Assembly: GCA_963664015.2 (NCBI GenBank)
Contig: CAXXLF010000002.1
Span: forward strand, 800,001 to 864,000
Direction of reading: 5' to 3'
DNA: 64,000 nt
Source of the DNA: Candidatus Binatia bacterium
GTDB lineage: Bacteria > Desulfobacterota > Binatia > UBA9968 > CAXXLF01
In this document: positions 1 through 64,000 of the stretch, one piece after another
How the letters are laid out: every line of letters starts with the position of its first letter
Numbering within the stretch: position 1 is the stretch's first letter
Notes under the pieces: generated by a model
The model's input: only the letters and a program-made list of their open reading frames with translations
What the model was told of the DNA's origin: nothing
The model's database searches: none
Made by a program: the position numbers and the translations under genes

Positions 1-302
1 CGAGCGGCCCCCCAAGTCTAGTACCGAAGGAAGAGGCTCGACCCAAAAATAAATTAAGACCCAGCGATTACCTGCGGAGAAACGTCAACTTTACCATCGA
101 GACGGAGGAGCCTGAACTGGTGGAAGCAATCAATTTCCTTGGGGCTGAGCGATACCTCTATGCAACGGACTACCCCCACGATGATCCCGGGGGACTCATG
201 AAATGGCAAGACAGAGACCTCTTCGAGTCCAACAAAGAGATCTCACAGCCCGACAAAGACATGATCAAGTATTTGAACGCCCAGAAACTATTCCGCCTAT
301 GA
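1..302 (+). CDS. Amidohydrolase_2 family protein, C-terminal part (runs off the window start)
   Basis: Frame open from position 3: ...LRPSDYLRRNVNFTIETEEPELVEAINFLGAERYLYATDYPHDD...NAQKLF, the typical amidohydrolase C-terminus with the (S/T)DYPH motif. Confidence 0.85.
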   Translation, partial: SGPPSLVPKEEARPKNKLRPSDYLRRNVNFTIETEEPELVEAINFLGAERYLYATDYPHDDPGGLMKWQDRDLFESNKEISQPDKDMIKYLNAQKLFRL

Positions 303-529
303 AAAAGCAACAGGACTTCTTATCGAAGACATTGCCATGTTACGGCTGGGCTAGCCCCTGCAACCCCCCCCTCCAAAACATCGGCGGCCCTTTGAGGAGA
401 CAACGCATTTGGATAAGTTCGACAAGAATAATCTTCGCGACGTGCGAAAGTCTATCGAGAGCTACGGAAAGGGATAGGGTCGGCTGTAGGTGACGGACGT
501 GGGATCTTAAGGCCCGCAGGATTTAAATT

Positions 530-971
530 TCAAGATTGCCCCGTCAGGACGAGCTCTGTCTGTCGTATGATCTCAGTCGCGGTAGCACGATCATGGCGAA
601 AGAAGCCGCGCCACCGTCCGCATGCGCGTACTCTTCCGTGTGACTCGATCCAATCGAACCTCGATCAACCGGTCAGTTGCCTTCCTCTCGATGATCTCAC
701 CGCGGGTGGTTGTCTCATCACTACCCTGAACCCGAATGCCCATGCGTTTCAGCGCCACTATAGCGGCGCGGCGTACCCTCGGGAGCGGGGCCGTCAGGGT
801 GCGGGACGCAACGCCGCTCAGGGAATAGCCCACCGCAGTCTCTCCGGCAACCCCAACGCTCGCCCCCAGCAGGGCGATGGCAATGGCGGCGCAGCCGTTC
901 AGGCTTAGAAGCGCTACCATAGTTACAATTAAAATAACTCTTTGGATCCAGTGATAACGTTGTCTTGGCAT
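530..971 (-). pseudogene. DUF3568-like lipoprotein, frameshifted near 610
   Basis: Lipobox LNGC; the ORF stops at RTVARLLSP*, while the expected C-terminus RGFFRHDRATATEIIRQTELVLTGQS* continues in another frame to 530. Confidence 0.65.
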
Positions 972-1015
972 CGGTCAACCGATTGGCCGAGATATCCCTC
1001 AAGCTGCCCTTAGGA

Positions 1016-1032
1016 TGCCAAATTCATGCCAA
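1016..1032 (-). promoter_or_regulatory. Putative sigma54 (-24/-12) promoter
   Basis: TTGGCATGAATTTGGCA on the minus strand has exact GG-N10-GC spacing, 45 bp upstream of the lipoprotein start. Confidence 0.5.
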
Positions 1033-1199
1033 CATCCGAAATCGCTAAATAACCGCTAATAAATCAATAGGGTCCAGCCCATTAGGAGACGAGTCGTCCC
1101 AGCGATAGGAAATTATGCGTATAATTGAACAGTTGACGTGGCCCCTAAATTTGGGACCACGCCAGAGATCAGGAGGAATTGGGGTTCTTCAGATTCGAG

Positions 1200-2060
1200 C
1201 TATGAGCTAAAGAAGTCCTTCATCAGTTTCCCAACTACCTGGGGCTGGTCGTTCTGCACCTGGTGACCCGCCTGGGGGATGTAATGAAACTTGATGTTCG
1301 GCAGGAGCTTCTCCAACTGATGACCGAGATCTACAGGTGCAAAGTTGTCCTGCTCACCCCAGATAAACTGGGTAGGAATAGGCAACCTGGGCAGCAGATG
1401 GTTCATTTCATACTTGAAACGTAAATTCGGGTCATTTGTGAGGCGTTGCATCCCAGCGGCAAAGCTCTTTCGGGCCTCGGCGGCGCCCGGCCGGTTGGCG
1501 GCGTTGTTACGGAGTTCAACCAGCTCATCGGTCACGATGGATTTGTTGAACACCAATACCTCCAGCATACGCCGCATGGATTCCGGGGTCCCGTCGTACG
1601 CTTGCAGCGCACGCATACCGTCCGTGGGAGGAACTTTAAGTCCCATTGCAATAGAAATAGTAGCGCTAGCCACGAGCATGAGTTTGCGGACGCGTTCAGG
1701 ATGCTGGATAGCGTATTTGGCTGCAACCCAGGCTCCCTGCGAATTGCCCGACAAAAATATCTGGTCCAGACAAAGGTTATCGATAAAGGCCTCTAACTGG
1801 TCCACCCGTGTCTGAACGCCTTCGGAAGCCGGATAATAGGGATCCGTCTCTCCAAATCCGCCAACACTGTCAGGGGCATATACCTGATAATCACCGGCCA
1901 GCTCCTCAATGAGTTTCCCAAAGCCGGCCTCACCGGAAGATCCCGCACCGCCTCCGTGGCAAAGCACGACCGGTGGACCATTATGGCCCGCCTCCGAATA
2001 ATGGGTCTTGATATGCCCTGCCATGACGTATCTGGATCGGATTCTAGAATCAGACATCAT
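1200..2060 (-). CDS. Alpha/beta hydrolase, meta-cleavage-product (MhpC/BphD-like) family
   Basis: HGGGAG oxyanion motif, GNSQG nucleophile elbow, WGEQD and AGH catalytic motifs. Confidence 0.8.
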   Translation of the reverse strand: MMSDSRIRSRYVMAGHIKTHYSEAGHNGPPVVLCHGGGAGSSGEAGFGKLIEELAGDYQVYAPDSVGGFGETDPYYPASEGVQTRVDQLEAFIDNLCLDQIFLSGNSQGAWVAAKYAIQHPERVRKLMLVASATISIAMGLKVPPTDGMRALQAYDGTPESMRRMLEVLVFNKSIVTDELVELRNNAANRPGAAEARKSFAAGMQRLTNDPNLRFKYEMNHLLPRLPIPTQFIWGEQDNFAPVDLGHQLEKLLPNIKFHYIPQAGHQVQNDQPQVVGKLMKDFFSS

Positions 2061-2319
2061 TTACCCCCTATTTCACCGTAGATATCAGTCAACAAGATTG
2101 CTTGTCTTCATGGTGTAAAAACAAGCTCTACATACTAATGGCAAATGCCCGCATGAGCGAATGGCTTCAAAGGCCAGACTGAATCTCTAATAAAGTCGGA
2201 AATCGATGTCAATAGGGACAGCGTTGGGTGTCCGATTACGAGTGGAATGGAACTAAATGTGCCGGTGCCCTTAGTCATACCATTGGCCGATAACCGTTCC
2301 CCTCTCGGGGAAAGCAGGA

Positions 2320-2523
2320 TCATCGATGGTGGTCTGTCATCAGGTAGTTCGTCCCCGGTTTTGGCACGATGTTTTCCCCATCCATAATGTAATCTTTTGG
2401 AATGTCTACCCGTAGAGAATATGCATCCACGTGTCTCTGCCAAGCGGCTTGCCCCTTACGGAATACAATATCTTAGCTGCGCCTAACACCAAGACGAATC
2501 CTCCAAAATTACTTATCGCTCAT
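2320..2523 (-). pseudogene. Remnant of an ABC solute-binding protein (start fused to C-terminal end)
   Basis: ATG at 2523 just after the ABC ATPase stop, followed by stops, then RKGQAAWQRHVDAYSLRVDIPKD...VPKPGTNY, resembling the SLRI(D/E)IPKD C-terminus also seen in the 6560-7081 remnant. Confidence 0.45.
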
Positions 2524-2527
2524 CGGT

Positions 2528-3730
2528 TTACTTATTGTGCCAGTCCGACGGCCAGGCGCTGTGTCCTTCAGGCCGTAACTTCAGCCATACTTTTTTCCCC
2601 TCGTCCACGGGTTCGTGACGCTCTCCGTAGATCATGATGATCCCCTGCCCGTCGACCTCAACCTGGTACTCGATTCGTTCGCCGATAAACAGCGCAGCTA
2701 GCACCTTTCCTCCGATCATCCCCGAGGGCGCCTCAGACGCCGCGGCAGGGAGGATCTCTGTATCTTCGGGTCGGACCGCCATAAAAACGGACTCGCCGGC
2801 CTGAAGCCCACCGGGATTGTAATTGCGCCCAAAGACAACGCAGTCCGGCGCACCGTCGACAGCGATGGCCATTTGCCCCGAGGGGTTGCTGCTCTGTACT
2901 TTACCCTGGAACAACAGGGTCCGGCCGACAAAGTCCCGCACGAATTCGTTGGCGGGCTCTTCGTAGAGCATACGTGGATTACCCTGCTGCTGCACGACAC
3001 CGAAATTCATCAGCGCAATGCGATTGGACATACTGAGCGCCTCGATCTGGTCGTGGGTGACAAACAGCACAGCAATGTTGAGCCGTTTTTGCAGAAGCTT
3101 CACCTCTAGGCGCATCTGCTCGCGGAGCTTGGCATCCAGGTTGCTAAAGGGTTCATCCAGCAGCAACACCCGAGGCTCGGTCACCAGCGCCCGTGCCAGG
3201 GCCACCCGCTGTTGCTGCCCGCCGCTCAGCAGCGGTCCCGGGCGTTTCTCAAATCCCTCCATACCGACCAGCTCCAGGACCCGGGCCACGCGATCACCGA
3301 TTTCCCGCCGCGGAAATTTACGTGACTTGAGCGGGAACATGACGTTTTCCTCGACTGACATGTGGGGCCAAATGGCATAGGATTGGAACACCATTCCCAC
3401 GTTCCGCTTGTCTGGTGGGAGGCATGTTCGGTCCGAGGTCATGACGACAACACGGTCGCCAAAAAAGATATTGCCCGCATCGGGGATCTCGAGGCCCGCC
3501 ACCATACGCAGCGTAGTACTCTTACCGCACCCGCTTGGACCCAGCAACGTCATAACCTCGCCGTCATAAACATCCAGAGAGAGGTCCTGTACCGCCGCCT
3601 GGGATGCCCCGGGATAGGTCTTCCATAGCCCCTCCAGTCGCACGGCAATCCCGGCCTCACCACGGTCTTCCAGTCCTCCGCCGGGGGTTGCCGACACAGG
3701 CACTTCAGGTGTTGAGAAATTCTTTGACAT
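2528..3730 (-). CDS. ABC transporter ATP-binding protein (PotA/FbpC type, TOBE domain)
   Basis: Walker A GPSGCGKS, LSGGQQQR signature, LLLDEP Walker B, VTHDQ switch. Confidence 0.93.
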   Translation of the reverse strand: MSKNFSTPEVPVSATPGGGLEDRGEAGIAVRLEGLWKTYPGASQAAVQDLSLDVYDGEVMTLLGPSGCGKSTTLRMVAGLEIPDAGNIFFGDRVVVMTSDRTCLPPDKRNVGMVFQSYAIWPHMSVEENVMFPLKSRKFPRREIGDRVARVLELVGMEGFEKRPGPLLSGGQQQRVALARALVTEPRVLLLDEPFSNLDAKLREQMRLEVKLLQKRLNIAVLFVTHDQIEALSMSNRIALMNFGVVQQQGNPRMLYEEPANEFVRDFVGRTLLFQGKVQSSNPSGQMAIAVDGAPDCVVFGRNYNPGGLQAGESVFMAVRPEDTEILPAAASEAPSGMIGGKVLAALFIGERIEYQVEVDGQGIIMIYGERHEPVDEGKKVWLKLRPEGHSAWPSDWHNK

Positions 3731-4039
3731 GATGTTATTTGTCTCCTTGCTTGGTTTCGATAGATCCCCGCGACGGACCCTCCCGTGCGGCCGTACTCAC
3801 CCGGCGCCCGCTGTGCCTGTAATCAGCAGGACCAACAGCCCGCTAAAAACAAACACCATCAGGTTTAAGATAATCCCCATGACCTTCAATTGCGCTAACG
3901 TGATTGAACCATATATATTCCTAAGCATCTTGTATTCCCCCTATCAATTCTTTAATTATGTCCGCTCCTTATGAGAGAACTAGAAAGGAATGAAGCCTCC
4001 ATAAGTATTTACTCTCTTGGTCTTCTCCGAAAGCAGTTA

Positions 4040-4090
4040 AAAACAAAAACGCCAGCTCACCCCGGCGAATGTTTACAAAGGATAGCTGGT
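4040..4090 (-). terminator. Putative intrinsic terminator in the upstream leader
   Basis: Minus strand CCAGCT...AGCTGG stem followed by CGTTTTTGTTTTT. Confidence 0.4.
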
Positions 4091-4254
4091 TTAAATTCCT
4101 CTTATGTATATCCCTCCAATACTCATGGGGGGCTCCATTAGGCCTCTAATTGATGCAAGGGCCTTACCAGCGCTGGCTGAGGCGCCTAAGGTTGGTTGTG
4201 TGGACACATATCATATAGGGAGTAGGTGTCAACTCCGCCGGGTGGGTGAAAATC

Positions 4255-4283
4255 TTGACTTCCCCAGAACTTCATATTACTAA
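4255..4283 (+). promoter_or_regulatory. Putative sigma70 promoter of the HDO gene
   Basis: TTGACT-N17-TACTAA, followed by a GGGAGGT Shine-Dalgarno before ATG 4311. Confidence 0.45.
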
Positions 4284-4310
4284 AGACAATGAAAGGGAGG
4301 TGTCCGTAAA

Positions 4311-5135
4311 ATGGCACTCCAGGAAACAAATCAAGAAAAACGATTGAGCCGGGAAGAGTGTTGGGAACTGGTTAACGAGTCTGTCAATGCGGCATTGAAG
4401 CAAGCCTTTGAACAGATCTTTACCCACCCTTTCACCCAGGAACTCAAGGATGGAACATTACCGATGGAGTGCATCCGGGGCTGGCTCCTGAACACGTATG
4501 CCTGGTCCCTTGAAATTAATATGTCGCTTCCCTACCGGTACTACCTCTTCAATCACATGCTCAATCAGAGACCAGACCTCCTGGAGCTCCTGGCAGACCG
4601 CTATGCGGACGAGTTCGTCACCCCCGTTCGAGGCGGGCATCAACGCACGCTGGACGCCTTCGGTCAGGCCATCGGCCTGGACAGAAAAACACTCCACGAA
4701 TACAAGCCCCTGGCGGCCATGAGAAGCATGCTGGATTCCACCGTCTGGGCGCTGGAAGTCAACTTGGATTTCGGCATTGGAAACACCACCGAGGAATGGT
4801 TCGGCAAGTGGTGTTGGATCTGGTACCAGAGTTTGACCAAGAACTATGGCCTCAGCGACAATGGTGCCTACTACTTCCGGCTCCATTCTGAAGCCGACAA
4901 CTTCGGTGAGCACGAGGGCGGAGAAGTGATCGGTCACGAGGTCATGGGTCATGCGGAGGGGAATCGGTATATCACCGTGCGCATGATCGAGGACGGTTTC
5001 GTAAAACCGGACGAGATCAAAGGGCTCGTCTTGCGTTCCAGCAGCGTAGAGCGTTACCTGAGTTTTCTCGATGCCGTCTATTACACCTACCATCCGGCCA
5101 AAAAGGTCGGCGAGGTTGAACAGCTCCTTCGTTAG
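4311..5135 (+). CDS. TenA/PqqC/CADD-like heme-oxygenase-fold diiron enzyme (HDO)
   Basis: N-terminal HPF, ADE...GGH, TEE and YFRLHSEAD..EH metal-ligand pattern; strong RBS. Confidence 0.7.
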   Translation: MALQETNQEKRLSREECWELVNESVNAALKQAFEQIFTHPFTQELKDGTLPMECIRGWLLNTYAWSLEINMSLPYRYYLFNHMLNQRPDLLELLADRYADEFVTPVRGGHQRTLDAFGQAIGLDRKTLHEYKPLAAMRSMLDSTVWALEVNLDFGIGNTTEEWFGKWCWIWYQSLTKNYGLSDNGAYYFRLHSEADNFGEHEGGEVIGHEVMGHAEGNRYITVRMIEDGFVKPDEIKGLVLRSSSVERYLSFLDAVYYTYHPAKKVGEVEQLLR

Positions 5136-5254
5136 ATCCGATCGTTTTTAGTCGCCCCTTGACATACCGCTTTGGCCGGAGCTAGCTTCGCGCTTCAGCT
5201 TTTATCGGGTTTCTGACTAAAAGTTCTTATTCCAATTACGACCAGGAGGCCGCC

Positions 5255-5788
5255 ATGGAGGCTAAAGGTATCATTTCCGACGCGTTCGGTAGGATCAGTG
5301 AATCTCTTCACAAGGCATTATCCGACCTCAACGTGAAAGAACTCCACCGGGAACCGAACCCGCCCATCGGTTGGCTGGCCTGGCGCTTGACCCGGTCTGA
5401 CGACAGCCAGCTCTCGCGTTTGGCAGGGCTAGAGCAGACCTGGATAGCGGAAGGCTGGCACTCCCGCTTTAACTTACCGCCAAATCCTTCCGATTTCGGC
5501 CCCGGTCTCTCCCACACTCGCGAGCAGGTCGCTGCCTTTCGGGCTCCCGATGCCAAAACCCTGTTGGATTACTATGACAGGGTCATGGAGCGGTGTCGGC
5601 CCTACCTGGAGGCCCTGACGCCTCAAGAACTTGACCGCGTACTCAACGAGCCCCGTTTCCAGCCACTACCATCCGTCGCGATCCGCCTCGTGAGCATCCT
5701 GCATTCGGACACGCAAATCAGTGGGCAGATCGGCTATCTACGCAGCTTGCACCGTATTGGTGGTTGGTTTCCTAGAGAAGGCGCCTGA
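5255..5788 (+). CDS. DinB/DinB_2 family protein
   Basis: NPPIGWLAWRLTR..D, W..RF.LP, RLVSIL.SD.Q.SGQIGYLR pattern; the usual metal-binding histidines appear replaced. Confidence 0.75.
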   Translation: MEAKGIISDAFGRISESLHKALSDLNVKELHREPNPPIGWLAWRLTRSDDSQLSRLAGLEQTWIAEGWHSRFNLPPNPSDFGPGLSHTREQVAAFRAPDAKTLLDYYDRVMERCRPYLEALTPQELDRVLNEPRFQPLPSVAIRLVSILHSDTQISGQIGYLRSLHRIGGWFPREGA

Positions 5789-5843
5789 GCTGGAGTCCCC
5801 CAAGTAAAAAGAATCTCTGTTACGGAATCCTGAAAAATCCCCA

Positions 5844-6039
5844 GGGCCACGCTTCTAAAATAATGTGGCCCCTTTTCTGCTGGCTCTCTTTCGTTGACGT
5901 CTTTAAAACTCTCCTGCTGAGGCCACCTCCGGGAATTTGTCAATCCGGATTCGCCCCGGAGCGGCTCTGGGATTGGCTTTGCTCGGTGTTTTGCTACCAG
6001 GACTCAATGAATGAGCTATTTAAACGCGGCTTGCGGGCC
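5844..6039 (+). repeat. Cassette junction J3 (hairpin + degenerate tRNA-Asn 3' core + WLSFVDVFKTLLLRP stub + conserved arm)
   Basis: GGGCCAC..GTGGCCC hairpin, TGGCTCTCT at 5881, and 5929-6039 aligns to 10851-10957. Confidence 0.8.
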
Positions 6040-6302
6040 GTTAGAAAGAAAACGGCGGCCCGTTGTGGACCGCCGCATGATGAACAACCAATATACGCAA
6101 CTAGGTACAACAACAGCTTGGATAGGTTCGCAGAGAATACTCTAAGTGGCTACCCAAGCGGTTTTTTGTCACACGTGTCACCTTTTCCGTATCCATCAGA
6201 GTCCTTCGGAGTTTGAAGACCAATAACGCGTAGAACGTTTTTCCCTTCGACTGGGAAGGCTTCCATGGTTTCAGCTTGAACGAAGATGGACGATTCTGCA
6301 AT

Positions 6303-6543
6303 TCAGAAGGCCGTGAGACCGAGCCAGCCTCCCCAAGCGATGAGTAGTAGGCCAGTTCCTCTTCCGAACGCGACACCTGCGGGCATCATTTTTTCTGCGA
6401 GAACGAACAACGCGAGGCCAATGATCCAAATCAGGTTCATTACGCCCCCATAGAACATGAGGGCCATTAGAAACCAACAACAGCCCAAGCAGAATACGCC
6501 GTGCTCAATGCCCATCCTGAACGCCTCCCCGACACCAGGGCGC
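6303..6543 (-). pseudogene. C-terminal fragment of a DUF2182 metal-binding membrane protein
   Basis: RPGVGEAFRMGIEHGVFCLGCCWFLMALMFYGGVMNL..I...LAEK family motif; N-terminal part absent. Confidence 0.75.
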
Positions 6544-6559
6544 CTGGTCCGGAATCTAG

Positions 6560-7081
6560 CCCAATGAAATTCTATTACGACAACCCCAAACTCGGCCCGG
6601 ATTTCTTAAAGCGCCTCTTTGGCGAAACGGATATGACCTTTTACCGGGATTTTCGTAGCGGGACGGACTGGCTGTCCCGAGGTAGGATTGCCGTATGCTT
6701 TTTGCAGTGGTATAAGCAGAGCCAGGAGCCAGGGGCTTCCAGTGGACCAGTTTGGAACCATGAAAGAAGGTGCGGCCCTTGTTTCCTTTCATGGTAGTTT
6801 AGCCCTCGTAAATAAAGCTCCCCACCCAAACGCGGCCAAGGTCTTCATCAACTGTTTTCTCTCCCGGGAGGGGGCAGATTGCCCTGCAGAAGGCGTTAGC
6901 TAATTTAGGGGATGACCCTCCGAATTCCCTACGCATCGAAATCCCAAAGGACTCTGGTCCACTCATAAGGCGCAGGATGAAGCGGGGAACGTATATAGAT
7001 CTGGAATCCGGCGGAGGAGTCGATAACAAGCCTCCCTTGAGGATCTTAAATGATATCCTGGTAAAGATGAATAAGAGATAA
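6560..7081 (+). pseudogene. C-terminal half of an ABC solute-binding protein, frameshifted
   Basis: Pieces in different frames: FYYDNPKLGPDFLKRLF...TDWLSRG, KAPHPNAAKVFINCFLSREG, NSLRIEIPKD; no N-terminus. Confidence 0.75.
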
Positions 7082-7208
7082 CGGTCCGGTCGAATTTGTC
7101 AGCCACGTATCAACGGAGATGGAGTAACACCGGTCGGCGACAAACATCCTAAGGGTGGACAAGCGAGACCTCGGGTAATCCCGATACCTCGAAGTGGAGG
7201 GGAAGCAT

Positions 7209-8381
7209 ATGGAGCGTAAAAATTCCGAAGGAACCCAGGCACAGTTTAAATACCAACAGTTCATAGAAGGCGAGGGCATACCCATTCATAGGGGGATCTC
7301 GGGGGTCGATGACGTTACCGCACTTCCGCGCCGACCCTGGGCTCGAACAGGCGGCCTGGGAACCTTCATCGAACTGACGAGCACCTTCCAATCGGAGCGC
7401 GGCATGTTCGTGTGTGAGATTCCCGGCGGCAAAACACTGGAAGTTCAGCACCACCTTTACGAACAATTGACGCTCATCCTGGAGGGTCGAGGAGCCACCG
7501 AGATCTGGCAAGAGAATGGGCCCAAGCAAATGTTCGAGTGGGGGCCAGGAAGCCTTTTCGCTCCACCGAAAAACACCTACTACCGGCTACACAACGGTGG
7601 ACCGGAACCCGTGGTTTTTTTCGCGATCACCACCGCACCGAGGATCATAAACGGTTTAAACGAGGTCGATTTCGTCTTCAACTGCAAGCATAACTTCACA
7701 GATCTTTACAATGGCCAGGAGGATTATTTCAACCAGACGCAAGATCGCGTTACAGGAGGACGTTACAATACCACCACCTGGTACACGAATTTCATTAGTG
7801 ATGTGAATCGGGAGAACGTAGACGCCCACGAGCAAAAGGTGGCAGGCGGTCAGCTTACAGGCTACCGGATGGCCGGACAGTTCCCAACGGGCCATATTTC
7901 CGAATGGCCGATGGGCAGATACCACAAGGCCCATTACCACCGCCCCGGCGCCGTCCTCGTGGGCCTTAAAGGTAAAGGCTACGTCAACCTGTGGCCCAAG
8001 GAGTTGGGAATCCACCCATGGCAGGACGGACACGGGGACAAGGTCGTCCTGGTCCAATGGGGAGCGAACAGCATTTACAGCCCTCCGGACGGCTGGTTCC
8101 ACCAGCACATGAGCACGGGCAAGGTGCCCGCGCGCCATGTGGCATGCTACGGCGGGACCAACCCGCTTGCATGGACTCGGGATCCAGATGGAAGCAACGT
8201 GATGATTCCTGTGCGCGAGGGAGGGCAGCTTATTGACTATGAAGACGAGGATCCGGAGGTCCGGCGGTACTTTACCGATGCCAACGGGAGAGAAGGCGTG
8301 AAATGCGCGATGCCACAGGTCAAGTTCCGTACCGATCCACTTCCTCCTGTAGCCCTCGCCAGACTCGGGATTCGGGGGTAG
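7209..8381 (+). CDS. Bicupin protein (gentisate 1,2-dioxygenase-like superfamily, substrate unknown)
   Basis: Two cupin motifs: HHLYE...G.G.T and YHKAHYH.PG...PPDGWFHQH. Confidence 0.75.
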   Translation: MERKNSEGTQAQFKYQQFIEGEGIPIHRGISGVDDVTALPRRPWARTGGLGTFIELTSTFQSERGMFVCEIPGGKTLEVQHHLYEQLTLILEGRGATEIWQENGPKQMFEWGPGSLFAPPKNTYYRLHNGGPEPVVFFAITTAPRIINGLNEVDFVFNCKHNFTDLYNGQEDYFNQTQDRVTGGRYNTTTWYTNFISDVNRENVDAHEQKVAGGQLTGYRMAGQFPTGHISEWPMGRYHKAHYHRPGAVLVGLKGKGYVNLWPKELGIHPWQDGHGDKVVLVQWGANSIYSPPDGWFHQHMSTGKVPARHVACYGGTNPLAWTRDPDGSNVMIPVREGGQLIDYEDEDPEVRRYFTDANGREGVKCAMPQVKFRTDPLPPVALARLGIRG

Positions 8382-8567
8382 GTTCTCCGCTCACATGGAT
8401 AATTTCTTGGACTTCCTGTTGACCCTATCAAGGGAAACCACATGGGCGCGATCTTAGGAATCGGATGCAACCACACGCTGCAACAGGCCTCGGGCATGGA
8501 TCGTTCGAGATATTTGCTTATCCGTCCTCGTCTTTAGAAATAACTCCGCCCGAATGCCTCGTTTTTA

Positions 8568-9710
8568 TCACAATGGGGTTCTGGACCCGGGGAAGGTGAT
8601 AATTTGGTTTTTTTCCGGATCGCGGACAAGAGCCATAGGCTCGCCTCCTCGCTCGACAATCTCGATCTGCTCGCGAAGGAGCTTTCGATACATCGTGATT
8701 CCCTCGTCCGTTGCACCTAGATTCTCCTTGCTCCGATCGAAGATACTTCCCTGAGTTTCCCAGGCCATGAAGTCCTGAGCGTGGAACAAGGTCATATCGT
8801 ACTCGCCTTCCGGAGTCCTCAGGTCCCAACGGATGACACGCGGCTCTTCGGGTTGTTCCACAACCCGACCGTCTTTGGAGGGTTTGAACACCATGAGATA
8901 GATCTGGGTATGGGTGTCGTCAATCGGTATACGCCAGTGCAGTGCCTCGGAAGGTCCCTTTGGAATCCGGAGGATATTAGGGAAAACAAGAGGTGGACGT
9001 ATTTCAATCTCCGGCTTGTCTCCGCCATACCTGCAGCTTTTCGTGATCCCCCATTCACAGTGTTCCCAGTCGTATTCCTCTATGGGCCGGTAGTAATACT
9101 CTCCTCCACTAAGACCTTTTTCGTGAAAGGTATGGCCGTGAAGGTAGTAAGTATGAATCGTGTCCACCGAATTCTCCATGGCCTGCAGCCAGTTGCAGTT
9201 GAGCACCGGGTCCACTTCGATCAAACGCGTTCCATCTGTCCTGGCGATCACATCCCAACGGGGTAGCAGCGGTTTTTTCTCAGGGGGCCCCATGTAGACA
9301 AAGATCATTCCGCACAGGCTCTCCAACGGATAGCTTGGATGACATATCTTGTGTTTGAATTCCGGATTGTTCTCGAAGGGCTGCTCGATACATTTCCCTT
9401 GAGCATCGTATTTCCAACCATGGTAAGGACATCGAATCCCGTCATCTTCCACGAAACCATAGTATAAGGATGTCCCCCTGTGAGAGCAGTGTTCGGCAAC
9501 GCAACCGTACTGAACCGCCTTCTCACCATTCTCTGTCGGGAGGCGAAAGACGACCAGTTCTTCACCCATGATCTGAACACGTTTCTTGGGGTTCTCCTTG
9601 GTAAGATCACTGACCAGGCAGATCGGATGCCAATAACGGCGCAATAATCTACCGCTAGGTGTATCAGGACCAATGCGGGTCAACATTTCATTCACTTCTT
9701 GATTAAGCAT
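8568..9710 (-). CDS. Rieske non-heme iron oxygenase alpha subunit (phthalate 4,5-dioxygenase/LigX-like)
   Basis: CSHRG...CPYHGW Rieske ligands, ENSVDTIHTYYLH iron ligands, QD.MAWETQG. Confidence 0.88.
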   Translation of the reverse strand: MLNQEVNEMLTRIGPDTPSGRLLRRYWHPICLVSDLTKENPKKRVQIMGEELVVFRLPTENGEKAVQYGCVAEHCSHRGTSLYYGFVEDDGIRCPYHGWKYDAQGKCIEQPFENNPEFKHKICHPSYPLESLCGMIFVYMGPPEKKPLLPRWDVIARTDGTRLIEVDPVLNCNWLQAMENSVDTIHTYYLHGHTFHEKGLSGGEYYYRPIEEYDWEHCEWGITKSCRYGGDKPEIEIRPPLVFPNILRIPKGPSEALHWRIPIDDTHTQIYLMVFKPSKDGRVVEQPEEPRVIRWDLRTPEGEYDMTLFHAQDFMAWETQGSIFDRSKENLGATDEGITMYRKLLREQIEIVERGGEPMALVRDPEKNQIITFPGSRTPL

Positions 9711-10032
9711 GCCTCACCCTCCTCTCGTGCAAAACGCTTCTCTCATCACGTTTATATAAAAGACGCGATATTATACCAGCAGTAGAACAATGCCATAAAC
9801 CGGCGGGGATTTTCCCACTGTGCCAAGTGTTTGTCAAGCATCCCATTGATTGGGTGTGAGGCTGTGAACATTTGATAAATGCAACGACTCTAAAGTATCA
9901 GAGGAGACCATAGGCTGAAGGCCGCGTGTCCATTTTCCCAGCGCGCTTCCTCATGTCATCAGTCGAGGAAATCAAGGACAGCCATATATAGAGATAAGGG
10001 CAACTACCGTCAGTAGGCTTAGGCTTTTCAAT

Positions 10033-10362
10033 CTAAACAAAATCGACTTCGTTTTCAGCCAGTGTTTTATCTCGCCTCAATTTACGAAACTTTGCATCAC
10101 TCTGGCGCCATTCGTCATCACTCGCACGTAGCTCGGCCAACGCTTCATCGGGCTGGCGCTTCGTGCCACCATCATTCGGGCGCTCTTTACCATCATTCGG
10201 ACGTACCTCAGTCGACACCTTATCGAGCTGGCGCTTCGTGTTGGACTTACTCGCGGTGCTCTGGGTAGTCGGGGCACTCGGGGAGGTCGCGCTGGTAGAG
10301 CAAGCGACAGCCCCGATTAATAGGCCGAAAAGCACTAAAACATCAAGATTACGCATGATCAC
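10033..10362 (-). CDS. Putative lipoprotein with short internal repeats, possibly truncated
   Basis: Signal peptide with AVAC lipobox, Ser/Thr-rich linker, RPNDG twice and TKRQ(L/P)D twice. Confidence 0.45.
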   Translation of the reverse strand: MIMRNLDVLVLFGLLIGAVACSTSATSPSAPTTQSTASKSNTKRQLDKVSTEVRPNDGKERPNDGGTKRQPDEALAELRASDDEWRQSDAKFRKLRRDKTLAENEVDFV

Positions 10363-10680
10363 TCAGGTCCAATGATAGATAGACCCTAAGGAGAAATCAA
10401 TTGTGATCCATGCCCTACCTTGTAAGTAAACGATATCGGAACCGAGGGTTTTATGTCAATCCGAGTTGGGATTTCGTGAAACCTGAACAATCCCCTGTAA
10501 GACAATAGGTTATAGGTAACAAGAGGGGATTCCATTTGGCCTAAAAGACGGAGAATTGACATGTTTTTGATGGGATTACTGGTAGTGTTGAGCATGTTCT
10601 TCGCCCCGGAGGCAATCCGTAAGAATCACCATCAAAACTTTCACAATTACAGTAAATGTGGATGAAATACTGCGGCAGAT

Positions 10681-10957
10681 AAAAGGCCGTGCTTCAAAAG
10701 AAACACGGCCTTTTTAGAACTGGCTCCCCTTCGTGGACGCATTTCGAACCCTATTGCTCAGGCCAACGCCTGAGATAGAAGAGCTCTTCCGCGATCTTAG
10801 AAAATCAGGTTAGATAGTTCCAAACGAACAGTAAGGGCGGCCCAGGAGGGTCGGGAAATTGTTAAATCTAGTTAGACCGGAGCTGCTCTGGGCTTAAATT
10901 TGCTCGCTATTGGACCCCAGGATCAATTGTCCCGTTAATTAAATGCGTCTTACGGCC
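10681..10957 (+). repeat. Cassette junction J2 (best-preserved copy)
   Basis: AAAAGGCCGTG..CACGGCCTTTTT hairpin, TGGCTCCCC at 10721, stub WLPFVDAFRTLLLRPTPEIEELFRDLRKSG* (10721-10813), arm 10851-10957. Confidence 0.85.
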
Positions 10958-11010
10958 TAGCGACAATCCGTGAATCTCACCGAGATAGACAACAACCACA
11001 TCTTCAGGCG

Positions 11011-12762
11011 CTAATCCCCGGCCCTTTCAATTCTTTCTGGAGGGGGTTTGAAAACGTCATATCGGCCGAGGATCTCCACTCTCATGCTAGGGTTGTGAAA
11101 ATTTGAATCCAGCTCAGCCTCATTTTTGATGGTAAGCAGATGCTCAATCTTGGCCTCCATATCTTTACCCGAGGCCATATTCGCTTCGCCTAAGTCTTCG
11201 TCAACATCATAGGAACGGACCCAATCGAAACTGTAATAGGCGTCCACAAATTGAGGGTCAAGATCCATGGCTCTCGTGGCAAGGGTAATGCCTTCTCTGA
11301 ACTTCCCGCCCCAATTGGCCAGCATGGCCAGGTTCATAAGGGCATCAGCGTGGGCTTCGCGATCCACCTGTGACATCTTGATTTTCTCGATCGACTCCAT
11401 TCCTCCTTCTGTCATTGGACGAGGCGCACGAACCAGTCCGCTTTTGATAATTTCATCCATTATTTCAAGTGCCAGTATCTTGTGGCCTTCTATGGTCGGA
11501 TGGACATGGTCCAAAAACCACTCCTCCCCTGTTATACCTTCGGGGGACCTCTCCGTAATGATCGAATCAAAATCGACAACTGGGACATTCATCTCATGGC
11601 CAATATCATTGACCGAAGTACCCAAGGCAGATATCGCCCGTAATGGACATACATCCTCATCTATGGCTTTTCGGTAAGCCGCCTTTGCTTCTCCATATCT
11701 TCCCAAAGAAAAGAGGATGTCCCCTTTTAATGCGAAGGTATGAGCATACCGAGGGTCTAATATTTCAGCGTTCAATATATGAATAAGCGCTTCTTCAAAC
11801 TCTTTTTGCCGGACCAATTCCAGGGCCCATGCATAGTTTCGTATCCACTCCTCTAAAGCTGGCTTTCCTAAGTCATCTCTATGTTGTGATTTAAAGGGCG
11901 CTTCATGCCGCATTTTTGAAGCCGGGGTCACCAGAATAATCTTGGAATCAACCGATCGGGCAAGCCTGATGATTCTTGTCAGGTTAAATCTAAAATGAGC
12001 GACGACGTCCTTTTTGTGCTCCTCATCTCTTGTATAGTCGTGAGGTCCAACAGATTGGTCCAGGATCGGATTGACCTCTTTGGAAAGCTTGTGAACATAC
12101 CCTACTTTACCCTTTTCACTTGACCAATACCCGATAATATTATTCAAAAGGGAATAGATCCGTAACTTGGAGGCGAGGGTTCCAAGATCTCGTAGAACCA
12201 TTGGTAGCCCAAGTATTTTTGAATAGGTCCTTCGTTCCAGGAATTCATTATGCCCCGTGTAGACAACCACCAGGTCGGGTTCATATTGAATAAGCTCGTC
12301 CATGAGTAGCACAATCCGGTAGCTGGCATAACTGACGCCACCGGCGTTGATGACCTCCCATTGATGCTCCCGGTCTACGTAATTGAGAAAATCTTCAAGC
12401 CAGCTACAAAAAGAGGTACGGGGCGAGTACGGTCTTCCATAGATGGTGAATCCGCCTACACAAAAGACACGCAATGTATTTGCGGATTTCATCTTTGTGA
12501 ATGACTCATTAGGAAACAACTCAAGCTTTTTAGGGTGAGTAATCATAACGGGAATGTTCCCCCCGTTCTTGATGAAGACGGAGTCGGTGAAGAGCCTCTC
12601 CTGGGAGCTAAAACCGACAAACGGGTCCTGACTGCTTTCCCCTTTGGGAATATCAAAAATTGTCAAAACACCTTCCACGAGAAGAAAAAACAGCGAACAG
12701 GTAATGGCGCTAAAAGCAATGAGTTTGGGTTTTGATAGAGGATAGGGGTTTGTTGAATTCAT
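11011..12762 (-). CDS. Membrane-anchored SGNH/GDSL hydrolase-like protein with TPR repeats (SxtL-like position)
   Basis: N-terminal TM helix, CVGGFTIYG (block I), NAGG.SYAS, GHNE, DHVHP and TPR-like helices; start moved to the ATG at 12762 with an AAGGA RBS. Confidence 0.75.
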   Translation of the reverse strand: MNSTNPYPLSKPKLIAFSAITCSLFFLLVEGVLTIFDIPKGESSQDPFVGFSSQERLFTDSVFIKNGGNIPVMITHPKKLELFPNESFTKMKSANTLRVFCVGGFTIYGRPYSPRTSFCSWLEDFLNYVDREHQWEVINAGGVSYASYRIVLLMDELIQYEPDLVVVYTGHNEFLERRTYSKILGLPMVLRDLGTLASKLRIYSLLNNIIGYWSSEKGKVGYVHKLSKEVNPILDQSVGPHDYTRDEEHKKDVVAHFRFNLTRIIRLARSVDSKIILVTPASKMRHEAPFKSQHRDDLGKPALEEWIRNYAWALELVRQKEFEEALIHILNAEILDPRYAHTFALKGDILFSLGRYGEAKAAYRKAIDEDVCPLRAISALGTSVNDIGHEMNVPVVDFDSIITERSPEGITGEEWFLDHVHPTIEGHKILALEIMDEIIKSGLVRAPRPMTEGGMESIEKIKMSQVDREAHADALMNLAMLANWGGKFREGITLATRAMDLDPQFVDAYYSFDWVRSYDVDEDLGEANMASGKDMEAKIEHLLTIKNEAELDSNFHNPSMRVEILGRYDVFKPPPERIERAGD

Positions 12763-12791
12763 TGACTGAATCCTTGAAAGTAGTCGTTCAA

Positions 12792-12971
12792 TTAAAAAAG
12801 CGTATAGATAAATGGGGCTACAGCCGAACTTTGGGCGAAAATGACCAGCCCAGCGAAAAGCAAAAGGATCAAAATCATTGGCGTCAACCACCACCACTTG
12901 TGCTGCCAAAAGAACATAAGAAGTTCGCCCATGATACCCATGCGACTAGCTAAACTTTCAACAAACCGCAT
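12792..12971 (-). CDS. DUF5989 / SxtK-like small membrane protein, 59 aa (not in the ORF track)
   Basis: MRFVESLASRMGIMGELLMFFWQHKWWWLTPMILILLLFAGLVIFAQSSAVAPFIYTLF*, ending in the family APFIYTLF motif; GAGGAGG RBS. Confidence 0.88.
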   Translation of the reverse strand: MRFVESLASRMGIMGELLMFFWQHKWWWLTPMILILLLFAGLVIFAQSSAVAPFIYTLF

Positions 12972-12984
12972 GTACGTTTCCTCC

Positions 12985-14775
12985 TCAACTTAAGCCTTGA
13001 GGCTTTTCAATCACATATTCCCCCAGAGCTAGAATGTCCATTCCACTTTGGCTGAACGTCCGAAAAGCTTCCTGGGGCGTGTTGACAATCGGCTCGCCCT
13101 TCAGGTTGAAAGAGGTGTTTAGCACTATTGGAACGCCGGTAGCTTGTCCAAAGTTCTCGATCAGCCGGTAAAATTTCGGGTTCACTTCTTTCTGAACTGT
13201 CTGAAGCCTTCCTGTGCCATCCACGTGTGTGATGGCAGGGATGGCCTCCCGCTTTCCTTCCCTTACGTCCACCACATAGAGCATGAAGCGAGCTGGATAG
13301 TGCCTTGGCGCGTCGGGCAGGACAAAGTACTCCTCTGCACACTCAGCCAATACAGAGGGAGCAAAAGGACGGAATGGCTCGCGGAACTTGATCTTGACGT
13401 TAACGATATCCTTCATATCGGCACGCCTCGGATCGGCCAGAATGCTCCGATTCCCCAGCGCTCGAGGGCCCCATTCAAACCGATCCTGGAACCACCCTAC
13501 GACCTTTCCGGATTGAAGTTCTCCAACAATCCGCTCTATCAACTTCTCCTCACTGTCGAACCGCCGATAACGGATACCCTTCTCTTTCAGGAACTTTTCG
13601 ATCTCGCCAGGACCGTGCTCCTCTCCCCAGTAGGCATGCGACATAACGAACTTACGCGGCTTACCCAGAATGGCATGATGAGCATAGAGAGCTGCTCCGA
13701 TAGCCCCACCTCCGTCACCGGCTGAGAGCTGGATGTAGATTTGCTCGAAGGGGGTCTCTTCAAGAATTCGCGCGTTGGCTACGCTATTCAGAGCTACTCC
13801 ACCAGCCATACAAAGCCTCTTCACGCCAGTCTCCTCGTACACATTTCGTGCCATCCTGAGCAGAACATCCTCTGTCACAGCCTGAATACTTGCGGCAACA
13901 TCCGCATAATATTGATTTAACTTCCCCAGCTCTTCATAGTTCCCCGGCTTTTCGCCGAAGTACGAAGGATAGCCACCCGCCGGCGTGAAAAAAGGGGCTT
14001 TGGGATCTCTTGAGGGACCAAAAAGGGCCTCAAATTTTCCATTAAACGTATTCTCTGTGGAGTAATGAAAGGAAAAATAGTCCATGTTGATTTCAAAGCT
14101 GCCGTCACATGCCACCCGGATGAGTTTGTAAATTTTGTCTTGATATCTCGGCGTGCCAAAAGGGGCCATCCCCATAACCTTATATTCCCCTTCGTTTACC
14201 TCAAATCCCAGAAATGCCGTAAACGCGCTATAGAGAAGCCCTAGAGAATCGGGAAAACGAATCTCTTTGAGCAGTTTTAAATCCGTACCCTTCCCTAGTC
14301 CAAGGCTAGCCGTTGTCCACTCTCCTACTCCATCCACTGTCAGTATGGCTGCGTCCTCAAAGGGGGAACAGAAAAAAGAGCTGGCCGCGTGGGAGAGGTG
14401 GTGTTCGCTGAAGAGAATCCTGGACGGTGGCACTCTGAGCCGTGTTCGAATGAGATGCTTGATCCAGAGCTTATCTCCTAGCCAGCTGGTCATCGCCTGT
14501 CTGAAAAGGCGATGGGATCGGGGAAAGGTTTGCATGCTGGTTAAGATGAGTCGTTCAAACTTAATAAAAAGCTTCTCGAAAAAGGCTACATAGTCCAGTT
14601 CTTCCGCCCGGATTCCACCAACTCCTAGACAGAAATCAATGGCATGCTGAGGGAACTCATAGTCGTGCTTCTTGCGTGTGAACCGCTCCTCCTCGGCTGC
14701 AGCAATCAGCTGCCCGTCGCGTAGTAACGCGGCTGCGGCATCGTGGAAGTAACAGGAGATGCCTAAGATATCCAT
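12985..14775 (-). CDS. O-carbamoyltransferase (NodU/CmcH/SxtI family)
   Basis: ILGISCYFHDAAA, EEERFTR.KH, EHHLSHAAS, GEYKVMG.AP, GPRALGNRS, KFRE.FRPFAP, NTSFN. Confidence 0.92.
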   Translation of the reverse strand: MDILGISCYFHDAAAALLRDGQLIAAAEEERFTRKKHDYEFPQHAIDFCLGVGGIRAEELDYVAFFEKLFIKFERLILTSMQTFPRSHRLFRQAMTSWLGDKLWIKHLIRTRLRVPPSRILFSEHHLSHAASSFFCSPFEDAAILTVDGVGEWTTASLGLGKGTDLKLLKEIRFPDSLGLLYSAFTAFLGFEVNEGEYKVMGMAPFGTPRYQDKIYKLIRVACDGSFEINMDYFSFHYSTENTFNGKFEALFGPSRDPKAPFFTPAGGYPSYFGEKPGNYEELGKLNQYYADVAASIQAVTEDVLLRMARNVYEETGVKRLCMAGGVALNSVANARILEETPFEQIYIQLSAGDGGGAIGAALYAHHAILGKPRKFVMSHAYWGEEHGPGEIEKFLKEKGIRYRRFDSEEKLIERIVGELQSGKVVGWFQDRFEWGPRALGNRSILADPRRADMKDIVNVKIKFREPFRPFAPSVLAECAEEYFVLPDAPRHYPARFMLYVVDVREGKREAIPAITHVDGTGRLQTVQKEVNPKFYRLIENFGQATGVPIVLNTSFNLKGEPIVNTPQEAFRTFSQSGMDILALGEYVIEKPQGLS

Positions 14776-15036
14776 CAGAATTGCCTACCAGCGCGCTCTT
14801 CCGGGGTATCCTTGTTTTCCCCCCTGACCCGCCACCCCCCTTGGGCTACCATTCTTGATGGCTAGAGGGTCACAAAGCCAGCGTACTGCTAGGGCGAATG
14901 GCGCAAAAACAACGTAGTAGAAAAAGCTTAAAAGCGCTTGCGCCTGGAGGTCGCCTATCTTCTTCCCGACTCGCCTCCACCACTGCCAGAAGCTCCCCAC
15001 CGCCCCGGCTATGCTACTCCCTTCTCGTTCAGCCAT
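14774..15036 (-). pseudogene. SxtJ-like membrane protein with a +1 frameshift in a G6 run
   Basis: WQWW...IGDLQ...LLSFFYY...PFAL...DPL; removing one G at 14835-14840 restores ...GWRVRGENKDTPEERAGRQF*, whose stop overlaps the next ATG. Confidence 0.65.
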
Positions 15037-15423
15037 GAATGATTTCCATTTGTTCAGAAGTGAAAATAATAAGGAGCTCTTTTTGAGGCAAGGCCAACAA
15101 GAACCCAAGAATTCTCCTAACGCCACTTTTCATAACTATTAAGCCGGAACACCCCTGGCAAAAAATCGCCAAAGCTGTTGGGTTTCTTTTACTCTCTCAC
15201 GGAAGCCGATTTCTGGTCCCCTTGTTTAGTTTTCACTCTTCACTAGAAACTCTATAATAAATCGGCTGAGGTTACTATGAGACCCCCAATTATCACACTG
15301 GAAAGCGTTTGTCGATTTTCCCAAGGCTTCAATAACACTTCAATTATGCCCTTCAACGAGCAGACTCCATTCACCGGTTTCTTCCCTAGGGATTAGCTAG
15401 CTTGCTCGGCTTCACAATGGCAG

Positions 15424-15712
15424 GTGGAATGGTGGGACACCGAAAAAAAGGCCGCGCTTCCAAAGAAACGCAGCCTTCAATAACTGGCTTCCCTTTGTGG
15501 ACGGTTTTAGAACTCTGTGTACCGTACCACCAGTCGGGATTGCAGAGCGTCTCGGAGAGCTTGGACAAGCCGGTCTTACATGCGGAGCAGACTGATCGAT
15601 CCGAAGGCTAACGATTAAAAGAGACTGCAGCCTATTAAAAACCAATACGAAATTGTAAGTCCACCTGGATCCAAATCCAACCGTAACCCCTTCAACGAGC
15701 CGCTTGAGAGCT
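15424..15712 (+). repeat. Cassette junction J1
   Basis: AAAAAAAGGCCGCG..CGCAGCCTT hairpin, TGGCTTCCC at 15485, stub WLPFVDGFRTLCTVPPVGIAERL...* (15485-15595), patchy match to the arm. Confidence 0.8.
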
Positions 15713-15868
15713 TTCGCCCTTCTTAGAAGGCGACTACAGCTAAAATAGATTTTCCTATTAAATTCGTTCTCATCGGTGGGGCTCCGGCCCTTCTGAGCGA
15801 CACTGTAAAACACGTAACCACAGATATCGATATTGTGAATTCTCGACTTTCCCTACAATGTGGACTAC

Positions 15869-15890
15869 CATAGCTATTAGCATAGCTATG
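15869..15890. promoter_or_regulatory. Putative toxin-antitoxin autoregulation operator
   Basis: Tandem CATAGCTAT(T/G) palindromes just after a TACAAT -10 box and before the RHH antitoxin gene. Confidence 0.5.
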
Positions 15891-15905
15891 CCGAAAGGTG
15901 AAATT

Positions 15906-16139
15906 ATGAAGACGGTGCAAATGACGCTGGACGAGGATCTCGTTAAAGCAGTGGACAGGGCTGCTAAACGACTTGGCACCACTCGGTCGGGCTTCGCGCG
16001 GGACGCGCTCCGCTCGGCTCTTAAGCACGTGCACATTGCGGAATTGGAACGAAAACATCGCGAAGGGTACCAGCGCAAGCCAGTTAAGCCAGGGGAGTTC
16101 AGCAACTGGGAATTGGAACAGGCCTGGGCTGAGGAGTGA
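15906..16139 (+). CDS. Ribbon-helix-helix (CopG-like) antitoxin
   Basis: MKTVQMTLDEDLVKAVDRAAKRLGTTRSGFARDAL RHH pattern; stop overlaps the toxin start (GTGA). Confidence 0.85.
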   Translation: MKTVQMTLDEDLVKAVDRAAKRLGTTRSGFARDALRSALKHVHIAELERKHREGYQRKPVKPGEFSNWELEQAWAEE

Positions 16140-16447
16140 AGAGAGGTGAGGTTAGGTGGTACAAGGTTTCCCGGCCTGACAAGCAGAGACCGATTCTGAT
16201 CCTCACGAGGGACTCCGCTCTCGAATACCTTGGGGAGGTTACTGTAGCTCCTATCACGTCAACAATCCGAGATATTCCCTCGGAAGTCTTGTTGAGCAAA
16301 GCAGATGGCATGCCTCGGGACTGCGCTGTGAACCTTGATCACATCCAGACCGTCTCAAAGACTAAAATTAGTTCCTTGATTACAACACTCAGTCCTAGGA
16401 AGATGCTTGAGCTGCGCTCAGCCCTCACCTTTGCCCTGGGCTTTTAG
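16136..16447 (+). CDS. mazF: PemK/MazF family endoribonuclease toxin
   Basis: MKRGEV.W...DK.RP.LILTR, VAPITSTIR, VNLDHIQTV. Confidence 0.88.
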   Translation: MKRGEVRWYKVSRPDKQRPILILTRDSALEYLGEVTVAPITSTIRDIPSEVLLSKADGMPRDCAVNLDHIQTVSKTKISSLITTLSPRKMLELRSALTFALGF

Positions 16448-16593
16448 GAATCCATTCCTCGCTTGCAGAGTTGGAATAACTGATTGCTCAGCAATCGGTG
16501 CCAGGCTTCACCATCGGGAAAGTGTTAGCGAGCACGCCCGCTATGGCTCGCCCTCTCGGCGGTCTCGGAGGAGGGGATAGAATACTACGACAC

Positions 16594-16629
16594 AAAAAAG
16601 GGCCGCGCCTCTTAAGAAACGCGGCCCTT
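16594..16629 (-). terminator. tRNA-Asn terminator hairpin (junction J0)
   Basis: Minus strand AAGGGCCGCG..CGCGGCCCTTTTTT directly after the CCA end. Confidence 0.8.
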
Positions 16630-16636
16630 CCAACAC

Positions 16637-16712
16637 TGGCTCCCCGGGAGGGACTCGAACCCCCGACAAAGTGGTTAACAGCCACCTGCTCTACCAGCTG
16701 AGCTACCGGGGA
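16637..16712 (-). tRNA. tRNA-Asn (GTT)
   Basis: TCCCCGGTAGCTCAGCTGGTAGAGCAGGTGGCTGTTAACCACTTTGTCGGGGGTTCGAGTCCCTCCCGGGGAGCCA; 76 nt cloverleaf with encoded CCA. Confidence 0.97.
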
Positions 16713-16763
16713 AAATTATACGGTCAAACTGGTGAGATCCCCGCTCATTACTGCTTCAGCTCA

Positions 16764-16795
16764 ATCCTCCTGAGGCGGACCCGCCTCGGGCGGGA
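16764..16795. repeat. REP-like palindromic unit in the tRNA leader
   Basis: ATCCTCCTGAGGCGGA-CCCGCCTCGGGCGGGA tandem hairpins between a minus-strand TATAAT (16831-16836) and the tRNA. Confidence 0.45.
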
Positions 16796-16918
16796 ACTGA
16801 TCAGCGTAAGACTGAACCGGGTGTACTTAGATTATATATCAATGTATCAGCAGATTTTCCACCCATGAGCGGGAGCGAAGAAGGAGCCTAGATACCGACA
16901 CCTTACGTCTCCACTTTC

Positions 16919-17407
16919 TCAGTTTCCGCTCGTGCCAGCCCCAAGGGCCTTCAACTCCTCGATCATCTTGTCGTGGTGAGTGGCCGGCCAGTAGATTCGC
17001 TGACAGCGCCGGCACAACGAAAAATTCTCCTGGGAAGAATAGACGTAGGGTGGTACCCGGTCCTGAACAGATTCCTTAGTGATCGCTTCGAGGACCCTGT
17101 TGCACTCCACGCAGCAAGTAAACGCCTTTTCCAATGGATTCAGGTCGCAGGCATCAACGACCTGTTTCAGCTGCTCGCGAAAATGATCGCTCTTGATAAT
17201 CATGGTGTCCGGCGGATTCTTTTTCAAGATGCTGCGGTCACGGGTAAGGATCAAGCGATTTTCCTTCCGTGCTAAATGAATCAATCCATGGCCTACCAGG
17301 TGTGAACCGTAAGCGACATCCTGGCCGAGGATGCGAAGCCACCGGGCCAGCCTGCCCAACGCCTTGTCCGCAGCAAATTTTACAACTTCATCTCGATGCT
17401 TGGCCAT
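16919..17407 (-). CDS. Mut7-C RNase domain protein (DUF82)
   Basis: F.AD..LGRLARWLRILG.D, LTRDR, C..CN, C.RC.RIYW.ATH. Confidence 0.88.
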   Translation of the reverse strand: MAKHRDEVVKFAADKALGRLARWLRILGQDVAYGSHLVGHGLIHLARKENRLILTRDRSILKKNPPDTMIIKSDHFREQLKQVVDACDLNPLEKAFTCCVECNRVLEAITKESVQDRVPPYVYSSQENFSLCRRCQRIYWPATHHDKMIEELKALGAGTSGN

Positions 17408-17509
17408 AAAAGATCCATTAAATTTGCGATTTGCCAAATTTGCTAAGAACGCCACCGATGATTACCATATAACGATCTCCACGCAATTGGGAAGAGGAGC
17501 CCAGCAAAA

Positions 17510-18177
17510 ATGACTAAAAAGGTTTGTCGGCTATTTGCTTATTTTGGAGCAACCCTAGGCCTTGTCCTAATCCTCCTCTATATTTGGATAGCTCCCCTGT
17601 TGGCGGCCTTCGGCGGCTTCCTCGTGAAGACCGACGACCCCACCCCGACGGCGGCCGTCGTGTTTCTAAGCACAGGGGTCGAATACTATCCCAGACTCAT
17701 TGAAGCCGCCTAGCTGTTCCGCGAAGGATACGCAGGAAAAGTAGTCATCAACGGGAATCGAAAGACAAAGGTCCTCCGCGAATTGAAAAAACAGGGCTTC
17801 ACTCCCGGTTGTCCATGGTACGAAAATTCACTTCGGATCCTTCCCCTCCTGGGTGTACCGAGGGACCGGGTCATGACCATCAGCGCGGAGGACGTCTACG
17901 ACACCGTCAGCGAATCGGAGGCTGTTGGCAAAGAACTGCTCAGAGCGGGAATGAAAAGTATCATTCTTACCACTAGCAAGTCGCGTACTCGAAGGCAAAG
18001 TTTATTTGGGAGCACAATTTCCCCAATCAGTTCTCCATACTGACAGTTGGCGCGCGCACCAACACCTATTCGGCTGCTGGATGGTGGAAAGAGGGCCGGC
18101 AGATCCGTTGGGTACTGGCAGAGCATGGCGCCTGGCTATACTTTTATTGGAAGATTAAATTCACTAGGGGTGACTAA
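17510..18177 (+). pseudogene. YdcF/DUF218 family protein, in-frame TAG at 17711 and frameshift near 17995
   Basis: TM + LVKTD.P..A.VV.LS.G...PRL.EAA*LFREGYA..V...G; T.SE.....ILTTSKS; C-terminus in a shifted frame. Confidence 0.75.
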
Positions 18178-19246
18178 TAGGGCTCGACTCGGGCGCCGGC
18201 AAACTAGATTGGGAGGGAAGGAGCTCACGGACCCCATCCCACGGGTCATCGCTAATTTCAACGGATTCCTCGATCACCATCCATACCCTCACAAGGTCTT
18301 TTCCCTGGGACTGATATATGGACTCGAACAGATGGAGGCCCCCCAGGTAGAGCTGGTAATGGGCGATCACCGCGTTGTTCACCTCCCGTTTGGCATAGCT
18401 CCCATACCGATGCTGGGGACGATCTGTTATCAGGTTACTCCATTCTTGTTGACTGCGGGAGAAGATTCCCTGACGCAATTCGAGTTTTTTCTCATCCGGA
18501 ATGTCCCGCCGATACAGATCCCCAAGGGCGGCGGCGACTTCATTGAGGACAACCGAAAATTCGAGTTCTTGTTTCCAGGATTGCACGGCCTCCCGAAACT
18601 CAGTGCTCCCTTTACCGAAACGGTCCTCCAGAAAGATAATCGCCGCTCGGTTTCCCACAAAGCTGGCTATACTTTCGTTGAAAGCCACTGCCTCAACAAC
18701 AAACAATGTGTTATGAAAAAGCTCGTGAAAGATCACTTCCACCAAAACGGCCTTGTCCAGCTCTATGAGATGGGAAAGAAGTGGATCGTCAAACCAGCCC
18801 AGGGTACTGAAGGCTGAAACCGGCCGGACGAAGGTGTCGTACCCCCGATTTTTTAATCCTTGGGCCGCTTTCTTGGCGTCGTCTTCCGAGAAATACCCTT
18901 TATAAGGCATCCTTCCCACAAAGGGGAACCACCAGGTATTGGGCTGCAAGCTGGTGCCGGGTACCGCTGTCAACACGTAGGAGACAACTGACCCGTCCAC
19001 ATAGGAATAGCCCGAGTAGCTTCCACCGACATTGAGTTGTAACCTATCATGGGCAAATGTACGGGCTGCGAGTACCAATTCTAATTTTTCCCGCTTCTTT
19101 GGATCGAGTTCGGGGTCCTTGAGCATTTCTGAAATGGGTTGACGTCGCCAGAGGATCTTCCCTTCCTCATAGGCGGCTCGAAATACGTATACGGGGGAAC
19201 AACCGGACAGCAGAAGCAAAAAGAGAAGAAAGACCGTGGAAAACAT
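18164..19246 (-). CDS. Putative zinc aminopeptidase lipoprotein (DUF2265 / Aminopep family)
   Basis: LSGC lipobox, WWFPFVG..PYKGYF, AFSTLGWFDDP, IFHELFH, FNES.A. Confidence 0.85.
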   Translation of the reverse strand: MFSTVFLLFLLLLSGCSPVYVFRAAYEEGKILWRRQPISEMLKDPELDPKKREKLELVLAARTFAHDRLQLNVGGSYSGYSYVDGSVVSYVLTAVPGTSLQPNTWWFPFVGRMPYKGYFSEDDAKKAAQGLKNRGYDTFVRPVSAFSTLGWFDDPLLSHLIELDKAVLVEVIFHELFHNTLFVVEAVAFNESIASFVGNRAAIIFLEDRFGKGSTEFREAVQSWKQELEFSVVLNEVAAALGDLYRRDIPDEKKLELRQGIFSRSQQEWSNLITDRPQHRYGSYAKREVNNAVIAHYQLYLGGLHLFESIYQSQGKDLVRVWMVIEESVEISDDPWDGVRELLPSQSSLPAPESSPISHP

Positions 19247-19282
19247 GGGATTTGGGGAGCCGGCGAGGAGCGGGAAGGGCCG

Positions 19283-21103
19283 CTACTCTTGCACTTTAAC
19301 CTCGCTCCCTCTTTTACCCATATTCCATTCCTCGCGCTCGTATTGCAGGCGGTAGAGACGGTGATAGATGCCGCGCTTTTCTAATAGCTCCGCATGGGAG
19401 CCGATCTCGCGCACCTCCCCTTTATGTATGACAATGATTCGGTTGGCGTTTCGGATCGTGGAAAGTCGGTGAGCGATGACCAGGCAGGTTCGTTCCTTCA
19501 TCACGGTTTCCAAAGCGTCTTGAATCAGCAGTTCGGTCTCCGTGTCCACACTCGAAGTCGCCTCATCCAACACCAGGATCTCAGGATCGTAGACCAGTAC
19601 CCGAGCCATGGCCAGGAGTTGTCGTTGACCGGAAGAAAAGTTGCTGCCCCGCTCCCGTACCTGGGCGTTTAATTCTCCAGGCAGACGGCGAAGGAAACGC
19701 TCTGCATGGGTGGCCTGCACTGCCTTCTGGACCCGTTCCAATGGCACCGAGGAGTCCCCCAGCGTGAGGTTGCTCAAGACGTCGCCTGAGAACAGGAATA
19801 CATCCTGGAGGACCACGCCGATGTGCCGTCTCAACGCCTGCAGATCCCAGTCCCTGACATCCGCCCCATCCACCGCAACGGACCCTTGCTGTACGTCATA
19901 AAAGCGGCTGAGGAGTTTTATGGTGGTGGTCTTACCGGAACCGGTCGCTCCGACCACGGCGACTCTCTCTCCCGGAGCGATTCGAAAGGTCACCCCTTTG
20001 AGGACCGGGTCGGCTTCCCGATAACCAAACCATACATCGTTAAACGCAATTTCACCCCGGAAGGGGCTGGGGATGACGGGCTGCTTGGGACTCGTGATGG
20101 GCAGAGGGGTGTCGAGAAGCTGGAAGATCCGCTCGGCGGCAGTCATGGCCGACTGCATCACGGCGTATTTTTGGCTGAAGTCGCGCATGGGAATAAAGAA
20201 CCGGTGGATATACTCCTTAAACGCAACCAGAGTCCCGATCCCGATGGCCTGATTCAAGACCTCCCCTCCCCCATACCACAACAGAAGCGCCACACTGACG
20301 GAACCGGCGGCTTCTACCATAGAGAAGAGGGAAGCTTCATAAATATTGGACATTTGGATCGCATCCCGATGGGCACTATTGAGCTCGTCGAACTCGTCGA
20401 ACGTCTTTTGCTCGCGAACAAACAACTGGACAATGGACATGCCGGAAATCGCTTCGCCTAGGTATCCATTGATCCTTGAGATTCGCTCCCGTACGAGTCG
20501 GTAGATCTGACGGGCCCTGATTCGGAAAAAATTGATCGCCAGGGCGACAGGAGGGATCAGGGCCAGAGAAACCAGCGCCAGACCCGGGTGCAGAGAGAAC
20601 ATGATGACCACAATCCAGACAAGCATGATGACATCCGCCGCCAACGTCATAATTCCGGCAGCGAACATTTCCTGCAGAACCTCCACGTCGGTGGTCATCC
20701 GGGTCATCAGCCGACCGACCGGGTGCCGGTCGAAGGTACTCATGGGTATTCTCTGCACATGGGCGAATACGCTGACGCGAAGGTCGGCCAAGGCCTTCTG
20801 GGCGACCTGCATGGTTAAAAAATACTGGAAATAAAGAGTGATCATCTCCCCGAGAACCGCTGCGGCGAAGAGGCCTGCGGCAAATCCCAGGCCCCACATA
20901 TCCGCACCCGCGATATACCGATCGATGGCGACCTTCATGATGTATGGCTGGGCGAGGCCACACGCCTGCTGTACCGGGAGAAGAAGAACGGACAGCCAGA
21001 ATACGCCCTGGTAGGGCGCTATGAACTGCCACATCCGCTTTATCAGTTTTAGATCGTAGGCCTTCTCTGCAAAGACCTCTTCTTGTTGTGTCTCGGCGTT
21101 CAT
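19283..21103 (-). CDS. Heterodimeric ABC exporter subunit B (MdlB/TmrA-like)
   Basis: TM domain plus GATGSGKT, FSSGQRQ, LDEATSSVD. Confidence 0.92.
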   Translation of the reverse strand: MNAETQQEEVFAEKAYDLKLIKRMWQFIAPYQGVFWLSVLLLPVQQACGLAQPYIMKVAIDRYIAGADMWGLGFAAGLFAAAVLGEMITLYFQYFLTMQVAQKALADLRVSVFAHVQRIPMSTFDRHPVGRLMTRMTTDVEVLQEMFAAGIMTLAADVIMLVWIVVIMFSLHPGLALVSLALIPPVALAINFFRIRARQIYRLVRERISRINGYLGEAISGMSIVQLFVREQKTFDEFDELNSAHRDAIQMSNIYEASLFSMVEAAGSVSVALLLWYGGGEVLNQAIGIGTLVAFKEYIHRFFIPMRDFSQKYAVMQSAMTAAERIFQLLDTPLPITSPKQPVIPSPFRGEIAFNDVWFGYREADPVLKGVTFRIAPGERVAVVGATGSGKTTTIKLLSRFYDVQQGSVAVDGADVRDWDLQALRRHIGVVLQDVFLFSGDVLSNLTLGDSSVPLERVQKAVQATHAERFLRRLPGELNAQVRERGSNFSSGQRQLLAMARVLVYDPEILVLDEATSSVDTETELLIQDALETVMKERTCLVIAHRLSTIRNANRIIVIHKGEVREIGSHAELLEKRGIYHRLYRLQYEREEWNMGKRGSEVKVQE

Positions 21104-22867
21104 CTATAGTTGTTCCAGCTCTTCAGACAACTGTTGCTGGTGAAAAAGATCGGCATAGAGCCCATCCTCTTGCACCAGAGACTGATGGTCTCCCCTCTGC
21201 AGCACCGTACCTTCGTTTAGGACCAGGATTTCATCGGCTCCCCTGACCGTAGATATCCGATGGGAAATGATAATGCAGGTCTTATCCTTGAGGAGATCCT
21301 CGAACTCGTTCAGGATGTCCCGTTCGGTCTCGGCATCGACGCTGGAAAGGCAATCGTCCAGGATGATAAACGGTGCATGAAATAAAATGGCCCGCCCCAG
21401 AGTGGCCCTCTGTTTCTGCCCTCCGGAAAGAGCGATACCCCGTTCCCCAACGATAGTGTCCAGCCCGTTAATGAAACCTTCCACGTCCTGGTCGAGCCGG
21501 GCCGCGTGCACAGCCTCCTGAATAGCCGTGTCCGAGGCATCATCACTGCCGTAGGCCAGATTGCTTGCCAAGGTGCTGGAAAAAAGAAACGCGTCCTGTG
21601 GCACGTAACCTACGGCGCGCCGTAAGTCGGTTAGGGACAGGCTACGAATATCCTGACCACCGATGCGGATCTCCCCCGCCGATACGTCATAGAGCCGCGG
21701 GATGAGCTGGACCAACGAGGTCTTTCCAGCCCCTGTGCGTCCCACGATTCCCAATTTTTTCCCCCGTGGGAGGTGAAAGCTTATGTCCTTCAATGCCATC
21801 TCACCGTTGGTATTACCGCCGTAGGCAAAGCAAACATCGCGGAACTCGATGCCCTTACCCGATTGGGGTAGAGGAACAGGCCGGGCCGGATCCCCAATGG
21901 CCGGCTCAACCCTGAAAATCTCTTCGATTCGCCCCATGGACGCCCTTCCCCGCTCCACGAGGGCTAGCATCCACCCAAAAGCAGCCGTCGGCCACGCCAA
22001 GACATTGAGATACGCGATGAAGGCCACCACATCGGCCATCATCAGGTCTCCGGAGATAACCCGGACACCGCCATACCAGAGGATCACCAGAATGGTCAGC
22101 CCGCTGATAGCACCCATAAAGGGGTGGACCAGGCCACGGAGCTGCGCCATTTCCATGTTTCTTGCTTGATACTCTTTATTGAGATCTACGAACCGACGGG
22201 TTTGGTCTTGCTCACGCCCGTAGGCCTTCACCACGTGTATGCCGCTCAAGTTTTCCTGGACATGGCTGCTAAGTGCCGACATCTGCTGCTGGAGCTTAAG
22301 GGAGACGCTCTGAATCTTGCCCCTGAACCTTCGGAAGGCCCAAGCCATGAGCGGATAGGTCAGGACCACTACCAAGGTCATTCGCACGTCCATCTGGAGC
22401 ATGAGCACCATGGCGTAGAGGTAGTAGAGGGGAGCGTTGATCATGTTCAGAATGCCGGGTCCCAGGAGCATGCGAACGCTATTGATATCATTGATCGCAC
22501 GGGACATGAGGTCCCCGGTCCTCTGGGAGCGGTAATAGGACAGGGGCAATTTCAATAGATGGGCAAACACATCGTTTCTGAGCTCGTACTCCACGGCGCG
22601 ACCCGAGTTGAAGATGAGAAAGCGGGAAAAGGTACGCATCAACCCTTGGCCTACAGCAGCTCCCATGATCGCCATTGCATAAAAGACCACGTCCTCGTTG
22701 GGCCCTCCACGCTCGATGATGATTATCGCGGATCGAATCCACCACGGGATCACCATGACCAAGGTAGCGGTCAAAAAGAGGCATACGCCTCCGAGAAAAT
22801 AGCTCTGCCAATGGCGCCAGAGATAAATCCTCAATTTTTGCATCCCGGTCATTTGAACTACCGCCAT
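21104..22867 (-). CDS. Heterodimeric ABC exporter subunit A (MdlA/TmrB-like)
   Basis: TM domain plus GRTGAGKT, LSGGQKQR and degenerate Walker B LDDCLS. Confidence 0.92.
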   Translation of the reverse strand: MAVVQMTGMQKLRIYLWRHWQSYFLGGVCLFLTATLVMVIPWWIRSAIIIIERGGPNEDVVFYAMAIMGAAVGQGLMRTFSRFLIFNSGRAVEYELRNDVFAHLLKLPLSYYRSQRTGDLMSRAINDINSVRMLLGPGILNMINAPLYYLYAMVLMLQMDVRMTLVVVLTYPLMAWAFRRFRGKIQSVSLKLQQQMSALSSHVQENLSGIHVVKAYGREQDQTRRFVDLNKEYQARNMEMAQLRGLVHPFMGAISGLTILVILWYGGVRVISGDLMMADVVAFIAYLNVLAWPTAAFGWMLALVERGRASMGRIEEIFRVEPAIGDPARPVPLPQSGKGIEFRDVCFAYGGNTNGEMALKDISFHLPRGKKLGIVGRTGAGKTSLVQLIPRLYDVSAGEIRIGGQDIRSLSLTDLRRAVGYVPQDAFLFSSTLASNLAYGSDDASDTAIQEAVHAARLDQDVEGFINGLDTIVGERGIALSGGQKQRATLGRAILFHAPFIILDDCLSSVDAETERDILNEFEDLLKDKTCIIISHRISTVRGADEILVLNEGTVLQRGDHQSLVQEDGLYADLFHQQQLSEELEQL

Positions 22868-22873
22868 TAGCTC

Positions 22874-23113
22874 TCAGCGCTCCAATCTCTTTTTAAGTTC
22901 CCCCGCCGAAACCCGGTATTTGAAGGCCTTGCGCCGGTCGATAAACAGAACTGGGACCTCGGCACCGAAGGCTTCTGTCAACTGGGGCGAACTATCCACA
23001 TCGATTTCATCAAGCTCTATGGGATTCGCCCTGGCGACCTTCCGGATGACCTCTTTCATCTCCTCACATAGACAGCTGTGCCTTCGTGTGTAAAGCGTGA
23101 GATGCCGGTTCAT
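22874..23113 (-). CDS. Glutaredoxin-like protein (DUF836)
   Basis: MNRHLTLYTRRHSCLCEEMK...EIDVD...FGAEVPVLFID; own ATG at 23113 with RBS. Confidence 0.75.
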   Translation of the reverse strand: MNRHLTLYTRRHSCLCEEMKEVIRKVARANPIELDEIDVDSSPQLTEAFGAEVPVLFIDRRKAFKYRVSAGELKKRLER

Positions 23114-24050
23114 TCCCGTTCCTCGGTTGAAATAATGATGTCCTTGGGAATGGACAGGGCGCCAAAGAGGAACTCGGAAAGGGTGCTTGATCGGCCCTTT
23201 GACATTGAAACTCGCCACCAGAAGCGAATTCTTGATCCCTGCTATTCCCCTGCCTATGAAATGGATCCGGTTAACCGCCGAGTCGACCCCAGGGAAGGGG
23301 CGCATGGCAATGACAAAATCTATTTTGTCTTTGGCCCCATCGATCTCCCCGGCCCCGCTGATACGCAGCTCTTCGCCGGACACCAACAGATTGCGCGTCG
23401 AGTACACCCCACGGGCGATTTTAAAGTCGCCGCTAACGGTCTCAAAAGGAACACCTTCTTGATTGATATCAGGCATTTTAAGTGTAAACCAACGGGATAA
23501 ATCTAAAACGCTCAAGATACGCACCAGGACCGCCATCCTGCGTATGACTCCCTTTCGCGCCCGGAGCTTGAATCCGCCCTCCAGGTTTTGTTTTTTCTCG
23601 GCAATCGTTTTACCACGGGTCTCAAAGGTTCCGCTCAGGTCGACCCGGCCGGACACCTCCCCTATGTCTTTGCCGAAAAAGCCCAATACCCCACTGGCGG
23701 GAACGTTTTGAATCCGCGACTCGATGGCTAGGAGCGGTTCCTCGGGCTAGTCGATAATCGACGCGGTACCGTCGATGGTTCCCCCTTCTGATTTGGCAGA
23801 AAAATTGTCAAAGAGCCAGTGTCGTCGGTCCAGAGAAATATTGCTCTTGAGATTGGAAAAGCGGAGGCGCTTGTCCCCCCCTTATCGATCTCCACCCTCC
23901 CCTTGATCTGCAACTCATCGTAGAAACGAGCTACCGCCGGGGATGCCGGTTTTTTAGGCCTCTCCCGAGGCAAGAGCTCGGTAAAATCCATATCGACGGC
24001 CTTCGAGGTGAATGTCAGCTGGGGACTTCCCCTATACGCCAATCGGCCCT
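23110..24050 (-). pseudogene. C-terminal part of an AsmA-like (AsmA_2/DUF3971) protein with several frameshifts
   Basis: GVPFETVSGDFKIARGVYST.NLLVSG..LRISGAG.ID, F.V.GP...P; fragments in three frames; N-terminus missing. Confidence 0.65.
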
Positions 24051-24641
24051 TGAAATCACCTTGCCACCAAGCCCCGGGATCCGTATTTTGAGACCACGAA
24101 AATCCGACGTCGGATTGATACACTTACGAAACCACCCTCCCATTTGCATTCCAGTAGAGGCCGACGGTCGAGGCACGAGACCGAAGCTCTCGTAGGTCTC
24201 TTCCCAGAGTTTCAGGCCACCGCCCGAGTACAACCACGCGTACTGTCCCTCGGCGTTCAGCCCGAAGGGGACTGCCGTAAACCACTGGACCGCGGGCTCC
24301 TTGCCCGCCCAGTAATACGACGCGGCATTGTACATTTCGATGGTCCCCTGCTGACAGGCATCGAACGCACCGCTTCCTGGAACCAATTCGCCGGCGGCAA
24401 ACACCCGGATTTTAAGCTGACCACCGCTCATTTCCTCAACGACGGTGGCAAATCTCCTGGCGTTGCCCAAGAGGATATCCAGGGCCGGGGTCCAGGCCGT
24501 TACCATACGCCACTCAAAATGGGGACGTGGGATGACCTAAGGTACGCTATCCTGACGGCTTTCCTGTCGGCACCCTGCAACGGTTGCCTCCGCGGAAGCC
24601 AACGCGCCTCCCGCTGTTAAAAGAAATTCCCGCCGTTCCAT
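24040..24641 (-). pseudogene. TRAP solute-binding protein (DctP/TakP-like), in-frame TAG at 24537 and C-terminal truncation
   Basis: Tat signal MERREFL, WRMVTAW, AAGELVP, YYWAGK, QMGGWFRK, GLKIRIPGLGG, then runs into AsmA sequence. Confidence 0.8.
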
Positions 24642-24718
24642 CAATCCATGCCACCAATCCCCCAGCTTGACAGGTCTACTCTTATCATCCAGACTTCAAA
24701 TAATCGAGGCGTTATAAG

Positions 24719-25657
24719 GTGGCAGTTAAAGATGTGTTTCTCGCCCAACCCCGGGGATTTTGCGCCGGGGTGGAGATGGCGGTGGATACGGTTGAACGGG
24801 CACTGCAAAAGTTTGGTGCCCCCGTTTACGTTTTCCACGAGATCGTCCATAATCGCAGCGTCGTTGAGGACTTCCAGCGCCGAGGCGTGATATTCGTCCA
24901 GTCGGTGGAAGAGGTCCCAACGGGCGCAACGCTTATCTTCAGCGCCCATGGGATCTCGCCCGCCGTTAACGGCGAGGCCAAGGCGAAAGAGCTCCAATTG
25001 ATCCTGGACGCCACCTGTCCCCTGGTCGAGAAGGTGCACCGGGAGGTGCGCCGGTACAACACCCAGAGTTATTGGATCTTCCTTATCGGACAGAGAGGCC
25101 ACGACGAGATTGTCGGCACCAGCGGTGAAGCCCCCAAGCGTATACAAATCGTGTCAACCGTTGAGGAGGCCCATCGGGTCGATGTTCCCGACCCAAAACG
25201 GGTTGCCGTTCTAACCCAGACCACCCTGAGCATCGATGACACCAGAGAGATCATCGAGGCCCTCAAGAAAAGATTCCCCAACATGATCGTTCCGGCTAAG
25301 GACGATATCTGCTACGCGACCCAGAATCGCCAGGACGCCGTCAAGGAACTGGCTGGGCAAGTGGAACTGATACTAGTGATCGGGTCCCCTAATAGCGAAA
25401 ATTCCAACCAGCTCTGCCGGGTCGCCAACTCTAAGGGGACTCGGGCTTACCTGATAAACAGCATCAACGAACTCGACCCCAACTGGCTCGAGGGTGTGGA
25501 ACGGCTCGGCATTACGTCCGGGGCCTCAGCCCCCGAACATCTCGTACAAGAGGCAGCGGGGTATTTCAAACAAAGGGGCGCCCATGTAACCAGCATCGGC
25601 TTTAAGGAACAGGAGATCCATTTTGCTCTCCCCGATGGCCTAGAAGCCTCTTCCTGA
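24719..25657 (+). CDS. ispH: 4-hydroxy-3-methylbut-2-enyl diphosphate reductase
   Basis: PRGFCAGV, HEIVHN, SAHG, DATCPLV, QTT, DICYATQNRQ, GASAP. Confidence 0.96.
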   Translation: MAVKDVFLAQPRGFCAGVEMAVDTVERALQKFGAPVYVFHEIVHNRSVVEDFQRRGVIFVQSVEEVPTGATLIFSAHGISPAVNGEAKAKELQLILDATCPLVEKVHREVRRYNTQSYWIFLIGQRGHDEIVGTSGEAPKRIQIVSTVEEAHRVDVPDPKRVAVLTQTTLSIDDTREIIEALKKRFPNMIVPAKDDICYATQNRQDAVKELAGQVELILVIGSPNSENSNQLCRVANSKGTRAYLINSINELDPNWLEGVERLGITSGASAPEHLVQEAAGYFKQRGAHVTSIGFKEQEIHFALPDGLEASS

Positions 25658-25734
25658 AGCCTCCACGGGCTTACACCCATGCCTTTCTCTGGAGGTGGAC
25701 AAATTTCCTCCCCATTTACACCAAATATCATTGA

Positions 25735-25785
25735 AGCTTAAAAGATAGGCATTTGCCTATTTTTTGCCCATCAATTTTTGGGCTT
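25735..25785. promoter_or_regulatory. Possible NtrC-like enhancer sites
   Basis: GCTTAAAAGATAGGCA, TGCCTATTTTTTGCCCA and GCCCATCAATTTTTGGGC AT-centred dyads upstream of the sigma54 promoter. Confidence 0.35.
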
Positions 25786-25824
25786 GTGTCAGCTAAATCC
25801 CTGTAGTAATAGAAACCGGTCCAG

Positions 25825-25840
25825 TGGCATATGAATTGCA
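25825..25840 (+). promoter_or_regulatory. Sigma54 promoter of amtB-glnA-PII
   Basis: TGGCATATGAATTGCA, near-consensus GG-N10-GC. Confidence 0.8.
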
Positions 25841-25901
25841 ATCTCATCGGGTACATCACGGAAAAAATATTATCATCGACAAATAGGGGGAGGATCGAAA
25901 C

Positions 25902-27227
25902 GTGATTGAGCAGAAAAGAATTTGGATGGTACTTTCATTTTTAATTGCCGTCGCCGCATATTTAGTCGCGACCCCGGCCCTTGCTCAACAGGCGGCTCCG
26001 CCTCCAACCATAGACTCGGGAGATACAGCCTGGATTCTCACCTCTTCCGCTCTGGTTTTGATGATGACTATTCCGGGACTATTCCTCTTTTACGGTGGTT
26101 TGGTTCGGGGAAAGAATATTCTCGGAACGATCATGCATAGCTTCATCATCGTGGCCCTGATCAGCGTCCAATGGGTCCTTTGGGGCTACAGCCTATCCTT
26201 CGGTCCCGACATCGGCGGTATCGTGGGCAGCCTAGCCTGGTTCGGCCTAAACGGCGTTGGCGTCGAGCCGTCGAGCTACGCACCGACGATTCCCCACCAG
26301 GCCTTTATGGTCTTTCAAATGATGTTCGCCATCATCACCCCGGCACTTATCACGGGAGCCTTTGCCGAACGAGCCAAGTTCAGCACCTTCCTTGTCTTCA
26401 TCCTGCTTTGGTCGACCTTTATATACGACCCCCTCTGCCACTGGGTATGGGGCGGTGGTTGGATAGGGTCCATGGGAGCCATGGATTTTGCCGGAGGCAC
26501 AGTCGTCCATATCAGTTCCGGCGTATCCGCCCTAGCAGCGGCCATCATGTTTGGTAAGCGGGCAGGCTACGGGAGGGAACCCATGCCGCCCCACAATCTG
26601 CCTTTCAGCGTCATAGGAGCATCCCTACTGTGGGTGGGCTGGTTTGGCTTCAATGCTGGTAGCGCCCTGGCAGCCGATGGACTCGCCACAATCGCCTTTG
26701 TTACGACCCATACGGCAACGGCGGGAGCCGTGCTGTCGTGGATGTTTATGGACTGGGCATTGAAGGGCAAGCCAACCGCTCTGGGAGCGGCCAGCGGTGC
26801 CGTCGCAGGGCTAGTGGCCATAACACCGGCAGCGGGCTTTGTGACCCCGATTTCGGCACTGATTATCGGTATCGTCGCCGGAATACTTTGCTCCACAGCA
26901 TGTAATTTGAAATCCAAATTGGGCTACGACGACTCCCTCGATGTGGTCGGGGTCCATGGGGTCGGCGGTATCTGGGGCGCATTGGCAACTGGTCTTTTTG
27001 CCTCAACGGCAGTAAATTCGGCCGGAAGTAATGGCCTTTTTTACGGCAATCCGGGGCAGCTCTGGATCCAGTTCGTAGCCGTCCTGGCGACCGCTGTACT
27101 GGCCTTTGTCGGCACCTTTATTATTCTTGGGATCCTCAAGATCACCATGGGGCTCAGGGTCAGTGAGGAAGAAGAGAGCATGGGGTTGGATCTAGGCCAG
27201 CACAACGAGAAGGGATATTCCATCTAG
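25902..27227 (+). CDS. amtB: Ammonium transporter
   Basis: FQMMFAIIT, DFAGGTVVH, GWFGFNAGS, DDSLDVVGVHG. Confidence 0.96.
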   Translation: MIEQKRIWMVLSFLIAVAAYLVATPALAQQAAPPPTIDSGDTAWILTSSALVLMMTIPGLFLFYGGLVRGKNILGTIMHSFIIVALISVQWVLWGYSLSFGPDIGGIVGSLAWFGLNGVGVEPSSYAPTIPHQAFMVFQMMFAIITPALITGAFAERAKFSTFLVFILLWSTFIYDPLCHWVWGGGWIGSMGAMDFAGGTVVHISSGVSALAAAIMFGKRAGYGREPMPPHNLPFSVIGASLLWVGWFGFNAGSALAADGLATIAFVTTHTATAGAVLSWMFMDWALKGKPTALGAASGAVAGLVAITPAAGFVTPISALIIGIVAGILCSTACNLKSKLGYDDSLDVVGVHGVGGIWGALATGLFASTAVNSAGSNGLFYGNPGQLWIQFVAVLATAVLAFVGTFIILGILKITMGLRVSEEEESMGLDLGQHNEKGYSI

Positions 27228-27331
27228 CCCCCGTAGCCAGTCTCCGGGGGACTACCCCCGGGGGAAAATAAATGCTAATAGATTCGATTCAAAAATTTTC
27301 CAACATTTGAGGGAAAGAGAGGGATAAGATA

Positions 27332-28747
27332 ATGACACCCAGCGAGGTATTAGAGTATGCCAAGAAAAACCAAGTAGAAATCGTTGATTTAAGGTTCTGC
27401 GACCTGCCGGGTCTCTGGCAGCATTTTTCCATAACGATGACTCAGTTCGACGAAGATCTGTTCGAGAACGGAATCGGCTTTGATGGTTCTAGCATCCGCG
27501 GGTTTCAGACCATCCATGAATCGGACATGCTTCTATTCCCGGATCCGGACACGGCCGTTCTCGACCCTTTTACTGCCCTGCCCACGTTGATCCTCATCTG
27601 CTCCGTCAAAGACCCAATCACAAGGCAGTCCTATACGAGAGATCCCCGCTACGTGGCCCAAAAGGCTGAGATGTATCTCAAATCTACGGGGCTAGCGGAT
27701 ACGAGCTACTGGGGGCCCGAGATCGAGTTCTACGTGTTCGACAACGTGCGTTTCGATCAGAGCTCCAATCACGGCTTTTACTACGTGGACTCGGAAGAGG
27801 GTGCCTGGAATACAGGCAGCGATGAGAGACCCAACCTGGGATATAAGCCCAGGTATAAAGAGGGGTACTTCCCGGTCCCTCCCATGGACCATTTGCAGGA
27901 TCTTCGGTCGGAGATGGTTCGTACGCTTGAGAAGAGCGGCATACCGGTAGAGGTCCATCACCACGAGGTCGGTACCGGTGGCCAATGCGAGATCGACCTA
28001 CGTTTTACAACGCTGGTCAAGATGGCCGACCAGGTATTGATGTACAAGTACATCGTCAAGAACGTGGCAAGGAAAAACGGCAAGACCGTAACCATGATGC
28101 CCAAGCCCCTCTTTATGGACAACGGCTCCGGTATGCACACCCACCAGAGCCTCTGGAAAAACGGCAAAAACGTCTTTTACGATCCAAAGAACTACGGGCT
28201 GATCAGCGATACGACCCGTTACTACATCGGGGGACTGCTCAAACATGCCCCCGCCCTCTGTGGTTTAATCGCACCGAGCACCAATTCGTATCGCAGGTTG
28301 GTACCGGGCTACGAGGCTCCTATCAATCTGGTCTATTCACTGAGGAACCGGAGCGCTTGTATACGTATTCCGGTCTATTCGACTAGCGAGAAGGCAAGGC
28401 GGCTCGAATTCAGAACTCCCGACCCAAGCTGCAATGCGTACTTATCCTTTTCGGCGCAGCTGATGGCCGGTCTGGACGGCGTCAAGAACAAGATCGAGCC
28501 GCCCAAGCCCATCGATAAGGACCTTTATGAACTCTCTCCTGAAGAGGCAGCTGATGTGAAGTCGATACCAACATCCCTCGATGCGTCTCTGGAGGCCTTG
28601 GAGAAGGACCATGACTTTCTGCTCGTCGGGGACGTCTTTACCAAAGATGTGATTGACACATGGATCAACTTCAAGCGCACCAAAGAGATAGAACCCATGC
28701 GGCTGAGGCCCCATCCCCACGAATTCGCTCTTTATTATGACATTTAA
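27332..28747 (+). CDS. glnA: Glutamine synthetase type I
   Basis: FDGSSI, HHEV, MPKP..DNGSGMH, NRSA.IRIP, DLY adenylylation site. Confidence 0.97.
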
Positions 28748-29131
<384 letters not shown>

Positions 29132-29148
29132 TTAATCGGAACTAGAGT

Positions 29149-29172
29149 AATCGGCCCATTAGGGGCCGATTA
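29149..29172. terminator. Hairpin between convergent P-II and UbiD genes
   Basis: AATCGGCCC-ATTAG-GGGCCGATT inverted repeat. Confidence 0.6.
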
Positions 29173-29223
29173 TCCAATTTACCTAAACTTGTTTCGACCC
29201 ACCCACTAGCACCTGATTAATTT

Positions 29224-30873
29224 TCAGCTCCCCGGCTTTTTATCGGTGCCGGACTTAGACTCTTTTCCTTTAGCTTCAACCTCGGTCGGATTGCCCGGCT
29301 CGAAACCGCCGGTTTCGTGATAAACAACCTTCGACTCCTCCTCATAGGCCGCAACTGTCGGAATCTCACCCGGCAGACCCAACTCGCGCCAGCGGGAGGC
29401 AACCTTATCGTAGGTCTCCTTGCGGAGTTTGGTTCGTTTGGAAAAAACCGGTAGGTAGCGGTGTTCCATACAAGCATTGATCAGGGCCTTTGAACCGTAC
29501 GGCCGTTCCTCCGGTGGGTTCTGGGTTGGATCGAGCCAGGTGCTCCATGTGTTCTTGAGGATATCTATGTCCTCCACCGGGTTGCAGCGACTGCTCATGG
29601 CCCAGATGACTTGATTGATGTCGGAAGCCTCGATGTCCTCGTCGACGGCAATGATCCACTTGGTATAATAAGCGCCCCCTGGAACCTGAGCTGCCAAGGC
29701 CAGCGTCTGGGCCGCATGGCCTGCATAGCGCTGCTCGAGGCTAATGACCGTCATCCCGAATCCTCCGGTCGCAGCCGGGTGGGCATAAACTCCACGGATA
29801 CCCGGTATACCGAGCTTATCGAGATCCTCCCAAATACGGGCTGAGCGAATGACGCTGAAGAAGCCGCTTTGCTCGCAAGAGGGATAGTCCGCCATCAGGG
29901 CATTGGTCATAATTGGATTGGAACGATAGTGAACCGCCGTCACATCGATCAGGGGACAGCCGGCCTCAGGCCGGCCGTAGTAACCGGTAAACTCGCCAAA
30001 GGGTCCTTCCGTCTTGATTGATTGGGGGCGGATAACACCTTCGATAACCAGTTCCGCATTGGCCGGCAGTAACAGATCGCACGTGGTGGCCTTCACTACC
30101 GGGATGGGTTGCCCCTTCACTCCACCGGCAAACTCGTACTCGGAAACGTTTTTTGGGAAGGTCTGAGAACCTATGATCATAAACAGCGGATCTATGCCCC
30201 AAGCGGCGGCAACGTGGATGGACTCTCCCTTTTGCCAGGCACGTGTAATATGGAGACGGGCGTCCTTGCCCGGCGAGAGATAGAGGCCAACCTGACGATC
30301 GCCTTGCAACATCATCCGGTACGTTCCAATGTTTATATAGCCCGAATCCGGATCACGGGTGAATACGGCATCTGCTGTTCCAGCATAGCGTCCACCATCC
30401 AGTGGCCAATGTTTTGGAACGGGCAACTGGCTCAAGTCCACCTGAGAACCGGTCCAGTTATTTTCAAAAAGAGGTGCCTCACTCTGGGGCACCTCTCTGG
30501 GTGGAATTCGTCGTTTCAGCTTTTCCTTGGCTCGCTGAATCAATTCCAGCGTTGAGGTATCGGGAGGTTCTTCCAGCGTCAAAGCGACCCGCCTCATGCT
30601 GGGCCCAAGGATATTCCAGAGTAGCTGGGCCCCAACGGGGCTCTTTTCATAGCCCTTCACCCGGTCGAATAGGATTGCCGGCGACGGGTCTTGTTTGGCA
30701 ACCAGATATCCGATGGTACTCATCTCCTCGTCCCAGTTGACCACTTGATTGATCCGCAGCAACTCGCCGAGTTCCTCGACACGTTGGAGCCACTGGCGCA
30801 GGTCCTGGATCGGCTCCTTTCCCTCTGTGCTGGCCTCTTTTAATTCGGCGGAACGCTTTTCAACTTTCGCCAT
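29224..30873 (-). CDS. UbiD family prFMN-dependent (de)carboxylase, substrate unknown
   Basis: DLRQWL..GEL, N.GTYR, EGPFGEFTGYY, VDEDI...V.WAMSSR. Confidence 0.9.
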   Translation of the reverse strand: MAKVEKRSAELKEASTEGKEPIQDLRQWLQRVEELGELLRINQVVNWDEEMSTIGYLVAKQDPSPAILFDRVKGYEKSPVGAQLLWNILGPSMRRVALTLEEPPDTSTLELIQRAKEKLKRRIPPREVPQSEAPLFENNWTGSQVDLSQLPVPKHWPLDGGRYAGTADAVFTRDPDSGYINIGTYRMMLQGDRQVGLYLSPGKDARLHITRAWQKGESIHVAAAWGIDPLFMIIGSQTFPKNVSEYEFAGGVKGQPIPVVKATTCDLLLPANAELVIEGVIRPQSIKTEGPFGEFTGYYGRPEAGCPLIDVTAVHYRSNPIMTNALMADYPSCEQSGFFSVIRSARIWEDLDKLGIPGIRGVYAHPAATGGFGMTVISLEQRYAGHAAQTLALAAQVPGGAYYTKWIIAVDEDIEASDINQVIWAMSSRCNPVEDIDILKNTWSTWLDPTQNPPEERPYGSKALINACMEHRYLPVFSKRTKLRKETYDKVASRWRELGLPGEIPTVAAYEEESKVVYHETGGFEPGNPTEVEAKGKESKSGTDKKPGS

Positions 30874-30885
30874 GGGAACCCTCCT

Positions 30886-31629
30886 TCATGAAACCCGCTT
30901 CCTGGCCGCGATGAGAGACGCAAAATAGTCAAAGGCATGGTAAGACCTGTAAATCATATTTTCCTTCATATCGTCAATATCCTTCGATGGCATAATCACT
31001 GGATTCCCTACCGAGCTGGCAACCCACTGCATATGGGCCGCCCGTTCCAGGTAGATGGCGTGGACAGTAGAATACTCTACGCTCTCTCCTACCACAACTA
31101 TCCCATGCCCCTGTAGCAACATCGCCATTCTGTCACCCAGTGTCTGGCAGATCTCAAGTCCGTCCTGAACCGTGTGAATCAAGCGGGGACTTTTGAAGAT
31201 GGGCGTTTCGGGTGCAAAAGCCGCAGCCTGGTTGTAAATGGGCTTGATCGGCACGCCTGCTACGGAAAACGCGGTAGCGAGAGGCTGGTGCGTGTGAACC
31301 ACCGAATTGACGTCGGGCCGGGCCTCATAAATCGAGGCGTGAATCATACTCTCACGAGGAGGATTTTTTAACCTGACAACCTCGCGCTTATTCCCCGCCT
31401 TGGCGTAGTTCTCTTCACAACTGGCCTTGTACTCATCGATATCCACTACCATAATATCGCGGCTGGAAACTCTTCCTAAAGGTGCGAGCACGGGTTTGAT
31501 AAGAAATTGACGGGTCCCGGGGATACGGGCGCTCACATGGCCATGATAGTCGGCAAGGCCCTGGTGAAACATGATTTGATTGCCCAAGGCTACCTTCTTT
31601 TTGAGTTCTGAGAGTTGTTTGGGGGTCAA
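30886..31629 (-). CDS. Class II aldolase/adducin family protein
   Basis: GHVSAR, E..IH..IY.ARPDV.SVVHTH, LLQGHG. Confidence 0.85.
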   Translation of the reverse strand: MTPKQLSELKKKVALGNQIMFHQGLADYHGHVSARIPGTRQFLIKPVLAPLGRVSSRDIMVVDIDEYKASCEENYAKAGNKREVVRLKNPPRESMIHASIYEARPDVNSVVHTHQPLATAFSVAGVPIKPIYNQAAAFAPETPIFKSPRLIHTVQDGLEICQTLGDRMAMLLQGHGIVVVGESVEYSTVHAIYLERAAHMQWVASSVGNPVIMPSKDIDDMKENMIYRSYHAFDYFASLIAARKRVS

Positions 31630-31871
31630 ATTATTCCTCTTTCTCTCGCTTGCTCTGGCTTAATTCGGGGGTTCAATGGGAGTCACATCAAGCAAGAAAA
31701 AATTGTTCACTTTTCATAGCACAGATTGGGGAGCAGCTGGAAGGATGCATAAGTTTCTATATTGTTTTCAGCTACTTAGGTGGGTTGATTGACTCCCCGT
31801 TGCTTTGCTGAGTTTTCCATTCTAGACCGTTTGTGGTAAAAATTTTCCTGTCTTGATTGGAGAAGGTGAAA

Positions 31872-32242
31872 ATGCGTGCGGTATTACCACCAGTGAAAGA
31901 ACGACGTTTGGTAGATCGCCAACTTACAGCCTTTTTTCGGGAATATAAACCATCCGATTTTACCATTCCAGGATGCCCCATATTGAGTGGTTCGAGTATA
32001 TCGAGTAGGGCAAGACTGCAGGAAAAACCTACGAAAATGGCAAGATCCATCTGGTGCATCCAGAGAACTGGAAACGCGGACGAAAGTACAACTCGGAGAG
32101 AAAGTGGGTCAATACCGTTTACCATGAATTAGCCCACTACTTTTTTTGGGCTGATGCTGAGACGAAGGCCGACTCCTTTGCCCTGCGCATGGTGAGGGGC
32201 TTGAATAATAATCATAAAAATCATAAAAATAACGGCAGATAG
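31872..32242 (+). pseudogene. Small HExxH (zincin-like) protein, frameshift/deletion plus in-frame TAG
   Basis: MRAVLPP...FFREYKPSDF, then in a shifted frame IEWFEYIE*GKTAGKTYENGKIHLVHPENW...VYHELAHY. Confidence 0.55.
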
Positions 32243-32294
32243 ATTCTTTCCTTAATGGATTCTCTTCCTTGTGCCCCCCTTGATCTGACCTTCT

Positions 32295-35195
32295 ATGGAA
32301 TATAAAGAAACCCTCAACCTCCCCAAAACGCGCTTCCCCATGCGCGCCAACCTTCCCCAGAATGAGCCCCACCAGGTCGAAAAATGGCTGCGGGACGATG
32401 TCTACTCAAAGATGATTCAGGGTCACAAGGGAAGCAAAAAGTATATCCTTCACGACGGCCCTCCTTACGCAAACGGTCATATTCATCTCGGCCATGCCCT
32501 TAACAAGATCCTCAAGGACATGATCGTTAAGTACAAGAACATGACCGGGTTTTATTCCCCCTACGTCCCCGGTTGGGACTGTCATGGCCTGCCCATCGAA
32601 CTGCAGGTTGAGAAAAACATCGGTCGCGCAAAGAAGCAAGCCATGAGCAAGGCGGAGATTCGAAAGCTCTGCAAAGAATACGCGGAGAAATTCATCTCAA
32701 TTCAGCGCGAGGAGTTCAAAAGGCTGGGGATCCTGGGAGACTGGGACCATCCGTACCGGACCATCGACTATCAATACGAAGCAGCAGAGATCAAAGAACT
32801 GGGAAAGTTCATCTCGAGCGGCTCCCTCTTCCGGCAAAAAAAACCCGTCTACTGGTGCCCCTCCTGCGTAACGGCCCTGGCCGAGGCCGAGGTAGAGTAT
32901 GAAGACCTTGTTTCTTTGTCGATCTACGTCAAGTTTCCCGTAAAGGACTCCAAGGGGAAATTCCCTCTGGATAGTAACAAGCCGGTATTTTTTGTCATCT
33001 GGACCACGACACCCTGGACCTTACCTGCCAACCAGGCCATCGCGGTCCATCCTGAGATGCGCTACGCCATGGTAACGACAGCGGCCGGTAATTTGATAAT
33101 GGCCCAAGAGCTGCTTCCCGCATTAATGAAGGTCTTCGGTTTCGAGGAGTCCGACATCACGATCGCAACCCAGACCTGGACGGGGCAAGACCTGGAAGGC
33201 GTCGGATGCACCCACCCATGGCTAGACCGCGAAGCCCAGGTCATACTGGGCGATTTCGTGACCCAGGATCAGGGAACAGGGTGCGTCCATATTGCAACCG
33301 GCCATGGGCAGGAAGACTACGAAGCCGGGCAGCGATACGGACTCGACGTATACGCTCCCGTCGGCCCCGATGGCCGCTTCACACAGGAGGCGGGAGACCT
33401 TGCCGGAGAGTCGGTTTTCAAAGCGGACCGGCTCATCATCGACAAGCTTCAAGCCAAACAGGCCTTGCTGAAGGAAGAGCCCCTGTCCCACAGCTATCCC
33501 CACTGCTGGCGCTGCAAGAGACCGGTCATCTTCAGAGCCACCGAGCAGTGGTTCATCTCCATGAAAGAAAACAACCTGCGCCGCCTCGCCCTCACAGCGG
33601 TGGACCAGGTTAAATGGATCCCCCCCTGGGGACGCGAGCGCATACGCGGCATGTTGGAGAGCCGGCCCGACTGGTGCATCTCCCGGCAACGTTGCTGGGG
33701 GGTTCCTATCCCGGTCCTGTACTGCGAAAAGTGCCAGAATTCACTCCTCACCCAGGCCCTTTGTGATCACGTGTCCTCGATCTTTGCCCAGGAAGGGTCT
33801 GATGCCTGGTTTCTTCGTACCCCAAATGAGTTGGTTCCTGACCATCTCCAATGCAGCAACTGTGGAGGGAAGGAATTCTATAAGGAAGAGGACATTCTCG
33901 ATGTCTGGTTCGATTCTGGGGTGAGCCATGCGGCGGTGGTAGAACGTTATCCGGAACTCGGAGGCACCGCCGATCTCTACCTGGAAGGTAGCGATCAGCA
34001 CCGGGGGTGGTTCCATACGTCCTTGCTGACATCCGTCGGCACCCGAGGCCACGCTCCCTATAGGAACGTTCTTACCCACGGATTTACACTGGACGGGTCT
34101 GGCCGTAAGATGTCCAAATCCCTAGGCAACGTGATTGCTCCCCAGGACATTATCAAGAGTTCCGGTGCCGAGATTATCAGACTATGGACCGCCGCTGAGG
34201 ATTACCGAGACGACGTTCGAATATCCAAGGAGATTTTGAACCGCCTGGTTGAGGCATACCGCAAGCTGCGAAACACGGCCCGTTTTCTATTGGGGAACCT
34301 ATACGACTTCAAACCCGAATCCGACAGGCTCCCACTCCGGGATCTCGAGGAACTGGACCGCTGGATCCTACACCGCACTTACGGCCTGCTCAACCGGTGC
34401 CGCCAGGCCTACGAGGATTTCGAGTTCCACATCGTTTACCATTCGCTCAACAATTTTTGCAGCGTGGACCTAAGCGCCCGCTACCTGGATATCACGAAAG
34501 ACCGACTCTACTGCAGTGGAGCTACGTCACGGGAGAGGCGTTCGGCCCAGACGGCTGTCTATCAAATCCTCGACGTCCTGGTCCACCTCATGGCTCCCAT
34601 CCTCTCCTTCACCGCGGAGGAGATTTGGGAGCAGATGCCCAAAAAGAGCGATACAGGCGATAGCGTATTCATGAGTCAATTCCCCGCTTTGAATAAGGAC
34701 CAGCTTGACGAGAAACTGGGTAGCAAATGGGATGAGATATTCAACATTCGGGGCGAGATACTCAAGGCCCTCGAAGCCACCCGCAACAACGGTACCATTG
34801 GCCACTCCCTGGATGCCAGGGTCACCCTCTACCCTAGCCTCTACGGGGAAGAGACAGCCCGGTATATCAAAGATAAAGGGATTCCATGGGATGACGTGGC
34901 CATTGTCTCTCAAGTCGAGATTGGCAAAGCGGAAAAGTCATGGTCGACGGAAGACGCCCCAAAGGTCGAACAAGGTAGTTCGGAGCCTGTGGGCCCGCCA
35001 GACGACACGGGAGTCCACAACACCGCCGTTCGATATTATAGCCCGGTCCTGGGCGGGCGCATTGAGGTCTCCAAGGCCCAAGGGCCAAAATGCGAGCGAT
35101 GCTGGAAATATACGAAAGAGGTCGGTAAAGACTCCCGTCACCCGGCAACCTGTGCCCGTTGTTCGGAGGTCCTACGGTCGGGAATATCCACTTGA
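32295..35195 (+). CDS. ileS: Isoleucine--tRNA ligase (type 1)
   Basis: DGPPYANG.IHLGH, GWDCHGLP, WCISRQR, KMSKS, C-terminal CERCW..CARC zinc finger. Confidence 0.97.
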   Translation: MEYKETLNLPKTRFPMRANLPQNEPHQVEKWLRDDVYSKMIQGHKGSKKYILHDGPPYANGHIHLGHALNKILKDMIVKYKNMTGFYSPYVPGWDCHGLPIELQVEKNIGRAKKQAMSKAEIRKLCKEYAEKFISIQREEFKRLGILGDWDHPYRTIDYQYEAAEIKELGKFISSGSLFRQKKPVYWCPSCVTALAEAEVEYEDLVSLSIYVKFPVKDSKGKFPLDSNKPVFFVIWTTTPWTLPANQAIAVHPEMRYAMVTTAAGNLIMAQELLPALMKVFGFEESDITIATQTWTGQDLEGVGCTHPWLDREAQVILGDFVTQDQGTGCVHIATGHGQEDYEAGQRYGLDVYAPVGPDGRFTQEAGDLAGESVFKADRLIIDKLQAKQALLKEEPLSHSYPHCWRCKRPVIFRATEQWFISMKENNLRRLALTAVDQVKWIPPWGRERIRGMLESRPDWCISRQRCWGVPIPVLYCEKCQNSLLTQALCDHVSSIFAQEGSDAWFLRTPNELVPDHLQCSNCGGKEFYKEEDILDVWFDSGVSHAAVVERYPELGGTADLYLEGSDQHRGWFHTSLLTSVGTRGHAPYRNVLTHGFTLDGSGRKMSKSLGNVIAPQDIIKSSGAEIIRLWTAAEDYRDDVRISKEILNRLVEAYRKLRNTARFLLGNLYDFKPESDRLPLRDLEELDRWILHRTYGLLNRCRQAYEDFEFHIVYHSLNNFCSVDLSARYLDITKDRLYCSGATSRERRSAQTAVYQILDVLVHLMAPILSFTAEEIWEQMPKKSDTGDSVFMSQFPALNKDQLDEKLGSKWDEIFNIRGEILKALEATRNNGTIGHSLDARVTLYPSLYGEETARYIKDKGIPWDDVAIVSQVEIGKAEKSWSTEDAPKVEQGSSEPVGPPDDTGVHNTAVRYYSPVLGGRIEVSKAQGPKCERCWKYTKEVGKDSRHPATCARCSEVLRSGIST

Positions 35196-35692
35196 CCCCT
35201 AAAAGTAAGTTCGTCGGGTTTCTGGTACTCGGGATCGTTCTCCTGGATCAATGCGCAAAGTATGTGGTCGCGTCGGCCATCCCGCTAAACACCTCCATCC
35301 CTGTCATCGAGAATCTCTTCAACCTGGTCCACATCCGTAATCCGGGAGCTGCCTTTGGGTTCCTTGCAGGTAGTCGAGGCTTTATACGCTTGACGTTTCT
35401 CGTCTTGTTTTCCCTTGCCGCTATGGCTTTTATTGTCACCCTGATCAGACGGTTGGCCGAAAAGGAAACGTCCTTGATCCTGTCTCTTGCCTTTATCCTC
35501 GGCGGGGCCTTGGGCAACCTGATCGACCGGGTCATCTATGGTGAGGTTGTTGACTTCCTGGACTTCTACTGGTCCGGTTACCATTGGCCTGCCTTCAACG
35601 TGGCGGACAGCTTTATCACCGTTGGGGTGTTGTTGACCCTGGCACGCTTGATGGGAACAAAAGGGAACGACCCCTTTGCCCAGCCTAATTGA
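35192..35692 (+). CDS. lspA: Lipoprotein signal peptidase
   Basis: DQ..K, NPGAAFG, GGALGNLIDR, VVDF.D, PAFNVADS; TTG start overlaps the ileS stop. Confidence 0.95.
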   Translation: MTPKSKFVGFLVLGIVLLDQCAKYVVASAIPLNTSIPVIENLFNLVHIRNPGAAFGFLAGSRGFIRLTFLVLFSLAAMAFIVTLIRRLAEKETSLILSLAFILGGALGNLIDRVIYGEVVDFLDFYWSGYHWPAFNVADSFITVGVLLTLARLMGTKGNDPFAQPN

Positions 35693-35772
35693 CCATCGCG
35701 CATTTTTACACCGCTAACGACAATACGGCAGGAGGAGTCATTACCTTATCATCCATTATGGCAGGTCCACCG

Positions 35773-36534
35773 ATGAGGTTACAAAACAAAATATGTATGA
35801 TTACGGGTGCCGGCCACGGGATCGGGAAAGCCTACGCCCGGAGATTTGCCCAAGAAGGCGCGCAGGTGGTCATCGCTGAAATCGATCATCCGGCAGGAGA
35901 ATCGGCAGCCGCTGCACTGGGTGAGATAGGGATTGCTGGCTGGGCACGGGCCACAGACGTCACAAACTATCAGAGCGTGGAAGGCCTAGTGGGGGAGACC
36001 CTGGACCGGTTCGGCAAGATCGATGTGCTGGTCAACAATGCGGCCATCTACGTAACTGAGCGACTCTGGAAGGGCCCGGTCGAAGAACTTGCGATTGAGG
36101 AATGGGATAGAGTCCTGGAGGTCAATCTCAAGGGGGTTTTTCTGTGCTGTCGCGCGGTCATCCCGGTCATGAAACGGCAGAAGAGCGGCAAGATTATTAA
36201 CATCGCCTCAGGCACCTTCTTCGGCGGCTCTGGGAATATGCCCCACTACACGGCGTCCAAGGGCGGAGTCGTCGCGCTAACACGGGTAATGGCGCGACCA
36301 CTAGGCCCATGGGGTATCAATGTAAACAGCATGACCCCGGGATCGACAATGAGCGAAGAGACAGTCACGGATGCCGTACGCCAGCAACGCGAGTCGAGCG
36401 CCCGTGACCGGGCCTTTAGCCGCGTCGAACTTCCCGAGGACATCACCGGCACCGCGCTTTTCCTCGCAAGTTCGGATAGCGACTTCATGACCGGGCAGCT
36501 GATCGTGGTAGACGGCGGCAGTAACATGCATTAA
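35773..36534 (+). CDS. Short-chain dehydrogenase/reductase (SDR)
   Basis: TGAGHGIG, NNAA, YTASK, MTGQ...VDGG. Confidence 0.92.
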   Translation: MRLQNKICMITGAGHGIGKAYARRFAQEGAQVVIAEIDHPAGESAAAALGEIGIAGWARATDVTNYQSVEGLVGETLDRFGKIDVLVNNAAIYVTERLWKGPVEELAIEEWDRVLEVNLKGVFLCCRAVIPVMKRQKSGKIINIASGTFFGGSGNMPHYTASKGGVVALTRVMARPLGPWGINVNSMTPGSTMSEETVTDAVRQQRESSARDRAFSRVELPEDITGTALFLASSDSDFMTGQLIVVDGGSNMH

Positions 36535-36801
36535 CCTACGCTCCACCACCCGCAGTAGAACAGGCCAAATCACAGGACCCGTCCACCTCAAGGCGCAGGC
36601 CTAAACTGAATGAGATTATGCCACCCTCCTGTTTGACAAACATGCCTAACAGGCGGAAAATTTTACGAAATGCGCATTATTAACAACACCCCCAGGCCAA
36701 TAGAATGAAAATACCAGCAGCTTTTGCCGTATCAGACCGTTCTGCTCACTTAACCTGATAGATTTAGGCATTATTGCGTATGGATGTGAACTGGAAGTGG
36801 A

Positions 36802-37002
36802 GTGCTCAGGGACAAACCGGCCGGCCTAGTCGGAATCGTGATGGTGTCTATGGGAGGGTTGCTGGTTTTGGATCGGCACAACACCGTAGGGGTTATTGGG
36901 TCTGATCCCTTGGGACATGCTGGGACTGCAATGGTGGCGTTAGGAGTACTGTTTCTACTTGTAGCTATACGTGGACGGATTATTAGACCTAGATTTGGAT
37001 GA
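36802..37002 (+). CDS. Small hypothetical membrane protein
   Basis: Two hydrophobic segments only; no family motif. Confidence 0.3.
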   Translation: MLRDKPAGLVGIVMVSMGGLLVLDRHNTVGVIGSDPLGHAGTAMVALGVLFLLVAIRGRIIRPRFG

Positions 37003-37030
37003 AACCATGACCGGCCGGGAGGGATAGGTG

Positions 37031-37510
37031 TTAGAACATTCCGGGGAGCCAACGCTTTACCCGGGCCCGATACTCGGCATAGGGCTGTCCAAAGAGATCA
37101 ACCAACCGCTTCTCGTCATCCAGAACTTTAGAATGGGTCATGGCCGCGACAACAATTGTTAGAACCCCTACCGCAAGCGAAGTGAACGTCAGAGCAAGAC
37201 CCGTGAGAAAAACAATCTGTCCAAGGTAAATGGGATTGCGTGTCCAGGCGTAAAACCCGCTGGTCACGAGACGGTCGGGCGGGCTTTCGGACCCGGACCG
37301 TCCTCCACCCTGCTTCCTTCGGTAGTTACTGCACAAACGATACTGCAAATAGCCCCACAGCATTATGGGGAGAAGTAGCGGTTGGATATCCAGCCGGTCC
37401 TTGTTTAGAGCAAACTCCCAGAGGATCACCAGTACGGGGTAAACGAGAAAGGTCCGAGATGGGGAGGAGCGGACCAACTTGAGGGTTCGATCTTTGAACG
37501 ACGCCATCAA
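37031..37510 (-). CDS. Isoprenylcysteine carboxyl methyltransferase / PEMT family membrane protein
   Basis: LVTSGFYAWTRNPIYLG, DE..L...FG..Y.EY..RV.RW. Confidence 0.85.
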   Translation of the reverse strand: MMASFKDRTLKLVRSSPSRTFLVYPVLVILWEFALNKDRLDIQPLLLPIMLWGYLQYRLCSNYRRKQGGGRSGSESPPDRLVTSGFYAWTRNPIYLGQIVFLTGLALTFTSLAVGVLTIVVAAMTHSKVLDDEKRLVDLFGQPYAEYRARVKRWLPGMF

Positions 37511-37631
37511 TCAACAAGAATAACAAAAGGCTCAGGAGTAGTTTAGCGTATCTGACCGTTGACGCAACCGCCGAGCCGCGCCGGCAATGCACGAACCATA
37601 GTCTGCACACCAAAGCGCCTTTGAATGCGCG

Positions 37632-37727
37632 GGGCAACATAGCATTCGTGTCAATGATCAGTTCCGAGTGGGTTTTCGTTGGACGGACACCGGCGCCGAA
37701 GATGTCGAGATCGTGGATGATCACTAA
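37632..37727 (+). pseudogene. higB: C-terminal remnant of a HigB toxin
   Basis: GQHSIRVNDQFRVGFRWTDTGAEDVEIVDDH* directly upstream of higA; N-terminus absent. Confidence 0.75.
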
Positions 37728-37733
37728 CGGAGG

Positions 37734-38054
37734 ATGAAAATGCGTAAGCTCAAACCTGTAACACCCGGCGAACTCTTGCTGGAAGAATTTCTGAAACCGA
37801 TGGGGATCAGCCAGTACCGACTAGCAAAGGAGATCGGCGTGCCGGCACAGCGTATCGGCAAAATCATAGCTGGCAAACGCTCTATTACTGCTGACACGGA
37901 CTTACGTCTATGCCGGTTTTTCGGTCTCTCCAACAACTACTGGCTGCGTGCCCAGGCATCCCATGACACGGAAGTCGCGGAACGCGCTTTAGGTGCCACG
38001 CTGACAAGAATCAAACCTTGGCCACACACCGATTCTAAGGAATCTGGGTCTTGA
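37734..38054 (+). CDS. higA: HigA (VapI) family antitoxin
   Basis: PVTPGE.LLEEFLKPMGISQYRLAK.IGV, R.ITADTDLRLCRFFG. Confidence 0.9.
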   Translation: MKMRKLKPVTPGELLLEEFLKPMGISQYRLAKEIGVPAQRIGKIIAGKRSITADTDLRLCRFFGLSNNYWLRAQASHDTEVAERALGATLTRIKPWPHTDSKESGS

Positions 38055-38241
38055 CCCACGCAGGAACACGGACCTTTTGCAAGCCGACCTTGCCCACCCG
38101 CTCTGGGCCGATTTCGCGTCCCCTTTGAGTCTAGATCCGAATTAAATTCTCTTTTAAACAAATCCTTATTTTAACGGCCTGTTCAGTCGGGCAAACATTC
38201 TATTTTTCTAGCTCTTCGTTGCAGCGTAGGCTAGACATTTC

Positions 38242-38718
38242 TCAAAACAGCCCTGGCAGCCATCGCTTCACTCGGTCCTTATACTCAAGATATTCCGGGC
38301 CCAAGAGTTTGGCCAGACGTTTCTCGTCATCAACGACCCGGCGATGAAACCAGACCGCCGTCGCAATGGTGATAAGACCGGCGAGGAGCGACTTGAAGGT
38401 CAGGCTCAACCCGATGAGAAAGATGACGTGTCCCAGGTACATGGGATTACGCGTCCAGGCGTAGAGACCAGTAGCCACTAGATGCTCGGGTGGCCGGCCT
38501 ACCCCGGGCCCTCCCCCGCCACGACGCATCCTGTAAACCCCGCACAAGCGGTACTGCAAGTAACCCCAGACCATGAAGAGAAGAAAGGGCGGCTGGACAT
38601 GAAACCTTCCCTGGGTTAAAAGTAACTCCCAGGTTAGAACCAGAACCGGGTAAAGGATAAAGCTCCGGCCAGGGGTCTGCCGTACCAGTTGAACTGTGCG
38701 ATTCTTGATCGATGCCAT
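38242..38718 (-). CDS. Isoprenylcysteine carboxyl methyltransferase / PEMT family protein (paralog of 37031-37510)
   Basis: LVATGLYAWTRNPMYLG; co-linear similarity with 37031-37510. Confidence 0.85.
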   Translation of the reverse strand: MASIKNRTVQLVRQTPGRSFILYPVLVLTWELLLTQGRFHVQPPFLLFMVWGYLQYRLCGVYRMRRGGGGPGVGRPPEHLVATGLYAWTRNPMYLGHVIFLIGLSLTFKSLLAGLITIATAVWFHRRVVDDEKRLAKLLGPEYLEYKDRVKRWLPGLF

Positions 38719-38797
38719 CAGAGCGTGCGGATAAGTCCTCACAGAAACCTTAACCTTCGCGATAAAGCCAGGTCAAGTCATCGGTAAAGGTTCTTAA

Positions 38798-39220
38798 ATG
38801 AAAATGTTTTTTATGAAGAGATCTGTCTCGGTATTGGTATTGCTTTTTTCGATCTCGGCGTTGGCCGTCGGTGGCTGTAGCCGCGGCCTGACAACAGCAC
38901 GGGGAGTTGTAAAGGAATTCCTCGATCATCACTATGTTCACATCGACCTGGAAAAGGCACAGCAATACTGCGTCGGGCTAGCCCTCCACAAGGTCAAGGA
39001 GGAGATTCGCTTGACCCACGGATACGCCATCGACGCCTCGACACGGAAGCCCAAGATCTACTATCAGCTCTTGGAGGAGAAGGTGACAACCGCGCGCGCA
39101 TCATTTCTCTACCAAGCAACCATACAAGCGGAAGACGCCCCCGAATTCACGCGCCGCTGGCTGATTGGAGCGAGGAAAGAGAATGAGCAGTGGCGCATCT
39201 CCAACTTCAAAGAATACTAA
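38798..39220 (+). CDS. Hypothetical lipoprotein
   Basis: Signal peptide with VGGC lipobox; WRISNF C-terminus reminiscent of NTF2-like folds. Confidence 0.6.
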   Translation: MKMFFMKRSVSVLVLLFSISALAVGGCSRGLTTARGVVKEFLDHHYVHIDLEKAQQYCVGLALHKVKEEIRLTHGYAIDASTRKPKIYYQLLEEKVTTARASFLYQATIQAEDAPEFTRRWLIGARKENEQWRISNFKEY

Positions 39221-39271
39221 CCAAACAGCATCAAAAGCTATTAACCGCAGATTTACGTAGATGGACGTCAA

Positions 39272-39513
39272 AGGCAAGGCGCAAAGGGCAGAGCGTAAAG
39301 CGTAAGAAGAAAGCAAGCAGAACGCAGCAGCCATTTGGCAGCATGCAGGAAAGACAGTGTTAAGTGGAAAAGCTGTCAGCGATCAGTCTTAAGCTCTGAA
39401 ATCTCTTGCTGCCAGCTGCTTACTGTTTTTCTAAATTCTGTAGTCCGTAGTCCCGTAGTCGGTAGTCAGTGGTCCCGAATCCGCAAGACCGCTACGCCCT
39501 TTGCGCCATGCGC
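39272..39513. repeat. Non-coding element with terminal inverted repeats and heptamer-like tandem repeats
   Basis: GGCGCAAAGGGC near 39277 and GCCCTTTGCGCC near 39496; internal GTCCGTA-GTCCCGTA-GTCGGTA-GTCAGTG series. Confidence 0.55.
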
Positions 39514-39611
39514 TTAGCGATTTAGCCTCTGCGGTAATACTCTTAAATCGATTTCTTTATGAGTCCATCGGCGGAAGTATGCTGTTAAGTTATTAGAGAA
39601 AACTGGAATGC

Positions 39612-39645
39612 AAAAAGGGACGGTCCCTAATGGCCGTCCCTTTTT
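39612..39645 (-). terminator. Bidirectional intrinsic terminator
   Basis: AAAAAGGGACGG..CCGTCCCTTTTT. Confidence 0.8.
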
Positions 39646-39664
39646 GAAGTTTGGAATTACTCGG

Positions 39665-41239
39665 TCATCGTCCGGTACGGGCCAGGGAGAGGACCCAACC
39701 CTTCATGCGCGACTTGGCATTCTGAATATCTTTATCGGAGAAAAACTTTGTCGCATCGACTTTATCGACCGCATAGACAGGGCGGAGGAAGTCGCTTTCG
39801 TAACCGAAGGGCACCGTCGCATCGATTCCCATGCCACCTTCGAAACGGGTGTTGGATGCCGTCCATTCTTTCCCACCTGCCGTCATACGCTCTGCGGGCA
39901 TAAAGGTCTGGCCCCGGCCGCCGGGAATGGGATTGAGAATATCCGTATGGGGATTGACACGGGTAGTGAGACACCACATGACGTCGTCCATATCGTAAAG
40001 ATCGCAGTCCTCACTGACCGCGATGGCGATTCGTGAGCCCTGGGAAGTCGACAGGATGGCCGATAAGAAGTTCCGTTGCCATCCCTCCTCGATCTGGTTT
40101 CGCTTTTTCACTTGAATGATCGCACCGCCCCAGTCGGTCATGCAATAAGGGATATTGACGTCCTGGACAATGCCCGGCTGCATGCGCTCCAATAGCTCAT
40201 ACATGGCCCCTTCGCGAACCGTAGTGTCGATATTGTGGTCGTCCAAGGTGTGCACGCCCAGGGCAAAAATGATGGGTTTGGATTCGGGTTTACGCATAGT
40301 AACGGCAGTGACGTGGAAGGTCGGAGCCTTGTACGCTTTACCCATGTAACCTGCCCACTCGGGGTGGAAGTGGTACCGGCCCTGAACATCTGCTTTCTCC
40401 GACTCGGCGGTTTCATAACGCCGATCACGGGGATTGACGTATCCCTCAAGCACCACCTCACAGTCAGCCAAGGCCAATGCATCCACCGTGCGGGCCTTGA
40501 CCACACGCACAGGAGAGCCCTGCGCGGCCCCGGCGACGGCAAGCTCATCGCAACCCTGGGGCAACACCACATAGTCGAACCCTGCCCCCGCAAGAAGGGT
40601 ACAGGAGGGGGGCACGCCGAAACACATGGTGATAGGCACAGGCTTGTCGTCCTTGTAGTATTTGGAGACGACCTGCCACATATGGGAGCCGGGAGAAATC
40701 TGGAACGTCCCAACGTTACCCCAACGAAAATTCATGCGGTTGTAGCCCAAGTCCGTACCACCGCCGAAATACTCACCGGAGATAAGCCGGTTGCCGGAAC
40801 CAACGGTCAGTTCGGGTTCGTACTCGGTATGGCGAATGGGTACCATGTAGTCGTTGACTTCCTTCGGCTTCTCAATGACGTGCTCCTGGGAGGGAGCGTC
40901 CTTTTGGTCGACCAACACGGGGGGAATCCCATGGTTAATTGCGTCTGCAAGTCTCTTGGTACGCTCCGTGTCATCCTTCCAGCCAAAAAGCTTATTGATA
41001 ACATTCATATCGCCAAACAGGTTGGTAACCACCCGATGGTTGGGTTTACCCTTGACGTTGTTAAACAGAATGGGACAGCCACCGTCCATTTGCTTCTGTA
41101 GAGCGACGATCTGCAGACTCGGATCTACTTCCGTGTCGGTCTCAATCAAATCACCCTCGGACCTAAGCCAATCCAACATCCCGCGCAGATCGGTGATCGG
41201 TTTGGCGCCTGTATGAACCTCTTTCCTTGCCTTACTCAT
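39665..41239 (-). CDS. pcd: UbiD family enzyme, probable phthaloyl-CoA decarboxylase (Pcd/PhtDa)
   Basis: GYNRMNFRWGNVGTFQISPGSHMWQ, HFHPEWAGYMGKAYKAPTF and GWVLSLARTGR match, from recall, the Thauera/Azoarcus phthaloyl-CoA decarboxylases; needs an alignment to confirm. Confidence 0.75.
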   Translation of the reverse strand: MSKARKEVHTGAKPITDLRGMLDWLRSEGDLIETDTEVDPSLQIVALQKQMDGGCPILFNNVKGKPNHRVVTNLFGDMNVINKLFGWKDDTERTKRLADAINHGIPPVLVDQKDAPSQEHVIEKPKEVNDYMVPIRHTEYEPELTVGSGNRLISGEYFGGGTDLGYNRMNFRWGNVGTFQISPGSHMWQVVSKYYKDDKPVPITMCFGVPPSCTLLAGAGFDYVVLPQGCDELAVAGAAQGSPVRVVKARTVDALALADCEVVLEGYVNPRDRRYETAESEKADVQGRYHFHPEWAGYMGKAYKAPTFHVTAVTMRKPESKPIIFALGVHTLDDHNIDTTVREGAMYELLERMQPGIVQDVNIPYCMTDWGGAIIQVKKRNQIEEGWQRNFLSAILSTSQGSRIAIAVSEDCDLYDMDDVMWCLTTRVNPHTDILNPIPGGRGQTFMPAERMTAGGKEWTASNTRFEGGMGIDATVPFGYESDFLRPVYAVDKVDATKFFSDKDIQNAKSRMKGWVLSLARTGR

Positions 41240-41425
41240 AACAATCCCCCAACAATAATGATTTCTTAAAATAAGATTGTACAACAACTAAACCAGATTC
41301 AATGGGATTTCAACCGGTTGATGCCGGGATAGACCTGCGGCAAAACACTTTTTAGGGCTTGTGAGCGTACCCGGGATTTCGATTGCTACCCTTCCACACA
41401 GTCTCCTCTGATTGCCCCCCTTTGC

Positions 41426-41454
41426 TTGACATTTTACCCGGTGCTTGCTACGTA
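41426..41454 (+). promoter_or_regulatory. Sigma70-like promoter of the CoA-transferase operon
   Basis: TTGACA-N17-TACGTA with an extended TG. Confidence 0.55.
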
Positions 41455-41534
41455 GGGAGCAGCTCTAAGGTTCCTTTTTTTAAGCAATTTTTGTTATCCT
41501 GACCTTTCTACCCGAGGCTCGATCTAAATTTATG

Positions 41535-41562
41535 GGCAGGGCGTCTACTCCCTGCCTTTTTT
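41535..41562 (+). terminator. Terminator-like hairpin within the 5' leader
   Basis: GGCAGGG-CGTCTACT-CCCTGCC-TTTTTT, 12 nt before the ATG at 41575. Confidence 0.6.
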
Positions 41563-41574
41563 CTATAAACGCAA

Positions 41575-42834
41575 ATGGCTGACAGAGAAACGGGGCTCCT
41601 TTCACCCTACCGTGTTCTAGATCTTACCGATGAGCTGGGCTTTCTGTGCGGTAAGATCATGGGCGACCTCGGAGCCGATGTTATCAAGATCGAACGACCG
41701 GGCGGTGACCCGGCTCGGATGATCGGGCCTTTCTTCCATGATCAGGCCGATCTGGAAAAGAGCCTCTACTGGTTCGCCTTCAACAACAACAAACGAGGCA
41801 TTACCCTCAACCTGGAAAGCGTTGAGGGACGAAAGCTCTTCGGCCAGTTAGCGGCCAAGGCCGATTTCGTTCTCGAATCCTTTACTCCCGGATATCTGGA
41901 TGGGATCGGTCTCGGTTATGAAGACTTAAACCGAATCAATCCCCGATTGATCGTTACCTCCATCACGCCCTTTGGCCAGACGGGCCCCTACAGCCGGTTC
42001 AGCGCGACCGATATCGAGATCATGGCCATGAGCGGATGTATGTCTCTTAGCGGAGATCCGGACCGGGCCCCAGTCCGCATCACCTCTCCTCAGTCTTACC
42101 AGTGGACCGGGTCCTACGCCGCCATGGGCACCATGATCGCCAACCACCAGCGCCAGCAGACCGGCGCCGGCCAACAGGTAGACGTCTCGGCACAATCGTG
42201 TCTGTTGTGGGCCTTTTCCCATGCCCACACCTTCTGGGATCTGAATCGTACTCTGGAAAAGAGGGCTGGATCCTTCATGACTGGACGGAGTATTACGGGT
42301 GCCAAGATGCGTGTCTTCTGGCCCTGCACGGACGGTTATCTCAACTTTATCATTTACGGCGGTGAGGCGGGACGCAAGACCAATCAAGCACTAGTGGAAT
42401 GGATGGAGTCAAAAGGAATGGCACCGGAATTTCTCAAGCAAAAGGATTGGAAGACTTTCAACATCGCCCAGGTCACTCAGGAAGAGATCGATACCATGGA
42501 GGAACCCATTGCGCGCTTTTTTAAAGGCGTCACTAAAGTTGAGTTCCTCGAACAGGTGATTGCCAGGGGCATGCTAGGCTACCCGGTGTCAACAGCAAGC
42601 GAGATCGTGCAGGATCCCCAATTGGAGGCCCGCGGGTTTTGGCAGGCGCTGGATCATCCAGAACTGGGCACATCCGTAATCTACCCAGGCGCTTTTTCTC
42701 AATTCTCCGACGCCCAGTGCCCCCTTCGTCGTCGTGCTCCCCTCATCGGTGAGCACAACAATGAGGTTTACGTGAAGGAAATGGGGCTCAAACCGGCCGA
42801 GATGGACCAGCTCAAAGAGAACGGAATCGTGTAA
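41575..42834 (+). CDS. Class III CoA-transferase (CaiB/BaiF), subunit 1
   Basis: RVLDLT, LGADVIKIERPGGD, NKRGITLNL, APLIGEHN. Confidence 0.9.
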   Translation: MADRETGLLSPYRVLDLTDELGFLCGKIMGDLGADVIKIERPGGDPARMIGPFFHDQADLEKSLYWFAFNNNKRGITLNLESVEGRKLFGQLAAKADFVLESFTPGYLDGIGLGYEDLNRINPRLIVTSITPFGQTGPYSRFSATDIEIMAMSGCMSLSGDPDRAPVRITSPQSYQWTGSYAAMGTMIANHQRQQTGAGQQVDVSAQSCLLWAFSHAHTFWDLNRTLEKRAGSFMTGRSITGAKMRVFWPCTDGYLNFIIYGGEAGRKTNQALVEWMESKGMAPEFLKQKDWKTFNIAQVTQEEIDTMEEPIARFFKGVTKVEFLEQVIARGMLGYPVSTASEIVQDPQLEARGFWQALDHPELGTSVIYPGAFSQFSDAQCPLRRRAPLIGEHNNEVYVKEMGLKPAEMDQLKENGIV

Positions 42835-42839
42835 AACTG

Positions 42840-44054
42840 ATGAAAGCGTTACGAGGAGTCAAGATCGTCGAGTTCGCAGCCTTTGCTGCGGGCCCTGTCG
42901 TCGGCAAACATCTGGTCGACTATGGGGCCACCGTCGTTCATGTCGAAGCCAACGCCCGTCCCGACGGGTTTCGAACCCATTATCCTCCCTACAAGGATAA
43001 CGTCTACGGCCTCAACCGTTCGGGGCTTTTCTCCCTGTGCAACAGCGGGAAACTGGGCATCACATTAAATCTCAAGAAGGCACCCCAAGCAACGGAGCTT
43101 GCACGGAAGATCGTCTCTTGGGCCGACGTCGTCATCGAGAACTTTAGCCCCGGTACCATGAAACGACTTGAGCTGGACTATGAGAGCCTGAAACCAATCA
43201 AACCGGAACTGATTATGCTGAGCAGCTCCAACCTCGGGCAAACCGGTCCCCATGCCAAGCACCCGGGATTCGGCTCCCAGCTCTCATCCCTCGCAGGCTT
43301 TACCAACTTGACCGGCTACCCTGATGGACCTCCGCAGATCCTCTATGGCCCCTATATCGATTACATCGCTGTTGGATACGGCGCTGTGGCCATCCTGGCC
43401 GCCCTGGACCACCGTAAGCGTACCGGTAAAGGCCAGTATATCGATCTGGCCCAGTACGAAACCGGACTCCACTTCATGGCCCCCGTACTCTTGGATTACC
43501 GGGTTAACGGACGCGCGGCCACCCGCAACGCCAACCGCGACCTTCACATGGCTCCCCATGGCGTCTTTCCCTGTCAGGGAGAGGACCGCTGGTGTGTACT
43601 CAGCGTTAATTCCGATGAACAGTGGCAGTCCCTGTGTGAGGCCCTGGGAAAACCGTCCTGGGCCCAGGATGGGAAGTTTCAGACGCTAGCGGACAGAAAA
43701 GAACACGAAAACGAATTGGAGCAGAAGATATCCGAGTGGACACGGCAACGGACGCCGCAAGAGGTCGTGGAGAAGCTCCAGGCCGCGGGCGTATCCGCCG
43801 GTGTCATCAATACCATGAAGGATGTTTACACGGATCCTCAACTCACCCATCGGGGTCAATGGGTTGAGTTAAATCACCCGGAGATCGGCGCCATGCATTA
43901 TCAACGCCCCCCCTTTATTCTGTCCAAGAGTCCGGCGGGGCCCCAACAACGGGATCCCCTGCTGGGCGAACACAACGAGTATTTCTTTAAGGAACTGTTG
44001 GGCCTCCCACCCAAAGATTACGCCGAGCTGGTAGATCAAGGCGTGATCGATTAA
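42840..44054 (+). CDS. Class III CoA-transferase (CaiB/BaiF), subunit 2
   Basis: AGP, DVVIENFSPG, PYIDY catalytic Asp region, PLLGEHN. Confidence 0.9.
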   Translation: MKALRGVKIVEFAAFAAGPVVGKHLVDYGATVVHVEANARPDGFRTHYPPYKDNVYGLNRSGLFSLCNSGKLGITLNLKKAPQATELARKIVSWADVVIENFSPGTMKRLELDYESLKPIKPELIMLSSSNLGQTGPHAKHPGFGSQLSSLAGFTNLTGYPDGPPQILYGPYIDYIAVGYGAVAILAALDHRKRTGKGQYIDLAQYETGLHFMAPVLLDYRVNGRAATRNANRDLHMAPHGVFPCQGEDRWCVLSVNSDEQWQSLCEALGKPSWAQDGKFQTLADRKEHENELEQKISEWTRQRTPQEVVEKLQAAGVSAGVINTMKDVYTDPQLTHRGQWVELNHPEIGAMHYQRPPFILSKSPAGPQQRDPLLGEHNEYFFKELLGLPPKDYAELVDQGVID

Positions 44055-44141
44055 CTGCGCCCTGTAGACCTTACCTTCACAGGCTTGACAAATGATCCGT
44101 GGATCCATAGAGGTGGGAATCGGCACTGGGAAGGCCAGGAG

Positions 44142-44615
44142 ATGAGTGCAATTGATGAGATCCGTTTGACTGCCGCAGCACGGGATGAAATCTCAGGACA
44201 CGCGCAGGATACTTTTCCCGAGGAGTGCTGCGGCGTGATCCTCCACAGGTTAGGGCAGGACCGAGTACACCACTGTAGCAATATTCAAAACAAACTTCAC
44301 GCCCTGGACCCTCAAACCTATCCTCGTGACGCGACCATCGCCTATGCTATGGATTTCAAAGAGCTCGAGGCGATCCTGAGAGAGGCCGAGAAGAGTGGGG
44401 CCGCCATCAAGGCCTTCTACCACTCTCACCCGGGACACGGGGCCTATTTTTCTGAAGAGGATAAAGGATTTGCCTGCCCCTTCGGAGAAGCAACCTACCC
44501 GGACACCGCTCAAATCGTTATCTCCATCTACAACCGCGTGGTAAAAGAAATTTGTGCTTACGCCTGGGCCGAGCAGCAGAAGGACTTTATCCAGATTCCC
44601 GTGGTGAAGTCCTAG
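44142..44615 (+). CDS. JAB/MPN+ (M67, Mec-like) metallopeptidase
   Basis: PEECCG and YHSHP.....FSEED JAMM motif. Confidence 0.85.
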   Translation: MSAIDEIRLTAAARDEISGHAQDTFPEECCGVILHRLGQDRVHHCSNIQNKLHALDPQTYPRDATIAYAMDFKELEAILREAEKSGAAIKAFYHSHPGHGAYFSEEDKGFACPFGEATYPDTAQIVISIYNRVVKEICAYAWAEQQKDFIQIPVVKS

Positions 44616-44620
44616 CGCCG

Positions 44621-45487
44621 ATGAAATTTTCGGAGCACACTTTCAATAATCACGGCCTGGAAATCCATTACGTTGAGTGGAGAAGCGGCAAAGCCACCCC
44701 CTTTATCTTAATCCATGGTTTTCTCGATCACGCCCGGAGTTGGGACCCTTTTGTTGCTGCCCTACAAGCGGAATTCCCAACACCGAGACGAATCATCGCG
44801 CTGGACTGCCGCGGGCACGGGGATAGCGGTTGGGTCGGGGCCGGCGGATACTACCACTTCCCCGATTATGTCAGCGACCTGAATGCTCTGATCACAGAGC
44901 TAGCGGTTCCTTCGGTGCACCTTTTGGGCCATTCCATGGGTGGAACGATCTCCTTTCTGTACACAGGGACCTTCCCTAAGCGGGTAAGGAAACTCATCTT
45001 GGTGGAAGGGATCGGGCCCCACGGCCTGCCCTTTACCACGGCACCTCGCAGGATGGGAAAATGGATCGCCGAGGTGCAGCGGATAGGTCACAAAAGGCCC
45101 GTCGAGTACTCGAACTTGGAAAAAGGTGCCCAACGGCTCCGGCGAAACAATCCAAGACTGAACCCCGACCTGGCATTGCACCTCGCGCGCAATGGGATGA
45201 AACAGACAACCGGCGGCCAATGGGTATGGAAATTCGATCCGCTGCACCGGACCACATCCCCACAGCCCTTCTATACGGAACAGGCACTCCAATTTTTGCA
45301 CCGCATCGAGTGCCCGGTCCTATTGGTCACAGGGGAGGAAAGCCGGCAAATTCCCCGCGCGGACAAAAAGCAGCGAATTGAAGCCATAGCCAACCGAACT
45401 CTCGTAGGAATTGAACACGCCGGCCACATGATTCACCATGACAACCCTACTGGGCTGGCCCGGGCGGTGGCCGATTTTCACGTCTAG
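44621..45487 (+). CDS. Alpha/beta hydrolase
   Basis: IHGFLD, D.RGHGDS, GHSMGG, AGHMIH. Confidence 0.88.
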   Translation: MKFSEHTFNNHGLEIHYVEWRSGKATPFILIHGFLDHARSWDPFVAALQAEFPTPRRIIALDCRGHGDSGWVGAGGYYHFPDYVSDLNALITELAVPSVHLLGHSMGGTISFLYTGTFPKRVRKLILVEGIGPHGLPFTTAPRRMGKWIAEVQRIGHKRPVEYSNLEKGAQRLRRNNPRLNPDLALHLARNGMKQTTGGQWVWKFDPLHRTTSPQPFYTEQALQFLHRIECPVLLVTGEESRQIPRADKKQRIEAIANRTLVGIEHAGHMIHHDNPTGLARAVADFHV

Positions 45488-45614
45488 ATGCCCACCGGTT
45501 GAACTCAGATTTGAATCCTGTTAGTGTCGATTTAAGAGGCTAATCGTAGCTCAGGATAAGAGATTATTTTACGGCTGAGCGAAAAAGTCACCCACAAACA
45601 ATACCTTCAATGGG

Positions 45615-45809
45615 GTGGTGGAGGAGGTCATGACCTCCTCGGTCCCAGGCGGTACCTGCCTAACGCGGATTCGTTTCCAAGACGGTCGGCTTCGAGTTTT
45701 CGATAACGAGTTAGACAGCGACAGGTGCTGTTACTATTTTGGAATGCAACGCTACTGGAACTCCTCAAATCGGATACGAACCGCGCGCGCTAAACTGTTT
45801 TCTCAGTAA
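45615..45809 (+). CDS. Small Cys-containing hypothetical protein (5' end uncertain, possibly decayed)
   Basis: Frame stays open upstream (EIILRLSEKVTHKHTFNGVVEEV) without a clear start. Confidence 0.3.
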   Translation: MVEEVMTSSVPGGTCLTRIRFQDGRLRVFDNELDSDRCCYYFGMQRYWNSSNRIRTARAKLFSQ

Positions 45810-45859
45810 CCCCTACCCGCTTTCTAGGCGATGGGGACCTGGGATAAGGGGCTATGGTT

Positions 45860-46213
45860 ATGACTTTCACCACAAAACAACCCATCATTTTAGCAGCTTT
45901 GATTGGGCTCTTTCTGGCCGGCCCGATGGAAATTCGTGCCGAGGATTGGCGTGAAAATGCTGGGGTAGGAGTGGGCGTCGCAGTTGGCAATTTATTCTAT
46001 GTACCCATCAAGGCAACCCTTGCCGTGTTCACCGTCCCCCAGAGCCTGATAGCCTTCGTAACCACGGGCGGAGACACGGAGGTCGCAAATTAGATATTAG
46101 AGGACGGCACCGAAGGACCCTGGGCGATTACCCCCGAGCTGGCACGAAAAAGTATTGGCCAACGTCTCTACGCTCTAGACGAGAAGGCCATGGCACGGGA
46201 TTCCGAACAGTAA
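45860..46213 (+). pseudogene. Secreted/membrane hypothetical protein interrupted by an in-frame TAG at 46091
   Basis: Signal peptide, GVGVAVGNLFYVPIK, then VAN*ILEDGTEGPWAITPELARKSIG continuing in frame. Confidence 0.5.
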
Positions 46214-46243
46214 CCACGTGCCACAGCGAGCCTCTCTTTTTCT

Positions 46244-46981
46244 TCAGGCCTTAATATTCTTGTTATAAAGATCGATTGTTCTCGTCCACGCGTCTTTAGC
46301 CGCGTCCGGATGGTAGCGCCCCGCGTTGGTGTTGTTGTTGAAGGCGTGTTGGGCTCCCGGGTAGATCTTACCATCGAAGCTCTTACCGAACTTCTTCATA
46401 GCTTCGGTCAAAGGCTCGACGCCAGGTGTAATGTTTTTATCCTCCGCCCCATAATTACCGATCACAGGACAAGCAATATTCTGAACCGAGTCCAAAGGAT
46501 CCGGGTTGCGACCATAATAAACAACCGCTGCATTCAGATCTTTGCACTTGGTTGCGAAATTTAGGGACTGCCCTCCACCCCAACAAAACCCCACAACGCC
46601 GACACGACCGTTAACGAAGTTGAGCTTTTTGAGATAATCGACTGTGCTGCTCAGATCTTCAACGACCCCGTCGTTGGTCAGCTTGCGAATCGCTGCGATG
46701 GCGTCGTCCTCGGTCTTGAACGAAGGCGTGCTGCCTAATCGCGAGAGCAAATCCGGCGCTACCGCGACAAACCCATCTTTTGCGAACCTACGGGCCACGT
46801 CTTTGATATGATCGGCGAGCCCCTTATTCTCATGAATAACGATTACGCTCCCCAGGTTCTTCCCGTCTTTGGGGCGTGTGACGTAAGCCTTAACACTTCC
46901 AGCTTTACCTGCGTACTCGACCATTTCCGAAAACAAGCTCGCATCGTCAGCTGGTACAATAAACGGTATTGCATCTGCCAT
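46244..46981 (-). CDS. Dienelactone hydrolase family protein
   Basis: VIHEN.GL, APDL, GFCWGG, YPGAQHAF. Confidence 0.9.
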   Translation of the reverse strand: MADAIPFIVPADDASLFSEMVEYAGKAGSVKAYVTRPKDGKNLGSVIVIHENKGLADHIKDVARRFAKDGFVAVAPDLLSRLGSTPSFKTEDDAIAAIRKLTNDGVVEDLSSTVDYLKKLNFVNGRVGVVGFCWGGGQSLNFATKCKDLNAAVVYYGRNPDPLDSVQNIACPVIGNYGAEDKNITPGVEPLTEAMKKFGKSFDGKIYPGAQHAFNNNTNAGRYHPDAAKDAWTRTIDLYNKNIKA

Positions 46982-47059
46982 TTCAATCTCCTCCTTTCAA
47001 TAACTCCTATCGATAAAGGCCGTTGTATAGCCGAACCCCATAGCAAATGCTAGGGGAAT

Positions 47060-48625
47060 CTACTTTCCCCCGAACCCTCCGCCCCCGGCCGTTTCCATAA
47101 GAATACGGTCCCCCGATTGGACCGTCATGCTAACCTTTCCCGGAAGCGGTATCGTCCGTCCGTTGCGAATCAAGAGGTTCTTTCCCTTTTTTCCCTCTCA
47201 TCTCCCTTGATGCCATAGGGGGCTATTCGTCTTCTTTCTGTAAGAAGCGTACATTCAGTTACCGTCAAGAATTCCAGCTCACGGACTAATCCATCTCCAC
47301 CGGGGTGTTGCCCCGAACCACCCGAACCCCGGCGAAGCGAATAGGCCGTCACCCGGAAAGGATAACTATTTTCCAGCGCCTCGATGGGAGTATTCATGGT
47401 GTTGGTCATATGAGTGTGCACCCCGGAGGCCCCGGGACCCACAGCCCCCCCTCCCGCCCCACCACCGACCGTTTCATAGTACGAAATATTCTTCCCTCTT
47501 ATCGGGTCAGTGCCGCCCACGGCCATATTATTCATGGAACCGGAGCTAGCGGCCGGTATGCGAGTAGGCAATGCCTTGGCAAAAGCCCGGAACAGGACAT
47601 CCACGATACGTTGGGACGTTTCAACGTTACCCCCGGCCATCGCGGCGGGAGAACGGGCATTCACTAGGCTCCCCTCGGGGCTCGTCACCCGTATAGGCCG
47701 CATGATGCCACCATTGGCCGGGATCGGAAAGCGGCTGATTGTTTTGAGGACATAGAAGACACAGGAAAGTGTAATGGCGTCGTTCGCATTGAGGCACCCC
47801 TCGACCTGAGCTGCCGTACCAGTGAAGTCTATCCATGCCCGGTCATCCCTGATCGTGACCGCGACTCGAATGAGAATCCCCTTCGTGCCCAGCCCGTCAT
47901 CGTCAAGGTAGTCCTGAGCGACAAAGGTTCCGTCAGGGATCTCTCTCAGGGTTGTTCGTATCAGTCGTTCCGAATGGTCCCGCAGGGTTTTCATTTCACG
48001 GGAAAGGCGTTCTACGCCCAGATCTCTGACCTCCGATGCAACACGTTCGGCCCCTATTCTTGAGAACCCCCCACTGGGCCTTCAGATCCCCTTCCCGCTC
48101 CGTTGGCGTGCACACATTGTTGAGCAGCAGATCCCAGAGTCCCTGGTCAATTCGCCCGCCACGGATGAAGGTGATCGGTGGGATCCGAATCTCCTCTTGA
48201 AAAATATCTCTGGAAAGCGGCATAGAGCCGGGGGGATACCCCCCCACGTCTGCATGATGGGCTCGATTAGCGACATAGGCAATGGGAAGAGCCTTCTTTC
48301 CCACAAAGACCGGAGTTACCATGGTTACGTTGGGCAGATGAGTACCTCCCACATAAGGGTCGTTGAGTACGACCACATCACCGGGATTCATAGGCGCTCA
48401 CCCTAGGGCTGCTTGCACGGAGAGCGGAGTCGAGCCCAGGTGAACCGGAATGTGAGCCGCCTGAGCCACCATCTCTCCACGAGCATCAAAAGTTGCACAG
48501 GATAGGTCTTTCCTTTCCGTGATGTTGGGAGAATAAACGGTGCGACAGAGCATGATCCCCATTTCCGCCGCGATGGCACTCATCCTGTTGGAAAAGAGGG
48601 CCAGTTGTACAGGATCGAATTTCAT
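47060..48625 (-). pseudogene. Hydantoinase B / 5-oxoprolinase family protein in four pieces
   Basis: SPNI.ERKD.SC, HIPVHLGS, in-frame TGA at 48398, NDPY.GGTH, GNVETSQRI, HTHMTNT.NTP.E, ETAGGGGFG; frameshifts near 48000 and 47200. Confidence 0.88.
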
Positions 48626-48781
48626 AGCCTTCCCGTTGTGCTAATTGCTAATATGGTTCGTAAAAACAACCCGTATGGGACAGAAGCGGGAACAGAAATG
48701 TTCACCCGAATTGCCTAGAATGCATATAGCGAGAACCATTCGACCTCGCAAGTCCTTGAACCCTGATTATTGAAAATAGCT

Positions 48782-49495
48782 ATGAAGTTACATCGATTCC
48801 CCTTGCTCGCCATGGTGGTCGTCGGTTTTATGATCTCCGCGTGCGCCCTGATCAAGGCCCCCTATGAAGTCGCCAAGGGTGTGGTCAAAGGAACCCTCTG
48901 GGTGGGAAAGACTACCTACAAGGTCGGGAAGTTGACCTATCAGGTCAGTGCCGGCGGCACCAAGGTGATCTATAAGATTGGCAAGTTCACCTACGTGGTG
49001 GCCAAGGCTCCCATCGAGTGGCCATTCGCCAATGAAGACATTGAGTCCATCGACGGGCTCCCACCCAAAGAAGCCATCCGCCAGGGCCGGGTCAAGAACG
49101 CCCCATACACGGTCAAGGGGAGAAAGTACTATCCCTTATCCGTTAAGCAGGCTGAGCATTATGAAAAGACTGGCATCGCCTCTTGGTACGGATATGAGAC
49201 GCGTAGGAAAAAAGACGGGCATATGACCGCCAACGGTGAGGCCTTCGATCCCAACGGGCTTACGGCTGCCCATAAACACTTACCCCTTCCCATGTACGTG
49301 AAGGTTACCAATCTTGAGAATGGCCGCTCCATCATCGTCAGGGTTAATGACCGCGGCCCCTTCCCCAGTGATAACAACCCCAGATCCGGCGATCGGATCA
49401 TTGATTTGAGCCTGGGAGCTGCAAAACGGATGGGGTTCCACAAAAAAGGAACAGCCCGGGTCCGAGTTGAAGCCCTCGAGCTTAGACGGGGCTAA
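48782..49495 (+). CDS. rlpA: RlpA family septal lytic transglycosylase lipoprotein
   Basis: ISAC lipobox, G.ASWYG, TANGE.FD...LTAAHK.LP, VRVNDRGP, IIDLS. Confidence 0.85.
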   Translation: MKLHRFPLLAMVVVGFMISACALIKAPYEVAKGVVKGTLWVGKTTYKVGKLTYQVSAGGTKVIYKIGKFTYVVAKAPIEWPFANEDIESIDGLPPKEAIRQGRVKNAPYTVKGRKYYPLSVKQAEHYEKTGIASWYGYETRRKKDGHMTANGEAFDPNGLTAAHKHLPLPMYVKVTNLENGRSIIVRVNDRGPFPSDNNPRSGDRIIDLSLGAAKRMGFHKKGTARVRVEALELRRG

Positions 49496-49607
49496 CCTTG
49501 GCTCCCTGCCCCGCTTCACCTAAAAAACATATTTTTATTGGACCTGATCTCTCCCATTCCATGCCTCCCTCTGGAACTTGCTTGCGCCTTCTGGCATGTA
49601 AAGGGAG

Positions 49608-50759
49608 ATGGAAGCGAAGCTGACTGTCCGGGTGATCAGTAAGATCAGCGAGGTCAAACGCGAGGCATGGGACGGCCTTCTCGACGGGGCCTCCCCATTC
49701 ATGAAGTGGGATTGGCTGGAGAGCCTGGAGCGGACCGGATGCGTCGGCGCAAAAACCGGCTGGCTTCCCCAGCACCTCCTTTTAGAGAAGGACGGCAAGC
49801 CCGTTGGGGCCTGCGCCCTGTATTTGAAATCCCATAGCATGGGAGAGTTCGTTTTCGATCATGAGTGGGCTTGGTTTGCAGAGCGGGCGGGAATCCAGTA
49901 CTACCCCAAGATGCTTGTCGGGGTCCCCTTCACACCTGTCACCGGCAAGCGATTCCTGACGGATCCTAAAGAGAACCGTCGGCAACTGATTGGCCTCATG
50001 GGGCAGACCCTTATCCAGGTATGCAAGGAAAACAAGATTTCTTCGGTCCACGTTAATTTTTGCCTAGAAGAGGAACTGGAGCTTCTCAAACCTCTAGGAT
50101 TTATGCCCAAGATGGGGCTTCAGTTTCACTGGCAGAACCGAGAATACCAATCCTTCGACGACTACCTCAGCTCTTTTCGCAGCGACCGGCGCACCAAGAT
50201 CAAGAAGGAGCGACGGGAACTGTTAACGCAGGGGATCACGGTCAGGTCGGTGGAAGGAGACGATTTGACTTCGGAACTCCTTAAAACCATGTTCGAGCTC
50301 TACAAGGGCCATGTGGACCAACACATGTACGGGCAACAGTATCTAAACGTGCGCTTTTTCGAGGAACTCTCTCAGCGCTTCCGCAACCACCTCTGCCTCA
50401 TCGTCGCCGAGAGGGATTCTCGGGTTATCGCGGGAACCTTGAATGTCCAGGACGATGCGGGGCTTTACGGTCGCTACTGGGGGGCCTTTGAGGATCACCG
50501 TTTTCTCCACTTCAACGTCTGCTATTACGCCGCCATAGAGCACTGCATCCAGAAAGGACTCAGCCGTTTCGAGGCGGGAGCCGGAGGGAGTTTTAAGTCA
50601 CTGCGCGGGATGGAGGCGCAACAAACAGTGAGCACACACTATATTCTGGACCCACGGTTTCGCCAGGCCTTGCAGTCACACCTGAAAGAGGAAAAGGCTT
50701 ACACGGTTTCCAAGCAGGAAGCACTGTTGGAGAAAAGTCCCCTGAAAAAGCTAGAATAG
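49608..50759 (+). CDS. FemAB-like GNAT family protein (DUF482)
   Basis: K.HS.GEFVFDH.WA, YYPK...VPFTPVTG, LYGRYWG, LHF..CYY, FEAGAGG. Confidence 0.85.
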   Translation: MEAKLTVRVISKISEVKREAWDGLLDGASPFMKWDWLESLERTGCVGAKTGWLPQHLLLEKDGKPVGACALYLKSHSMGEFVFDHEWAWFAERAGIQYYPKMLVGVPFTPVTGKRFLTDPKENRRQLIGLMGQTLIQVCKENKISSVHVNFCLEEELELLKPLGFMPKMGLQFHWQNREYQSFDDYLSSFRSDRRTKIKKERRELLTQGITVRSVEGDDLTSELLKTMFELYKGHVDQHMYGQQYLNVRFFEELSQRFRNHLCLIVAERDSRVIAGTLNVQDDAGLYGRYWGAFEDHRFLHFNVCYYAAIEHCIQKGLSRFEAGAGGSFKSLRGMEAQQTVSTHYILDPRFRQALQSHLKEEKAYTVSKQEALLEKSPLKKLE

Positions 50760-50760
50760 G

Positions 50761-53007
50761 TCAAGAATCGCCGAACGAGAAGATGAGCTTATCGTCCTTC
50801 TCATCGATCTCAACCTTGCCGCCGTTTTGAAGTTTCCCAAATAGGATCTCGTCAGCCAGTACCCGTTTAATCTCGGTCTGAATGACTCGAGCCATGGGCC
50901 TTGCCCCAAAAGCCGGGTCGTAGCCCTTTTTTGCCAGCCAACGGCGACCGGCCCCAGTCAGTTGCAGGTAGACCTTCTTTTCGTTGAGCTGGATATCGAG
51001 CTCCATAACAAATTTATCGACCACCCGTTCGATCACCTCTGGGCTCAGCGAGTGAAAGAAGACGGAGGCATCGAGACGGTTGCGGAATTCGGGGCTGAAC
51101 ATTTTTTCCATTGCCTCTTTGCCCTTACCCAGGTTGGTGGTCGTACCAAAACCCAGGGGGGCACCGCTCATTTCCCGCGAACCTGCATTGGTGGTCATGA
51201 TCAAGACGATGTTTCGAAAATCCGCCTTTTTACCATTGTTGTCTGTCAGCGTTGCATGATCCATCACCTGAAGCAGGATATTGAATAAATCCGGATGGGC
51301 TTTCTCAATCTCATCAAGCAAGAGCACCGCATAGGGGGTTTTGGTCACGGCGTCGGTCAGAAGTCCGCCCTGGTCAAATCCCACATAGCCCGGAGGGGCA
51401 CCGATAAGACGGGAGACCGTATGCTTTTCCATGTACTCACTCATGTCGAACCGGATAAATTCGACGCCCAACGTATGGGCAAGTTGTTTGGCCACTTCGG
51501 TCTTTCCCACACCGGTCGGACCGCAGAAGAGAAAACAGCCGATGGGCTTCTCCGGTTGGCCCAGTCCAGAGCGCGACAACTTAATGGCGCTAGCTACCAT
51601 ATCGATAGCCTCGTCCTGGCCAAAGACCGTCAGCTTGAGGTCCCGATCTAAATTGCTCAACTGTTCTTTATCGGATACGGACACACTGCGAGCTGGGATT
51701 TTTGCCATCGTGGCAATGATCTTTTCAATGTCTTTTGGGCCGATGATTTTTTTACGCTTTTCCGGCGGCAATACCTTAACCGATGCCCCAACCTCATCAA
51801 TGACGTCGATGGCCTTGTCCGGTAAACGCCGATCGTTGATGTGCTTTGCGGAAAGCTGCGCCGCCGTCCGTAAAGCCGGAGCACTATAAGTCACACCGTG
51901 GTGCTTCTCGTAGTGCCCCTTCAGGCCCTGGAGAATACGATAGGTTTCTTCGACGCTAGGCTCCGGGACTTCGATTCTCTGGAATCGGCGCGCCAGGGCC
52001 CGGTCCCGCTCGAAATAGCTCTTGTAGTCATGGTAAGTGGCAGAGCCAATGCATTTGAGCTGACCGGAAGAAAGGGCCGGCTTCAGGATATTCGATGCGT
52101 CCATGGAACTGCCGCTGGCGGCACCGGCACCGACAATGGTGTGGATCTCGTCGATAAAGAGGATCGACTCGGGTCGCTTCTTGAGCCCGTTCAAAACACC
52201 CTTTAGACGCGCCTCAAATTCACCTCGGAACTTGGTGCCCGCAAGTAAGGCCCCCATATCCAAGGCGTAAATGACAGCCCCCTTGAGTGCATCGGGCACC
52301 TTCTGCTGGTAGATCCTCAATGCGAGCCCCTCGGCAATGGCGGTTTTTCCCACTCCGGGATCGCCGACGTATATGGGGTTGTTTTTCCTCCTGCGACAAA
52401 GAATATGGATCGTTCGCTCGATCTCGTTGTCTCGTCCGATCAAGGGGTCGATTCGGCCTTGGCGCGCTTCTTCCACCAGGTTGACAGTAAAGGACTCAAG
52501 GGGGTCCCGTGACCGTCTCGGGCTTTCCTCCTCCTGCTCCTCGTCGTTTTCCAACTCCGGTGGCTCATCATCCGCAACCTTGGAGATTCCGTGGGAGACA
52601 AAGTTGATAACGTCGAAACGAGTGATGCCCTGCTTCTGGAGAAGATAAGCCGCATGGGACTCGGGTTCACGAAACAGTGCAGCCAGGATGTCACCACCAC
52701 GAATCTCGGACTTCTCGGCGGATTGGGCATGGAGGATGGCCCTTTGCAGGACCCGGTGAAAGCCAAGGGTTTCCTGGGGCTTGCGCTCCATAGGCTCGGG
52801 CAGCTTCTCTAGATGGCCCTCGAGAAACTCTTCCAGGTCTTTCCTTAATTGCTCCACATCGCCCCCGCACTGGACAATGGTACGTTTCGATTCCTCATCT
52901 TGCAGCAAGGCGAACAGCAGGTGCTCGATACAGACAAATTCATGACGGCGCTGTTTCGCTTCTTGAAATGCCAGTTTGAGGATCTTTTCGAGTTCCTTAG
53001 CAATCAT
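50761..53007 (-). CDS. clpA: ATP-dependent Clp protease ATP-binding subunit ClpA
   Basis: Two AAA+ modules ([16 protein letters not shown]), no ClpB M-domain, LGF ClpP-docking loop, downstream of clpS. Confidence 0.95.
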
Positions 53008-53008
53008 C

Positions 53009-53335
53009 TCAGGCCTCTTCCATAGTACATTTTAAAGGGTATTCATGCTGACGGGCGAGATCTTCCACCATAGAGACCTTAGTCTCGGCCACCTCGTATG
53101 TGTAGACACCAGCGATACCGAGGCCGTTTTGATGGACATGCAACATAATATGAATCGATTCCGTTTGATCTTTGTGGAAGACGTATTGGAGAATTTGAAC
53201 GACAAATTCCTTTGTCGTGTAATCGTCATTGTGCAAGAGGACCTTGTATAGAGGTGGTTTCTTGAGCTTTTTCTCGGTTTCCTTTTCGGTCTCAAGAACG
53301 ACCTCCCGATCAACAGCGCTCTCTTTACGGCTCAT
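53009..53335 (-). CDS. clpS: Clp protease adaptor ClpS
   Basis: YKVLLHNDDYT..EFVV, ML.VH..G, EVAETK, YPL.CTME. Confidence 0.95.
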   Translation of the reverse strand: MSRKESAVDREVVLETEKETEKKLKKPPLYKVLLHNDDYTTKEFVVQILQYVFHKDQTESIHIMLHVHQNGLGIAGVYTYEVAETKVSMVEDLARQHEYPLKCTMEEA

Positions 53336-53427
53336 GGCTTGCTCTGATTGGCTTTCATTCTATTTTTACGAGATCGTCCGCACTTTGTCAAAGAGGAAAA
53401 AGCGTCCTTGATTAGAAGACCTGACGC

Positions 53428-53835
53428 CTATGATTTCTTCCATCGGACCGTTTTTTCCCGAACCGGAATACCGTCTCCGAGCAGGGTTCTTCCACCCTTT
53501 GGGAATCCCTTGGGGGGAACGGCGCCAACCACGGCAAATATCACGTCCCGTCGCGATTCGTTGCCGATGGCTCGATTCACCCTGGGTGAGACTCGAACAA
53601 CCGTCCCCTCGGGCATGGGATGACGCCGACCGTCGAGGATTATGGTCCCCGTCCCTTTCAGTGTCATGTAGACTTCTTCCTGGACCTTATGGCGGTGTAA
53701 GAAAGGCCCACCCTCCCCTGGTTTGAATCGAACGAGACTCATGCCCACTGCCTTGCAGTCCATCGGGCGAGAGAGAAAATGACGCCCCTTCACCTTGCTT
53801 AAAGGCAAGTATTGTTTTTTGTACTTGGTCTTCAT
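53428..53835 (-). CDS. Cupin domain protein
   Basis: PG.G.PFLHRH..QEEVY...G.G, RV.P...RAI.N. Confidence 0.8.
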   Translation of the reverse strand: MKTKYKKQYLPLSKVKGRHFLSRPMDCKAVGMSLVRFKPGEGGPFLHRHKVQEEVYMTLKGTGTIILDGRRHPMPEGTVVRVSPRVNRAIGNESRRDVIFAVVGAVPPKGFPKGGRTLLGDGIPVREKTVRWKKS

Positions 53836-54620
53836 GATGGGAGAACTCCTATGTTGTCAGTTATCCCGAGGGACCTGTCGTAACATGCCTTCGATATTGA
53901 GGGATAGATAATCTTTGTACCGGCTCCATTCCCTGTATTTTCCATCGTGATCGCCCGCTTGATCTCGGCTTCGGATTTACCCTGCCGCGCATAGGCAACG
54001 ACTTGGCCCCAGAGCTCTTCCATATAACCACGAAATGCTCGGACATCGGCTTTACCCCCTTTGGGCCCGTGGCCGGGGACTAGGGTTTCAAAATCCAGCG
54101 CCTCGACCCGTTTTAAAGATTCAATCCACGGGTCAATATAGGAGTCGCTCAGGTCCCGGTACGGGAGACTCTTCACCGGTATGAAATCCACTGCGAACAG
54201 GGTCTTTTGGGTGGGGAAGCGCATGACGATGGAATTATCCGAATAGTTTTTACGAACAATGGCCTCCTTGGCCTTCTCATGGGCGACGACAACGGCGGTA
54301 TCGGCAAAGACCTCACCACCCGAGATATGGTCCGCATGGTCATTACTAAAGATCAGGAACTTGACCGGCTGGGCAAAGCGACGGGTCAGCTCCCCCTTGA
54401 GCCAGCGGGCGGCTTCCTTGTTAACGGGATCCGTGGGGATGATGCTATCGGGGGTAACCAGAAAAACCGAATAGTGGAAATTGTTAGGAAAACGATACAG
54501 GTCCCCGGAGATCTGGGTGATCGCCCGCTCCGCCCTACTCTGCGCCAATCCAGCAGACGCGGTGACCAACTGCAGGCTGATAACGATCGCTGCGAGTAGT
54601 CTAGCGGGGTCTCTCACCAT
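53832..54620 (-). pseudogene. Secreted metallo-beta-lactamase fold protein, probably decayed
   Basis: Signal peptide, SNDHADH (first His lost), NYSD, PGHG; apparent internal deletion and aberrant C-terminus. Confidence 0.6.
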
Positions 54621-54621
54621 T

Positions 54622-56316
54622 TCAACGATTTCCGTTGTGGGGGAATCCGGTCACCGCCCCATCGGCAGCGGAAGAGACGAGCATCGCATATTTGGCCATA
54701 ACACCACTGGTATAGTGCGGCGCCGGCGCGCTCCATTGGCCACGTCGAAATTGTAACTCCTTATCCGAGAGTTCGACATCCAGGCTCCGCCCCTCGACAT
54801 CAAAAATCACCATATCACCGTCGCGCAAAAGTGCGATAGGACCGCCGTTGGCAGCCTCCGGAGCCACATGGCCCGCCATAAGACCGTGGGTCGCACCGGA
54901 GAAACGACCGTCTGTAAGCAATGCCACCGAATCTCCCAGTCCTGCACCAACGAGGGCCGCCGTAACGGCGAGCATCTCCCTCATTCCTGGCCCCCCTTTG
55001 GGCCCTTCATAACGAATCACCACCACATCCTCTGCCTGGATTCGACCCGCCTGGACTGCCTCGAAGGCATCCTCTTCACGGTCAAAGACACGGGCGGGGC
55101 CGCGGTGCTTGATCCGCTCGTGGCCCGCTACCTTGATTACACATCCCTCGGGGGCGAGGTTGCCTTTCATAATCACCAGCCCGCCGGTGGACTTGAGCGG
55201 ATTCGAGAGTGGGCGAACAACCTCCTGGCCCGGTGTTTCTACTGCCTGCGATGCCTCCTCGCCGATGGTCCGGCCGGTTACCGTCATGGGTTGGCCGTTC
55301 AGCATTCCCCCCTCAAGGAGTCGACGTGCCACGAGCTGCATCCCACCGGCCTTGTAGAGGTCTGTCGCCACGAAACGTCCACCCGGTTTGAGATCTGCAA
55401 GGAGCGGAGTGCGATTGCTTACACGATCAAAATCCTCGATGGTCAGACCGATTCCAGCCTCACGTGCTACGGCCAGCAGGTGGAGAACCCCATTGGTAGA
55501 ACCTCCAGTGGCCGCGATGGCCGCGATGGCGTTTTCCAGGGCCGGCAGCGTGATGATATCTTTGGGAACCAGGTTCCATTCCAGCAGTTTCATAACCAAT
55601 TGACCGGCATTGAAGGCCTCATCGTCCTTGCGGGTGTCCATGGCTGGGACGCTCGCACTTCCCATGGGCGAGATGCCCATCAGCTCGAAGGCCGTGGCCA
55701 TCGTGTTGGCGGTGAATTGCCCCCCACAGGCCCCCGGGCCCGGACAGGTTTGTCCCTCGAGCTCTTTTAAATCACTATCCGTCATTTTGCCGGCTGCGTG
55801 TGCCCCGACCGCTTCAAAGACATCCTGAATCGTCACATCCTTCCCACGGAAGCTTCCCGGCATAATAGACCCGCCGTAGAGCATCAGGGAAGGGATATTT
55901 AAACGGGCTAGCGCCATCACCGTGCCTGGGATCGTCTTATCACAACCGGAAAGCGCCACTACGGCATCAAAGAGGTGACCACGGACCACAAGCTCGATAG
56001 AATCGGCTATCACCTCACGACTGACCAGTGACGCCTTCATCCCCTCGGTGCCCATAGTGATACCGTCAGAAACGGCTATCGTATTGAACTCGATGGGCGT
56101 TCCTCCAGCGGCGCGGATCCCCTCTTTAACCTTTGCCGACAGACGCCGCAGGTGATAGTTGCACGGCATCACTTCGATCCACGTATTGGCCACCCCAACG
56201 AGCGGGCGGGCAAGGTCTTCATCCGTAAAGCCGATCCCCTTGAGCATGGCCCGGGCCGGAGCTCGATCGGGTCCATCGGTGATCATGCGGCTGCGCTCTT
56301 TGAGGTTGTGCGCCAT
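54622..56316 (-). CDS. ilvD: Dihydroxy-acid dehydratase
   Basis: [48 protein letters not shown]. Confidence 0.95.
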
Positions 56317-56337
56317 TCTTCGTTCCCCCTTAGTCTT

Positions 56338-57360
56338 CTAAGCTGATTCGTCCAACCACATGAGCTTGGCCGGATTGTCCTTGAGCATCATCCGAATCTG
56401 TTCCGGTTGGATCCCATACGCAAGCAGCGCGCGGAGAAACACTCGCATACCATCGATGGCATCCATATGCAGCACCTGGCCGAAGTCGCTTCCTATAATA
56501 CAGCGCTCGGGACCGATCGCCTGGATCGTCCGTATGGTCTCCATAGGATCCGCCACCGGTTGATAGAGGCTGGGGATCATAGGTTGACAATAGGTACCCA
56601 CATAAACACCGAGGTCGGCCAACTCCTTCATTTCATCAAGCAAAAGCTTATTGAGTTCCAGCAGCGGATGATCCAGGGTAGCACGAACACCCAACTCCCT
56701 TGCCAATTTGGCGAGCGGAAGTAGTTCCGGAAAATCCGTGTGGCCGAAGCCAACCCCGACCTTACGCTCGGCGGCCATCTTCATGATCTCCACCACGTCA
56801 GGCAGCACCTGCCCGTCCTCGCCGACCAATTTCACGCCTGCCTTCTCAGGATGGCCGGCACTACGCCAGAATCCATAGGAAGTAAAGGTGGGGAACCAGA
56901 TCATCTTGAAATTGGGGTACTGGAGGGCCACGCGAATGTACTCGGGGTTCATTCCATGACATGTCCCGGCTCCACCATAGACCTCGACACGGCGCTCAAG
57001 CTCTCCTCGTTCTACCAGGGAGTCGACATGGCGCTGGACAAGGTAGGCAGCGCTACAGCTGATATTCCAATGGTCCTTGAAGGCTACGGCACGCATTCCG
57101 GATTTGGAGGCTTCGATGGCGACTTGAATCATATCCTGGGACCGTTGGACAAAATCCGGATAGGCGTGGATATGGCAATCAATAGCCCCTTGCAAGAACT
57201 CATTTTCGATCCCCGGATAGATCTTAAGCATCTCCGGGTTATCCTTGAGCATCTGATAAAAATAATCCTTGGCATTGAGTTGACGGACCCGTTCCACACT
57301 GAGAGTACGCCCAACCATCAATTCGGCTGCTGCAGCGGCATCGGCGGCAAAATCACACAT
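56338..57360 (-). CDS. DUF6282 family amidohydrolase-fold protein
   Basis: GAID.H.H..PD, KDH, WFPT, GH, DHP, GSDFGQ. Confidence 0.75.
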   Translation of the reverse strand: MCDFAADAAAAAELMVGRTLSVERVRQLNAKDYFYQMLKDNPEMLKIYPGIENEFLQGAIDCHIHAYPDFVQRSQDMIQVAIEASKSGMRAVAFKDHWNISCSAAYLVQRHVDSLVERGELERRVEVYGGAGTCHGMNPEYIRVALQYPNFKMIWFPTFTSYGFWRSAGHPEKAGVKLVGEDGQVLPDVVEIMKMAAERKVGVGFGHTDFPELLPLAKLARELGVRATLDHPLLELNKLLLDEMKELADLGVYVGTYCQPMIPSLYQPVADPMETIRTIQAIGPERCIIGSDFGQVLHMDAIDGMRVFLRALLAYGIQPEQIRMMLKDNPAKLMWLDESA

Positions 57361-57636
57361 GCGACCATTCCCCTTTCAGAAGACTAATCTCGGTTTATGG
57401 CCGCTTCAGAGAAATCAATTCCTCTCTAGCGTCCTCCATCGGCGTAGCAAAATCGCTGTATAAAATCTAGAGCCATTAACCGGCCACCGCCATCTACCTC
57501 AAAAAGGGGTAGGTGGTCGGCTAGGCTTGCAGGAGTTCAGACCGCCTCGCTCCCTACCTTTTGCCCCCTTACCTATTGAATTAACCATCAGGATCATATT
57601 AGTTTGTCCTCAAAACCCACGGTAGGAGGTCGGAAT

Positions 57637-58656
57637 ATGCCCACCATCGATGCGGACGCGCATGTCATCGAAACCGAGCGCACATGGGAATTCATGGACG
57701 AATCGGAGAGTCGATTCAGACCGGTTACGGTCGCGTCCACGACGGACTCGGGGAAGCAGCATTGGCTCATCGACGGTAAGGTCTTTAACCGTGGCAGCAA
57801 TGTGGGGAAAGACACCTCGGAGGCCTCACGGGAAATGAAGGATATCGAGGCAAGATTGAGGCACATGGACGAGTTGGGCATCGACGTTCAGGTCCTTTAC
57901 CCTTCCATGTTCCTTAGACCCATGACCAATCGCCCCGAAGTCGAACGGGCCCTGTGCAAAAGCTATAACCGCTGGCTTTCTGAGATCTACAGAAAGGGGG
58001 AGAAACGCCTGCACTGGGCAGCCATCCTCCCCCTCCTCAAAATTGATTACGCCTTAACAGAGCTCAAGTGGGCCAAGGACAATGGCGCTTGTGCTATCTT
58101 TACCCGCGCCATCCCGGAGGACCGGCTTCTCACGGACGCCTATTTTTACCCGCTTTACGAGGAAGCGAGCAGACTCAATATCCCTGTTTGCGTCCACGCC
58201 TCCACCGGAAGCTTCGACTGGAACGGGGTTTTCGAGCGGGAAATCGGTTTCGGAAAATTCAAGCTACCCGTGGTTTCGAGCTTCCACTCCATCGTCTACG
58301 AAGGTCTCATGGAGCGGTTCCCAAAACTCAAATTCGGATTCATTGAGGTGAGTGCTCAATGGGTGCCTTACGCTATTCACGACCTCAACAAACGGTTTGA
58401 AAGGAAAGGCGCACACCTCAGCCCGGACTTCATGCGGGAGATGCGGCTTTATGTGGCCTGTCAGACCGATGACGACCTTGCCTATATCCTCAAGTACTCG
58501 GGAGAGGACAATATACTCATCGGCTCCGACTATGGGCATGCAGACACGGCCACAGAAATCGAGGCCCTACGCAGTCTAAAACAGAAGGGCGAAGTTCCAG
58601 CTACGGCTATCGGAAAGATACTGGCCGATAATCCGAGCGCCCTATATAACCTCTAA
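57637..58656 (+). CDS. Amidohydrolase_2 family protein
   Basis: IDADAHV.E, D..GIDVQVLYP, CVH, FP.LKFGFIE, GSDYGH; AGGAGG RBS. Confidence 0.9.
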   Translation: MPTIDADAHVIETERTWEFMDESESRFRPVTVASTTDSGKQHWLIDGKVFNRGSNVGKDTSEASREMKDIEARLRHMDELGIDVQVLYPSMFLRPMTNRPEVERALCKSYNRWLSEIYRKGEKRLHWAAILPLLKIDYALTELKWAKDNGACAIFTRAIPEDRLLTDAYFYPLYEEASRLNIPVCVHASTGSFDWNGVFEREIGFGKFKLPVVSSFHSIVYEGLMERFPKLKFGFIEVSAQWVPYAIHDLNKRFERKGAHLSPDFMREMRLYVACQTDDDLAYILKYSGEDNILIGSDYGHADTATEIEALRSLKQKGEVPATAIGKILADNPSALYNL

Positions 58657-59810
58657 TCGGGTTTTTACCGTTGCGTACACCCACACGAAACCCGAACCGC
58701 CGGGCCACAAGGGCGACTCCAACCGTCATGGCAATCATCACAAGACTTACGATGCCTGCAGCCTCCAGCTCGGCCCCATTCGAATGGGTCATCAGTTCCA
58801 ACGCAAGGATTGAGAGTGTCACTATTCCACGGCTGGCCAAAAGGATGATGCCGCTCGTCGCCTGCGCTGCCAGGACGAAATTAAACGCCCCTACCAGGAC
58901 CAATATTGGCATGATCAGCGGGAGACAGATTCTAAAGTAAGTCCGCCACCAACCAGCCCCGGATAGCCTTGAGGCCTCTTCCAGCTCTTCTCCCATCTGG
59001 AGGAATATCCCCTTAAACAACTGGGCACTGGTCATTTTACCCTGTAGTAACGTCACCAGGATCAGCGCCCAGATCGTACCGAAGATGGGCTTCAACAACG
59101 GTGGCCCCAGGAATAGCCAGAGCAAGCCCAAGCCGGCCAGGATACCGGGGATCGAGGCGGACATCCAGAATAGGGAATCCAAAATGCCCCGCATATGCCA
59201 TTTAGTGCGCACGAGCACGTAAGCGACAATGGAGAACAGCAAGGGAGAAATCAAGGCGGTGCTGCTGCTTAACAGGACCGTGTTCTTCAGTGCCTGGAGA
59301 AGAAACCGATCCTGGAGCACCTCTCGCCAATGGTGGAGGCTCCATACGGTGTTGAGTTGGAAGAAGCCGACCCGGGTCATGAAGCTCCCTCAAACCAATA
59401 TCAACACGGGGACTACGGTAAGAAAAACAACCACAGATATGACCAATCCGGTCGCTATTGGCTGAAACCATCCCAAGTGAATCAACCCCGGTTTATACGC
59501 CTAAGTCACCGTGGTGTATTGACGTCGCTGCAGAAGCCAGCGCTGCACTGGGATGATGGCGGCGATGAGAATGATGGTGACACTGGCTAGGGCCGTTGCC
59601 TGCCCATACTGGGGCGGATCAAAATCCCGAATCTGCTGAAAGATCTTGGTGGAGTATACGAAAAAACCAATAGACGTGCCCAGGATTCTTTCGGTCTCAA
59701 AACTCTGGAAGACGCGGACCACGTTTAACATGAGAACGACCATCATGTATGGGATCATCACGGGCAGGAGTACCCTCATCATGGTGCCGAAAGTGGTTGC
59801 CCCGATGCAA
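58607..59810 (-). pseudogene. FbpB-like ABC permease, N-terminus deleted, in-frame TAG (59501) and TGA (near 59390)
   Basis: FQSFE.E.ILG, QYTTVT*AYKPG, ILV*GSFMTR, ELEEASRLSGA EAA motif. Confidence 0.8.
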
Positions 59811-60260
59811 AACCACCATTGCTCCTGTCCCACGCGTTTTTCTTGAGGACCTCGGGATGAATCAAAAGGGGCGTGATGGGTTCGATAACTTTGGCAGGGA
59901 TGAGCCGAGTATTGGCATAGGTAATGCCGCCCATCCAAACATCAAGGATAAAGCGACCGGCTCATCGCTCGGCCAGGCCCCGGTCCGACTGCTGCCGGGA
60001 GGACCCAGTGGAAGACACGACCTTGATCTTGTACTTGTCCTCAAACTGCCCGATAAGCTTCCACACCCCACGACCGATACCACAGCAGATAAACGCAACG
60101 ACCTTTTCTTCTTTTTGGGCCTTCTTGAGTAGCTTTGCCCACTTTTCATCAAACAAACCTTGCTGGGTAAATCCTGCTGTGGGTGCGGCCAATAAGACCA
60201 CAAGGCCTGTAAGAATAGCGCAGAAATTTATTAATCGTCGTAGCTTCTTTTTTTTCTCCT
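59810..60260 (-). pseudogene. N-terminal fragment of an ABC solute-binding protein, fused by deletion to the permease
   Basis: Signal peptide, W..L...AQKE.KV, FE.KY.IKV, LAER*AGRF..DVWMGG, LIHPEV. Confidence 0.75.
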
Positions 60261-60269
60261 TATAAGACT

Positions 60270-61517
60270 CTATTTTGCCTGGTCGACAGATGTGCTGCCG
60301 AGTGGAGCGAGCTCTCGAATTCCGCCCTTCTTCACTTCCGGAGCCCGATCGGCCCTCGTCTGTTCCAGTCCACTGTCAATGTTGGTATCGATTATGGGTT
60401 GATTGGGATCCCGTGAAAATCCATGTATGGGGTCAAGCCCGGCTTGTACCCTTTCGATGTTCTCTTTCAACATCTCCCTTAGCATCACGATCCCTTTGTC
60501 CGAGGTGGCCAGGCGCTCTTTGGTTCGGTCAGCAACGGGTCCCTGGGTTTCCCAGGCCATATGATCCTGCGGAATTACGTGATGCAGGGTATACTTTGTA
60601 TAGGGATGAATCTGATTGGCCGGCTCCTTGTATGGCTCCTTGTACTCCACCGGTGGGTCTTCCGAATCAACGACGGGCTCGCCGTTAGTCGGAATGTTAA
60701 ACATCACGTGAATATGCATGGTATGCTCGTCATCGATGGGTACACGAATCTGGGTGCTTGCCCCTTGTCTAAGAATATTGGGGAAGATTACGGGATGTTC
60801 ATCCAACATGCCATTTTTATAAAGCCGTTTTTTGATAATGCCGTAGGGGACCGTATAAAATTCGAAATTGTCAACGTCATCGATAAATCCCCGGGTCGTG
60901 CTCTTTGGTTTTCTCCCTTTCCTACCGGCAAATTCTTGATGAAGAACCTGCAGATGTGATGGATCCGCAGAGTTCTCCATGGCCTGCAACCAATTGCAGT
61001 CCAACTGAGGGTGAACCACGATCTTGCGGTTACCGTCGATACGGAACAACGTATCGTACTTCGGGATCTGGGGGGCGGGCTCAGGGCCCATGTAGGCCCA
61101 GTAGAGGCCCACGAGCTTCTGTACGGGATAGGCCTTTTGTTTGATTGTAAGCCGGAACTTGCTCTCCGCAGGTTCGGGTGGAGTTTCTAAACAATTCCCC
61201 TGCGTGTCATAGAGCCAACCGTGATAGGCGCAGGCGATACCCCGCTCTTCGACCCGACCATAAACAAGCGACGCGCCACGATGGGCACAGCGGTCTTCCA
61301 GGAGCCCCACGCGACCTTTCTTATCCCTGAAAAGAACCAGGTTTTCACCCATGATCCGGACAAACTTGGTCGGGTTTTCCTCGGTCAGTTCCTTGGCGAC
61401 GGCGACCGGTTGCCAGTAACGGCGCAGTAGCTCTCCGGCTGGCTGGCCCGGTCCGACCCGAGTTAGGAAGTTGTTCATCGCTTGAGTCATTTGCACTGTG
61501 TTGTCTCCTTTTTTCAT
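60270..61517 (-). CDS. Rieske non-heme iron oxygenase alpha subunit (phthalate 4,5-dioxygenase/LigX-like)
   Basis: CAHRG...CAYHGW, ENSADPSHLQVLH, QDHMAWETQG; true start may be 61490. Confidence 0.88.
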   Translation of the reverse strand: MKKGDNTVQMTQAMNNFLTRVGPGQPAGELLRRYWQPVAVAKELTEENPTKFVRIMGENLVLFRDKKGRVGLLEDRCAHRGASLVYGRVEERGIACAYHGWLYDTQGNCLETPPEPAESKFRLTIKQKAYPVQKLVGLYWAYMGPEPAPQIPKYDTLFRIDGNRKIVVHPQLDCNWLQAMENSADPSHLQVLHQEFAGRKGRKPKSTTRGFIDDVDNFEFYTVPYGIIKKRLYKNGMLDEHPVIFPNILRQGASTQIRVPIDDEHTMHIHVMFNIPTNGEPVVDSEDPPVEYKEPYKEPANQIHPYTKYTLHHVIPQDHMAWETQGPVADRTKERLATSDKGIVMLREMLKENIERVQAGLDPIHGFSRDPNQPIIDTNIDSGLEQTRADRAPEVKKGGIRELAPLGSTSVDQAK

Positions 61518-61947
61518 TCCAGGCGAATTTGAGAATCCATCCGCCCTCTGCCATCCATTCCTGTCTTCTTGGCTGAAATGAAGCCTCCGCGGGCTTTCGC
61601 CCGTGATATCCTTCCTTCATCTATGGGCTTACCCTGCCCTTCCTGCCTTCGTAGTCGCAGGCTACTACGGTGGAGTATGCCGCGCATGGTCTTCTGCGAA
61701 GGCGAACAAAAAAAGCCAGCAAAGCTTTACCTCGATTGGAAAAGCAGCTGACTCGTTCTGGATTTACTTATCTCTCCCTCCCGTAAACCTTTCAGGCCCC
61801 CTTGTCAGGCCTCAGGTATCGTTGCAAGGATTCTTCCAGGCGCGGATCAGTCGGGTTTGATAGGCGCACTATGATACACATAGGGAACTCTGTCAAGAGA
61901 GGCTTGGCTCTTTCAAAATAGCAAGCTAAAAGCCCAAAAAGCATAAC

Positions 61948-62289
61948 TTAACTGAGCACCCCGTCCTCATGCCAGCGGGTTATCGTCGCTTCGTCGTATT
62001 CCAATACGGCACGGAGGATGGAATCCGTGTCATGACCCAGAGGGGATGGCAGGCTTAACAGATCATCGGCCATGCCTTGGAAGTTCAACGCACTGCGGGG
62101 CGCCTCGAAGGGCTCGATGGGCGATTGGGAAAACGGTAGTTCCGCGCGCAAGGGATCGCCTTCGGGTGGTTCCACTTTGACCACGTCCATTCCGAGATCG
62201 CGCAGAAGTCTGCCGCATAGCGCCCCCATACCTGCACAGAGGTCCAGAACCCGCAAGCCTGGAAGTAGCCTGGAGAATGAAGCTTCCAT
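61948..62289 (-). pseudogene. Class III CoA-transferase remnant (N- and C-termini joined by a large deletion)
   Basis: LRVLDL...CGRLL.DLG.DVVKVEPP.GDPLR joined directly to P.PLG.DT..IL..VL.Y. Confidence 0.75.
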
Positions 62290-62693
62290 TCTTATCTTTG
62301 AAATGTTCAACAGAACAACTTCAACAAATTGTTTTCGCGCCAAGAGCCACCAAATTAAGATCCTAAATCCGAAGCACGAAATCCTAAACAATACCAAAAC
62401 TTCAAATCATTAATGTTCAAAACTCTTAAGAAACGCTCGCTCTGGCATTTCTCGCAAAGACGAAGAATCGTGCCCCCTAAGGCAAACCTGTTGATGCTTT
62501 TGTTTTGCATTTCGGTTATTCGAAATTGTTTCGAATTTCGGAATTCGAATTTATTTATACTTGGCGTCCTTTGCGCCTTTCCCTCGACTTTGCTCGGGAC
62601 CCTGAGCCTGTCGATGGGTCGAAGGGTGCGCAAGTCGTCTTATATCCGATCCCCTAACGCAAATTCAGGAAGAAACTTTCAAATTATCTTTAA
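62290..62693. repeat. Nested palindromic non-coding (MITE/REP-like) element
   Basis: CGCCAAG (62338) and CTTGGCG (62560) enclose AAATCCGAAGCACGAAATCCTAAACAAT and its inverse TTGTTTCGAATTTCGGAATTCGAATTT; followed by a CCCTCGAC..GTCGAAGGG REP-like unit. Confidence 0.6.
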
Positions 62694-63795
62694 TTAGCGT
62701 TGCTTGCGTTTCTTCATCAGGTTTTGCGCCAGCCTCCAACGCAAACCCTCTGTAGCCCCCTCGGTGATCCGAATGCTGCGCAACTGCCGATACCACCACT
62801 CCAGAGGCAGATCCTTGGTCAACCCAACAGCGCCGTGGACCTGAATGGACCGATCGACAATGCGGCTAGCCATCCCAGTGCAGGGTATTTTTACCATACA
62901 GGAGAGATCGCGCACATCTGCGCCCCGGTCGTGGCGCCAGGCGCATTCATAGACCAAAAGCCGCGCGGCGTGGAGTTCCATCGTTGAATCGGCGATCATA
63001 AACTGGACCGCCTGGCCCTCGGACAGTGGATGCCCGAAGGTCACGCGGGTTCGAGCGTAGTCCATCATCATTTCCAATGCGCGCTGGGCAATCCCCAGAG
63101 GACGCGCCCCATGGCCCTTAATGCGTCCCTCCTGGATCCACCCCTGCCCCAGGGAGAAGCCCTGGCCTACACCGCCGATCACGTTGGCCGCACTGACGTT
63201 CGCGAACCACCCCCGGACTGTTCATATCCACCATGAAGCAGGTGATACCGCCGCGGGCGCGCTTTTCCGGATCCGTTACGGCCATGACCTAGGCAAAATC
63301 CGCCTGTCCGGCCCTGATAATAAAGCGCTTGGTTCCGTTCAATACAAAGGTATCCCCATCAGGAATGGCACGGGTCCGCATGCTCGCCGTATCACTGCCG
63401 GCATCGGGCTCGGTTTGGGCAAAGCAGACCCGGACCTCTCCTCTCAAGACGGGGAATAGGAATCGTTCCTTTTGCTCCTCATTGCATTGGAAGAGGACCG
63501 GACGGACGTCCGGGCCAAAGAGCTGATTACCGCGAAAGGGAAGCGCCGCCGTTCGGGCAACTTCTTCGGCAATGGCACAGCGGGTCAGCAGATCGAGACC
63601 GGCCCCACCGTACTCTTGAGGGACGTCAAGGTGCCAGAACCCAAGCGCCTTGGCCTGAAGCGGTTCCAACAGCTCGGGAGGCATCTCCTACCCTTCCGGG
63701 CGAAAGCCGGGTTCGAGAGGGATCACTTCACGGTCAATAAAATCCCTTACCGTTTGTTTTACCAGTCGTACTTCTTCAGGCAGCTCAAAGTCCAC
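62694..63795 (-). pseudogene. Acyl-CoA dehydrogenase with in-frame TAG and frameshifts
   Basis: VDFELPEE...PEG*EMP, CFAQTEPDAGSD, LNGTKRFI, R.TFG.PL, IQVHGA.G, RITEGATE. Confidence 0.85.
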
Positions 63796-63839
63796 TTCCG
63801 GCCCCTCGTGAGACGAACACTATCGCACCACCGCACCCA

Positions 63840-64000
63840 TTACTTGTTTCGCTTGTAGGATTCCAGACCAGGACGGTAGGTCTTTTCGTCGAGGAACTGC
63901 TTCATGCCTTGCTCACGGCCGCGCTCACGGTCCAGTTGCCTGATCTCGATGCTCTTGGCCGAAAGATAATCCGCCGCCTGGTGATAGTCCATGGTACGGA
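63840..64000 (-). CDS. C-terminus of a p-hydroxycinnamoyl/feruloyl-CoA hydratase-lyase (crotonase family), partial
   Basis: RTMDYHQAADYLSAKS...GREQGMKQFLDEKTYRPGLESYKRNK* matches the HCHL C-terminal pattern; not in the ORF track. Confidence 0.7.
   Translation of the reverse strand, partial: RTMDYHQAADYLSAKSIEIRQLDRERGREQGMKQFLDEKTYRPGLESYKRNK

Follow-up and report, generated by a model that had tools for sequence, protein, structure and literature searches.

Behind the 3' end of its only tRNA-Asn gene, a Candidatus Binatia bacterium carries three recombinase-less cassettes in tandem, which were quite probably laid at that single tRNA end by a family of elements moved by large serine recombinases (LSRs). 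The cassettes fill 10.8 kb of the window, that is, of the whole 64,000-nt stretch analysed, and are delimited by four homologous junctions, J0 to J3 (Table 1), the arm of which is the displaced end, ~33 codons long, of an LSR gene that has its attP crossover inside its own 3' end. Each cassette is bounded by the last codons of an LSR gene that is now absent, and the site is therefore a record of cargo captured again and again by mobile elements of a widespread, little-described family.

Table 1. Features of the tRNA-Asn cassette array and its flanks (window positions)
Positions	Strand	Feature	Remarks
4311-5135	+	TenA/PqqC-like gene	conserved distal flank
5255-5788	+	DinB_2 gene	conserved distal flank
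5843-5872	-	J3 hairpin	-14.8 kcal/mol, z -1.8; weak, T-run absent, decayed
5881-5889	+ (reading)	J3 core TGGCTCTCT	2 mismatches; outermost scar (attR), against DinB
5881-6170	+	J3 arm	decayed LSR tail WLSFVDVFKTLLLRPPP...; E 1.2e-6
6303-10362	both	Cassette 3 cargo region	
6303-6515	-	PpoB2 copper-chaperone fragment	cassette 3
7194-8381	+	Cupin protein	cassette 3, Pfam
8568-9710	-	Rieske+LigXa_C oxygenase	cassette 3, Pfam
10033-10362	-	109-aa ORF	cassette 3; internal 75-nt repeat
10681-10714	-	J2 P' hairpin	-24.9 kcal/mol, z -7.7
10718-10810	+	J2 LSR tail remnant	NWLPFVDAFRTLLLRPTPEIEELFRDLRKSG, then stop
10718-11010	+	J2 arm	LSR tail remnant and further conserved arm; E 3e-19
10721-10729	+ (reading)	J2 core TGGCTCCCC	intact; inter-cassette junction
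11011-15126	-	Cassette 2 cargo region	
11011-12909	-	GDSL+TPR protein	cassette 2, Pfam
12985-14775	-	NodU/CmcH-type carbamoyltransferase	cassette 2, Pfam
14785-15126	-	113-aa ORF without family	cassette 2
15447-15478	-	J1 P' hairpin and T-run	-23.0 kcal/mol, z -5.3; terminator-like
15482-15592	+	J1 arm	LSR tail remnant NWLPFVDGFRTLC..., 37 codons; E 1.7e-18
15485-15493	+ (reading)	J1 core TGGCTTCCC	1 mismatch; inter-cassette junction
15594-16595	+	Cassette 1 cargo region	
15858-16139	+	RHH antitoxin	cassette 1, Pfam
16136-16447	+	PemK/MazF toxin	cassette 1, Pfam
16596-16631	-	J0 P' hairpin and T-run	-27.7 kcal/mol, z -5.1; directly 3' of tRNA
16637-16645	+ (reading)	J0 core TGGCTCCCC	tRNA-proximal site
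16637-16645	-	tRNA-Asn last 9 nt GGGGAGCCA	recombination core, attB/attL, junction J0
16637-16712	-	tRNA-Asn(GTT)	
16919-17455	-	Mut7-C-like gene	conserved proximal flank, syntenic with tRNA-Asn across the order

Organization of the array

The tRNA-Asn gene is the sole tRNA that ARAGORN finds in the window and the only tRNA-Asn among the 52 tRNA and tmRNA genes of the genome (3,514,816 bp; GC 53.5%), with an Rfam tRNA score of 66.6 bits. The four junctions and three cassettes that a sequence-only reading had described here are borne out by a repeat search of the window, which recovers a 49-nt family in four copies (5841-5889, 10681-10729, 15446-15494 and 16597-16645) at spacings of 4840, 4765 and 1151 nt. 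A 96-nt nhmmer profile of the junction matches J0-J3 and no other place in the genome (E 1e-17 to 2e-24), the next match being unrelated (E 0.64); the four junctions are far beyond chance, and within this genome they are not a dispersed repeat, although in part such dispersal is seen elsewhere, as described below. Junctions and tRNA share the 9 nt TGGCTCCCC only: all the junctions and tRNA-Asn genes examined have exactly this in common and diverge immediately after it. The array cannot be put down to faulty assembly, since in run X5, a sample that may itself be the source of the window genome, J3 and J2 are bridged by a single 12,767-nt contig that covers 3000-12990 at 0 differences, and J1 by a second that covers 14664-15947. 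In the four runs examined, there was no well-supported core-to-core joint or circle, and no recombination was observed.

No recombinase gene accompanies the cassettes, as the earlier reading had noted and as searches for the tyrosine, resolvase and LSR classes confirm: none of the 12 genome matches to PF00589 falls inside C2:800001-864000, the single resolvase match in the genome lies outside the window, and an LSR is absent from the window and from the whole genome. The cargo, identified with Pfam, includes a type II toxin-antitoxin pair (RHH and PemK/MazF of cassette 1). Cassette 2 has a GC content of 44-50%, against 53.5% for the genome, and its GDSL gene is 88% identical in nucleotides to the copy in a relative (G004), against ~70% for the backbone. 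The sxtJ- and sxtK-like labels once attached to this cassette could not be confirmed, and its 113-aa ORF has zero matches in Pfam and zero in NCBIfam.

Read in the sense of the tRNA, the P' hairpin of J1 is the start of cassette 2 and that of J2 the start of cassette 3. The hairpin expected at each core is indeed present at J0-J2, where compensatory stem changes are seen, but J3 falls short of it. The J0 hairpin is a predicted terminator of tRNA-Asn; the J3 hairpin, 55 nt past the DinB stop, is probably the original tRNA-Asn terminator on the B' side. The four P' sides are homologous hairpins (pairwise identity 52-71%) and resemble the native tRNA-Asn terminators of array-less relatives (G002), so that the cassettes could in part have another origin.

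A recombinase gene that runs across its own attachment site

In relatives and databases, the junction sequence is found at the end of LSR genes. In P0157, P0159, P0083 and P0161, an LSR C-terminus is followed by a linker and then by the tail SEIWLPFLDTYRT..., and P0157 carries the LSR zinc-ribbon domain PF13408. The arm behaves as coding sequence, with codon-position entropies of 0.76, 0.51 and 1.03 at positions 1, 2 and 3 (21 distinct copies), and the differences between the J2 and G004_b arms are mostly synonymous; conservation is lacking in the 30 nt upstream of the TGG (about 1.8 bits), and ahead of the tail neither a start codon nor a ribosome-binding site is conserved. Tails of this kind are widespread (1,063 protein clusters) and exactly 33 aa long in 108 of 155 cases, 86 of these 108 ending in AA (LAA 43, FAA 19, IAA 15), an ending that the integrated LSR forms do not have. 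A tail with such an ssrA-like ...LAA end suggests, on sequence grounds, that the recombinase loses a degradation tag when the element integrates. LSR sequence stands ahead of the W in 13 of the 109 database ORFs that have at least 30 residues there. The AlphaFold confidence of the tail is low (pLDDT <50, residues 265-293), and the nearest solved LSRs match weakly (TP901-1, E 3.6e-7; A118, E ~2e-5).

The split gene itself is found in a relative. At the orthologous locus of G119, an intact 536-aa LSR (PF00239, PF07508 and PF13408) runs antisense into tRNA-Asn, ends in ...LSEIWLPGRDSNPRPIG* and is followed by the tRNA and then Mut7-C; this is attL seen directly, and G017, too, retains an LSR relic directed into its tRNA-Asn. 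Further, the LSR body of G119 resembles, in its final 40 nt, the P' hairpin of the f1 junctions, 27 of 40 positions matching in the G001 junction when counted by eye. Several observations count against an LSR origin. The modular signal in family f1 is weak (69% vs 60%), and the window's own tails are degenerate: that of J2 has 31 aa and ends in KSG, that of J1 has 37 aa, and that of J3 is cut short by a ~80-nt deletion in the arm. Beyond the J2 tail, ~200 nt more of the arm are conserved; one segment of these (~10856-10956) is a repeat with a dispersal of its own.

As relatives show, the LSR gene crosses its own attP, with the core (codons W-L-P) 33 codons ahead of the stop, and integration into the identical 9 nt of the tRNA-Asn 3' end splits it: the LSR body remains beside the tRNA, now ending in tRNA-antisense codons (attL), and the 33-codon tail is moved to the far end (attR). 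Newer arrivals at the tRNA push older units outward, piling up junctions in which tail, core and the start of the next unit follow one another. The three units of the window would, as we propose, have come LSR-less, each with a minimal attP (an LSR-3'-like hairpin, core and tail), and would have been moved by an LSR in trans rather than each losing a 1.6-kb LSR gene later, whereas the hairpin brought by each unit may terminate the tRNA transcript and insulate the cargo. The free element, to judge from its ssrA-like ...LAA tail, would make a short-lived LSR, and the tag would be lost on integration. Since a canonical LSR acts on the pair of attP and attB only, without re-using attL, repeated insertion at the same tRNA needs a Ccr-like laxity, putative here. 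The ready-made att sites of the earlier reading are likewise putative: the core has one mismatch at J1 and two at J3, and J3 also has the arm deletion and a decayed hairpin. Because the genome is without such an LSR and the cores of J1 and J3 are mutated, the array is probably immobile now unless an LSR or a helper element arrives in trans.

Relatives and rival explanations

Comparison across relatives shows that the content of the locus differs strongly, contrary to the identical gene content that would speak against insertion here. The TenA/PqqC-like and DinB_2 pair is also present in G004, where DinB lies 22.7 kb from tRNA-Asn, compared with 10.8 kb in the window genome; within one genus (g42; backbone identity 77-86%), the distance from tRNA-Asn to the shared flank is 1.6-2.4, 2.5-2.9, 12-15 or ~55 kb. 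Junctions are present in 27 of 401 Binatia genomes, and an LSR of the junction family in three (G180, G119 and, partial, G298). Clusters of junctions are seen in G364 (four) and in G412, G394 and G180 (two each), and among their cargo are an AbiEi/AbiEii pair, a GNAT, an acyl-CoA dehydrogenase-like gene and an amidase. In another Binatia genus, the arrays of G412 and G364 have the amidase cassette in common at 95% identity, and the identity jumps from unrelated to ~100% exactly at the core: at the left junctions, the P' sides are 100% and the arms 63% identical, and at the right junctions, the arms are 86% and the P' sides 26% identical. In sequence terms, so sharp a change at the core is the signature of site-specific exchange. 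Both copies lack an LSR and share core-bounded long stretches of ~100% identity, so this cassette has moved recently without one.

This movement bears on whether the units of the window are decayed complete LSR elements, the recombinase later deleted and the array a graveyard. Database ORFs in which the C-terminal stump of an LSR adjoins foreign sequence do occur (P0083 behind an IS66 fragment; P0161), an LSR relic reads into the tRNA-Asn of G017, cassette 3 holds gene fragments (PpoB2), and J3 is visibly decayed; yet tblastn at E<1 recovers zero LSR relics anywhere in the window genome, each of three deletions would have had to end within ~40 nt of the core and leave a clean hairpin, and the recently moved amidase cassette is LSR-less and core-bounded in two genomes. 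We regard such decay as unlikely.

Ordinary tyrosine (P4-like) integrase islands, with junctions that are diverged partial tRNA copies, would be the familiar explanation of repeats at a tRNA 3' end, but the junctions share a mere 9 nt with the tRNA and the arm aligns to the 3' end of LSR genes. Other islands of the same genome do have integrases convergent with tRNA-Ala, Val, Arg, Ser and Thr and tmRNA, a 437-aa tyrosine integrase of G412 reads into tRNA-Asn, and unrelated tyrosine integrases adjoin the junction at L085 and L091, in two other phyla. However, the three enzymes are mutually only distantly related and end normally, about 10 codons ahead of the motif, and the repeat of the G412 island is another one, just 50 nt of tRNA sequence, 46 kb off. 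This explanation is very improbable, but given the integrases at L085 and L091, the way in which sites are targeted or re-used may be more complicated than we propose.

Also against the LSR explanation are junctions away from tRNA-Asn in other genomes: four f2 genomes, from three genera, share the position of one junction beside a coxL-like gene, database ORFs have the junction fused to truncated unrelated genes, and in G364 the array and tRNA-Asn are on different contigs. The f2 junctions, together with the homology of the four window hairpins, their likeness to native terminators and the compensatory stem changes, which suggest selection on the hairpin, would fit an origin that involves no site-specific recombination, with the repeats formed when the region of the tRNA terminator recombined homologously or was duplicated, or else host-kept terminator/small-ORF modules, but this is the least credible explanation of all, as identity switches sharply and exactly at the core, attL stands with an intact LSR at the orthologous locus, arms 54-86% identical over about 110 nt are a poor substrate for homologous exchange, and nothing resembling a translation start is conserved ahead of the tail. 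Of the earlier reading, repeated site-specific insertion by one element family at the tRNA-Asn 3' end, with the junctions as its att sites, is supported.

Relation to known systems

Among known systems, SCCmec/ECC and the ssrA islands of Dehalococcoides come closest to the array. Like the CcrAB-driven SCCmec/ECC at the 3' end of rlmH, the array reflects LSR-driven insertion at one conserved chromosomal site, with a short conserved core in att sites of ~50 bp, highly variable cargo and, on the downstream side, remnants and more than one attR site; 'pseudo-SCC' units that lack ccr are known as well. The target here, however, is a tRNA gene and not a protein gene, a single LSR gene whose ORF spans attP replaces the ccrA/ccrB pair, the units are of 1-5 kb with one to three genes, and the hosts are Binatia and other environmental phyla. 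Several attR sites are reported for 16 of 32 ECCs (PMC6222049).

The Dehalococcoides islands are arranged in tandem downstream of a single-copy tRNA-like gene, ssrA, repeats of the 3' end of which form their boundaries; the serine recombinase DsiB lies beside attL on the opposite strand with an ORF overlapping attP/attL, units without the integration module are proposed to be cis-mobilizable, and the authors envisage an enzyme complete only on the circle or beside the 3' fragment of another island (PMC3146451). The tandem array, the overlapping ORF and the recombinase-less units recur here, but there the C-terminal part within the overlap is reported to vary in both length and sequence, whereas here it is a conserved 33-aa tail ending in ...LAA; the repeat is of 20 bp against a 9-nt shared core, the target is tmRNA against tRNA-Asn, and the islands carry a six-gene integration module.

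In Prochlorococcus tycheposons, each new integration at a given tRNA displaces the older elements outward, and what stays behind is partial copies of att, degenerate elements and islands rich in cargo (bioRxiv 10.1101/2020.12.28.424599); streptococcal ICE/CIME accretion is a comparable concept of build-up (PMC3146451). Both rely mostly on tyrosine recombinases and plain partial-tRNA repeats, and their elements usually retain integrase and replication modules. The label 'integron-like' holds as an analogy only, for arrays of small, mostly promoter-less, recombinase-less cassettes with a conserved recombination site between them and one recombinase acting on many; no integron feature is found, the IntI tyrosine recombinase, attI, the Pc promoter and folded single-strand attC being absent, and here cargo lies in either orientation, with the recombinase unlinked to the array. 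The split gene, finally, recalls the integration-dependent immunity of mycobacteriophage BPs and its relatives, where attP lies inside a gene and integration shortens its product by 33 residues, removing a C-terminal ssrA-like degradation tag (PMC4557955). There a tyrosine integrase acts and the repressor gene is the one that is split, whereas here the serine recombinase gene is itself split, and proteolysis through the tag is a prediction.

Junctions and their recombinase-derived arms

The four junctions behind the tRNA-Asn of the window (J0 to J3) each comprise a G+C-rich hairpin followed, on the plus strand, by a TGGCTCCCC-like core, and exactly TGGCTCCCC is what every junction has in common with every tRNA-Asn gene examined, the sequences diverging immediately after it. 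The tRNA gene itself is single copy among the 52 tRNA and tmRNA genes of this genome (3.51 Mb, 2 contigs). In the rest of the genome, the junctions stand alone: a 96-nt profile built from the four matches at just those four places (E 1e-17 to 2e-24), and the next, unrelated match genome-wide has an E-value of 0.64. Upstream of the core, in the sense of the tRNA, J1, J2 and J3 resemble one another much beyond their likeness to the tRNA; 250-330 nt are common to J2, J3 and a junction of the relative G004, with J3 interrupted by a deletion of about 80 nt. J3 lies 53-93 nt beyond the stop codon of DinB and, given that it adjoins this member of the conserved TenA-like/DinB flank pair, is the outermost scar. 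Contigs of a public sequencing run span J3 together with J2, and J1, with 0 differences from the window; this run may be the source sample.

Table. Features of the tRNA-Asn locus and related sequences (window coordinates unless a genome or locus is named)
Feature	Position	Strand	Remarks
tRNA-Asn(GTT)	16637-16712	minus	only tRNA gene in the window
Repeat, J3	5841-5889		4840 nt to J2
Repeat, J2	10681-10729		4765 nt to J1
Repeat, J1	15446-15494		1151 nt to J0
Repeat, J0	16597-16645		
Cassette 1, RHH antitoxin	15858-16139		PF01402, E 2.9e-6
Cassette 1, PemK/MazF toxin	16136-16447		PF02452, E 8.3e-17
Cassette 2			carbamoyltransferase, GDSL/TPR
Cassette 3			cupin, Rieske/LigXa_C, PpoB2 fragment
Dispersed outer-arm repeat, J2 arm	~10856-10956		
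Dispersed outer-arm repeat, J3 arm	5929-6016		
Dispersed outer-arm repeat, elsewhere in the genome	G000:C1:280573-280641		
Intron-split tRNA-Asn in relatives	L013:18268-18534, L015:602-873, L017:785-1105, L016:19112-19366		Rfam RF00028

Read on the plus strand, the core and the adjoining arm encode a peptide, N-W-L-P-F-V-D-x-F/Y-R-T-L..., with a stop about 33 codons past the W. The entropies at codon positions 1, 2 and 3 of the arm (0.76, 0.51 and 1.03 bits) and the lack of conservation in the 30 nt preceding the TGG, both across 21 distinct copies, imply that the arm represents a gene's 3' end; the onset of conservation coincides with the expected position of the CCA end of the tRNA. Two other origins were rejected: the arms are not decayed intron-bearing copies of the tRNA, given that no Rfam intron signal was detected at E<=5 in 5500-17200, and the tail is not the C-terminus of a tyrosine integrase, as such integrases end normally ahead of it.

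The tail peptide has no match in Pfam and NCBIfam (0 of 7), only "hypothetical protein" matches in the ESM Atlas (best score 0.89), and no confirmed occurrence among 19 pattern matches in viral contigs. An exhaustive profile search (threshold E<=0.001) recovered 1,063 cluster representatives. In these, the motif nearly always closes a short ORF, whose length varies, and the few long ORFs are fusions with truncated unrelated genes. The sequence-only reading had proposed looking for a recombinase whose gene ends in the junction sequence, and the search of longer proteins identified such a parent, a large serine recombinase (LSR): in the database proteins P0157, P0159, P0083 and P0161, about 100 conserved LSR residues are followed by a linker ending in S-E-I and then by the tail, and P0157 contains the zinc-ribbon domain PF13408. 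Intact enzymes are encoded in the Binatia genomes G119 (536 aa) and G180 (526 aa), both with the Resolvase, Recombinase and zinc-ribbon domains (PF00239+PF07508+PF13408) and an N-terminal catalytic serine motif (..YARVSSKEQ..); in either genome, the contig breaks off no more than about 1 kb from the start of the LSR.

The LSR ORF of G119 terminates in ...LSEIWLPGRDSNPRPIG*, antisense into tRNA-Asn, with the Mut7-C gene next to it, as in the window, and thus represents the attL of an element integrated at the orthologous site; the core common to this attL and to the attR-type junctions of the window is 9 nt long. In an alignment of the enzymes (A5), free or tandem forms run on as WLPFLDTYRT..., and integrated forms end in WLPGRDSNPRPIG or WLPGARW, a difference between C-termini that follows from the LSR ORF containing attP. 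The LSR gene, then, spans attP and is split by integration at tRNA-Asn, and the LSR tail is the mark of attR. At the position equivalent to that of the G119 enzyme, G017 retains an LSR relic, and this relic, at 128 residues, is the longest frame that runs into tRNA-Asn among 12 loci. Within the window's genome, a tblastn search for a full-length parent of the tail returns J1-J3 only, and a 210-aa frame with the tail in G364 looks like chance read-through. In syntenic copies from family f2, conservation past the stop codon is at a level similar to that of the tail, making selection on the tail indistinguishable, and an AlphaFold2 model of P0157 (15 sequences; mean pLDDT 60.7, tail <50) is uninformative on folding of the tail.

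The segment of the junction arm distal to the recombinase tail is a separate, dispersed repeat of about 70-100 nt. G001, G003 and G004 have it at several further loci, and the window's genome has one or two additional copies.

Scarcity of the recombinase

The conclusion from the sequence that the window lacks a recombinase is borne out by tyrosine-recombinase, resolvase and LSR searches, none of which has a match there. The genome as a whole yields 12 tyrosine-recombinase (PF00589) matches and one resolvase match, every one outside the window, and no trace of the junction-family LSR. Among 401 sampled Binatia genomes, 27 contain junctions and 3 the junction-family LSR, and no gene family flanking the junctions recurs across genera.

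The genome holds many tRNA-anchored islands. Its tyrosine integrase frames, several of them short fragments and all on C1/C2 outside the window, converge with tRNA-Ala(GGC), -Val(CAC), -Ala(CGC), -Arg(ACG), -Ser(TGA) and -Thr(CGT), and also occur near the tmRNA gene; these integrases stop 70-100 nt before the neighbouring tRNAs and have unrelated tails.

Exchange at the core

Comparison of the tRNA-Asn locus across relatives reveals inserts of different size. In genus g42, where backbone identity is 77-86%, the DNA between tRNA-Asn and the common distal flank amounts to about 1.6-2.4 kb in G284, 2.5-2.9 kb in G367, 12-15 kb in G394 and about 55 kb in G412. The distance from TenA-like/DinB to tRNA-Asn is 10.8 kb in the window versus 22.7 kb in G004; the GDSL gene is 88% identical to that of G004 at the nucleotide level and 83% at the protein level, the corresponding values for Mut7-C, a backbone gene, being about 70% and 65%.

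An amidase cassette is 95% identical between the tRNA-linked array of G412 and an array of G364 located on a different contig from the G364 tRNA-Asn, with no recombinase in either copy. Identity climbs to about 100% precisely at the core: at the left junctions, it is 100% for the hairpin (P') sides and 63% for the arms; at the right junctions, it is 86% for the arms and 26% for the P' sides. At the level of sequence comparison, these breakpoints show that exchange takes place at the core.

Contigs of public runs support no core-to-core joints or circles; the joints listed from them have sides of just 20-29 nt or an unknown fill. In one record from run X2, a J0-like P' side is connected with a J3-like arm (16644 to 5907, separated by 18 other letters). 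The record stems from a relative (identity about 90-95%) and may reflect either a circle or a junction native to that strain. The analysis covered contigs rather than raw reads, and uncovered bins in runs X1, X2 and X10 do not constitute evidence of absence.

Cassette cargo

The cargo assignments made from the sequence alone hold at the domain level in Pfam, but the sxtJ and sxtK labels have no support in Pfam or NCBIfam. Cassette 1 fits the expected type II toxin-antitoxin pattern, a small RHH ORF and a PemK/MazF ORF overlapping by 4 nt; the toxin has no match in NCBIfam. A saxitoxin-like set would combine an SxtI-type carbamoyltransferase and an SxtL-type GDSL protein with the small proteins SxtJ and SxtK. 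Cassette 2, with a G+C content of 44-50% against 53.5% for the genome, encodes carbamoyltransferase N and C domains and a GDSL domain, and its 113-aa and 47-aa ORFs match no Pfam or NCBIfam family. Cargo genes point in both orientations. Junctions are clustered in relatives too, four in G364 and two each in G412, G394 and G180, with cargo that includes AbiEi/AbiEii, GNAT, an acyl-CoA dehydrogenase-like gene and the amidase.

Rieske/LigXa_C oxygenases seem to recur in the tRNA-Asn zone, either as cargo or as residents: four paralogues are found in the 19 kb downstream of the G002 tRNA-Asn (L014, G002:C1:4312000-4331999) and two in the corresponding zone of G004 (L013), with 32-42% identity to the cassette 3 enzyme. 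A 109-aa minus-strand ORF (10033-10362), with a lipoprotein-like N-terminus and no family match, contains a 71-nt direct repeat (10095-10240; 75-nt spacing, 76% identity).

Comparison with known systems and a possible mechanism

Integrons are defined by an IntI tyrosine recombinase adjacent to attI, a promoter Pc, and attC palindromes (R''/L''-L'/R' boxes) that end the cassette ORFs. The description of the array as integron-like, put forward in the sequence-only reading, holds only as an analogy: the window contains no PF00589 match, no gene family recurs beside the junctions across genera, and each junction consists of a hairpin, a core and a 100-300-nt arm of LSR coding sequence, with cargo in both orientations. 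Islands of tRNA-targeting tyrosine integrases directly repeat the 3' end of the tRNA, typically over 15-50 nt, and have the integrase gene alongside. Here, identity to the tRNA is limited to 9 nt and the window has no integrase; the G412 island, in contrast, has both features, with a tRNA repeat of 50 nt and an integrase of 437 aa. SCCmec/ECC and the Dehalococcoides ssrA islands with DsiB are the closest known systems, tycheposon islands and integrons being functional analogues only. We found no description of the LSR scar-array family in open-access papers or bioRxiv.

The array in the window is fossil-like. Its three units would have been stacked through successive arrivals at the tRNA, presumably moving without a recombinase of their own, with LSR help in trans. 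Canonical LSRs do not re-use attL, so that stacking at tRNA-Asn requires a Ccr-like laxity. The hairpin that each unit brought to the side of the core probably terminates the tRNA transcript; it is similar to native tRNA-Asn terminators and also to the final 40 nt of the LSR body in G119. Folding, which we used in place of a simple terminator scan (15 sites versus 13.4 expected, the J1 hairpin alone being flagged), indicates strong hairpins at J0, J1 and J2 (-23 to -28 kcal/mol, z -5 to -8), with compensatory stem changes, and a weak one at J3 (-14.8 kcal/mol, z -1.8), which lacks a T-run.

The tail might, in addition, act as a degradation tag. Tails of exactly 33 residues are present in 108 of 155 motif-bearing proteins, and 86 of these 108 end in AA, 84 of them in [LIVMFQ]AA, an ending that resembles the genome's own tmRNA tag, ...SLAA. 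The integrated LSR forms have endings other than the ...AA tag; the three tails in the window itself are degenerate, without a hydrophobic-A-A ending. [quoted passage not shown] By analogy, the recombinase made from the free LSR element would be unstable, and the tag would be lost on integration.

A wider interpretation, which we advance tentatively and consider rather doubtful as a whole, is that tRNA-Asn, in the Binatia and several other phyla, is the dock of an LSR-based form of gene capture, integron-like but assembled from different parts. Rare helper elements would carry the recombinase, while most of the traffic would consist of small recombinase-less cassettes with a minimal attP (an LSR-3'-like hairpin, the 9-nt core and the 33-codon tail), for which the core would be the site of insertion, stacking and swapping. 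The recombinase would be self-limiting because its gene spans attP, the free form bearing an ssrA-like degron that is cut off on integration, and tandem junctions could re-arm old recombinases, since a new unit arriving beside an older LSR body would restore the tail.

To our knowledge, the Binatia are uncultured, and gene exchange among them is almost wholly uncharacterised. The mobile-element family described here is recognisable by the 9-nt core, the 33-codon recombinase tail in ...LAA and insertion at tRNA-Asn, and the tail marks more than 1,000 public protein clusters now annotated as hypothetical small proteins. Treating these clusters as scars of recombinases would clear away many spurious gene calls, chart insertion hot spots and their cargo (toxin-antitoxin, Abi, oxygenases, carbamoyltransferase) in metagenome-assembled genomes, and supply natural attP/attB pairs of a new lineage of serine integrases, the enzyme class used as genome-engineering tools. 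The element family as a whole is a testable system, and a recombinase that loses its degradation tag on integration, if true, would be a compact, testable switch.

Other uses of tRNA-Asn and of the junction

In several relatives (G004, the second copy in G002, G003 and G039), the anticodon loop of tRNA-Asn(GTT) is split by a group I intron (RF00028, 78-95 bits), which the tRNA-Asn of the window lacks; the text of a preprint on tRNA group I introns makes no mention of Asn. The tyrosine-integrase island of G412 (G412:C22:553487-600790; L095, L072), about 46 kb long, occupies the same tRNA-Asn as LSR junctions: its integrase frame enters the tRNA 3' end by 30-odd nt, the tRNA fragment at its far end is 98% identical, and two LSR-type junctions lie beyond.

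At an alphaproteobacterial locus (L085:2740-4105) and an Acidimicrobiia locus (L091:3341-4108), unrelated tyrosine integrase genes precede an LSR-type core and tail, sharing their strand and reading frame and stopping 9-10 codons short of them; a tRNA-Gly(CCC) lies just upstream of the integrase at the first locus. Here the scar may have been re-used secondarily as an attachment site. In four f2 genomes from three genera (G021, G058, G070, G086; loci L047, L081, L084, L052), one LSR-type junction precedes a coxL/xdhA-like gene by about 100 nt, and in the first two, a partial tRNA-like 3' end (T-arm, acceptor and CCA) is present about 200 nt beyond the junction.

Follow-up and report, generated by a model that had tools for sequence, protein, structure and literature searches.

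The DNA analysed here is a 64-kb window from Candidatus Binatia bacterium (contig CAXXLF010000002.1, positions 800,001-864,000), an organism whose genome measures 3.5 Mb, and all coordinates given below are those of this window. The window contains a single tRNA gene, which is also the only tRNA-Asn among the 50 tRNA genes that ARAGORN finds in the genome. The hairpin and core that mark the end of this tRNA-Asn gene recur three times at lower coordinates, where the TGG of the core lies at 5881, 10721 and 15485 (Table 1). In these copies, designated A, B and C, the core leads into a stretch reading WLPFVDxFRTL.. instead of into a tRNA. The accessory segments that lie between the junctions carry distinct cargo according to Pfam: one has genes for a cupin and a Rieske oxygenase, another has a GDSL/TPR gene, a carbamoyltransferase gene and an ORF of 113 aa, and another has an unknown ORF together with a MazF-like toxin gene. 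The G+C content is 0.45-0.49 at 9-13 kb and at 15-16 kb, compared with 0.52-0.57 in the flanks.

Table 1. Features of the tRNA-Asn end and of its three copies in the window.
Feature	Position	Strand	Description and evidence
Hairpin left of tail A	5843..5872	-	RNAfold -20.0 kcal/mol, z -2.5; alignment
Tail A	5881..5940	+	First ~20 codons of a B-type tail
Stack of three accessory segments separating the junctions	5941..16595	.	Pfam on ORFs; G+C
Terminator-type hairpin (A tract, U tract) left of tail B	10681..10714	-	RNAfold -24.9 kcal/mol, z -6.1
Core CTGGCTCCCC	10720..10729	.	Common with the tRNA-Asn 3' end, antisense of GGGGAGCCAG; alignment of four units
Tail B	10721..10813	+	30 codons and stop; very probably the end of a large serine recombinase (LSR) gene and the P' arm of attP
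Element-side arm past the stop codon of tail B	10814..10928	+	Conserved in the G004:C7 unit and in copy A
Hairpin and U tract left of tail C	15447..15478	-	Terminator scan; RNAfold -26.7 kcal/mol, z -5.3
Tail C	15485..15595	+	36 codons and stop; LC..P.PE type, also in family f2 genomes
Terminator hairpin directly after tRNA-Asn	16596..16631	-	RNAfold -28.6 kcal/mol, z -5.1; model E 0.013
tRNA-Asn(GTT)	16637..16712	-	Probable integration target; ARAGORN

The frame of tail B that begins at 10721 translates to WLPFVDAFRTLLLRPTPEIEELFRDLRKSG and closes with a TAG codon at 10811-10813. Tail C, from 15485, gives WLPFVDGFRTLCTVPPVGIAERLGELGQAGLTCGAD and a stop, and tail A, from 5881, gives WLSFVDVFKTLLLRPPPGI; a deletion of ~85 nt follows position 5940 in copy A, after which homology to the arm resumes up to ~6016. 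When the 3' half of the tRNA-Asn gene is read in antisense (16637-16678, plus strand), it yields WLPGRDSNPRQSG and a stop. These four readings are as quoted in the first-pass annotation of this DNA, which had proposed that the junctions preserve a conserved coding stub. A DNA profile of A, B and C, searched against the whole genome, recovers only these three copies (E 7e-43 to 3e-32) plus, at E 1e-6, the end of tRNA-Asn and its terminator, and the next-best match in the genome has an E value of 0.44. Profiles were required, since copies A and C are missed by a generic repeat finder and by BLAST against the bacterium's own genome. Beyond this genome, unit B aligns at 74% with the G004:C7 unit over 212 nt from the core (blastn). 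The three tails of the window are relics only, and no intact member of the element is present there.

To survey the window's order, 123 genomes were searched with a covariance model of the stubs, followed by a profile of their protein reading. Thirteen stubs were found in 10 of these genomes at E values up to 1.4e-6, all of them within short open frames of 31-146 aa and each with a hairpin before it; five weaker matches (E 0.03-0.09) are not stub-like. Codon statistics were computed from 12 copies in 10 genomes, with copy A omitted because of its internal deletion. Across 12 x 27 codons, frame +1 is free of stops, compared with 3 to 17 stops in each of the other five frames, and its pN/pS of 0.53 is the lowest among the six. 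Mean column entropy is 0.84, 0.63 and 1.27 at codon positions 1, 2 and 3 (permutation p = 1e-4), and the bias is present within codons 4-11 (p = 0.001) and also within codons 12-27 (p = 0.003), which lie beyond the half-site presumed to bind DNA, all of these p-values overstating independence because the copies are related and those of L048 and L052 are near-identical. Since the bias persists in codons 12-27, a constraint from DNA binding alone, which the first-pass annotation had named as the explanation to be expected if codon positions did not differ, is insufficient to account for conservation of the tail. The pattern argues for purifying selection beyond the half-site codons, and hence the tail would probably matter to the free-form enzyme.

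Where a stop is seen, it falls at codons 31-38, with the exceptions of the G004:C4 copy (codon 49) and of copy A, whose frame runs past its deletion. In every copy the frame is either closed a few codons before the W or continuous through the hairpin, and the stub is therefore not a standalone gene. We also considered a minus-strand gene that ends at the hairpin and rejected it. The wobble-coincident minus-strand frame has 3 stops and a pN/pS of 0.67, which is worse than frame +1, and the ORF lists hold no long frame that would back such a gene.

The likely parent of the tail emerged from a protein search with a profile of the 13 tails, which returned nine proteins of 85 aa or more. In seven of them (P0002-4 and P0006-9), the sequence ..FSNCLWKDGxLIPxYRKPFDxLAxTN..KATSRVKSGLSEI, which represents the C-terminal region of an LSR, runs into the tail without interruption. 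The tail of P0006 is 90% identical to tail B over 30 aa and has the LSR C-terminal region upstream, and P0004 (222 aa) shows a long helical region further upstream. The remaining two are of another kind: P0005 is a hairpin read-through into the stub, and P0010 is without the LSR C-terminal region. Circular forms and tandem arrays are both conceivable sources of the metagenome proteins that combine body and tail. The same combination occurs at one genomic locus, L070, where the gene has a frame change and 10 masked bases.

An alignment of these body-and-tail proteins, scanned over genome contigs with one genome per species, identified 76 loci. Among the best 20 of the 76, which were scanned for tRNAs, nine hold a tRNA-Asn(GTT), and at eight of the nine the recombinase frame enters the tRNA in antisense and ends in ..SGLSEIWLPGRDSNPRPIG and a stop or in a close variant (WLPG(R/T/P)DSN..G and a stop), where the anticodon loop in antisense provides the TAA stop. 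The remaining locus of the nine, L071, is decayed. Intact LSR frames of 480-545 aa are present at five of these eight loci. Pfam was run on seven sequences, and L057, L058 and L062 (the class of 531-545 aa) as well as L060, L068 and L073 carry Resolvase, Recombinase and Zn_ribbon_recom domains; no Pfam family was matched on P0004. Relatives also have distant PDB matches to the TP901-1 and A118 integrases, and within the best 20 of the 76 loci some read antisense into tRNA-Gln, tRNA-Arg and tRNA-Glu. In three Hyphococcus-type genomes, an LSR frame ends at tRNA-Asn in ..FEK followed by WLPELDSNQ and a stop; each frame spans 500 residues or more and is still uninterrupted where the retrieved flank ends. 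A scan of viral contigs yielded just one decayed relative, and there is thus no sign that these elements are phages.

Within the window's own order, G119 has a 536-aa LSR (100% match) at tRNA-Asn and a tail on another contig, and G082 has a 545-aa LSR frame at tRNA-Asn, likewise with a tail on another contig. Only C-terminal fragments of LSR genes are present in G093 and G078, and no LSR gene was found in G004. Neither a tRNA nor an integrase lies within 1.5-20 kb of the tails in relatives, where the partner junctions are on other contigs or 80-220 kb off. In the window itself, Pfam detects no recombinase among the 18 ORFs at positions 1-23 kb, and an LSR protein profile run on six frames of positions 1-30000 matches only the tRNA-antisense reading. 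A tblastn search of the genome with LSR C-terminal proteins matches only the three tails, and the single PF07508 match in the genome is a 126-aa fragment far outside the window.

Taken together, these comparisons make it very probable that positions 10721-10813 encode the orphaned C-terminal tail of an LSR whose attP lies within its own reading frame. The first-pass annotation had arrived at a similar picture and had suggested a protein search with the tail, in which hits were to be recombinase C-termini beside tRNA-Asn. The search bears this out, with an LSR region in seven proteins and an antisense reading into tRNA-Asn at eight of nine loci. Its placement of an att site inside the 3' end of an integrase gene agrees with the fusion of the tail to the LSR C-terminal region and with the antisense course of intact relatives into tRNA-Asn. 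The two alternative C-termini that it envisaged are both found in relatives, as ..WLPGRDSNPR..G and a stop at eight loci and as WLPFV.. after the LSR C-terminal region in seven proteins and L070. It had further noted that many LSRs end in tRNA-antisense WLPxxDSN tails, which holds for this clade, and it had regarded the recombinase of this locus as lost, in keeping with the finding of neither the gene nor a fragment of its body in the window or genome.

The organization of the att site can be read from alignment of tails with tRNA junctions. TGGCT is invariant in all tails and positions from nt 6 onward vary, which would place the crossover in or just before the antisense of the CCA/discriminator, and we infer that it falls within C-TGGCT. 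Around the crossover, the tail junctions and tRNA junctions share only ~10 nt, (C)TGGCTCCCC. The body of the tRNA is never altered by insertion, and the trailer alone is exchanged. A second relationship becomes apparent further to the right. The hexamer TCGAAC of the tRNA T-loop starts at nt 19 in all 11 tRNA-side junctions, and in tails it starts at nt 24, exactly so in 7 of the 13 tails of this order (4 more have a one-mismatch variant there) and in all 11 Hyphococcus-type tails; in tail B it occupies nt 24-29. GGAC occupies nt 15 on the tRNA side, and most tails have this tetramer or a close variant of it at that place too. In canonical systems, attP and attB half-sites differ by 5 bp in where the zinc-ribbon-domain (ZD) motif lies (Rutherford et al. 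2013, PMC3783163). The right half-sites described here conform to this 5-bp rule, with TCGAAC lying 5 bp further from the centre in tails than in the tRNA. Judging from these motifs, the first ten tail codons (W L P F V D x F R T) appear to serve as the P' half-site as well.

On the left side of each junction stands a hairpin, and the one beside the tRNA belongs to one family with those left of A, B and C. A simple terminator scan reports hairpin C alone, and folding reports all four. Hairpin B shows compensatory pairs among copies (RNAalifold). The hairpins can also be read as protein. As the first-pass annotation had stated, the reading KGRAS(K/stop)ET(R/Q)P occurs in three places: KGRASKETRPF at B and KGRAS-stop-ETRPF at the tRNA are both in frame with the W, and KGRASKETQP at C is one base out of frame with its stub. 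Outside Hyphococcus, nine of nine attL junctions have a hairpin of 13-17 bp with a U-rich tract, situated 7 nt past the tRNA end and within codons of the LSR. This embedded hairpin lies in the last ~15 codons of the gene and on the opposite strand, its U tract being supplied by the lysine codons of ..QKRKA.., and the four hairpins of the window are of equal geometry. It appears, then, that an element may bring a new terminator for the tRNA whose own terminator it displaces.

These features can be combined in a mechanism. Elements of this clade would insert at the extreme 3' end (CCA/discriminator) of tRNA-Asn(GTT), where strand exchange in C-TGGCT would cut the LSR gene and leave its body beside the tRNA. 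The integrated LSR would then end with ~13 codons taken in antisense from the tRNA, with a stop that is the antisense of the anticodon loop, and the natural tail (WLPFVDxFRTL...) would stay at the far end of the element until excision rejoined body and tail. The hairpin and U tract in the last ~15 codons of the gene body would serve as the new tRNA terminator after insertion. Under this mechanism, three serial tails would represent at least three successive insertions, a tandem accretion after which the recombinase genes were lost. The tails A, B and C are on the side and strand that insertion of an LSR element predicts. Such tails are widespread, with 50 of the 76 loci, from several phyla, holding at least one tail of ~30 codons and several of the 76 holding 2-4 tails within a few kb. 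The three Hyphococcus-type genomes each have 3-7 orphan tails, which mostly agree with the prediction in side and strand and lie 80-220 kb downstream of a tRNA-Asn occupied by an LSR.

Canonical attP x attB recombination cannot by itself line up three tails one after another; under the published rules, each insertion by a serine integrase consumes attB (PMC3783163). Each core in the window is preceded by a hairpin and no gene body, and the tRNA junction resembles an intact attB. On balance, we regard it as most likely that this array grew by tandem accretion and later lost its recombinase genes. It is possible that the hairpins are either the native terminator or the retained 3' ends of earlier recombinase genes. 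If they derive from recombinases, the units could be attP-like and the tRNA-side unit an attL remnant, with new insertions entering beside the tRNA as older genes decayed. We find it distinctly less likely that the units are classical attR sites, each made of the native tRNA-Asn terminator, the core and an element tail, so that the hairpin at the tRNA was never disturbed. Consistent with such an origin, all hairpins of host family f1 belong to one family, including those at the intact tRNA-Asn of G004 and of G002, a genome in which no tails were found and yet whose tRNA-Asn has the f1-family hairpin. Likewise, the left part in family f2 is clearly host DNA, in that the hairpin side of the tail adjoins a conserved host gene (for a MoCo-binding dehydrogenase; L049, L051, L054, L055) and the tail side differs in each genome, as expected of a simple right-hand junction. 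The type of left part also tracks the host family and not the tail type, the ~75-nt left parts of Hyphococcus-type arrays are unlike the 3' end of the resident LSR, and an nhmmer profile of the LSR 3' arm finds no significant match to the hairpins in the window's genome (E about 2). However, a classical attR offers no mechanism for three tails plus an intact target. The array would have to arise otherwise, for example by import of stacked islands through homologous recombination, or by loss of the recombinase-side junction through gene conversion from an empty allele. Moreover, the hairpin shape is rare: a strict pattern occurs at 2 loci in the genome, and a model trained exclusively on hairpins embedded in LSR genes from other lineages gives 7 matches at 5 distinct loci in 3.5 Mb, of which the tRNA-side, B and C hairpins are three (E 0.02 genome-wide for hairpin B). 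The window's hairpins equal the LSR-embedded ones in the spacing from stem to TGG (10-11 nt) and match them in reading. The left parts in G001 and G004, for example, read RA(T/A)PxKK(R/H)GPFE(N/S) up to the W and are equal in length to that of P0006, KATLRSRSGLSEN before the W, which the G001 left part, RATPPKKRGPFEN before the W, resembles. In addition, native tRNA-Asn flanks look different in f3 genomes and in tail-free f2 genomes.

The uniformity of the units, each with hairpin, core, tail and an arm of ~120 nt, and the unrelated cargo between them raise another scenario, wherein the units are complete attP-like sites of recombinase-less cassettes, or satellites, that are moved in trans by a helper LSR and form an integron-like stack. 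Arrays of 2-7 tails at 2-5 kb spacing in other phyla would fit such cassettes, as would the 15 of 31 Dehalococcoides ssrA islands that have no integration module, for which cis mobilization was proposed (PMC3146451). We nevertheless judge this origin improbable, given that there is no helper LSR in the window's genome, that tail A is damaged and that no circular cassette was observed. In this scenario the left halves of the partner sites would be equivalent, so that the target would be regenerated beside the tRNA at each insertion; hybrid sites are inert without a directionality factor under the published rules for serine integrases (PMC3783163). Very improbable is a noncoding origin of the stub, either as a decayed tRNA-Asn pseudogene or tRNA-like RNA on the minus strand, or as a cis-regulatory leader with a terminator before minus-strand genes. 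MAFFT does align the units with the whole tRNA-Asn, with which they have TGGCTCCCC, GGAC and TCGAAC in common, and a hairpin is followed by a minus-strand gene at several loci. The shifted half-site motif, however, accounts for the tRNA similarity, and the period-3 substitution, the stop-free plus frame and the stop conserved at codons 31-38 all speak for coding, as does the continuity of the tail with recombinase genes in other DNA. A tRNA pseudogene or structured RNA was rejected, because ARAGORN finds no tRNA in the units and RNAalifold supports no structure beyond the terminator.

AlphaFold2 on P0004 (7 sequences) gives a mean pLDDT of 54.5, with values below 50 and a helical tendency in the tail, too low in confidence to be usable for it. 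By analogy with Mx8, and as the first-pass annotation had suggested for directionality and stability, loss of the tail on integration might change the directionality, activity or stability of the enzyme, which we put forward tentatively and regard as less than probable. More speculative still is the notion that this clade runs a self-regenerating, integron-like stacking at tRNA ends, in which the target survives insertions, the tail swap sets activity or stability and an antisense terminator protects. The last codons of the recombinase would imitate the tRNA terminator, which could make the left halves of the partner sites equivalent. Recombination of a site ordered hairpin-core-tail into one ordered hairpin-core-tRNA would then recreate both kinds of site, and recombinase-less cargo units mobilised in trans could pile up. 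Exchange of the conserved 30-residue tail for tRNA-antisense residues might give the enzyme one level of activity or stability in the free element and another in the integrated one. The antisense terminator might keep the tRNA functional and also protect the recombinase gene against read-through.

Large DNA is inserted chiefly with serine integrases, whose directionality control is under active study. Three unusual traits distinguish this clade: its own gene is rewritten by integration, an attP half-site copies the universal tRNA T-loop motif at +5, and a putative terminator for the target tRNA is brought along. In combination, these traits provide a natural test for the half-site model and may amount to a built-in sensor of state. 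By recognizing the T-loop, the clade may be able to switch tRNA targets, as is suggested by the readers of tRNA-Gln, tRNA-Arg and tRNA-Glu. Furthermore, these 'mini-ORFs' of ~30 codons mark old insertion joints and delimit accessory segments by tRNA genes even where there is no integrase. For the window itself the meaning is modest, comprising three relics, accessory metabolic genes and a MazF-type module.

Full-text searches, which covered the main texts of open-access papers, returned no serine recombinase with a conserved tail exchanged at a tRNA gene, the nearest cases being the Dehalococcoides islands (PMC3146451) and the work on Mx8. Within the same scope they returned no conserved and selected free-form tail, no T-loop motif at a +5 offset and no antisense terminator within recombinase codons. 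In the ssrA islands of Dehalococcoides, a CcrB-like serine recombinase of ~540 aa, DsiB, is located at the island edge beside a tRNA-like gene, and downstream of the target the islands follow one another in tandem between repeats of the target's 3' end (McMurdie et al. 2011, PMC3146451). The arrangement is alike here, in that a serine recombinase gene runs over the att repeat at its 3' end and a tandem stack lies downstream of the target. The ssrA islands have an integration module of six genes that includes a small serine recombinase, DsiA, and about half of the islands are without it (PMC3146451). Their target is the tmRNA, with insertion mapped to the T-loop and a repeat of 20 bp (PMC3146451), whereas the target here is the CCA end of tRNA-Asn. 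Moreover, the overlapped part of DsiB is divergent and was judged unlikely to be functional by its authors (PMC3146451), whereas the free-form tail described here is conserved as protein across phyla. The embedded terminator and the 5-bp motif shift are present here and are not described for DsiB islands in the available passages of that paper, the likeness to DsiB being one of description.

For Mx8 (IntP/IntX; Tojo 1996, Magrini 1999), attP lies within the integrase coding sequence, and integration supplies a new 3' end and therefore another C-terminus, which reportedly alters enzyme behaviour and does not inactivate it (PMC6070905, PMC4383910). As with Mx8, the integrated and free forms of the recombinase considered here differ in their C-terminus. 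Mx8 Int is, however, a tyrosine recombinase, and the two differ in chemistry, site architecture and control of directionality. Pfam finds serine-recombinase domains only in the LSR relatives and no tyrosine recombinase catalytic domain, and the clade is therefore an analogue and not a member of the Mx8/SSV1 group. SSV1-type archaeal integrases are tyrosine recombinases that target tRNA genes and have attP in the gene, which is disrupted by a split near its N-terminal part. In contrast, the last ~30 residues alone are exchanged in the elements described here. The SSV1-type integrases are also mentioned as extending across attP (PMC4383910).

With canonical LSRs (A118/LI, phiC31, Bxb1, TP901-1), the clade shares the Resolvase, Recombinase and zinc ribbon domains, short sites, a small core and the 5-bp ZD shift (PMC3783163). 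In those systems attP is outside the integrase gene, and the targets are protein genes or intergenic DNA (PMC3783163), whereas here attP is inside the gene, a tRNA end is the target and tails occur in series. According to the Islander paper of 2014, tRNA genes were not known as targets of serine recombinases. Prochlorococcus tycheposons are cargo-carrying integrative elements at tRNA genes that form stacked islands, and 27 of 937 tRNA-linked elements in Prochlorococcus have a large serine recombinase instead of a tyrosine recombinase (Hackl et al., 10.1101/2020.12.28.424599). Tycheposons are likened to the present elements by description, the available passages of that preprint making no statement on attP inside the gene or on a tail swap. 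Rewriting of an integrase C-terminus by integration is established for Mx8 and implied for DsiB, and the tRNA-Asn family, which is represented in the Binatia-type order, in Hyphococcus and in others, is a further family of a partly known design.

At nine loci the serine recombinase genes carry, on the strand opposite their last ~15 codons, a strong hairpin with a U tract, and at the tRNA this recombinase-embedded hairpin starts 7 nt beyond the tRNA end. Judged by sequence, such an arrangement would represent a terminator built into the coding sequence. Orphan tails, which are recombinase gene ends left at the far end of an element, occur in arrays. Hyphococcus-type genomes contain three to seven of them each, most on the same strand, over 45-142 kb, and in one locus (L094) four lie inside 6.5 kb. 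A conserved sequence of ~75 nt, starting GTTCGA, precedes the tail in most of the array units inspected, and an intact recombinase is located at tRNA-Asn, 80-123 kb beyond the arrays.

Locations of the features discussed in the text
Feature	Location	Details
Antisense hairpin + U tract	L057, L058, L059, L060, L061, L062, L066, L072, L148	within the 62 nt 5' of core (sequence common to tails and tRNA-Asn 3' end)
Orphan tail arrays	G123:C1:2216709-2261599; G125:C1:481630-623857; L094 1444-7976	
Group I intron in tRNA-Asn(GTT)	L134 1589-1855 (G004:C7)	RF00028, 95 bits
Group I intron in tRNA-Asn(GTT)	L135 785-1105 (G003:C370)	RF00028, 78.5 bits
MazF/PemK-like toxin gene	window 16136-16447	Pfam E 8e-17; segment nearest tRNA (feature span 15858-16447)
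Two tandem 71-nt copies	window 10095-10240	76% identical, spacing 75
GDSL/TPR copies of G004	L045 8054-9838; L047 8732-9847	

The tRNA-Asn(GTT) gene itself is interrupted in two genomes of the same family, where a group I intron (Rfam RF00028) occupies the anticodon loop. ARAGORN reported no tRNA at either locus, because the halves are 265 nt (L134) and 561 nt (L135) apart. The junction sequence seen at these two loci is also present in L067 and in a second locus of genome G002. At ~300-450 of L135, a hairpin belonging to the family seen at the window's junctions stands with the initial 20 nt of the tRNA-Asn 3' end, beyond which the sequence is unrelated; this arrangement represents a third kind of junction, and it probably derives from another element class. 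Two Mut7-C copies occur in G002 (L146 and L145; G002:C1 ~2.748 Mb and 4.331 Mb), one adjoining an intact tRNA-Asn and the other a 41-nt tRNA-Asn 3' fragment with a conserved aminopeptidase and ABC-transporter flank. These two contexts suggest a rearrangement at the tRNA-Asn locus of this genome.

Among the accessory segments of the window, the toxin gene is directly preceded by a 93-aa ORF that could encode its antitoxin. The tandem 71-nt copies fall within a 109-aa ORF (10033-10362, - strand) for which no Pfam match was found. The GDSL/TPR gene (11011-12909) shares 83% identity with two copies in genome G004. Each of those flanks a tail on the side where the hairpin is, whereas the window gene is on the tail side of orphan tail B, upstream of tail C, which means that the two genomes differ in segment order.

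Related recombinases read antisense into tRNA-Gln, tRNA-Arg and tRNA-Glu (loci L068, L073, L087), with the tRNA-Gln-side protein ending in ..NWLPD*. Hence, the recombinase clade would seem to have switched tRNA targets.
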